Part shown: piece after piece, positions 1-29,900 of the stretch
Numbering within the stretch: position 1 is the first letter of the stretch
Layout of the letters: every line of letters starts with the position of its first letter
IMG/VR virus record: IMGVR_UViG_3300037427_003387
Span: 1 to 29,900 of that record
Direction: 5' to 3' (one strand)
From: a virus
Lineage: Duplodnaviria > Caudoviricetes
Length of the DNA stretch: 29,900 nt
Notes under the pieces: generated by a model
Database searches by the model: none
Seen by the model: only the letters and a program-made list of their open reading frames with translations
Told to the model about the DNA's origin: nothing
Made by a program: the position numbers and the translations under genes

Positions 1-1457
1 CCCCCATCTAAACAAATCTGGTTTTCAAACTCAGTGCCAGTGTTAACTAAGTCAATAATACCATCACCAAATTGTTGTACACCCTCACTATCAGTATACT
101 CTTCATCATCATCTTCAAACTTTCTATTAAGTATTAAACTTAATGGTGTAGTGAATGCAACAATGTCTTCACCTGGTGCTTCTAGTAAGATGTGAGGTTC
201 TACACCTGTGCCTGATGCTCCAGCAGTACCAGCTACAAATGCTATAATCTTAGACTTCTCATTGGATCTACCACCATCAATGAATGCCAATTCATCAACT
301 TCAAAGGTTAAATATAGTGCCCTTTGAGTGACATCCCAGTCATATACAATAGCAACTCGGTTATTAGATGATTCAATAACCCTTCTAACCTTGTCAGTTA
401 CTTGGAAACTATATGCAGATAGTCCTGTATTAGGATCATCTTGTAAGTTATCTAAGATAACCTTCTGGTCAAATCGGAAGTTAACACCCCTGTCACAACC
501 AGTAAATGCATCATAATCATCACCATTAGACCTAGCTTGCTTGCCAGTATATCTTATGATCTCTCTACCGAGAAGAATCTTACCAGAACCTGCATATGGA
601 TCAGTAGTCTGGACATATATTGTACCTGTACTTGAACTGACATTGGTAGTTATTCCAGTCAGGTCATATACAGTGGAGTTAAGAGACTGTCTATTTCTTG
701 CCTCTCTAATCAGGTTAGTATCTCTAGTAAAGATAACTTCTGGAGGGGTAGTATATCCTCCACCACCTGTCAATAGGTTTATTTCGGTAATCTTACCAAG
801 GTTAATACCTGCCTCAGCAGTAGCACCTGATCCACCACCCTTAATAAGTTGTATCAATGGTGGCTCTTCAAAGAATTCACCTTGATTAGTTAATGTAATA
901 GCAGAAACTTCACCAAACTGATTAACATTAGCAACACCTGTAGCACCTTGTCCACCACCACCGCTAATGATAATATTTACATCTTCCTCTGTGTAGTTAC
1001 GACCTGCTTGCTGAATAGCAAGACCAGTAATCAATCCTGTCACTGGTACCAATTCAGATCCTGACCCACCACCTCCGAGTATTTGAGCACTAGCATCAAA
1101 ATAACCATCACCAGGGACAGTCATTTGAATAAAGTCTAACTCACCACTCTCCTTAAGGAAGATATTACCTCTTGCAGATCCATCACTACTTTCATCATCT
1201 ATCTGAAGACGTAATGGGTCATATCCTTCACCTGGATCTAAAATTTCTACAGCAGTCAATTCACCTAAGTCACCTTCTATGACTGCTCTTAATACTGCAT
1301 CTCTTATAGGAGTACCGCAATTCTCAACTCTCAATCTTGGCGGGTCGTTAGGATCATATCCACTACCCTTCTCAAGTACATAAACATCCCTGACCCCAAA
1401 GATACTATTAAATATCGGGGTTATCTGAGCACCGCTACCTGGGACTGTTCTTACCAT
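1..1457 (-). CDS. Cyanomyovirus structural (baseplate/tail-associated) protein, 3'-truncated by the window edge (>=485 aa)
   Basis: Absent from the ORF track because no stop lies in the window. ATG at 1457-1455 sits 1 nt after the TAG of the upstream gene. Hand translation begins MVRTVPGSGAQITPIFNSIFGVRDVYVLEKGSGYDPNDPPRLRVENCGTP and the same frame reads ...VYDWDVTQRALYLTFEVDELAFIDGG...FENQICLDG at the edge. It carries the Gly-rich 'G.GY...I.GGGG.GA.A' repeats also seen in the giant protein. Confidence 0.88.
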   Translation of the reverse strand, partial: MVRTVPGSGAQITPIFNSIFGVRDVYVLEKGSGYDPNDPPRLRVENCGTPIRDAVLRAVIEGDLGELTAVEILDPGEGYDPLRLQIDDESSDGSARGNIFLKESGELDFIQMTVPGDGYFDASAQILGGGGSGSELVPVTGLITGLAIQQAGRNYTEEDVNIIISGGGGQGATGVANVNQFGEVSAITLTNQGEFFEEPPLIQLIKGGGSGATAEAGINLGKITEINLLTGGGGYTTPPEVIFTRDTNLIREARNRQSLNSTVYDLTGITTNVSSSTGTIYVQTTDPYAGSGKILLGREIIRYTGKQARSNGDDYDAFTGCDRGVNFRFDQKVILDNLQDDPNTGLSAYSFQVTDKVRRVIESSNNRVAIVYDWDVTQRALYLTFEVDELAFIDGGRSNEKSKIIAFVAGTAGASGTGVEPHILLEAPGEDIVAFTTPLSLILNRKFEDDDEEYTDSEGVQQFGDGIIDLVNTGTEFENQICLDG

Positions 1458-1458
1458 A

Positions 1459-2940
1459 CTAGACTACCGTTAAGTTTCCTACCATTGCTGGATGTAATGT
1501 GCACTGGTAAACATAAGTTGTACCAGCAGCAAGTGATTGAGGCACTGTCCAATATTGGACTCCCTGATCAGATCCACTAACACCATCTGTGACTGCTGTA
1601 CCACCAGAAGTCTGTCTTAAAGCAAGAGGGTGTGCAGATCCAGTTACATTATTTAATCTGTATGTAAATCCTCTATAAACAAATACAGTTGGGTTGTCAG
1701 TAGAGGCATTAACTCCACCACCTGCAAGTCTATATGCACCGTTACCATTAGCAGTGAAATTAATTCCAACAGCAGCAGACTCAACTGGCTCCCATGCAGT
1801 ACCATTAAAGATGATATTGTCATTCTCAGCAGGAGTACTGCTAAGATATAAATCTGCATTTACTGTTAATGTATTTGCAGTTGCAACAGTGGTTACACCC
1901 TGGCCACCTGCCACGTTAAGAGTGGAAGTTGATAGGGCAGCAGTTGTAGTACCACTATCTCCAGTGACTGTTCTAAAGACTTCCTGAACTACATTAGGTG
2001 AGTCGTTTGTAATCGTGAGATTATCTCCACTGATAGCAGTACTAACACCAGTCCCACCAACGAAGTTAATAGTAGCAGTTGCACTACCTGCGGTTTTGTT
2101 TCCTGAGTCACTGCCTATTACAGAGTATAAGTTTTGATCTGGAGCACCTAATGCTCCTGTCATGTTTATTGTGAGGGTGTCTCCTGCGATTGCAGTCGAG
2201 ATATTAGTGCCTCCCGCAACTGTAAGAACATCAGTAGGAGCACTAGCAGTAGTACTGCCAGTGTCAGCAGTGATTCCTTCAAATAAATTTTGAGTGGTTC
2301 CACCGCCACCACCACCTGATGAATCATCGTTTGCAGGTTCCCATGCAGAGTTGCCAGCATTCCATTTAATAACTTGTCCATCACTAGGTCCGCCTCCAAC
2401 GGTCATATCTACGTCGCCAAGATCACCAAGACTATGATCTTCGCCTATAATCTTCTTCCAACCACCACTGGTTGCAACTCTTGCTGTGTTATCAGCAATT
2501 ACAAGAGCAAACATACCATCATGTGTACCAGAATTTGGTAAATCACCAGTAGTAGCAAAAGAATTAGTATACTTTAACTTACCATCAGCACCGTCAATGT
2601 ATGTTAAAGCGGATCCTGTGCCACCAGCCCAGAGTTTAATATCTCCTGTGCCATTTGGTTGGACAGTTATGTCACCATCAGATGATGATATAATTTTATT
2701 ACCATTGACATCTATATCTCCAGTAAACTTACTGAAATCTCCCTCAGCAAACTGAGCACCATTCCATTTTAGAATTTGATCAGCAGCAGGAGTGCCAACA
2801 TTGATTTGTAAGTTGGTATCGTTTCCGAGATTGGTATACAATTCATCAATGACGCTATTCAATTTAATAGCACCATCTCTTAGACTGTCACCAGTCCCAT
2901 CGTTTGCCGACGATCCAATTGCTAGGGTTTGCTTTGCCAT
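1459..2940 (-). CDS. T4 gp9/gp10-family baseplate/tail-fibre connector-like protein with C-terminal cupredoxin-like domain (493 aa)
   Basis: N-terminus MAKQTLAIGSSANDGTGDSLRDGAIKLNSVIDELY matches the T4 gp9/gp10 N-terminal motif (IG...DGTGD.LR.G..K.N...ELY). Fibre-like repeats occupy the middle. The C-terminus carries H437...C480-x2-H483-x2-M486. Confidence 0.85.
   Translation of the reverse strand: MAKQTLAIGSSANDGTGDSLRDGAIKLNSVIDELYTNLGNDTNLQINVGTPAADQILKWNGAQFAEGDFSKFTGDIDVNGNKIISSSDGDITVQPNGTGDIKLWAGGTGSALTYIDGADGKLKYTNSFATTGDLPNSGTHDGMFALVIADNTARVATSGGWKKIIGEDHSLGDLGDVDMTVGGGPSDGQVIKWNAGNSAWEPANDDSSGGGGGGTTQNLFEGITADTGSTTASAPTDVLTVAGGTNISTAIAGDTLTINMTGALGAPDQNLYSVIGSDSGNKTAGSATATINFVGGTGVSTAISGDNLTITNDSPNVVQEVFRTVTGDSGTTTAALSTSTLNVAGGQGVTTVATANTLTVNADLYLSSTPAENDNIIFNGTAWEPVESAAVGINFTANGNGAYRLAGGGVNASTDNPTVFVYRGFTYRLNNVTGSAHPLALRQTSGGTAVTDGVSGSDQGVQYWTVPQSLAAGTTYVYQCTLHPAMVGNLTVV
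1462..1740 (-). other. Cupredoxin-like domain with intact type-1 copper ligands
   Basis: GSAHPLAL (His at 1630-1632) then YVYQCTLHPAMVGNLTVV (Cys 1501-1503, His 1492-1494, Met 1483-1485). The C-x2-H-x2-M spacing is that of amicyanin. Confidence 0.7.
1860..2290 (-). repeat. Three ~50-aa protein repeats in the 493-aa gene
   Basis: NLFEGITADTGSTTASAPTDVLTVAGGTNISTAIAGDTLTIN / NLYSVIGSDSGNKTAGSATATINFVGGTGVSTAISGDNLTITN / EVFRTVTGDSGTTTAALSTSTLNVAGGQGVTTVATANTLTVN; boundaries approximate. Confidence 0.85.
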
Positions 2941-2960
2941 GATAGTAGTCGTTACAGTGT

Positions 2961-2968
2961 TATTTAGG
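2961..2968 (-). promoter_or_regulatory. Putative T4-like late promoter core (CCTAAATA) overlapping the upstream stop codon
   Basis: Minus strand reads CAC-C-TAA-ATA-ACACTGTAACGACTACTATC-ATG. It resembles the T4 late consensus TATAAATA and lies 20 nt before the ATG at 2940. Confidence 0.55.
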
Positions 2969-4559
2969 TGCCATCGTAAGTTTGTAATGTAGAGTCCATA
3001 GTAGATGAGGTACTATCGAATCTATTATCGGTGCTACCACCACTTCCTGTGCCAGTAACTGTTAGTGTTACTGCATTAGAATCTAGTGGTGAGTTAGATG
3101 CTGCTGCTGGTGCCCCTATAGGACCAGCGATCCTACAACGATACTTGTATCCAGTCATATATGACAGGGCAGTGACTGAATACGTGTTAGTTGTTGCTCC
3201 AGTTATAGCAGCGAATGCAAATCCACCATCTGTAGATCTATACCACTGGAATGCCACTGGTCCGTCCTCTGGACTGACAAGTTTAGTAACTGTAAATGTA
3301 GCAGTTTCACCAGCATTGACAGTAGCATTTTGTGGTTGTAGTGAGAATGACAAGACAGGTAAAGGACCATCTCCAGCACCGCCTCCATCGCCTCCAGAAG
3401 CAGGTGTTTCACTAGTGAAGGTAGTATCAATAGTTTCTCTAGTCTTTAATCCAATAATAAAAGGAAACTTAGTAATATCTGTGTTAGTTTCATCTACTGT
3501 TAGGAAATATGCATAGGTACCATCCTGATATTCAGGTGTAATAGCAAATCTTCCATTGTGAATATCTAAATCACCTGTCCCTTCAGCATATTCATAGTCC
3601 TCCATGAGAGTACCAGCAGGAGGATTGTCACTTGTATTTCCATAATCAGGTCTTCCTGCAATTTCGGTGTCTCTGACAGCATAAGAAGTCCTCATTGTCC
3701 TAGTACCACTCAAATTATCGAATGGTGTGCTATATCCATACGGTCCATAGATGGGGAATCCATCAAATGATATACCAATCATCTTGGAATGACCGTCTGG
3801 GTGACGAATATTATTTCCATTATACTGAGTTGCACCATAATAGTCGTTATATGATGCCATAGATGACCCTGATTTCCAACAATCTAGGAAATGTGGGTCA
3901 TGATAGTGGTAAATTCCAGATTGCTCTGGGTGACCACCACAGTTATCCTCTCCAGAATTGACAAAACTGAGATCACCAGCAGCAACCCAACTAAAACCAG
4001 AGGGAGGATTGAGTCCACTACCAGCAGAAGGGTTAAAAATGGCAACTCCATTGCCAGCAATACCAATTTGACCTAAAGGAGTATCAAGTCTTGCATTTCT
4101 CTGGTCAAAATACTCCATTGTGCCACTAACAGGAGTAGTTGCTTGATCATCTACAATGAAATCTAGTGTTGTATCTGAAGATAACCAACACTCACCTTCA
4201 ATAGAAGTGAATGTTGTGCTCTTAAATACGAATTTTTGCTTCAATCCATCACTAAAGTTAACAAATATATGATCATCAACACGTATATCTGCTGCACCAC
4301 CAGTGAAAAGTGCTAAGTCGTTTGTGGAGATTGTTGCTCTTCTAACAAATCCGTCATGCGTATATCCAGTATTATCAAATGTGCGAGCAATTCCAAATGT
4401 TCCTCCACGGTATAAGAAGTCATGATCCCAATCCTTCTCCTGTATAGTGTTAGGGTTATTATCGTTAGGAAACGCACCAGGAATCACAGGAGCAGGGAGG
4501 GCATCCGATGCTACTGTGATTATTTTAGTTGCGTTATTGTAGGAAGCTGTTGCTGCCAT
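2964..4559 (-). CDS. YHYH-domain protein with C-terminal Ig-like domain (531 aa), probable virion protein
   Basis: Motifs IGIAGNGVAIFNP, CGGHPEQSGIYHYHDPH, HSKMIGISFDGFPIYGPYGY and DLDIHNGRF...YAYFLT...FPFIIG define YHYH. A Gly linker is followed by the Ig-like QPQNATVNAGETATFTV...FQWYRS...YKYRCRI. The tail is FDSTSSTMDSTLQTYD. Confidence 0.88.
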   Translation of the reverse strand: MAATASYNNATKIITVASDALPAPVIPGAFPNDNNPNTIQEKDWDHDFLYRGGTFGIARTFDNTGYTHDGFVRRATISTNDLALFTGGAADIRVDDHIFVNFSDGLKQKFVFKSTTFTSIEGECWLSSDTTLDFIVDDQATTPVSGTMEYFDQRNARLDTPLGQIGIAGNGVAIFNPSAGSGLNPPSGFSWVAAGDLSFVNSGEDNCGGHPEQSGIYHYHDPHFLDCWKSGSSMASYNDYYGATQYNGNNIRHPDGHSKMIGISFDGFPIYGPYGYSTPFDNLSGTRTMRTSYAVRDTEIAGRPDYGNTSDNPPAGTLMEDYEYAEGTGDLDIHNGRFAITPEYQDGTYAYFLTVDETNTDITKFPFIIGLKTRETIDTTFTSETPASGGDGGGAGDGPLPVLSFSLQPQNATVNAGETATFTVTKLVSPEDGPVAFQWYRSTDGGFAFAAITGATTNTYSVTALSYMTGYKYRCRIAGPIGAPAAASNSPLDSNAVTLTVTGTGSGGSTDNRFDSTSSTMDSTLQTYDGT

Positions 4560-4571
4560 TGTTTTTACTTT

Positions 4572-4579
4572 TATTTAGA
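4572..4579 (-). promoter_or_regulatory. Putative T4-like late promoter core (TCTAAATA) overlapping the stop codon of the giant gene
   Basis: Minus strand reads ATC-TAA-ATA-AAAGTAAAAACA-ATG. It has the same CTAAATA core as 2961-2967 and lies 12 nt before the ATG at 4559. Confidence 0.55.
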
Positions 4580-7500
4580 TGTCATCAAAGATCAGATTAG
4601 GTGTGAAGTTACTGATTACAGTAGCACCTGTCTGGACGCTTAAGATAGCGGATAGTGAGTAAACTGGAGTTGCACCAGCAGCAGTGATTGCGACTCTGTA
4701 TTCGTCACCATCGTCTGCCTGTGCTGTAGCATTTGTGTTGTATGTTGCTTGGTTAGCACCAATGATGTTGCTCCAAGTCTGTGTACCATACTCCTTCTTC
4801 TGCCACTGATAATTCATTGTTTGACCATTAGTTACCGTAGTAACGACTGTGAATGCAGCAGTATTACCTTGGTTAACAGTTACGTTAACTGGATCCTGTG
4901 TGATTGCAATTGTGCCAGGAGTGATTCCACCACCACCACCTTCTTCACCAGATGGTCCTTCGCCTGCGAGCACGTCAAATCCACCGTTAATTGGACCACC
5001 TGTAGGTGGTACGAAATCATCTGGGACTACGTTATCGATTGCAACCGTTGGTGCGGTATAACCAACACCACCAGTCTTAACATCAATACGTGTAATACCC
5101 ATCAATGCTTTAAGTTTTCCATCAAATCCTGAAGAGGAGATAACGTCAACGTTAGGACGGTCATTGTAACCATCACCAGGATTGGTTAGTACTGCGTTAG
5201 TAATCTGACCAGAGGTTATTGCTGAAATAGCATCAGCGTTTCTACCCTTAACAGATCCAGTGTATTCAAATGTGATCAGTGAGTTAGAAGACTCAATTAG
5301 AGCAACTTCTCTTGCAAATTCTTCACCCTCGATGTCAAGTAAATCGCCAGCTTCAACTGGTGGGACTACTGTTGCTGCAATAACGTCAGCGTCAGATCCA
5401 ATGTATGAGAAACCAACGAATGTTGATCCCGCACGTGGGACTTCAGCGAATATTATACGTGAACCAACGATCTCATATGCGACTCCAGGTTCCTGAATGA
5501 TACCGTTAAGTGAAACGATAATATTATTCTCAGGACGGATAGTGTTGGAAGAAACACCCTCAGTCAATGTTAAGGAGTAGAATAGTCCACTACGCTTAAG
5601 GTTGAATGAAGATCTCAATGAGTCAAACTCGAAGGAGATATCATCTAACTGACGTAACTTACCAACGTAATATCCAATGAATTCAGATCCAATCTCAGGT
5701 GCCTCAGCAAATTGTATTTTGTCAGAGAATGCAACGTAAGAAGCATTACCACCAGGAGGTTGTAGGATACCATTAACGAATGCTAACAAGTGACCAGCAG
5801 GATCAGGGAAGTATGCCTGACCATTAGAAATGGTTAGATCAAATATTGTTTGGACTCCATCAAATCCTCTGAAGTAACGATCAACTCTACCCTCTAGTGT
5901 GCGAGCAGAAGAAACACCTGCACCCCATCCAAAGTCAGACTTGAGTGACATGTTATCAAGGAATGTACCACTAGCAGACTGTACCCAGATAGTAGCAGTA
6001 ATACCTGCTTGCTCTATAGCAACCACCTGTGCGTAAGACTGATAATCAACTGCGGTGTATCCACCAACACCAGCATATATTGTTGGGAAGTTTGATCCAA
6101 TATCAATCTTACCAATATTATTACCAGCTTGTGTTAGGTCTGTTAGAGGAGCACCAACACCAACGGGGTTGATATTAGCAATCCAGAGTTTATGTGATAA
6201 TGGTGGTACAGCAGTTGCATCTTCTTCTTGATACTTGGTAACAACAGCAGTGAATCCTGGATTCTTCTGGACGGTACCTTGTAAGAGAGAAACAGTATCA
6301 CCAACGTTGAATGTATCAGAGATACCAGTATCAACAATTGCTAGTCCTAGATCTAACTCTAGAGTCTGGACACCATGTATCCACTGATTAAGTTGAAGTT
6401 GTGTACCACTAATACCCTTAATATCTAAGATGTAATCAGTAACACTACCGTAAATAATATCACCTGGGATCCATGCTTCTCCTAGAGTTTCTACATCAAT
6501 TGCAATTCTACCACCCTCATTATCTGTTAGGGATCCAGACTTACTTGAATAATTATCCATGTATGCTTCAACGGATCCAACCTTACTGAAGAACCAATCG
6601 CCTGTAGCGAATGCTCCATTCTTAACATTGATTAAGAATCTATCAGTAGGAGTACCGACTGTATGCTCTGCACCACTATCAACACCTTCAATTACATCAC
6701 CATTAGCAATGGTACCAGCAACAGTATGAAGTTTCACGAATGATACACCTGACTCACTATCAGGTTTCAACATCTGTAATACAGATCCATTATTACCAAC
6801 TGCTCCCTGTACTTGTGCTACTTCTCCATTTACAAATTGATCGTATGTTCCTGGAGTTGTCTGTGAAGCAACAGTTGGATAATGAGTAAAGAGTTTGTAA
6901 ATCTCACCTTCGTTTTGTTGAATAGTACCAATCTCAGCGTTAGCATTAGATGAGGATCCAAAGACAACATCAGCAGGATTAAATCCACCTTGTATTGGGC
7001 ATTCTGAAGGATCAGATGCGAATGTAGCAGTAGATCTTGTAATACCACTTCTTCTTTCAACTGCCAATATCTGAGATCCAGCGTTGGACTTGTCTATTTG
7101 AAGTAATCTAAATCTACCATCATGGATATATGAAGCACCGATTTCAAACCATTGGGCAGTACCAGTTAGGACATAGAAGTGCGGTTGACCAGTAAGTCCT
7201 GTCAATGAATTCTCAGATGCAGGAATGTATGTTAATACATCACCACGACGGAAGTTATTAGGACGATTAATTCTAATTCTATACTCAGCACGATCATAAC
7301 CTACATTAACTTCAGGTGTTAAACTTACTAGATCAGGATCAGTGTTATAGTCAATACCCATCTCATACTTAGTAACACGGTTAGTAGCATCAGTAGATGA
7401 AACGAATGTTACTCTTGCCTCAGTTGGGAATTGTGACATCTCTAGAGCATACTCAATTGGGTTGAGTGAAGAGTCAATCATAAACTCAGCAGCTTCTTTA

Positions 7501-10500
7501 TTCCACTCTAATTTCTGTGGTGCTGGTATGAAGTAAACATCATATGGATCCCAACCAGTTTCAGCAAAGTCAAACAATACACTCTTACTATATTCACGTA
7601 TTCTTGCTAGACAGAATAGGAGATGAGTCCTTGTTACATTCTGGAATGCAATGAAGTTACCTTCACCATCAAACCAGTTTTGTGATAATCTAAATGATCC
7701 AGAATTACCAGAGGTTACCAAATCATATCTTACTGCCTTAATAACATCATTAGCGAAATCAATAGTTAAGTTAGTAGTTGGATAATTTGTTTGAGTCTCA
7801 GCGAATGCTCTACCAGCAATTGCTTGCTGATTGAAGAGAATCATATTAGCAATTCTCTTATTGTTATTTTCTCCCTTACCAAGTGCATCAGTAAAGAAGT
7901 CCATCAATGTATCAATCGCTGATGTTACGTTATAACATGTACCTTCTTGGTAATCAGCATTGCTATTGTATGGGAATGTCTTGGTTATTCCACTAAGAGC
8001 ATTGCCGTTGCCATTTGCTGCATCACTAATAGTATCAATGAATATATCAGCTAATGTATTAATACCAGCAGCAGTTTCAGCACATGTTATATTCCATGTA
8101 CCTTGATCATCTTGACCACCATTTGAGAAGTCATAGGTAACATCAACATCTCTAATAACAACATCTGGTGTATACTTGACGGGCCAAACAATTGGCATAT
8201 CGTATGATCTAAGTGCAACGTTATTAGGATTGCTAATAGCATCCGTTACTAACTGCATTAATGTACCAATCTGAGATTCTACATTAGCACCTTCATTACC
8301 TGTATATTGAGTTGAAACTCTACGTGCACGATAGTATGATAGATCTGTCCTGAGTGGATATGCATAAGATAGTACTGACTGGACAGGCATTATCTTACCG
8401 TCAGCGTAATCTGTCACACGAGGATATGTGTGGTTAGTAGCATTACTATCTTGACTACATGTGAATGTTAGTCCACCAGTATCAATCGTTACAGCATCAT
8501 CTGTGCGTAATGCATGACCAGCAACAGTTAACGTTAGTTGACCTGTAGTTGGCTCATAGTATGCATCCGTAGGAGTTAATGTTGTGCCATCGTTGACATT
8601 AGTAATACAATTAGATGCAGCACTTACAAAGTTATGCTTATAGTTACCACCCTGTATAATACATCCAGAGTTTGCACTCACGAATGTGTGCTGGAATGTT
8701 TTACCAGCAGGTGATACACCTACGTTAATTCTTATCTTACCATTCTGTATTCTAATTCCTTTCTCAATACATGACTTAAATGTATGATTTCCTAGGAATG
8801 TTGATGGGACACCTTTAAGTACTTGGACATCAAATTGAGTTGTAGTTACATTAGATACTGCCAACCATTCATTACTTGCATGGTCTGTAGCACGAGGATA
8901 TAAGTGCTCAGTACGGTGAGCATCTAGATCACATGTAAATGCTAAGGCATGATCTTTTATGTAAATGTAATCATTTGCTTTCCATATACCATTCTCCTTA
9001 GCAGAGATAAAGGTATGTTGATAATTACCACCACCTATAACAGCACCAGGTAATGCACTATAGAATGAATGATCATAAAGATTATTTGAAGCAGCAATAT
9101 TTACATCAACTGTAATCCAACCACTCTGTCTGTGTAGAGAGTTATTCTTAAATACCTCGAATGTATGAGTGTGGTTACCACCAGCAGTAATGGCACCTGA
9201 AGTAGCAGAAGCAAATCTGTGTGTATGGTTACCAGCAACAGTAGATCCTACATTAACAGTGAATGTAGAATTCTTCTTCTCTAATCCTTCAGAAACAGCA
9301 CTTACATATGCGTGTGTATATTCACCACCACCTCTAACTGTGCCTCTAATGATTGCACCAGTAGCAGCAGATTCAAATTGGTGAGTTGTAGTATTAGAAG
9401 AAACTCCTACGTTAACATCAAATGTATTTGTCTGCTTATTAGTGATTGTTAACCAGTCACCAGAAGCAGGGTCTTGTCTTCTAGGATAAGCATGATCACT
9501 TGCAAAACTATCTTCCTGACACTGGAATACAATAGACTCATTCATTATCTGAACCTTATCACCATTCTCAAATGGGTGACCGTTGAGTGTCAATGTTAAT
9601 ATACCTGTACCTGGAGCATATGCTGCACTTGATGGAGTAAAGGCATTTTCAGATCTTACAAATTGATGAAGTGTAGTGTTACTTGACTTACCAACATGTA
9701 CTGTAATTGTCTTAGCAGTAGCAGAAAGGATAGGGATAGACTCATTGTAATATGGGTCATCAGCAGTAGCACCACCGTTACCATTAGCACGAGGATACTT
9801 ATGCTCACTACCAAAGTTATCTGCCTGACACTTGAATACTAGTGACTCTTCCTCAATATAGACTGCTTCAGATGCAACCTTAAGTCCATTAGTACCAGCA
9901 GACACAAATGTGTGTGGTGAAGTTACAGACTGAGGAGCAGAAGATAGGACTTGGACATCAAATGTATCATCAGTGATATTTGTAATATCTAACCATCTAT
10001 CACTTGCATAGTCAGTAGATCTTGGGTATGTGTGATTGTCAGTAGGATTATCAGCATTAGCAATACCCACTTGGACATCAATTGTAGTTGCTTGTGGATT
10101 CAATACTGCAAGTTGCTGCCCAGATGCAGGGTCAGTTGCACGTGGATATGCGTGGTTTGTTGCATTATTATCAGCATCACAAGTAAACGTTACACCACCA
10201 TTAGCAATGGTAACTGTATTTGAAGTTGTTAAACTATGTGATCCAATTTCCAAGGTCATCACACCTGTGGTTGGATTATAAGTTGTGCCAGAAGCAGCTG
10301 TGTATGTGCTACTACCATCATTAACAGCATTGTTAACACCACTTACAAATGCGTGGGTGCCAGTAGATGCAGCACAATTAAATGTTATGGAGTTATCGTC
10401 AAACTTAACTCTGTCTCCGATGACCAATCCATGACCAACTACTGTCGATGTTAATATACCAGTTGTAGGATTATATGCAGCATTAGTAATTGTATGCTCT

Positions 10501-13500
10501 GATCCACCGTTAAAGTTATGATCACCTATAGTCAACACCATATCACCTGTAGTAGGCTCATATGTTGCAGCAGAAACTAGGTAGTTAGCACGAGGTGTCT
10601 TACCAACTTGGACGGTAAAATCATTACCAGAAACACCAGAAACTTCTAACCATCTATGTGATGCATAATCAGTTGGTCTAGGATAAGAATGATTAGATGC
10701 ATTATTATCCATGTCACAGGTCATTACTAGAGAATGATCAGCGATTCTTATATGGTCACCATTTGCAAATGGGTTGTTAGCAACTGTTAGTGTTAATACA
10801 CCAGTAGCAGCATTATATGCAGCACCAGTTGCTGAGTACTTAGCATGACCTACTGCCTTAATTTCAATAGCATGATCGTATGCTCTATCTCTCTTCGCCT
10901 TAAGTCCGTTATTAGCAAATGATTGGAAACTGTGTGTGAATGATCCACCAGATCTGATTGATCCTCTCTTAACAGCACCAACTACTGCTCTCTTAAATGT
11001 ATGAATAGAAGTGTTGGTAGAAGGAATAGTATCTAATACTTGTACTTGGAATGTATCGTTAGTAACATTCTGAAGTGTCAACCACTTATTACTTGCTGGA
11101 TCACCATGTCTAGGATAAGCATGCTCAGTTGCATGATCATCTTTACCACATGTGAAGATCAATGAATTGTCTTCAAACATGATCTGCTCACCATTTGTCA
11201 TTCCATGACCAGCAATAGTAACAGTCATAAGACCAGTACCACCACTGTATGAAATTGCGGTTGGAGTAACTCCGACAGCAGGTTTGAATACGTGAGTTGT
11301 AGTGTTAGAAGATGCACCAACGTTAACAGTAATGGTACTATCATCAACAGCAGTTACAGAAACAGCATCTTGATATGCTGGGTCGTCACCAGATGCACCA
11401 CTCTCTCCATTTGCACGAGGATAGAAGTGATCAGTTTGATAGTTATCTAATCCACAAGTAAAGCAGAATGCTTTATGGTTAATGTATACGCTGTGAGCAG
11501 TTGTAATACCGTGGTCAGGACCAACAGTGATTACCATTACACCTGTATTAGGATTGTAATCTACATTCTGAGGATCGAAACTCTTAAACTCAGACTTACC
11601 AACAAAGATCTTGTATGTGTTAGCATCGATATACTCGATAGGCTTCCACTTACCGCTAATAGGATCAGAAGATCTAGGATAAGTCTTATCACTGGTACTT
11701 CCGTCCATTGTGCAACGCAAGGTTATTGCATTGTCATTAATCTTAACAAGTGATCCTTCATCCAATCCATGAGCATTAGAAGTAATTGTTAAGTAACCTG
11801 TTACTCCATCGAATACAGCATTTGTTGGAGTGAAACTATCTTCAGTAGATCTTGGATATGCATGTGTAGATCCATAAGAGTCTTGACTACACTCCATTGT
11901 GATTCCACCAGCAGCAATCTGGACGCTCTGACCAACCTTAAGTGGATGAGTACCAACAGTGATTTCCATATCACCTGTAGTAGGCTCGTATGATGCATTA
12001 GTTGGTGTGTAACTAACAGCAGCAGTTGTGCCTACGTTAACATCAAAACCATTCTGAGATACATTAGAAATCTGTACCCACTTACCACTGATAGGATCAG
12101 TGCCTCTAGGATATGCATGAGTACTGGAATCGTTATCCATGTCACAAGACATATCTAAAGCATAATCATCAATCTTAATGTAATCTCCATTAGAGAATCC
12201 ATGATTTCCTAATGTCATTGCCAAGACACCTGTGCTTGGTGTGTAGGTAGCACCAGTTGGTGTCCATCTTGTTACACCATCATCAATGATTCTAAGTGAA
12301 TTATTATATGCAGGATCAGTTGTCCTTGGATATGAATGAGTGGTATTATTACCATCCATTGTGCAAGTAAATGTTATAGCATTCTCAGGAAGTTTGATGC
12401 TGTCATTACCTTTCATTAAGGTAGCAACAGTTATACTCTTAGGTCTAGCAGATACAAACGCATGAGTTGTAGTATTTGTAGATGGAATATTGAATAAGAC
12501 TTGGACATCAAATGTATCCTTAGTGACATTATTAACTGTCATCCACTCATCACTAAATGGGTCAGATGCCCTAGGATATGAGTGATTAGTCTGATCACTA
12601 TCTTGATCACATGTGAATGTTACGAATCCATCCTCTACCTTAATTCTGCTGCCATTCTTAAGACCGTGGTCAGCAACAGTCAATGTCATAATACCTGTAG
12701 AAGGAATATATGCAGCATTGGTTGGTGTTAACTGTGCAGGAGCAACAAACTTATGCTTGTAATTACCACCAGTAGCAACTGTTGCTCTGACAATAGCACC
12801 TGTTAGAGCACTCTTAAATGTATGAAGAGTTACGTTAGTTGATGGGATATTCTCAAGTACATGCACATCAAAGGTATCATCAGTGCAATTTGATATAGTT
12901 AACCACTTATTGTTTACTGGGTCGGATGTCCTTGGATATGAGTGGTTAGTAGCATTAGCATCCTTTAAGCATGTGAATACAAGTGAATTAGTATTAATCT
13001 TAATACTCTCTCCATCCAGGAATCCATGATTAGGTACTGTAAGAGTCATCCAACCTGTTGTTGGATTGTAGTTGGCACCTGTTGGTGTGTATGCTTCAGT
13101 TGATGGAATGAATGTATGATTATAAGCACCACCAGATCTTAGAGCATTGGAAACAGCACTCTGGAATACATGGGTTGTTGTATTGGAAATTTGACCATCA
13201 CCAACATCCAATGTTATAGATCCAGTCTGTCTATGTAATGAATTGTTTTCACAAGATACAAATGTATGATCGTAAACATCATTAACACCAGACTTACCAA
13301 CATGGACAGTAAAACTAGTATTACTTACATTAGAAATAGGTAACCAATGTCCAAATGTAGGATCTGTCTTTCTAGGATATGTGTGGTTAGTAGCGTTATT
13401 GTCTTTAGTGCACTGTAATGTAATAGCATTCTCATCAAACATTACAAAGTCATTTGCCTTCCAAACAGCATTAGATGCCACAGATTGAAGCACATGAGTT

Positions 13501-16500
13501 GTAGTGTTAGAGATAGCACCTTCACCTTGGAAGTTACCAACGTTAACATCGAATGAATTACTACCAACATTAAATGCTTTTAACCACGTGCCACTAGCAG
13601 GGTCAGATGATCTTGGATATGCATGATCTGATGCTTGACTATCTTCATCACAACGGAATGTAAATCCACCATCAGCAAGGAGTAACATATCACCATTCTT
13701 AACGCTATGACCATTGAGGTTAATTCTCATGGTACCTGTAGCAGGATAGAATGTAGCACCAGTTGGTGACATTGTGCTATGGTTGCCGAAGCTGTTACTC
13801 ATAGTAACTACCATAGTACCAGCAGTAGGATTATACTGGACGTTAGTTGGACTATGATCTGTCTTACCTACTTCGTGGATAGGAATATTTGTATCATAGA
13901 AGTAATCCTTCTTATGTGTAATACAGTTTGTAGCAGCAGGAGCAACAAAACTATGGATAGTAGTATTTGTTGATGGAATTACATCTAATACTTCAACATC
14001 GAAAGTATTCTGTGTAACATCGTGAATCATCATCCACTTACCACTGATAGGATCAGAAGATCTTGGGTATGTGTGGTTGGTTGCATCAGCATCCTTCTTA
14101 CATGTGAATGTTAGAGAGTTATCAGCAATCTTGATGTAAGAGTATTGAATGAATCCATGATTAGGTACTGTAAATTTAATATGACCTATATTTGGATCAT
14201 ATGAAACGTCTGTAGGTGTGTGAGATGTTGTAGCAGATCTTGGATAAGCATGATTGCTTGATTGTCCATCTTGATCACATCTAAATGTGATTGCATTATC
14301 TGCCAATCTAACACTATCACCAGCATGACGTAAACAATCAACAGTAGAAGTTGAGTAAGTATGATCATAAACACCACCACTTACAATCTGTGCTCTAGTA
14401 ATACAGTTACCTACAGCACTAGAGAATAGGTGAGTTGTTGTATTACTCTGAGGTATATCTGTGTTAACAGTAACATCGAATGTGTCAGCAGTTACATTAG
14501 AAATCTTTAACCATGATCCAGAAGCAGGGTCACCAGGACGAGGATAAGCATGAGTAGTCTGATGATCATCCATAGCACATGTTAATAATATGCCATAATC
14601 ATCAATCTTAATCTGGTCACCATTTTCCATACCATGACCAACAACGGTTACTGTCATAACACCTGTAGTAGGATTATGATTAACATTTGTTGGGGTCATT
14701 CCACTATTAGGAACGAAGGTGTGTGCACTTAGATCTGATATAGCACCATCACCAACGTTAAGGGTAATAGTAGTATCTGTTGCAGATTGGATCTGAATAT
14801 TCTTATTGTAGAATGGATCATCACCAGTAGCACCACCTTGACCATCAGCACGAGGATAAGCATGGGTGCTATTATTAGCATCCAAGAAACATGTGAATAC
14901 TATAGATTCAGTTGCTAACCTTACACTATGACCAACCTTAAGATTGTGGTTACCAATAGTTGCAACCAGCACACCACTAGAAGGATTAAATGTAGCAGAG
15001 CTTATTGTGAATGGAATAGCAGGTGTCTTACCTACATGGACATCAAATGAATCCTTAGATACATTACGGACATCCATCCACTTACCACTCATCTGATCAG
15101 ATGACCTAGGATAAGCATGTACTGTTGCATGGTTATCCATTGAGCAAGTGAAACTTACTCCACCATCAGCAATCTTAACAAAGTCACCTTCAGCAAAGTT
15201 ATGGTCTGCAACGGTTACTCTCATCAAACCAGTTTCACCGTTATACTCACCACCAGAAACGCTATGAATGCTAGACTGACGGAAATTAAACTTCCTGTCT
15301 GTGGTTAATACTAACTTACCATCACTACCAGTAAATGTAGCACCAATGATGTCATAGTTAACTGTTGGTGTAGTACCTACGTTAACCGTAATAGAATCTG
15401 AAGTAACAGCAGTAATTCCTATTGGCTCATTGTGTGTTGGGTCAACAGGTCTTGGATAACTATGCTTAGTCTTGTGATCATCCATGTCACAAGTAAATGT
15501 CAATGACTGTTGTGACAGTTTAATATTTGTGCCGACTGCTAGATCGTGTGATCCAATGAATAATTGAAGAGCACCAGTAGTAGAATTAAATGTAGCAGAA
15601 GTAGGTGTGAAACCTTTGATTGGAGATGGACCAACATTAACAGTGAATGTACCACCTTCTATATCAGTCTCAACAACTTCTAACCACTCACGAGTAGCAG
15701 GATCGGTTGCTCTTGGATAAACATGATCACTATAGTGATTATCCATTGAGCAAGTAAATGTCATGCTATTCTGCATGATCTGAATCTGCTCACCTTTAAC
15801 AATCTTATGTCCAGGTACTGTTAGTTTTAACCAACCTGTATCAGCAGTATATTCTGCATAGGTAGCAACATGGGTAGAAGCACCAACAAAACGATGCTGA
15901 CCGATGTTCATTTCTAACTCACCAGTATTCTGATCGTAAGTAGCATTAGAAACATCATACTCAACTTTAGGAGTAGATCCTACATTAACAGTGAAGATAT
16001 CATTATTGACAACAGACTCAACTAATAACCATTGATCACCAGCAGGGTCTTTCTGTCTAGGATAACCGTGCTTAGATTGATGATTATCTTGTGCACAAGT
16101 AAAGATTAAAGATCCATTTTCTATTCTTACTTGATCACCAGTCTTAAATCCATGATCATCAACAGTTAATGTTAATACACCACTATCAGGATCGTATGCT
16201 GAATCAGTAGCAGTATGAGTTGTATGATCTGACATTCCATGATTAGGAACTGTCAGAGTCATAATACCTGAATCTGGTTTGTAAGTTGCAGCAGTTGCCT
16301 TATGATCAACACTATAAGTCTCTAATACTTCAACAGCAGTATTACCAGCAGGGTCACCAGACCGAGGGTAAGTATGAGTTGTAGCGTTAGCATCTTGGTC
16401 GCATGTAAAACTTATAGAATTGGTTGCTAATCTAAGGAATGTACCTTCTGTATGATTATGTGAACCAACATTCATTATTAGATCACCAGTGCTGGAATCA

Positions 16501-19500
16501 TATGCAGCATGGGTGCAGTCATACTTGATAGTAGGAGCAGGACCAACATTAATTGTAAATGTGTTAATTGTAGAAGGCTCACCAGCACAGATAGAAGTAC
16601 CACCTTGGACACCATATCCAGAGTAATCTGATCCAGTCCATCTTCCAGGATCTGTATCAAGACCTGTATATCCACCACCTTGTGTTTCAGCAGTACCAAC
16701 AGATACACCGTCAATCCATAATTGGACTTTACCTTTACCAGAACCTTGGTTACCACCAACGTTGATCTGCCATACTAATTCATGGTCACCATCATCAAAG
16801 TATGCACCCAAAGTGCTGATCTGTAGATCAAGCATTGCCATTGCAGTTTCAGTATGACCCGCACCACCAGCATATGCATTAGCACCATTACCAGCACGAA
16901 GTCTTAAATATGTGCCATTATCTCTAACACCTATCCATGAACCAGCACCAGTACCACCTGATTCCCAGATGACACCATCAATAGGATTGGATGCTAATTT
17001 AACAATACAACGGAATACTGCATCCTCAGTACCTACTAAACCAGTGGCACTATCAGTTGTAGAAATCTTATCTTCACCAGCTTTGAATGATCTGGTAATA
17101 ATATTATTAGATTCACCCTCTATTAATCCATCCTCATCTGAGTTGAATAGTGAAGTTGTAGGTCTTGGGACAGCATCATAGAATCTCTGATCTACAGTCC
17201 AACCAGCATTATTACTGATTACCTGACCCTTCATCGCACGAATTGCATATTCCTTCGCTTTGTTAATAATCCAGTTAGTCTCAGCAGCAGCGTTAGTAAC
17301 ATGATCTAAGTTACCTGAGTAGTTTGTATAGAACTCAGATGCATACTGAAGCATATTAGTACCACCATACTTGAGGTTGAATACCATCGCTCTAAGTATG
17401 TCAGTAACGTCATGGACGCAGTTAACAGGACCACCAGGAATTGCTAAGTTTGGATATTGCACTAAACCAGCAGCAACTGCTTGCTCTGCAACGTATCTGA
17501 TGTTTCCATCAATAGCATCACCACACTGAGCAAATAGAAGGTCTTTAGGATTCTGATTGTAACTCTGTACTGGTTTTGATTGTATTGTTTCTGACATATC
17601 ATAATCTCTACCAAATGCATTACGCATTGTGCAGGTCAAGATATCTCTTAAAATCTTAACTACAGTTATAGATGCTTCCCACTCAGTCTCAATATGCTTA
17701 AGTGAATCGTCTTCTGTCTCAACATATAATGCAGCAGCATCCCATACTTTCTCGTTACAATTCATACGCAAGTCATGAACCATAGCTTCGATCATGTCTA
17801 AAACATCATCTTCACAATTAACATGACCACCAGGAATGTTTAGAGTCTCATACTTGGAAAGGTCATTCATTATGCTGACACATTCCCTAGCGATGACTGC
17901 TCTGTTATTCCAGATCATATTAGCAGCATCAAGATATCTGTCGTTATTTGCTCTTTGAATATTATTAGGATATCCTTCAGAGTCCTTAACGATTGTAGAA
18001 TCTCTATATGCTGTTTTACTAGTCCACTGAGGGGCATAGTATTCTTCATGTGCCCATGCAGGAGCATTCAATGCATTACCATCATTATCTAATAGTGAAG
18101 AAGGAACTTCACCAGGAGACATTAGAAGGTTATTAACTGCCTTCATAGCAAGCATACTAGTATATTCAAATGCATCATTTAATGCACTTAGCTCATGCTC
18201 AACATGAATTATATTATCTTGACTGTCAAGATACTTGTCTATAGCAGATTGTACGTTATAGGTACCACCAGTTACTAAGTCAGCAATTACAGCAGGAATG
18301 ATATATCTCTTAATATCATTCCTACACCCTGACGCTCCAGTACCAGGAATTTCAAGGAAGTCAAAGACTACACTATCAATAGTTGCCTGATACTTATTCT
18401 GCACATATCCTTCTACTTCTTCAGCAATATAATCTCTATTCTTCCAAAGTTGGAATCCACCTTCTCTGAATCTCTGATCGTTAGGTGCAATAACCTTAAG
18501 AAGATCAGTCATCAAAGTATCAACTTCATCTTGTACTGCCTGTGATGCAGGAGATGAGAAGTTATTAGGTATTCTATATCTTGTAGTATATGTTCCTGTT
18601 AGAGTTGTACTAGTTGTAGTTATTATTTCCTTAGTAAGTTTTGCTACTTCATTCCAAACATATAGAGATTGTAGAATCTCTTCTCCAATGAAATCTAACT
18701 TACCACTAACTGTTAAATATGTCCTTGCAGTATAGATGGTGTGATAGTTACCACCTTCTCTAAGGTCTTTGATTAGAGCACCAAGGATATAGTCCTTAGT
18801 ATCTCTGATACATGTATCAGTACCACCATAGCTGTTTTCACCAGGGACATCACCACGAATAGTGAAGTCACTAAATGCTGCCTTCATTCTACCTACAGCT
18901 TCTTCAGCAATGTAAGCACCGTTAAGGTCAATGATGTCAGCACAGTCTCTATAGTCCTGACGACCTAGATCAATTTCCTCAGCAATGATTGCTAAGTTAG
19001 CATAGTCGATTACTTTAGAAGTTGCAGAAGATGATCTCTGACCACTATACTTAGCATATACTTCTTCAGTAGATAGTATAAATGGTGCTTCCCCATCTAG
19101 ACCAAATACAATGTTAGCATCAGTAAAGTCTGGATTAGTAGGTGAAGTGAATCCCGTTGTGTAATCACCAACACCCTTCTTAACAATAACGTTATCTACA
19201 TGTCCTGACCAATGGTTAGCACCGTTAAAGTCTTGACCAACATATAGAGCAGCATATAGGTAATCGTTGTTATCAACATAGTTACCACCAAGTTGAGCAC
19301 CATTTACATACAACTGAGTAACATTATCCTTTCTGGAGACAGCAATGTGCATCCATGAACCAGTTGTTGTAACTACGTTACCACTGCTAAGAAGTAAAGT
19401 TGTGCCATTATAAACCTTAATTGCTTGGACATCTTGGACAATTCTCAATCCCTGAGAAGCACTTAAACGACGGAAGTCAAATAAAGTCTGAAGAGTTGTA

Positions 19501-22500
19501 TTTACAGCAGGACGTATCCAACCTTCAATTGTGAAGTCTCCAGTACCTAATTCGTAATCTGTAGATGCAGGACTACTTAATGATCCATTTGAAGGAATAT
19601 AGATGGATTTCGATCCACTCAATTCTGCTTTCTTAACAATTACACTTTGAGTGCAATTTGTGTAAGTTAAAGTGGAATTAGTGATATATTCATCAGCAGT
19701 GAATGTACCAGTAATAGGTCCAGCGAATAACCACTTAAGACCAGAATTAACTCCAATTGCGGAGAATAGTGCTCCAGAAGACATACCCTTGATTTGGTCA
19801 CCAGTTATGAATAAACCAGTTGACTTATCCTTATAACCAATCTTAGTTGTCCTGATTGTTTCAGAATCTTGGAATGTGCCGTCTGTAATAGATGCAATTG
19901 CATTAACGTTAGCTAAAGTACCTGCTGTCATTGCAGTTGTAGCAATGGATTTCAAGGTATCGATAGAAGATTTAACGTTAGCACAGTTACCAATATTTTG
20001 ATTATTACCAGATGCATAGTTTGCATCGTATCTATTAGCAGGAGCAACACCACCACTGTAAGTAGTAGGATCATTAAGGTTATAACCAACCCCACTCATA
20101 TCCTTCCAATACATTAGGTTATTGATTGCACTATGCATCAATGTACCAGCAGTTGTAAAGGCATGGACTGCTTCTGCTTCTTCACCAACAATACCGTTAG
20201 TTAGAGGGACACCAGCATCATCGAAGAATTTTTTAGTGAATTCAACTGTATTATAGTTACCACCAGATCCAACATCAGCAGCGATAGAATCAATGAAATA
20301 ACCAAGGTCTCTTCTGCACTTTTCTTGATGAGGTGAGTATGTACCAACACTTTCAGAAGGAAGGTCAGCTAGACTTGCATTATTCAATGCCTCATCAATA
20401 AACTCATGTAGAGTTGTAATTGCTGCCTGAACGTCTGAGCAGTTGTCAACACCATCATTTGCAGCGTTAGATCCAGCAGTACCGTAAGCATCTCCAGGTG
20501 AAGGGTCAGCAGTGATTGTAAGGTCTTGATATGCCGTCCAAGAGTCTCCAGAGTTAACAGCACTAACTGTACCTGAATATTGGTTAGCAATTGCTTCTTT
20601 CATCCTATCCCTTGCTTTTTCAAAGGCATAACGTGTTTCAGCAGATTGAGCACTTACATAAGTGAATGTTCCGTTAGTATCGAAGAATTGTTGAGTAAAC
20701 TTACGAGCATATCGGTTTCCACCTGCATAGATGTCTATAGAGATTGCATCGACTAAAAATTCGATATCTCGCTTACATTTGGCATCTGAAGGAATTGAAG
20801 AAGAAGGATATTGGGTTTTCATGTCATCAAACGCCATTCCAGCGATTAATGCCTTATTCTTCTGAATCATCCTGTAAGCGTCTTTAAAACGACTCCAGTT
20901 GTTAGTAATAACGTCAGATGGGAAATAGTAGTCTGGATAGTCAATTGCAATACTTGCTTCAGCGAAATCGATGATTTCATCCTTATTATTCAGGATATTG
21001 CGTTTTCCATCAAGATATCTGTTTGCAGCAATTCCGTGGAAGGTAGATACTGGATTTCCGTAGAATGCCTTCTTATTACGGATAGTCATACCATCAGTAA
21101 GCACACCACCAGTCAATTGACTGTAAGTAACCTCAGTAGTCCTAACTTCTTCAAAATTCAAGAAGTCAGCGTTAATTCTATTCTCAGAATCATAAAGTTT
21201 GGTTGGAGTAATAGAAGACTTGGAAATATCATCTAGGATGACATTAGGGTTAGTTAGACTAACTAGACGCTCAAATAATAGTCCGAAGAAGGTAGTTCCC
21301 TTGTTAATGATTAATTCTTCAACAACTTCATTATTAATAGGATCAGTGTAAGGTGCGATGTATGTAATCTGGCCTGCAATCTTAGATGAGGCAGAATAAA
21401 TGTACTCATTGAGTCTAAAGTCAAAGATACCAGTTTCAAACCTAGGAGTACCTGAAGTCTTACTTACAACCACTCTATCGGTTATAGCACCTTGTGTATC
21501 AACGTTAGTCTCTTCAATATAAGCAGTATCACCATCTAAGTTAGTAAGTGCTTCACCAAACTGGAATATAGTAGGACTGTTAACTAGGGTTACAGTTTCT
21601 ACTAATGCAGCAAATAATTCACCTCTCTTAATCTGCTCATTGAGATCGAAGGTACCAGTTAAGTTAATAACGTCAATATGATTAGTACCAGAATCAATAA
21701 CAGTACCAATTGTGTCACTATTTTCTCCCTGAACCTGCTGACCTAATGATGGGAAAATACCATAGTTAGATCCACCACCAGACTGATAAAGTGCAATTCT
21801 ATAGATTGGTGTTGGGGTAACTGCCATAATTCTATAGTTAACCTTAGAAGGTGGTTTAGGTGGCTCAGCAAATACTAAACTACCACCAACGATCTGATAA
21901 GAATCACCAGGAGACTGAATGATACCATTCAGAGTTATCATCAACTGGTCTTGCTTAACGATTATAGTCTCACCTTCTACAGTAACTGGGAATTGTTTCT
22001 TAATACCATCAAACTGATCTTGGATACTATCAAGTTTCTTAACGATAGAAGTTAGAATTTCCTCAGAAGAAGTTAGACGCTTCTTACGGAAAAGAACCTC
22101 AGTATTGTTGTAGTCGGTATAGATTGGTTGTGCAGCACCAAATGATGTAATCTGGTTTACATTACTATAGTTGTTAATATTAACTTTCTTAGTAAACTCA
22201 GTACCAATTCTACGTCCAGATACGTCCTTACCACCAGTCAGTTGTAACTGACCAAACATGTTGAAACCAGCAGGGTGGTTATTTTCTAATACCTGTGTTT
22301 TCCACTCTGTAATAGGAATCTCAGACTGGACAACATATGAGAAGTTCTGATAGAAGAAACTATCTTGGATCTTCTGGACAATCTCAGATGGTTTACCAAC
22401 GTCATCAATAAATCGGCCTGGTGTCTTCGTTAGGGAGCCAATATTCAGCACACCACGAGCAATAGAGAAGTTATCGATAATACCAGATGCTTTAGATATC

Positions 22501-25500
22501 TCACCTGTTACCTTCTCACCTTCTGCCCAATCACCAGTGTAATCAACGATCTTAAGAATCTTAGGTCCAATCTGCCAACCAGTGTTAGTAGAAACCTTAC
22601 CTCTTGCAGTAGAAGTCTCAGTAGCAGATCCTTGGAATACTTCCTCTCCTTCAAGGAAACGAGAAGTTTCAATAACAGCAACTGCTTTACCACCAAATAC
22701 CTCAGTTAGAAGTGTCTGTCTACCAGATCCTTGAGTCAAGAATGTGATATAAGATCCACCTTGTGCAGAAGCTAAAGTAAGACCAAATCTCAATTGATCA
22801 TTCTCTAGACCAGCTGCCTCACCAGCAATAGCATAGTATGTTTGATTTGCAACCAAACTAGTTAAACCTGCGGTACTTGGTTTTGGTAATATACCTTCTG
22901 TCGATCCAATATCATCAGATCTAAATTGGACTTCTGCACCAGTGGTTATACCATGTGGGAAGTTAAACTGTAGATAGTTGAGGTCTAAGTTAACAACGTA
23001 GTTAAATTCTGATTTTAGAGTAACCGTTGGTTCGGATGAATATCCAGCACCACTGTTTTTAATGATGATCTCACTAAGACGGTTATTCTTGACAATTGCT
23101 TCTGCATCAGCACCTGTTCCACCACCACCTTCGATTACAACAGCAGGAGTAGAAGTATATCCAGAACCTGGGTTAGTTATCTTGATCTGACTTAGTATTG
23201 ATGTATTGAAGAGTTGTAGGTTAACAGGGAATGTAATCTCTGGTTTTAAGGTATAGTCATGAGAGTAACCGAAACCAAATTCATTATTTTTCAGTCTCTT
23301 AATCTTACCAATATTACTACCTGTTAAGAATACAGATGCACCACTACCTTCTGAAGGAATAACAACTGTTACAGATCCACCAGAACCTGCAAGTGTGTTA
23401 CCTAGGATTCCAGGAATGCCATCAATATCAATAGATGCAATAGTATATCCTTTACCTGGGTCAGCTACAGAAGCACCAGTTATAGTTCCTGATCCAACCT
23501 CTGCATCAAACTCAACAGTAATGGTTGCTTTACCACCTTCACCGTCTCCAGCAATTGGTACGTCATAGTATACACCGACAGCGTATTCAGTACCTCCATC
23601 ATTAACAACAACCTTCTCAACCTGTCTGAAGGATGCAATATCACTAATGATAGGTAACTTCTGATAGAAACCACCTGGAGATACTAGTTTAATAGTATTA
23701 ATAGGTCCAACTGCTCTTACAGAAGTAGTTGAATAGAATGAATATACATTATCAAATGGGTCAGTACCAACCTCAGCATTTTGTCTCTCAGGCTCTTTAA
23801 GTAATTGGAATCTAAACTCAGTATCACTTAGTACTTCAGCTACATTAAATGTACCTTGGAATGGAGTTGTAATAACATCAATGAATGAATTAGGTCCAAC
23901 TGGAGAAGTATCACCAGTTCTAGATGGGTCAAAGTAGTATGAGATATTAGTTACATCACCCAATACAGAGAATTTAACAAATGGATATGCACTACCACCA
24001 AGAGGAATACCTGGTGTGCCAGATCTTGTAATGTTGTTAAATGAGTATTCTAGTTTATACTGGTTGTCTTGAGAGAATGATAGGTAGTAACCTAAGTTAG
24101 ATGTATCAGATACATCAAAGACATATTGATGATTTCTAGTAAACTCTAAAGTTGGGTGCTTCGCATATATGTTTACATTAGCGATAGCATTAGCATTAAA
24201 TGCAGGGTCACTTACAGCAGTTGCTCTAATACCATATGTAAATTCTCTAGATCCAATTACCTGATCGATAAAGAATGATCCATTAAATTGATCTCCACTA
24301 TATCCTTCAGAGTATACAATTTCACCTTCAACAAATCTATGAGGTGAATTAGATGTGCAATATACTAAATTAGTCCTCTGATCAGCAGTCCTTATTATAT
24401 CCTTCTGAAGACGTGCAGTAACACGAATCTTCTTAACTGATGCAAATCCAGAGATTTCTACACTCTTCTGATCATCTGCTTCAGTTATGTTAACTCCAGA
24501 TATTGAAATAACATCTTCTGGAATGTATAGCGAACCAGGTTGGATCTCTACAATCTGAACCGTATAGTTGTTACCTAGGTCATATGGAAGAGTCCTAGCA
24601 TAAGAACTAATTGCTTGTGAGGTGGATTCATGTGTCCATGTAACACCACCATCTGATACAGCACCAGTAGTATGCACAGGAGCAGTTGTACCAGATACAC
24701 CAGCACCACCAGCACCCACAACATATACATTTAACTTATGCCATACTTTTTGGCCTACAACGTATAACTGACCAGAATCCCACCCAGGCATATCACTATC
24801 AAGATACTGTGGCATTGGATATGGATGCTCAGTTAGATCAACAGTAAATTTACCTGCATCATCTATATGAATCCAGTTGATAAGACCATCACTCTGGACA
24901 CCACTTGTATGAGTTGGTGGAATTGTACCAGTAGTACCTGTGCCTTGTGCTTGATATATCTTCTTGTCATAATACGTCTGGTCACCCTGTGTAACTGATG
25001 CACCTGCTTGCCAAGGATTTTCAGGCTCTTCAACATTAAAGTATGTACCAGCAATCTGGTTTACATCTCCAACATCAGTCTTATAAAGATCAGTATCATT
25101 AAAGTTACCATATATCTTACCAACCTTATACTTGTTACCTAATCCAGGATTATACAATGAGTCAGCATTAGGGATATCTACGATAGTACCATATGCACTA
25201 ACAACTTGACCTGATAAAGTATTAGTATACTGTTGAAGTATAGACCCTTTGGTTAACGTAACATCTTGATTAAAAGTAAACTCAAGGACATTATCAATCT
25301 TAGAATATAATGCATCACGCATATAGAACTTACTAATCACATCAGCAGTAATCTTAAGTTTCTTACCTAATGGTGATGGTATTGTAGATGTCTTAGTTGC
25401 ATACTCAGTTGAGGCATTAGTAAATGTATATGTACCAGGATTCTGTGTTGCAATAACCTGAGACATATCCAATATCTGTAAACCACCTGCACCAACAATC

Positions 25501-28500
25501 CAGTTGGTCAAACTAGCAACAGATAAAACAGTCCAAGTAGTAGTAACCTCAATATCAGAGAATGTGATATTGTTGTATTTTGTTAGACCAGTAAGAGCAT
25601 ATGCATCTCTCTTATCATGTAATCTATCAAACTTAATAAGAGCAGAATCTGAGATAGATGTAGTAATAGGAATCTCAGCAGTTGGGACAACGTATGTTCC
25701 GTTATATGGAGCAATATCATCAATTAAAAGATCATCAATCCAACCAATGAATGAAGTTGATGCAACAGGTCCAGAATACTTACCTGCAAGAGTTACATCA
25801 GCAACACTCATATCAGATGTAGACTGGAAGTTACATACAAGGTTACCATTGAAGTATACCTCATACTGATACAATCCTAGAGATTCTTCTCTCTTCTGGA
25901 ATGTAACGTGTACCCAAGAAGCACTAGCAAATAATGTCCAGTTAACGGCAATAGCAGATGATGCAACCTTTACTGAGTTAACATAGATACAAACCTTTTC
26001 ATAGTCACCACTAGTAGTGTCTCCATCCAATTCTACTTGAATAGAATCACCAGCAACTGGAGTTATATCAAATAATAGTGGTTTATTGTTACCTGCATGA
26101 TGAGCAGTTGCCATTGACATCCATGCTCTGAAACTCCACTCCTTAGAAGTTAAATTATAACCAGGGAATTTAACAGGGCATGCTCCACTCAACTTAAGTG
26201 ATCCAAGACCAAACTTCTGAATTGCAGTATCTACACTACTATTTGATGGAGTATGGAATGTTGGAGTTACTAATTCTTGCTTTGTAGTATCTTCATCAAT
26301 GTCAGCATCGTTATTGAAACGATATGATGCCAACTGATCTGCTTGTCTACGATCTATAGAAATAATACAATCGCCAGAACTGTCTATTGTATGTCCCTTA
26401 GCTTGGAAACCAATATTATCAATATCATCGACTTTAGTTTCCTTAATTACATTACCGTCATACTTGAGGTAATGTATTACAGAGTATCTTTGATTCTCTG
26501 ATTCTTGGACATCACTTACAATAGTATAGTTACCAAAGTTATCTACACTAACACCTGCATGATTGATACCATCAACGTTACCACTTATGCTAAGAGTCTT
26601 ACTCCATTCCCAAGTACTATTTGCATCAGATAGTGCAAACTTATTAACCTGTATTTTCTCGAATTTCTGAGTAGCACCATTATATACATCCCAAATTAGG
26701 ATTACATCATCATATTCGTCAATAATGAATTCTGGATTTCTTACATATCCATTAGCAGTTGGTGATTGTCTAATATACTCAATTTCTAAGTTTGCACCGT
26801 CATACCAGAATATACCGACAATACAGTCATCATTCTGATCGTTAACACCAACAAAGAAGAATCTATCATCAGATATCCATTTAATCTGATTGATCATCTC
26901 CGAATCATTAGCGGAAGCTATCTTTCTCTTCTCTACAAGGTCACCATCTAAGTCACACTGAATGACCCACATATCATTAGGATCAATAGAGTTACTATCT
27001 GTATAACCTGCAAGATATATTCTCTTCTCTTGGTCAAGTGCTATACTTGTTATCCAGTCTCTTCTTGAAAGACCTGAGATACCTGCAATTGCTTTCTGCC
27101 ATCTAAGAATACCATCTGGAGCATTAGCATTATTAAATCCAGAATCATATACACCTAACCATATATCTGGATTATACTGTGAGTTATTAGGATCATATGT
27201 TTGACCACAAATATAGATAACATCATTCTCTAGAGATTCATCAATATGCATTTTGATGAATTCTGACTTCTTAGTACCAGAGTTTTGAGGTAATAAGTTT
27301 CTCTCCCAAACCTTCTGGCCTAAATCGTCAAACTTAGCAAGAAATGCTGCTTGATCACCATCTGGCTCAAGGATACTACCACAGATATAAGTGTAACGAT
27401 CAGCAGTAGTCCATTGGTCATGAATAGTAGTAGATCCAGTAGCTTCTTTATATTCGGTTATCCAATAGCGAGTCTTCTTATACTGCTGTGGATGTGACAC
27501 CCTAATTTGAGGAGGATTGTTAGCATCATATGCATTACCAGAGTTAATGATATTAACCTTATTAATCTGACCAGTACCTTCTAGGACTAGAGCTAACTCA
27601 GCATCCTTACCAGAGGCAGTTATCAATTCAAACGTAGGTGGAATATCGTTATTATATCCAGTACCAGCCTGGACTACGTTAATCCTCTCAACACCAGCAA
27701 CAACCTTAACTCTATAGGTCTTATTAGTGTTATCGATAACAGGACGTGAGTTTACAATAATTTCGTCTTGTTGACGTAATTCATGTCCAGTCTCAGTTAC
27801 GATTTTACCGTATGGACGGTCACCGATTACCTCTTTCTGATAACCAGTAATCTTTTGACCCTTAACAGAATCAATAATAGCAGATGCACCGAATCCACCA
27901 GTATTTTCATTATCGAAGAATACGGTGTCATTTACCTGATAAGAAACACCTGGGTTTTCAATAACGAATCCATCAATCTTAGCATTTTCAAATTGAGTAG
28001 TTGTCTCAACTTCAATGTCAACCCTAGACTCTTCTGATACTCTTGGGAAATAATCATAGATTTGTAGAGTTGCCTCTTCAGACATCTGTAGTAATTCTTG
28101 CTGCTCATTAGCATCAATCAGACCATCATTGTTAGAGTCTTGTATTTCAAAGATAATAGGATATCCTTCTTTCTCAGTCGTAAGGACATCTGCCTCTTGG
28201 TTTGGTTGACGATCAACATCAATATCAACGTCAGTGTATGGATCTCTATAACGAACAACACCATCAGGAATATTTTCTTGTGTTGCTGCCTGATCGAAGT
28301 TCCATCCATCTGGAAGTGAGTTGAATTGTGGTCCCATGATATATGGGAATTCAGCAAGACCTGCATCACTAGCATCAATGGTTATAAAGTAAGCATAGAC
28401 TCCTTCAGGGAAATCAGGTGTCTTACAGAAACGACCATTATAGTTGTCTAGATCACCAGACTGGAAATCATAATAGTAGTCATCAATGAATGTACCAGCA

Positions 28501-29900
28501 GCATAGGTACCGATAGGAGGACCATCAATTCTAGCAGGGTTAGGATTAGTAGCAGCGTCAAATACAACATTTTCCTTCAATTTAAAGGAAGTACGCATTC
28601 TTCTAATGCCACTATTCTGATCAGTTGGATCAATATATCCATAAGGACCATATATTGGGTTACCATCAAATGCCCAACCAATAATAGGTGAGTGCTCAAA
28701 GTTAGATGCTACTTCTTGGAAATTCTGGGTAACAGGGTTTAAAAATACGTTATCACCAACAACATATCTTAGTTCTTTAGGATCTGATAAGTGAGCATAT
28801 TCACCACCGAATTGGTTGTTATATCCAGTAAATACATAACCTCTTGCAAAGTCATACTTGTCACCATTTGATCCCAATTCATATTCTAGGTTTTTATTCC
28901 ACTGGTATACAGTAGGTGTAAAGTCCGCTAATTGACCCACTGCTTCAAGTCTAACGGTGGTTAAACCTTGGGTATACCCAATTCCCTTATTGGTAATAGT
29001 TACACCTAATACACGACCCCTATCTTCTCCAATTGTGCCGATAGTTGCTTTAGCAATAGCACCAAATCCATCACCATTAATAATGACATTAGGAGCAGTT
29101 GTATAGGATTCACCAGAGTTAATAATAGCGATAGAAACTATTCTGCCATTAATAACGATTGGTTGTGCTAAGGCATTCTCACCAGAGTTAACTTTGATCT
29201 TTGGAAGTGAAGTATATCCACTACCGAAGTTTGTAACACTTACACTAGAAATAGGACCACGGACGTTTGCAGTCGCAGTAGCACCACTACCTCCACCACC
29301 TGTAATAGAAACTAGAGGTTGTGTAGTATAATTTTGTCCTGGTTGCTCAACTAGTATTCTTGTTACTCTACCACCAGTAATAACTGCCTGTGCAGTAGCA
29401 CCACTACCATTACCACCTACAATTGATACTAGAGGAGATTCTGTATATCCAGTACCTTCGGTAACCATATCGAAGGATGTTAGACTACCATTAACAATAA
29501 CCTCAGCAGTAGCACCTGTTCCACCACCACCTGAAATCTCTACATTAGGTTTAGCACCAGCATCATATCCCTCTCCAATGTTAGTTACACTTATAGATGT
29601 TAAAGGACCATACTGGATAAATTCTCTTGATTTGTAAGACCAGATAGAAACACCGTTAACCCAAGCACCAATTGGTGTTCCTGGATCTATTGTCTTTCTT
29701 TCGGATATAGTTTGTACTGTCCTAGGGAATCTTAATAGTTTCCTTTGGTTACCTGGAATAAGTGCAGATCCTGTAAATGGACCTATCTTGTAGTTTGGTA
29801 GTCCAGATGCTGCAACATAAACATATTGGTCATTAAAGAATGAGTTTTGAATGTTTGTAGTAAACTCACTAACAACACTGTTGATAGAAGTTACATCAGA
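4575..29900 (-). CDS. Giant multidomain virion protein, gp7-like baseplate wedge initiator of cyanomyoviruses; 5'-truncated, >8,441 aa
   Basis: The track ORF covers 4575..29468 (8,297 aa). Hand translation of 29469..29900 gives 144 more sense codons (SDVTSINSVVSEFTTNIQNSFFNDQYVYVAASGLPNYKIGPF...SLTSFD), so ATG 29468 is internal. It contains the wedge-type motif IQDSFFYQNFSY...W...HPAGFNMFG. The CDS itself is certain; the gp7 label is moderately confident. Confidence 0.9.
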   Translation of the reverse strand, partial: SDVTSINSVVSEFTTNIQNSFFNDQYVYVAASGLPNYKIGPFTGSALIPGNQRKLLRFPRTVQTISERKTIDPGTPIGAWVNGVSIWSYKSREFIQYGPLTSISVTNIGEGYDAGAKPNVEISGGGGTGATAEVIVNGSLTSFDMVTEGTGYTESPLVSIVGGNGSGATAQAVITGGRVTRILVEQPGQNYTTQPLVSITGGGGSGATATANVRGPISSVSVTNFGSGYTSLPKIKVNSGENALAQPIVINGRIVSIAIINSGESYTTAPNVIINGDGFGAIAKATIGTIGEDRGRVLGVTITNKGIGYTQGLTTVRLEAVGQLADFTPTVYQWNKNLEYELGSNGDKYDFARGYVFTGYNNQFGGEYAHLSDPKELRYVVGDNVFLNPVTQNFQEVASNFEHSPIIGWAFDGNPIYGPYGYIDPTDQNSGIRRMRTSFKLKENVVFDAATNPNPARIDGPPIGTYAAGTFIDDYYYDFQSGDLDNYNGRFCKTPDFPEGVYAYFITIDASDAGLAEFPYIMGPQFNSLPDGWNFDQAATQENIPDGVVRYRDPYTDVDIDVDRQPNQEADVLTTEKEGYPIIFEIQDSNNDGLIDANEQQELLQMSEEATLQIYDYFPRVSEESRVDIEVETTTQFENAKIDGFVIENPGVSYQVNDTVFFDNENTGGFGASAIIDSVKGQKITGYQKEVIGDRPYGKIVTETGHELRQQDEIIVNSRPVIDNTNKTYRVKVVAGVERINVVQAGTGYNNDIPPTFELITASGKDAELALVLEGTGQINKVNIINSGNAYDANNPPQIRVSHPQQYKKTRYWITEYKEATGSTTIHDQWTTADRYTYICGSILEPDGDQAAFLAKFDDLGQKVWERNLLPQNSGTKKSEFIKMHIDESLENDVIYICGQTYDPNNSQYNPDIWLGVYDSGFNNANAPDGILRWQKAIAGISGLSRRDWITSIALDQEKRIYLAGYTDSNSIDPNDMWVIQCDLDGDLVEKRKIASANDSEMINQIKWISDDRFFFVGVNDQNDDCIVGIFWYDGANLEIEYIRQSPTANGYVRNPEFIIDEYDDVILIWDVYNGATQKFEKIQVNKFALSDANSTWEWSKTLSISGNVDGINHAGVSVDNFGNYTIVSDVQESENQRYSVIHYLKYDGNVIKETKVDDIDNIGFQAKGHTIDSSGDCIISIDRRQADQLASYRFNNDADIDEDTTKQELVTPTFHTPSNSSVDTAIQKFGLGSLKLSGACPVKFPGYNLTSKEWSFRAWMSMATAHHAGNNKPLLFDITPVAGDSIQVELDGDTTSGDYEKVCIYVNSVKVASSAIAVNWTLFASASWVHVTFQKREESLGLYQYEVYFNGNLVCNFQSTSDMSVADVTLAGKYSGPVASTSFIGWIDDLLIDDIAPYNGTYVVPTAEIPITTSISDSALIKFDRLHDKRDAYALTGLTKYNNITFSDIEVTTTWTVLSVASLTNWIVGAGGLQILDMSQVIATQNPGTYTFTNASTEYATKTSTIPSPLGKKLKITADVISKFYMRDALYSKIDNVLEFTFNQDVTLTKGSILQQYTNTLSGQVVSAYGTIVDIPNADSLYNPGLGNKYKVGKIYGNFNDTDLYKTDVGDVNQIAGTYFNVEEPENPWQAGASVTQGDQTYYDKKIYQAQGTGTTGTIPPTHTSGVQSDGLINWIHIDDAGKFTVDLTEHPYPMPQYLDSDMPGWDSGQLYVVGQKVWHKLNVYVVGAGGAGVSGTTAPVHTTGAVSDGGVTWTHESTSQAISSYARTLPYDLGNNYTVQIVEIQPGSLYIPEDVISISGVNITEADDQKSVEISGFASVKKIRVTARLQKDIIRTADQRTNLVYCTSNSPHRFVEGEIVYSEGYSGDQFNGSFFIDQVIGSREFTYGIRATAVSDPAFNANAIANVNIYAKHPTLEFTRNHQYVFDVSDTSNLGYYLSFSQDNQYKLEYSFNNITRSGTPGIPLGGSAYPFVKFSVLGDVTNISYYFDPSRTGDTSPVGPNSFIDVITTPFQGTFNVAEVLSDTEFRFQLLKEPERQNAEVGTDPFDNVYSFYSTTSVRAVGPINTIKLVSPGGFYQKLPIISDIASFRQVEKVVVNDGGTEYAVGVYYDVPIAGDGEGGKATITVEFDAEVGSGTITGASVADPGKGYTIASIDIDGIPGILGNTLAGSGGSVTVVIPSEGSGASVFLTGSNIGKIKRLKNNEFGFGYSHDYTLKPEITFPVNLQLFNTSILSQIKITNPGSGYTSTPAVVIEGGGGTGADAEAIVKNNRLSEIIIKNSGAGYSSEPTVTLKSEFNYVVNLDLNYLQFNFPHGITTGAEVQFRSDDIGSTEGILPKPSTAGLTSLVANQTYYAIAGEAAGLENDQLRFGLTLASAQGGSYITFLTQGSGRQTLLTEVFGGKAVAVIETSRFLEGEEVFQGSATETSTARGKVSTNTGWQIGPKILKIVDYTGDWAEGEKVTGEISKASGIIDNFSIARGVLNIGSLTKTPGRFIDDVGKPSEIVQKIQDSFFYQNFSYVVQSEIPITEWKTQVLENNHPAGFNMFGQLQLTGGKDVSGRRIGTEFTKKVNINNYSNVNQITSFGAAQPIYTDYNNTEVLFRKKRLTSSEEILTSIVKKLDSIQDQFDGIKKQFPVTVEGETIIVKQDQLMITLNGIIQSPGDSYQIVGGSLVFAEPPKPPSKVNYRIMAVTPTPIYRIALYQSGGGSNYGIFPSLGQQVQGENSDTIGTVIDSGTNHIDVINLTGTFDLNEQIKRGELFAALVETVTLVNSPTIFQFGEALTNLDGDTAYIEETNVDTQGAITDRVVVSKTSGTPRFETGIFDFRLNEYIYSASSKIAGQITYIAPYTDPINNEVVEELIINKGTTFFGLLFERLVSLTNPNVILDDISKSSITPTKLYDSENRINADFLNFEEVRTTEVTYSQLTGGVLTDGMTIRNKKAFYGNPVSTFHGIAANRYLDGKRNILNNKDEIIDFAEASIAIDYPDYYFPSDVITNNWSRFKDAYRMIQKNKALIAGMAFDDMKTQYPSSSIPSDAKCKRDIEFLVDAISIDIYAGGNRYARKFTQQFFDTNGTFTYVSAQSAETRYAFEKARDRMKEAIANQYSGTVSAVNSGDSWTAYQDLTITADPSPGDAYGTAGSNAANDGVDNCSDVQAAITTLHEFIDEALNNASLADLPSESVGTYSPHQEKCRRDLGYFIDSIAADVGSGGNYNTVEFTKKFFDDAGVPLTNGIVGEEAEAVHAFTTAGTLMHSAINNLMYWKDMSGVGYNLNDPTTYSGGVAPANRYDANYASGNNQNIGNCANVKSSIDTLKSIATTAMTAGTLANVNAIASITDGTFQDSETIRTTKIGYKDKSTGLFITGDQIKGMSSGALFSAIGVNSGLKWLFAGPITGTFTADEYITNSTLTYTNCTQSVIVKKAELSGSKSIYIPSNGSLSSPASTDYELGTGDFTIEGWIRPAVNTTLQTLFDFRRLSASQGLRIVQDVQAIKVYNGTTLLLSSGNVVTTTGSWMHIAVSRKDNVTQLYVNGAQLGGNYVDNNDYLYAALYVGQDFNGANHWSGHVDNVIVKKGVGDYTTGFTSPTNPDFTDANIVFGLDGEAPFILSTEEVYAKYSGQRSSSATSKVIDYANLAIIAEEIDLGRQDYRDCADIIDLNGAYIAEEAVGRMKAAFSDFTIRGDVPGENSYGGTDTCIRDTKDYILGALIKDLREGGNYHTIYTARTYLTVSGKLDFIGEEILQSLYVWNEVAKLTKEIITTTSTTLTGTYTTRYRIPNNFSSPASQAVQDEVDTLMTDLLKVIAPNDQRFREGGFQLWKNRDYIAEEVEGYVQNKYQATIDSVVFDFLEIPGTGASGCRNDIKRYIIPAVIADLVTGGTYNVQSAIDKYLDSQDNIIHVEHELSALNDAFEYTSMLAMKAVNNLLMSPGEVPSSLLDNDGNALNAPAWAHEEYYAPQWTSKTAYRDSTIVKDSEGYPNNIQRANNDRYLDAANMIWNNRAVIARECVSIMNDLSKYETLNIPGGHVNCEDDVLDMIEAMVHDLRMNCNEKVWDAAALYVETEDDSLKHIETEWEASITVVKILRDILTCTMRNAFGRDYDMSETIQSKPVQSYNQNPKDLLFAQCGDAIDGNIRYVAEQAVAAGLVQYPNLAIPGGPVNCVHDVTDILRAMVFNLKYGGTNMLQYASEFYTNYSGNLDHVTNAAAETNWIINKAKEYAIRAMKGQVISNNAGWTVDQRFYDAVPRPTTSLFNSDEDGLIEGESNNIITRSFKAGEDKISTTDSATGLVGTEDAVFRCIVKLASNPIDGVIWESGGTGAGSWIGVRDNGTYLRLRAGNGANAYAGGAGHTETAMAMLDLQISTLGAYFDDGDHELVWQINVGGNQGSGKGKVQLWIDGVSVGTAETQGGGYTGLDTDPGRWTGSDYSGYGVQGGTSICAGEPSTINTFTINVGPAPTIKYDCTHAAYDSSTGDLIMNVGSHNHTEGTFLRLATNSISFTCDQDANATTHTYPRSGDPAGNTAVEVLETYSVDHKATAATYKPDSGIMTLTVPNHGMSDHTTHTATDSAYDPDSGVLTLTVDDHGFKTGDQVRIENGSLIFTCAQDNHQSKHGYPRQKDPAGDQWLLVESVVNNDIFTVNVGSTPKVEYDVSNATYDQNTGELEMNIGQHRFVGASTHVATYAEYTADTGWLKLTVPGHKIVKGEQIQIMQNSMTFTCSMDNHYSDHVYPRATDPATREWLEVVETDIEGGTFTVNVGPSPIKGFTPTSATFNSTTGALQLFIGSHDLAVGTNIKLSQQSLTFTCDMDDHKTKHSYPRPVDPTHNEPIGITAVTSDSITVNVGTTPTVNYDIIGATFTGSDGKLVLTTDRKFNFRQSSIHSVSGGEYNGETGLMRVTVADHNFAEGDFVKIADGGVSFTCSMDNHATVHAYPRSSDQMSGKWMDVRNVSKDSFDVHVGKTPAIPFTISSATFNPSSGVLVATIGNHNLKVGHSVRLATESIVFTCFLDANNSTHAYPRADGQGGATGDDPFYNKNIQIQSATDTTITLNVGDGAISDLSAHTFVPNSGMTPTNVNHNPTTGVMTVTVVGHGMENGDQIKIDDYGILLTCAMDDHQTTHAYPRPGDPASGSWLKISNVTADTFDVTVNTDIPQSNTTTHLFSSAVGNCITRAQIVSGGVYDHTYSTSTVDCLRHAGDSVRLADNAITFRCDQDGQSSNHAYPRSATTSHTPTDVSYDPNIGHIKFTVPNHGFIQYSYIKIADNSLTFTCKKDADATNHTYPRSSDPISGKWMMIHDVTQNTFDVEVLDVIPSTNTTIHSFVAPAATNCITHKKDYFYDTNIPIHEVGKTDHSPTNVQYNPTAGTMVVTMSNSFGNHSTMSPTGATFYPATGTMRINLNGHSVKNGDMLLLADGGFTFRCDEDSQASDHAYPRSSDPASGTWLKAFNVGSNSFDVNVGNFQGEGAISNTTTHVLQSVASNAVWKANDFVMFDENAITLQCTKDNNATNHTYPRKTDPTFGHWLPISNVSNTSFTVHVGKSGVNDVYDHTFVSCENNSLHRQTGSITLDVGDGQISNTTTHVFQSAVSNALRSGGAYNHTFIPSTEAYTPTGANYNPTTGWMTLTVPNHGFLDGESIKINTNSLVFTCLKDANATNHSYPRTSDPVNNKWLTISNCTDDTFDVHVLENIPSTNVTLHTFKSALTGAIVRATVATGGNYKHKFVAPAQLTPTNAAYIPSTGIMTLTVADHGLKNGSRIKVEDGFVTFTCDQDSDQTNHSYPRASDPFSDEWMTVNNVTKDTFDVQVLFNIPSTNTTTHAFVSARPKSITVATLMKGNDSIKLPENAITFTCTMDGNNTTHSYPRTTDPAYNNSLRIIDDGVTRWTPTGATYTPSTGVLAMTLGNHGFSNGDYIKIDDYALDMSCDMDNDSSTHAYPRGTDPISGKWVQISNVSQNGFDVNVGTTAAVSYTPTNASYEPTTGDMEITVGTHPLKVGQSVQIAAGGITMECSQDSYGSTHAYPRSTEDSFTPTNAVFDGVTGYLTITSNAHGLDEGSLVKINDNAITLRCTMDGSTSDKTYPRSSDPISGKWKPIEYIDANTYKIFVGKSEFKSFDPQNVDYNPNTGVMVITVGPDHGITTAHSVYINHKAFCFTCGLDNYQTDHFYPRANGESGASGDDPAYQDAVSVTAVDDSTITVNVGASSNTTTHVFKPAVGVTPTAISYSGGTGLMTVTIAGHGMTNGEQIMFEDNSLIFTCGKDDHATEHAYPRHGDPASNKWLTLQNVTNDTFQVQVLDTIPSTNTSIHTFKRAVVGAVKRGSIRSGGSFTHSFQSFANNGLKAKRDRAYDHAIEIKAVGHAKYSATGAAYNAATGVLTLTVANNPFANGDHIRIADHSLVMTCDMDNNASNHSYPRPTDYASHRWLEVSGVSGNDFTVQVGKTPRANYLVSAATYEPTTGDMVLTIGDHNFNGGSEHTITNAAYNPTTGILTSTVVGHGLVIGDRVKFDDNSITFNCAASTGTHAFVSGVNNAVNDGSSTYTAASGTTYNPTTGVMTLEIGSHSLTTSNTVTIANGGVTFTCDADNNATNHAYPRATDPASGQQLAVLNPQATTIDVQVGIANADNPTDNHTYPRSTDYASDRWLDITNITDDTFDVQVLSSAPQSVTSPHTFVSAGTNGLKVASEAVYIEEESLVFKCQADNFGSEHKYPRANGNGGATADDPYYNESIPILSATAKTITVHVGKSSNTTLHQFVRSENAFTPSSAAYAPGTGILTLTLNGHPFENGDKVQIMNESIVFQCQEDSFASDHAYPRRQDPASGDWLTITNKQTNTFDVNVGVSSNTTTHQFESAATGAIIRGTVRGGGEYTHAYVSAVSEGLEKKNSTFTVNVGSTVAGNHTHRFASATSGAITAGGNHTHTFEVFKNNSLHRQSGWITVDVNIAASNNLYDHSFYSALPGAVIGGGNYQHTFISAKENGIWKANDYIYIKDHALAFTCDLDAHRTEHLYPRATDHASNEWLAVSNVTTTQFDVQVLKGVPSTFLGNHTFKSCIEKGIRIQNGKIRINVGVSPAGKTFQHTFVSANSGCIIQGGNYKHNFVSAASNCITNVNDGTTLTPTDAYYEPTTGQLTLTVAGHALRTDDAVTIDTGGLTFTCSQDSNATNHTYPRVTDYADGKIMPVQSVLSYAYPLRTDLSYYRARRVSTQYTGNEGANVESQIGTLMQLVTDAISNPNNVALRSYDMPIVWPVKYTPDVVIRDVDVTYDFSNGGQDDQGTWNITCAETAAGINTLADIFIDTISDAANGNGNALSGITKTFPYNSNADYQEGTCYNVTSAIDTLMDFFTDALGKGENNNKRIANMILFNQQAIAGRAFAETQTNYPTTNLTIDFANDVIKAVRYDLVTSGNSGSFRLSQNWFDGEGNFIAFQNVTRTHLLFCLARIREYSKSVLFDFAETGWDPYDVYFIPAPQKLEWNKEAAEFMIDSSLNPIEYALEMSQFPTEARVTFVSSTDATNRVTKYEMGIDYNTDPDLVSLTPEVNVGYDRAEYRIRINRPNNFRRGDVLTYIPASENSLTGLTGQPHFYVLTGTAQWFEIGASYIHDGRFRLLQIDKSNAGSQILAVERRSGITRSTATFASDPSECPIQGGFNPADVVFGSSSNANAEIGTIQQNEGEIYKLFTHYPTVASQTTPGTYDQFVNGEVAQVQGAVGNNGSVLQMLKPDSESGVSFVKLHTVAGTIANGDVIEGVDSGAEHTVGTPTDRFLINVKNGAFATGDWFFSKVGSVEAYMDNYSSKSGSLTDNEGGRIAIDVETLGEAWIPGDIIYGSVTDYILDIKGISGTQLQLNQWIHGVQTLELDLGLAIVDTGISDTFNVGDTVSLLQGTVQKNPGFTAVVTKYQEEDATAVPPLSHKLWIANINPVGVGAPLTDLTQAGNNIGKIDIGSNFPTIYAGVGGYTAVDYQSYAQVVAIEQAGITATIWVQSASGTFLDNMSLKSDFGWGAGVSSARTLEGRVDRYFRGFDGVQTIFDLTISNGQAYFPDPAGHLLAFVNGILQPPGGNASYVAFSDKIQFAEAPEIGSEFIGYYVGKLRQLDDISFEFDSLRSSFNLKRSGLFYSLTLTEGVSSNTIRPENNIIVSLNGIIQEPGVAYEIVGSRIIFAEVPRAGSTFVGFSYIGSDADVIAATVVPPVEAGDLLDIEGEEFAREVALIESSNSLITFEYTGSVKGRNADAISAITSGQITNAVLTNPGDGYNDRPNVDVISSSGFDGKLKALMGITRIDVKTGGVGYTAPTVAIDNVVPDDFVPPTGGPINGGFDVLAGEGPSGEEGGGGGITPGTIAITQDPVNVTVNQGNTAAFTVVTTVTNGQTMNYQWQKKEYGTQTWSNIIGANQATYNTNATAQADDGDEYRVAITAAGATPVYSLSAILSVQTGATVISNFTPNLIFDDI
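4632..4913 (-). other. C-terminal Ig-like domain of the giant protein
   Basis: ITQDPVNVTVNQGNTAAFTV...YQWQK...WSNIIGANQATY...DDGDEYRVAI...SAILSV, after a Gly/Pro linker. Confidence 0.8.
5400..5880 (-). repeat. Two 'FD...F.L...NGI.Q.PG..Y.....I.FAE.P' beta domains (third copy at ~21850-22030)
   Basis: FDGVQTIFDL...FVNGILQPPGGNASY...IQFAEAP; FDSLRSSFNL...SLNGIIQEPGVAYEIVGSRIIFAEVP; FDGIKKQFPV...TLNGIIQSPGDSYQIVGGSLVFAEPP. Confidence 0.8.
8373..16562 (-). repeat. 26 copies of a ~105-aa 'FTCxxD...HxYPR' domain, nested rather than tandem
   Basis: Counted 26 YPR motifs, 26 associated Cys, 26 opening 'xPTxAxYxPxTG' segments and 26 closing 'HxF' segments. 8,190 bp = 2,730 aa = 26 x 105. Confidence 0.93.
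16600..17025 (-). other. Divergent LamG/concanavalin-like lectin domain
   Basis: GVIWESGGTGAGSWIGVRD...LRLRAG...DDGDHELVWQI...VQLWIDGVSVG pattern. Confidence 0.55.
19095..19614 (-). other. LamG/concanavalin-like lectin domain
   Basis: GTGDFTIEGWIRP...WMHIAVSRKDNVTQLYVNG...WSGHVDNVIVKKG is a typical Laminin_G_3 signature. Confidence 0.85.
22245..22425 (-). other. Conserved baseplate-wedge core motif
   Basis: GRFIDDVGKPSEIVQKIQDSFFYQNFSYVVQSEIPITEWKTQVLENNHPAGFNMFGQL, recalled as the conserved segment of gp7-like proteins of T4-like phages. Confidence 0.65.
24627..25017 (-). repeat. Two CBM5/12-like small carbohydrate-binding modules
   Basis: PWQAGASVTQGDQTYYDKKIYQA...PPTHTSGVQSDGLINW and GWDSGQLYVVGQKVWHKLNVYVV...APVHTTGAVSDGGVTW. 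Confidence 0.65.
25668..26331 (-). other. LamG/concanavalin-like lectin domain
   Basis: KFGLGSLKL...EWSFRAWM...WVHVTFQKR...YEVYFNGNLV...FIGWIDDLLI. Confidence 0.75.
26352..27470 (-). repeat. Beta-propeller-like blade repeats
   Basis: YTYICGS...AFLAKFDDLGQKVWERNL; VIYICGQT...DIWLG...LRWQKAI; SIALDQEKRIYLAGYT...DMWVIQCDLDGDLVEKRKI; further degenerate blades follow. Confidence 0.7.
28104..28139 (-). other. EF-hand-like Ca2+-binding loop
   Basis: DSNNDGLIDANE matches D-x-N-x-D-G-x-I-D-x-x-E. Confidence 0.55.
28330..29830 (-). other. Split, degenerate YHYH-like domain containing Gly-rich repeats
   Basis: SGLPNY...TPIGAWVNGVSI [G.GY...P.V.I.GG.G.GATA repeats] GGEYAHLSDP...HSPIIGWAFDGNPIYGPYGY...DLDNYNGRF...YAYFITID...FPYIMG. 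Confidence 0.8.

Follow-up and report, generated by a model that had tools for sequence, protein, structure and literature searches.

Twenty-six small domains in last-in-first-out order within a giant gp7-like phage protein: a likely branched tree

The giant gene and its neighbours

Can the broken and scattered copies of a small domain in a giant phage protein be read as one balanced tree of domains inserted into one another, and if so, how would such a chain fold? The question is raised by a window of 29,900 nucleotides (the whole stretch analysed, DNA of a marine cyanobacterial virus), where a gp7-like protein is encoded in one open frame of at least 8,441 aa, 5′-truncated by the window on its 5′ side. 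The gene and its neighbours are:

4575..29900 (-): giant virion structural protein, 'gp7' orthologue (phrog_701 profile; P-SSM4 gp7 similarity)
2964..4559 (-): YHYH-domain virion structural protein
1459..2940 (-): T4 gp9/10-like baseplate wedge-tail fibre connector
3..1457 (-): baseplate wedge subunit-like protein, 3′-truncated

The protein was assigned to phrog_701 by a profile match and by orthology at both ends, which align with gp7 of the cyanomyovirus P-SSM4 (YP_214641.1, 7,312 aa) at 56% over 785 aa and 63% over 298 aa. The gene order resembles gp7-gp9-wedge of P-SSM4, the gp9-like gene being downstream with one YHYH gene in between. Genes of this type are expected to follow gp25 and gp6 and to precede gp9; here the upstream side falls outside the record. 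Annotation and gene order suggest that the giant protein and its repeats may be located on the baseplate. Cyanomyovirus 'gp7' is annotated merely as a structural or baseplate protein, whereas in this virus it houses a tree of domains within a LamG-like domain. According to a passage of one study, T4 gp7 is considered missing from cyanomyophages, with VrlC in its place (PMC7029224). The sole match of residues 1-4441 to the PDB by phmmer was the cyanophage tailspike 7eea.

The repeated unit

The tree region (aa 4446-7176, nt 16565-8373, minus strand) lies within the single open frame and contains 26 YPR motifs and 26 FxC-type motifs. A profile of the unit, roughly 100 residues long, was made from 535 uninterrupted copies, those of the giant protein itself included, and run as a Viterbi tokeniser that could jump anywhere and was blind to the stack. 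The ends of the region were set by the analyst, and the jump cost of 10 bits was chosen after both runs were known; at 13 bits, five short fragments were lost. The output was 48 fragments, which together account for 2,527 of the 2,731 residues; each of the six anchors (A, B, Y, W, C, E) occurs 26 times, in agreement with the earlier note's claim of 26 copies of every segment in stack order. Ten fragments scored below 20 bits, in the same range as 49 background matches found outside the region, across 5,561 residues, and were accepted because they fill the only remaining gaps.

Whether split or intact, all 26 copies retain a G, a C, a D, YPR, another D and the E histidine. Broken copies resume at adjacent profile columns (42 then 43 in D23), fragments are separated by 0-10 unassigned residues, and six different loops are used as insertion ports. 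Two copies, D0 and D24, are circular permutants, an addition to the first parse; together with the short linkers they imply that the N and C termini of the unit would lie close together. A repeat-assembly artefact is excluded: no two copies exceed about 73% DNA identity, and the same arrangement is seen collinearly in independent contigs at 80-83% protein identity. A simple tandem repeat was also rejected.

Nesting of the domains

A greedy pushdown parse of the fragments left nothing open, and the stack-blind tokens reproduced the single balanced tree that had been parsed by hand (depth 11, 8 leaves, 6 branch nodes, 26 domains):

8373..16565 (-): 26-domain tree, D0(D1(D2(D3(D4(D5(D6(D7(D8(D9(D10)),D11,D12(D13)),D14),D15),D16(D17(D18(D19(D20)),D21(D22(D23(D24),D25)))))))))
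C 16565-16509, E 8639-8604, ABYW 8579-8373 (-): D0, circular permutant
8652..16508 (-): D1 (ABYW 16508-16320, CE 8738-8652)
8751..16304 (-): D2 (A 16304-16230, BYWCE 8972-8751)
8979..16217 (-): D3 (ABYWC 16217-15975, E 9020-8979)
9039..15953 (-): D4, main fork (A 15953-15888, BYW 12416-12288, CE 9116-9039)
12432..15872 (-): first arm, D5 subtree (D5-D15)
ABYWC 15872-15630, E 12758-12744 (-): D5, in first arm
ABYWC 15611-15375, E 13118-13095 (-): D6, in first arm
13091-12786 and 12731-12432 (-): first-arm leaves D14 and D15
13137..15344 (-): D7, three-way fork (A 15344-15291, BY 14324-14235, W 13913-13863, CE 13220-13137)
15266-14325, 14222-13914 and 13856-13230 (-): D7 children D8(D9(D10)), D11 and D12(D13)
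9129..12263 (-): second arm, D16 subtree (D16-D25)
ABYWC 12263-12030, E 9173-9129 (-): D16
ABY 12011-11841, W 10895-10839, CE 9275-9189 (-): D17
11834-10899 (-): D18(D19(D20))
ABYWC 10838-10584, E 9323-9276 (-): D21
9641-9345 (-): D25
9648..10577 (-): D22(D23(D24))
A 10577-10497, BYWCE 9869-9648 (-): D22
AB 10496-10371, YWCE 10055-9879 (-): D23
10358-10065 (-): D24, circular permutant E-ABYWC, at depth 11

The positions of D2 agree with the earlier reading, in which it opened near 16310 and resumed near 8975. When the order was shuffled, 0 of 200,000 strings closed, both for all fragments and for the 22 non-A fragments. First-in-first-out pairing, which breaks down at 10 of 22, was rejected. 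If fragments are kept whole, a single complete non-crossing parse remains; 7,776 exist at the token level if any rotation is allowed, all of which need extra permutants and broken contiguous fragments. In a nearest-neighbour similarity test, the partner expected from the stack came first at 4 of 20 junctions (8 unscorable, all E-only).

By the six-anchor parse alone, D10, D14, D15, D20 and D25 would each be a sibling of the copy before it. They had originally been placed inside that copy's E hairpin, and the spacing favours that nesting at all five sites: the child starts 8-9 residues past the E histidine, while after the two intact E hairpins the next copy starts 19-20 residues past it, and the anchor after a nested child is delayed by 5 residues (23 vs 18 at four sites, 31 vs 26 at one). 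Recursive domain insertion, defined as A1-B1-C-B2-A2 in a passage of a recent survey (PMC13114784), is recognised here in that inserted domains are themselves hosts and the nodes branch. The balanced string is a record of insertion history, which by itself does not fix the fold.

Nesting may continue outward into two other folds:

16578..17117 (-): LamG-like host, N-terminal part (feature search, 29/30 matches PF13385, score 0.95)
8313..8372 (-): LamG-like host, closing strands directly after D0, contiguous with the N-terminal part in homologue P0086
17163..18473 (-): three helical repeat domains opening without the final helix (aa 3810, 3988, 4123)
7878..8288 (-): three final-helix segments, putative closers of the helical domains (aa 7205, 7273, 7321)

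A Pfam scan of the LamG-like part gave no match. The final-helix segments score 6.7, -1.8 and 16.7 bits, the middle one being weak, and P0086 has three at 7, 9 and 7 bits. If these segments close the helical domains, the tree would lie in a LamG-like domain that is itself inside three helical domains, for a total of about 15 levels.

Empty alleles and exchange of whole units

In P0086, the entire 2,733-aa tree region is missing and its flanks abut with a spacing of 0 in local alignments; the whole tree region is therefore one insertion into a loop. Conversely, P0086 has its own 3-domain tree in a loop of a helical domain, and the same loop is contiguous in the present protein. In 22 of the 23 homologues with both flanks, the flanks are separated by 2,514-3,306 residues with 24-31 YPR motifs, or about 105 residues per YPR copy; in the remaining one, both numbers are 0. 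Hosts that are interrupted by complete domains are thus found as empty and filled alleles in P0086, L007, L015 and the L001 group: D23(D24) is missing from D22 as a 211-aa block in L007, and D23 is empty in L008, L009 and L015, D24 being missing from the last as a 102-aa block. The earlier proposal that the chain goes out and back is strongly supported by the contiguous flanks in P0086, and its pairing of the halves of D22 and D23 by the empty alleles; the longest pairings, those of D1-D4 with halves 2,300-2,600 aa apart, would follow from the unique stack parse only.

In seven homologues with at least 80% identity there are 11 large gaps: seven correspond to complete domains or subtrees, and the remaining four pair up, each pair making one full set. 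Across all 15 homologues there are 45 large gaps, of which 19 are balanced on their own (none of 9 in the most distant), and the large gaps represent about five distinct events. Relatives have from 8 to 31 domains in trees of widely varying shape; gp7 of P-SSM4 has a smaller nest of its own, with 11 copies (parsed by eye from the token string). When homologues were parsed as the earlier note had suggested, 55 of 72 distinct token strings beat all of their 40 shuffles at equal beam widths, and 17 did not.

Folding, function and alternatives

The segments are in balanced order, relatives gain and lose whole units, and the host loop in P0086 is empty. We consider it probable that one insertion carries 26 domains of about 100 residues, nested last-in-first-out through six loops, and that they form a single-chain, branched all-beta tree that would project from the baseplate for weak, multivalent host attachment. 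Given 11 levels of mutual loop insertion, the chain probably runs outward and returns as it folds. Because the ends of the unit would be close together, in-frame DNA copies of single domains or subtrees could be tolerated in any of its loops. Leaves would fold first, and trunk domains would be the last to close, as many as 2,600 residues from where they open. Such a tree on the baseplate, pointing outward, could be the 'dendritic antenna' envisaged in the earlier note, with a likely role in adhesion to the host surface.

AlphaFold2 modelled the nested pair D12(D13) at pLDDT 93.1 and pTM 0.86, and the 10-domain second arm (D16-D25) at pLDDT 79.9 and pTM 0.48. In the latter, lone closing segments are strands and core blocks are at 78-90 pLDDT, which is consistent with the predicted pairing of split halves. 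Three stretches, at the end of D24 and at the resumption of D23 (residues 717-758), are below 50; the D24/D23 junction is the weakest part of the model, and D24 is present in only 5 of 34 alignment rows.

A bolder version, towards which we lean a little less than halfway, takes the lone polypeptide with no partner chain to form a dendritic antenna of extended shape, with 26 domains, about 15 levels and three folds, which would surpass in depth every published natural protein found. Cyanophages would shift whole subtrees between ports to vary host contact, and the invariant residues (Cys, Asp and two His), which come from far-apart segments in split copies, may form a bracket-closing metal clasp.

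The domains might instead fold as parsed but pack as a compact cluster or shell that stabilises or shields the baseplate. Linkers of 0-10 residues determine topology, not shape, and extra domains of sheath proteins have been proposed, in a passage on their roles, as virion stabilisers besides adhesion aids (PMC9230969). We regard a cluster as unlikely: the solved precedent, Si3, is described as elongated, 150 by 50 Å (part of PMC10895346), and domain number and tree shape vary among relatives, unlike a fixed packing.

T4-type baseplate proteins are oligomeric, and one core is common to all copies, so same-type halves may be exchangeable; domain swapping between neighbouring chains could then turn the same insertion history into a cross-linked mesh. 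Such swapping seems quite improbable given the confident single-chain AlphaFold2 models, and gain or loss of subtrees at different ports would be more easily tolerated within one chain. Local re-pairing of neighbouring segments, which would make the true domains circular permutants in a shallower tree, has the 7,776 freely rotated parses and the weak D24/D23 junction in its favour but is very doubtful, since every alternative adds permutants and splits fragments that one parse keeps whole, and no A or B segment lies within local reach of the closing run E CE E CE E for pairing.

Precedents and implications

Recursive self-insertion is already known from Si3 of the cyanobacterial RNA polymerase beta′ subunit (RpoC2), so the phage tree takes a known principle to an extreme rather than introducing a new one. 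As described in parts of two papers (PMC13114784; PMC10895346), Si3 consists of recursively inserted sandwich-barrel hybrid motifs, 8 domains in six levels, and six levels is the complex example in a 2026 survey of 2.7 million protein domains (PMC13114784). Both systems have copies of one small beta domain mutually inserted with branching nodes; some copies are continuous, others are assembled from segments far apart in the chain, and the entire array is a single insertion in a host loop. The resemblance is one of architecture only: the phage tree has 26 domains in 11 levels (about 15 with the putative outer hosts), unrelated sequence, six ports, two circular permutants and a topology that varies among close relatives, and it belongs to a virion protein. 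No Pfam or PDB match to the Si3/SBHM family was found, and the host is a phage structural protein, not the RNA polymerase trigger loop. The Si3 structure is solved, whereas the phage tree is known from sequence and predicted models. The earlier note knew of no description of recursion this deep; deep recursion as such does have a precedent in Si3, though a shallower one.

In phage tail sheath proteins and flagellin, outgoing and returning halves of the chain likewise build domains, additions pointing off a conserved core; the largest described have five or more domains, and the portion of the account concerned mentions no branched self-insertion of this size (PMC9230969). In the phage literature searched, mostly open-access main texts and including cyanomyovirus gp7, no description of recursive nesting was found.

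The nesting in the phage tree is about twice as deep as in the survey's six-level example, and the tree offers a natural test of how trunk domains fold when their halves are synthesised 2,500 residues apart. Nesting accounts for the scrambled-repeat alignments of giant cyanophage 'gp7' proteins, and the bracket grammar could be used to annotate them. A branched appendage on the virion is predicted, for example in the cultured phage P-SSM4, and a domain with six insertion-tolerant loops would be a ready scaffold for branched protein design.

Identity of the unit fold

A Pfam scan of four domain copies matched no family, PF16190 included, and PDB sequence searches with the unit found no credible match; a weak match to carbonic anhydrase (E 5e-4) was rejected as implausible. 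The nearest named cluster in an ESM Atlas feature search was E1 FCCH-like (PF16190; 0.92, 167/256 features), a small beta domain of phage proteins that is a lead by feature similarity. In a fold search of a viral model library, the unit domain was found in models annotated as long tail fibre, neck gp14 and gp7.

Segment parse of the 26-copy tree

The 102-column profile of the domain unit was trained on 535 uninterrupted copies, taken from homologues as well as from the protein itself, and was applied in a Viterbi search in which any column could follow any other for one constant penalty. Amino acids 4446-7176 of the long minus-strand frame, numbered from nt 29900, were resolved into 48 fragments containing 26 each of six segment anchors:

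A, the TG strand pair
B, FxC
Y, YPR
W
C
E, HxF

Fragments break off and resume at adjacent profile columns, and a pushdown parse left nothing open at a depth of 11. With the E-hairpin children placed by spacing, as described below, the tree is as follows; brackets enclose a child copy inserted in its parent:

D0(D1(D2(D3(D4(D5(D6(D7(D8(D9(D10)),D11,D12(D13)),D14),D15),D16(D17(D18(D19(D20)),D21(D22(D23(D24),D25)))))))))

No shuffle closed among 200,000 in each of two nulls; the balanced stack order of 26 copies of each segment that the earlier note had parsed by hand was thus borne out, as was every testable detail of its observation of nested segments. A queue order was rejected because it breaks down at 10 of the 22 fragments. 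As long as fragments stay whole, one and only one complete non-crossing parse exists; if tokens are taken singly and may rotate freely, the number rises to 7,776, and all but one of these need more than two permutants. The circularly permuted copies are D0 and D24. The earlier note had put five copies within the E hairpin of the copy before them, and spacing agrees at all five sites; therefore there are six insertion ports: after A, B, Y, W and C, and inside E. As read from the sequence, whole copies and subtrees have been inserted recursively, in frame, at these six ports. The region ends and the jump cost of 10 bits were the analyst's choices; at 13 bits five short fragments are lost, and ten fragments score within the background range found outside the region.

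D9, D19 and D22 (window 9648-15011) have in common a glycine-rich extension after YPR, and each has a child in its E hairpin, which suggests that the D8, D18 and D21 subtrees may be old duplicates.

Homologues as filled and empty alleles

Both flanks of the region were found in 23 homologues, of which 22 hold 24-31 copies between them (~105 residues per copy). In the other, P0086, the flanks abut with a spacing of 0 (51-52% identity); hence the chain exits and re-enters one loop, strong support for the earlier proposal that it runs out and back. At aa 5408-5734 P0086 has a 3-copy tree in a loop of its third helical domain; in the window this loop carries no insert, and by sequence comparison the P0086 tree is the reciprocal allele.

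Global alignments to 15 relatives contain 45 gaps of at least 30 residues, 19 of them balanced alone. Among the seven relatives at 80% or above, 7 of 11 gaps are complete units and the remaining four pair into one set each. The clean events are as follows. D23(D24) is missing as 211 aa in L007, and D24 in L015, L008 and L009. Additional copies occur within D9 (L001, L003, L004, L006, L008, L009, L011, P0001) and D11 (L015, L017, L021, L022), and a 3-copy block of ~330 aa within D17 (P0001, L011, L019, L021, L022). For P0002, the farthest of the relatives (52%), global alignment yielded no clean gap.

When homologues were put through an error-tolerant parser, all 40 shuffles were beaten by 55 of the 72 distinct token strings, which are related and not independent trials, and 17 strings did not beat them all. 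Low-cost parses have 8-31 copies and depths of 4-12. In P0024 (aa 1096-4755) a small nest, D(D(D(D))), occurs five times in identical form, spread over three clusters, and each occurrence parses without error; judging from these repeated nests, subtrees are duplicated in tandem too.

Nesting outside the tree and precedents

Language-model features mark the domain that hosts D0 as LamG-like, and its last strands come after D0. Three helical repeat domains open before this host, each lacking its final helix; after the host come three final-helix segments, the middle one weak in the window; P0086 has the same three segments. Counting the LamG-like host and the three helical domains, nesting would extend to about 15 levels over three folds. 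At window 19923-21020 (aa 2961-3326), helical repeat copies look interrupted and partly nested, with a 34-column opener followed by a full copy.

The complex case shown in a survey of 2.7 million domains (PMC13114784) is Si3 of cyanobacterial RNA polymerase, with eight domains and six-level nesting, not a stated maximum, whereas the region reaches depth 11, or ~15 with its outer hosts. In the solved structure Si3 is elongated, and some of its motifs are continuous, others discontinuous (PMC10895346), and sheath proteins with out-and-back domains have been described (PMC9230969). PMC10665884 and PMC9910659 had no direct bearing on the window's protein. The literature search found no published description of a recursive nested-domain architecture in phages; deep recursion has a precedent, shallower, in Si3. 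The 26-copy tree is an extreme form of an already known recursive insertion.

Structure models and folding

The alignment behind the AlphaFold2 model of D12(D13) comprised 28 nested rows and, out of 77 candidates, 57 uninterrupted ones; the model is almost all beta (pLDDT 93.1, pTM 0.86). For the D16 subtree (1,053 residues) the alignment had 34 rows, made up of the window, 11 nested pairs, 14 of 18 orthologous stretches and 8 of 15 sub-blocks, and the model reached pLDDT 79.9 and pTM 0.48. The lone closing segments of D16, D17, D18 and D21 form strands whose core blocks score 78-90, that of D17 (CE) ~900 residues from the D17 opening. At the D24/D23 junction the score drops below 50 in three stretches within residues 717-758. 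The models are consistent with the parse and fall short of proof. In a nearest-neighbour similarity test of the pairings, the stack partner ranked first at 4 of 20 junctions, 8 of which could not be scored. We infer both the long-range three-dimensional pairing of split halves and the shape of the tree. Matches in a viral model library were cyanophage gp7, tail fibre and neck proteins, a single-domain match superposing at 1.2 A over 104 columns.

The N and C ends of the unit are probably close together, as the permutants and linkers of 0-10 residues imply; close ends are listed as a requirement for inserted domains (PMC13114784). Leaves would fold while emerging, and trunk domains would close last. 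Cys, the Asp three residues on and the E-segment His are kept in 26/26 copies, and the His preceding YPR in 25/26. Speculatively, the invariant Cys, Asp and His could bind a metal joining the B/Y and E segments, a possible metal site across split halves.

Host protein and neighbourhood

The long frame runs without a stop from the end of the window to nt 4575, a length of 8,441 aa, and matches phrog_701, a virion structural protein, in a profile search; its two ends have 56% and 63% identity to gp7 of Prochlorococcus phage P-SSM4. Downstream of it are:

a YHYH protein
a gp9-like gene
a baseplate wedge gene

This gene order is close to the gp25-gp6-gp7-gp9-wedge order of P-SSM4 and, with the annotation, suggests a baseplate location. 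The gp7 label is disputed for cyanomyophages (PMC7029224). The region is matched by 327 phage records, named as Synechococcus phage, Prochlorococcus phage, cyanophage or marine virus. Adhesion would be the most likely function, considering the LamG-like host, the presence of the domain in tail fibres and its variability.

Residues 1698-1758 of the long frame (~nt 24627-24809) match the receptor-binding domain of a cyanophage tailspike (PDB 7eea, E 2.5e-7). P-SSM4 gp7 (L061:6174-28112) contains 11 nested copies of its own, which makes a phage in culture available for imaging.

Follow-up and report, generated by a model that had tools for sequence, protein, structure and literature searches.

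We found that a giant structural-protein gene of a T4-like marine cyanophage encodes 26 copies of a ~102-aa domain that are nested within one another, with a maximum depth of 11 levels in a bracket parse. We consider it probable that these are FCCH/endosialidase-like β-barrels which carry one another in six loop sites and form a branched tree, likely a structural scaffold that projects from the baseplate. The nest sits within a gp7-like ORF on the minus strand of the window, the whole stretch of 29,900 nucleotides that was analysed.

4575..29900, minus strand: ORF of the giant gp7-like virion structural protein; its 5' end lies beyond the contig and its length is at least 8441 aa
8370..16568, minus strand: 26 barrel domains of ~102 aa nested in one another as a tree (ORF residues 4445-7177), with 26 copies of each of five motifs

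The non-repeat parts of the ORF matched phrog_701 in a profile search (E 0 and 1.2e-254), and its C-terminal part was 53% identical to P-RSM6 YP_007675165.1 over 1171 aligned columns. Three downstream genes were common to the window and P-RSM6. Both the sequence match and the gene neighbours point to a phrog_701 cyanophage gp7-like virion structural protein, and the ORF belongs to the same family as P-SSM4 gp7, P-RSM6 YP_007675165.1, and T4-GC969. The "gp7" label derives from the annotation of these relatives; the T4 gp7 Pfam family gave no match across the ORF, which was searched as three pieces. The order gp25, gp6, and then the gp7-like gene was present in P-SSM4 and P-RSM4, and the window contig ends inside the ORF, leaving gp6 beyond its edge. 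T4-GC969 is the cluster occupying the same gene position as the nest protein (its annotation is carried by S-SSM5_094), and its product was reported in purified virions of S-SM1 (PMC3037559), the one reported case of virion presence for these proteins. The gp7-like cyanophage annotations examined are silent on the repeat.

The preliminary description of this DNA had counted 25 insertions at six positions in the host domain, split 5/2/4/8/5/1. The motif parse, a Viterbi parse, and a listing of all 25 junctions with their flanks reproduced these numbers exactly: five after A, two after YPRS, four in the C hairpin, eight after C, five inside E, and one after the Cys. In the motif parse, three motifs had exactly 26 regular-expression matches, while 26 of 28 matches to motif A and 26 of 71 to motif E were chosen by eye; none of 100,000 shuffled orders of the motif tokens parsed cleanly as brackets. 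A profile combined with a jump-enabled Viterbi parse, which needs no hand-picked anchors, returned the same fragments. This parse was stable at jump penalties from -6 to -12 and collapsed at -15. The sequences at which the hosts had been said to resume were also found at the junctions: ANDY, ANDF, AGDS, GNDS, and ASEA after A; KKDYFYD and KRDRAYD after YPRS; RQTGSITLDVG, RQSGWITVDVN, KKNSTFTVNVG, and IQNGKIRINVG in the C hairpin; AQIVS, ATVAT, ATLMK, GSIRS, and GTVRG inside E; and GG.(Y/F/H).H.(F/Y) after C, where eight of eight returns start with GG. The domain D10, earlier placed at ~14394-14709, was located at 14391-14696. The nest had been bounded at 8600..16540; the root domain reaches ~230 bases below 8600.

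16521..16568, minus strand: root D0, first piece, the second strand of the C hairpin (motif order C-E-A-B-Y)
8370..8648, minus strand: root D0, second piece, from E through A, B, and YPR to the first C-hairpin strand (from the parses and junctions)
8976..16214, minus strand: span of site 1, after A, predicted loop b2-b3; five children at 8976-16214, 12408-15869, 14322-15263, 13455-13769, and 9873-10493 (junction listing)
10050..10376, minus strand: site 2, after the Cys, predicted loop b4-b5; one child, D24, a circular permutant beginning with E
10890..14219, minus strand: span of site 3, after YPRS, predicted loop b5-b6; two children at 13911-14219 and 10890-11831
8751..16301, minus strand: span of site 4, C hairpin, predicted loop b6-b7; four children at 8751-16301, 13230-13853, 9129-12263, and 9276-10835 (junction listing)
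8649..16520, minus strand: span of site 5, after C, predicted loop b7-b8; eight children, every return at GG, at 8649-16520, 9030-15956, 12768-15608, 13131-15353, 14376-15008, 9180-12008, 10947-11576, and 9327-10580
9342..14696, minus strand: span of site 6, inside E, predicted loop b8-b9; five children, all leaves, at 14391-14696, 12783-13088, 12423-12728, 10962-11267, and 9342-9638 (junction listing)

The tree contains two circular permutants: the root D0, which is opened in the C hairpin, and D24. E-first children at the Cys site were also found in P-SSM2, L024, L029, L054, and seven representative proteins. An assembly artefact was ruled out, as independent IMG/VR contigs carried an identical or almost identical tree and nests were found in the genomes of the cultured phages P-SSM4, P-SSM2, and P-RSM6. 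Children at the same site were marginally more alike than others (248 of 5000 permutations).

Nesting, the six sites, and their adaptors recur in distant relatives. Twelve distant loci had 87 returns, of which 78 fell in bins spanning 38 of 82 columns and 52 at five exact columns. In 146 representative proteins, whose tree shapes differ from that of the window, 235 of 292 returns fell in 30 of 82 columns; the control with reversed sequences gave 1 against 169. The inside-E site had its strict pattern in three of the 146 representatives. GG before the last His was observed in 64 of 110 returns versus 4 of 272 plain domains (43/59 versus 4/133 when counted by protein), and a second return signature was found at the after-C site in relatives. 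The return signatures are a mixture of domain consensus and junction adaptor. The barrels come in two types that differ in the sites they prefer, and the parts are not freely interchangeable: Trp at column 62 is nearly absent in after-C children (3/96) and absent in C-hairpin hosts (0/48). No seventh site was accepted, although a rare one is possible: of the 292 returns, the nine at columns 9-13 mostly belong to the C hairpin and had been placed wrongly on a similar strand, those at columns 17-23 were variants of the after-A site, and only three fell in loop b3-b4.

Close relatives differed by whole branches, with precise filled and empty alleles. D23 and D24 together (211 aa) were precisely absent from L006 and L009, and D24 was absent from L016, L025, and L017-L020. 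D9 was ~100-110 residues longer in L008, L010-L014, L016, L021, and L025; in the four loci inspected, the extra residues were read as a leaf at the C-hairpin site of D9. In a tree of the flanks, L006, which lacks the D23-D24 branch, was sister to L007, which has it, with 100% support; the pairing had 61% in the internal tree. Every tree position was ~60-91% identical across relatives, in frame over 8 kb, and the insertions were likely inherited rather than made in 25 independent events. Hypervariable tips were unsupported, as leaves were as conserved as hosts across relatives (identity 0.805 vs 0.810).

The fold of the domain and the loop positions of the sites were predicted from models, beginning with a single leaf.

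12783..13088, minus strand: leaf D14; AlphaFold2 model with nine strands, pLDDT 96.0, pTM 0.87

All six sites mapped between strands on this leaf. They had been described as permissive surface loops, and their position in loops is supported by prediction, in that the sites lie between strands and split hosts re-form barrels. That there are only six is mostly a matter of availability: the barrel model offers just eight inter-strand loops, six of which are used, so the number is less restrictive than it sounds. In other proteins, 13 of 292 returns fell inside a strand, compared with 25.6% expected. The leaf superposed end to end on the FCCH of E1 (Z 7.3, rmsd 2.6, 71 aligned) and on the phi92 endosialidase barrel (Z 6.6, rmsd 2.3, 71 aligned), and a second FCCH superposition gave Z 6.5, with 71-74 of 102 residues aligned across the FCCH matches; all fold Z-scores in this study are at most 8.0, values that may mean only a common arrangement and are not decisive for homology. 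The top Foldseek match of the leaf was the endosialidase barrel (phi92, K1F; TMq 0.47-0.49, E 0.017), and no match was obtained at E<=0.001. The predicted models had the six-stranded closed antiparallel barrel core that defines E1_FCCH (PF16190). D10 and D14 gave no match to the E1_FCCH profile at E<=0.01 and did not reach its curated cut-off; weak matches were found in 6 of 78 leaves (best E 0.0064). The endosialidase barrel family PF12195 matched 5 of 78 leaves (best E 0.027), and no sialidase family was found in the ORF by Pfam search, so the domain was not assigned to PF12195, which calls for a profile match and a sialidase host. The domain is described as a predicted FCCH/endosialidase-like β-barrel. 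A match to iota-carbonic anhydrase 7c5x (E 3e-5) was the sum of three weak stretches (single E 5.7, 110, and 66) and was attributed to chance; Pfam IgA0_D2 (16.8 bits vs a cut-off of 27) and other weak Pfam matches were rejected. The adjacency of the N and C termini, which the preliminary description had required, is supported only indirectly, by the two circular permutants, by covariation of the pair 2-98 (rank 19 of 4753), and by the superposition on inserted barrels.

9183..12017, minus strand: D17 subtree with nine domains, all six site types, and 945 aa; AlphaFold2 pLDDT 73.8, pTM 0.37
10581-10832 and 9276-9326, minus strand: split host D21, which superposes on a single barrel in the subtree model

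The subtree model was built from 13 sequences, and the mean pLDDT was below 60 in two of five models. Because its pTM is 0.37, the relative placement of the domains is not predicted; that the sites set branch geometry, as the preliminary description had proposed, would be a further hypothesis. The top match of the subtree came from D21 (model residues 391..916, with 418 inserted residues), 82 residues of which aligned with the endosialidase barrel at Z 8.0 and rmsd 2.3. The subtree model also aligned with the E1 FCCH (Z 7.9, rmsd 2.6, 79 aligned). The split host D23 (model residues 505..717) aligned to reductase barrels. The subtree model predicted re-closing of split hosts into barrels for the after-C and Cys sites only. 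At the C-hairpin site, 11-residue strands ran unbroken over both junctions of D21; host and child would share two continuous strands there and form a stiff two-stranded stalk.

These observations would fit a history in which each site was opened rarely, picked up short flanking adaptors, one per side, and afterwards was duplicated together with its host. Whole branches may have been gained and lost via inter-gene recombination, with crossovers near the start and end of a barrel; a crossover between plain and occupied host alleles could be another route. Present-day recombination between the paralogues of the window is unlikely because their identity is at most 58% (mean 40.5%). The weakest step is function, where the tree may act as a reach-extending scaffold for contact with the host surface. 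A bolder form of the scaffold reading, which we hold only tentatively, is that two barrel types and six sockets with matched adaptors and partly stiff stalks constitute a generative grammar for protein shape, the product being a single-chain baseplate dendrimer whose branches are swapped whole by lineages.

The parse and fold could be correct and the barrels nevertheless be multivalent binders of host-surface glycans, making the tree an avidity device, not a scaffold. The endosialidase barrel binds polysialic acid, and the phi92 and K1F barrels are among the best fold matches. The nest-bearing protein also contains Laminin_G_3 domains (Pfam), another giant gene, annotated as tail fiber (phrog_5342; Syn1_101), also encodes members of the barrel family, and Tyr51-Pro52-Arg53, Asp56, His21, and His89 are invariant candidate surface residues. 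However, a common fold proves no function, and the leaves are no more variable than the hosts, unlike typical receptor-binding tips; we regard glycan binding as rather unlikely. Still less probable in our view is tolerated accretion, in which barrels accumulate in any permissive loop and branching has no selected role. The use of six of eight loops, the absence of whole branches in close relatives, and a copy number among relatives from 1 (S-RIM8) to 27, with 11 in P-SSM4 (both phages counted over the stretches parsed), would agree with it. Against it stand the identity kept at all positions in frame, type rules at two sites that hold across proteins <50% identical, and 26-domain trees of unlike shape in separate lineages (the window and L029).

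A fold that is partly a strand-swapped chain or compact cluster, with the sequence order as parsed, is very improbable; here, the short inside-E returns of five residues would be linkers, leaving five true sites, and the children at that site would be tandem siblings. A five-token parse does turn D10, D14, D15, D20, and D25 into siblings, the subtree pTM is low, and at the inside-E site the D22 tail, five residues long, had pLDDT <50 in the subtree model. The tail of D19, on the other hand, was modelled as a strand (354-356) that matches the last strand of the leaf (99-101), and D21 and D23, both split hosts, each superpose on one barrel. The nested scaffold is our preferred reading.

The tree offers a structural handle on the largest, still unexplained proteins of abundant marine cyanophages. 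Among its relatives, a given site occurs naturally both with and without an insert, and with these pairs the origin and spread of insertion sites can be tested, as can the folding of hosts whose halves lie hundreds to thousands of residues apart. A modular kit for branched scaffolds, as suggested earlier, is a reasonable proposal: with six branch points already tested by evolution, this small barrel is a candidate building block for designed branched scaffolds. If the grammar reading were true, branch angle and valency would be programmable from sequence alone.

A description of the cyanophage nest was not found in the titles and abstract openings of the literature searched. UBA1 carries FCCH as an insertion (PMC12355090), and FCCH domains face outward on phage tails (PMC13576161). 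The E1 FCCH resembles the cyanophage domain in its six-stranded barrel core, which superposes end to end on the predicted leaf; it differs in being a single copy per protein, whereas the cyanophage domain is longer, has an invariant Cys/YPR/His set, and matches weakly in sequence. The phage endosialidase barrel (phi92, K1F; PF12195) is the top Foldseek match of the leaf and the top match of the subtree model, and belongs to a phage host-contact protein, but is present as one copy in a trimeric tailspike enzyme, whereas the cyanophage ORF has no sialidase domain. The endosialidase barrel is inserted into the propeller and carries a glycan site.

The closest known system is Si3 of the cyanobacterial RNA polymerase β' (RpoC2), which has eight domains at six levels in a recursive arrangement with bifurcating nodes (PMC13114784). 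In its crystal structure, SBHM-2 to -5 are assembled from distant sequence (PMC10895346). In both systems one small β domain is recursively inserted and hosts are also guests, as observed in the window nest. The two termini of an inserted domain are expected to lie near each other, at about 10-15 A (PMC13114784). That 2026 study, which surveyed 2.7 million classified domains, names six levels as the deepest nesting, compared with 11 levels and 26 domains in the single-family cyanophage tree. Membership of the Si3/SBHM (HABAS) family was rejected, as the nest lies in a phage structural ORF and its nine-strand leaf best matches FCCH and RIFT-type barrels. Si3 is built from a sandwich-barrel hybrid motif (SBHM) in an RNA polymerase enzyme, whereas the cyanophage nest is a predicted FCCH/RIFT-type barrel in a virion protein, distinguished from Si3 by its size and depth, six recurring adaptor-flanked sites, two barrel types, circular permutants, and variation at the level of branches.

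Residues 4445–7177 of the giant ORF contained 26 copies of each of five domain motifs (A, B, Y, C, and E). For motifs A and E, the anchors were selected visually from 28 and 71 matches, 26 in each case, and the motif order gave a bracket-like parse with a depth of 11; no clean parse was obtained in 100,000 shuffles. The same fragments were recovered without chosen anchors when parsing was automated with a profile built from 78 leaves (domains without a child; alignment A1). The preliminary description had placed 25 insertions at only six positions of the host domain, and all junctions reproduced that split: five after A, two after YPRS, four in the C hairpin, eight after C, five inside E, and one after the Cys. 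The motifs listed for the return, where a host resumes after its child, were also present at the 25 junctions. We concluded that the nest is real. As an addition to that description, two circular permutants were identified: the root D0, whose opening lies in the C hairpin, and D24, in which the E segment comes first.

The sites were then compared among relatives. Of the 54 fetched loci, 29 were parsed, the remainder duplicating, fully or nearly, contigs already represented. Tree size and shape varied in 12 distant loci including P-SSM4, P-RSM6, P-SSM2, Syn1, and Sf-CH3; 78 of their 87 returns fell within the six site bins and 52 at five exact alignment columns. When 1.84 billion representatives were searched with a profile, 728 proteins matched, and the best 150 of these were taken. 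Parsable regions were present in 146, with 235 of 292 returns in 30 of 82 columns, and a reversed-sequence control gave one return vs 169 (60 regions). These counts leave out pieces shorter than 12 residues and are blind to the inside-E site, for which a separate strict pattern matched 3 of the 146 proteins. E-first children at the Cys site also occurred in P-SSM2, three further loci (L024, L029, and L054), and seven representatives. Since the same return columns recur in distant loci despite different trees, the six sites are a property of the domain family, not a peculiarity of this protein. The IMG/VR contig L029 (202,519 bases) carries an independent 26-barrel tree, approximately 10 deep, that differs in shape and uses a distinct after-C return motif. 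A second giant gene with the same barrel nests was observed at L045:3106-14811 and L047:5878-16020 (Sf-CH3_88; Syn1_101 'tail fiber protein'; phrog_5342), and one four-domain subtree is present twice in the Sf-CH3 nest.

The claim that each site has its own re-entry signature held in part. Site-specific adaptors were found: of 110 after-C returns, 64 have GG ahead of the last His, vs 4 of 272 plain domains; C-hairpin returns carry Arg (67%), Gln (85%), and Gly (88%) at positions where Val, Thr, and Asn or Thr predominate in plain domains; and the GD-type motif is decayed in after-A returns (Gly 26% vs 73% in plain domains). However, the signatures are partly the ordinary domain consensus resumed, and relatives also show another after-C signature. 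Trp at column 62 was present in 40 of 68 children after A, 32 of 38 in the C hairpin, and 11 of 18 after YPR, in 3 of 96 after-C children, and in none of 48 C-hairpin hosts, so that there are two barrel types; adaptors and Trp were counted per junction, not per independent event. Because adaptors are common to proteins less than 50% identical, the occupied sites were probably inherited rather than made by 25 fresh insertions.

AlphaFold2 predicted nine strands for the leaf D14 (window 12783–13088; pLDDT 96.0, pTM 0.87), at residues 4–8, 13–17, 28–31, 36–40, 48–51, 62–64, 72–76, 89–94, and 99–101. The sites had been proposed to be permissive surface loops, to be checked on a predicted leaf; all six indeed lay between strands of this model, in loops b2-b3, b4-b5, b5-b6, b6-b7, b7-b8, and b8-b9, and b1-b2 and b3-b4 had none. 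Among the 146 representatives, 13 of 292 returns were inside a strand vs 25.6% expected. Covariation (450 fragments) was consistent with the hairpins, and column pairs 2-98 (rank 19 of 4753) and 32-100 were linked. In fold comparison, E1 FCCH (Z 7.3), the phi92 endosialidase barrel (6.6), the FCWL1 tail-tube FCCH (6.5), and an N4 tail domain (6.0) each covered leaf residues 1 to 102, with reductase and EF-Tu-type barrels next in rank; we take this group to be RIFT barrels. Foldseek ranked endosialidases at the top, with no match to the leaf model at E<=0.001. Across the 78 leaves, no variation was seen at Cys40, His21, His89, Asp56, or Tyr-Pro-Arg, and hardly any at His49 and Asp43; these residues, noted in D14 and all other copies, may form a metal site. 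Weak covariation links were seen at 40-89 and 52-89.

We also modeled a 945-aa subtree in which every one of the six site types is represented (alignment of 13 sequences; pLDDT 73.8, pTM 0.37). Its nine domains had 8 or 9 strands each, with strands of 11 residues continuing over both junctions of the C-hairpin child. In the top match, residues 391..916 (split host D21, 418 inserted) were superposed on an 84-residue endosialidase barrel (Z 8.0, rmsd 2.3, 82 aligned), and split host D23 (505..717) was likewise superposed on single barrels. By these superpositions, the predicted model re-closes split hosts for two of the six kinds of site and places entry and exit at the two ends of known inserted barrels. 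FCCH itself sits as an insertion within UBA1 (PMC12355090).

Close relatives, 71–85% identical over the D17 subtree (9183–12017), differed in occupancy. Exactly D23 and D24 were missing in L006 and L009, and D24 in L016, L025, and L017-L020; in several, the C-hairpin site of D9 was occupied by an additional leaf, and in L017 a plain child lay close to the Cys site in D11. Empty alleles are ordinary loops by sequence. As L006 is sister to L007 (100% support in the flank tree, 61% in the internal tree), occupancy appears to change repeatedly, by whole domains. Leaf and host divergence were equal (identity 0.805 vs 0.810). The paralogues in the window are old (mean identity 40.5%, maximum 58% over 48 residues), so that exchange today more likely takes place between orthologues in related phages than by recombination inside the gene.

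The complete 29.9-kb contig encodes the following.
4575 to beyond 29900, minus strand: giant gp7-like ORF, at least 8441 aa, open at the 5' end
2964–4559: YHYH protein gene, next after the giant ORF (family match)
1459–2940: gp9/10 N-terminal family gene, gp9-like (family match)
3–1457: phrog_22827/phrog_708 baseplate gene (family match)

The giant ORF matches phrog_701 'virion structural protein', and the order giant ORF, YHYH, gp9-like, phrog_22827 is the same in cyanophage P-RSM6, whose orthologue is 53% identical over the C-terminal part. A leaf domain matched 179 of 50,697 phage records, with organism names starting Synechococcus, Cyanophage, Prochlorococcus or Marine, several annotated as gp7 baseplate wedge initiator. 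These matches indicate a T4-like marine cyanophage with a giant protein, putatively of the gp7 position. YHYH domains occur in the giant protein (~28370–28810) as well as in the next gene product, and both proteins end in a similar Ig-like (phrog_613) domain. The tree is flanked (~16570–17030, ~17300–20900, and ~7500–8300, minus strand) by a beta-rich laminin-G-like domain (by eye) and helical repeats, the latter with a Cys-x-Arg/His-Asp motif at aa 3042, 3195, 3697, and 4161; these flanks may form an outer nest. Single His-Gly/GD-type barrel-like segments were seen by eye at ~27800, ~24350, and ~22900 (aa ~700, ~1850, and ~2330), and a related host that carries its insertion after the Cys is present in P-SSM2 and several representatives.

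The tree is most likely a branched baseplate scaffold that would extend or space host-contact modules, as suggested by the family annotation, the detection of T4-GC969 in S-SM1 virions (PMC3037559), and FCCH domains that point outward in siphovirus tails (PMC13576161). The main rival is that the barrels themselves bind glycan directly.

Our literature searches found no description of the cyanophage barrel nest, and the main text of a survey of 2.7 million domains does not contain the word phage (PMC13114784). New here are the site grammar, the site conservation, the permutants, the filled and empty alleles, and the placement of the sites in loops. An established case of a single family inserted recursively, with branching, is the Si3 region of cyanobacterial RNA polymerase (PMC13114784; PMC10895346), the deepest nesting named in that survey (PMC13114784). 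Both Si3 and the cyanophage tree insert same-family domains recursively and branch, whereas Si3 has eight domains in six levels and the cyanophage tree 26 in 11.
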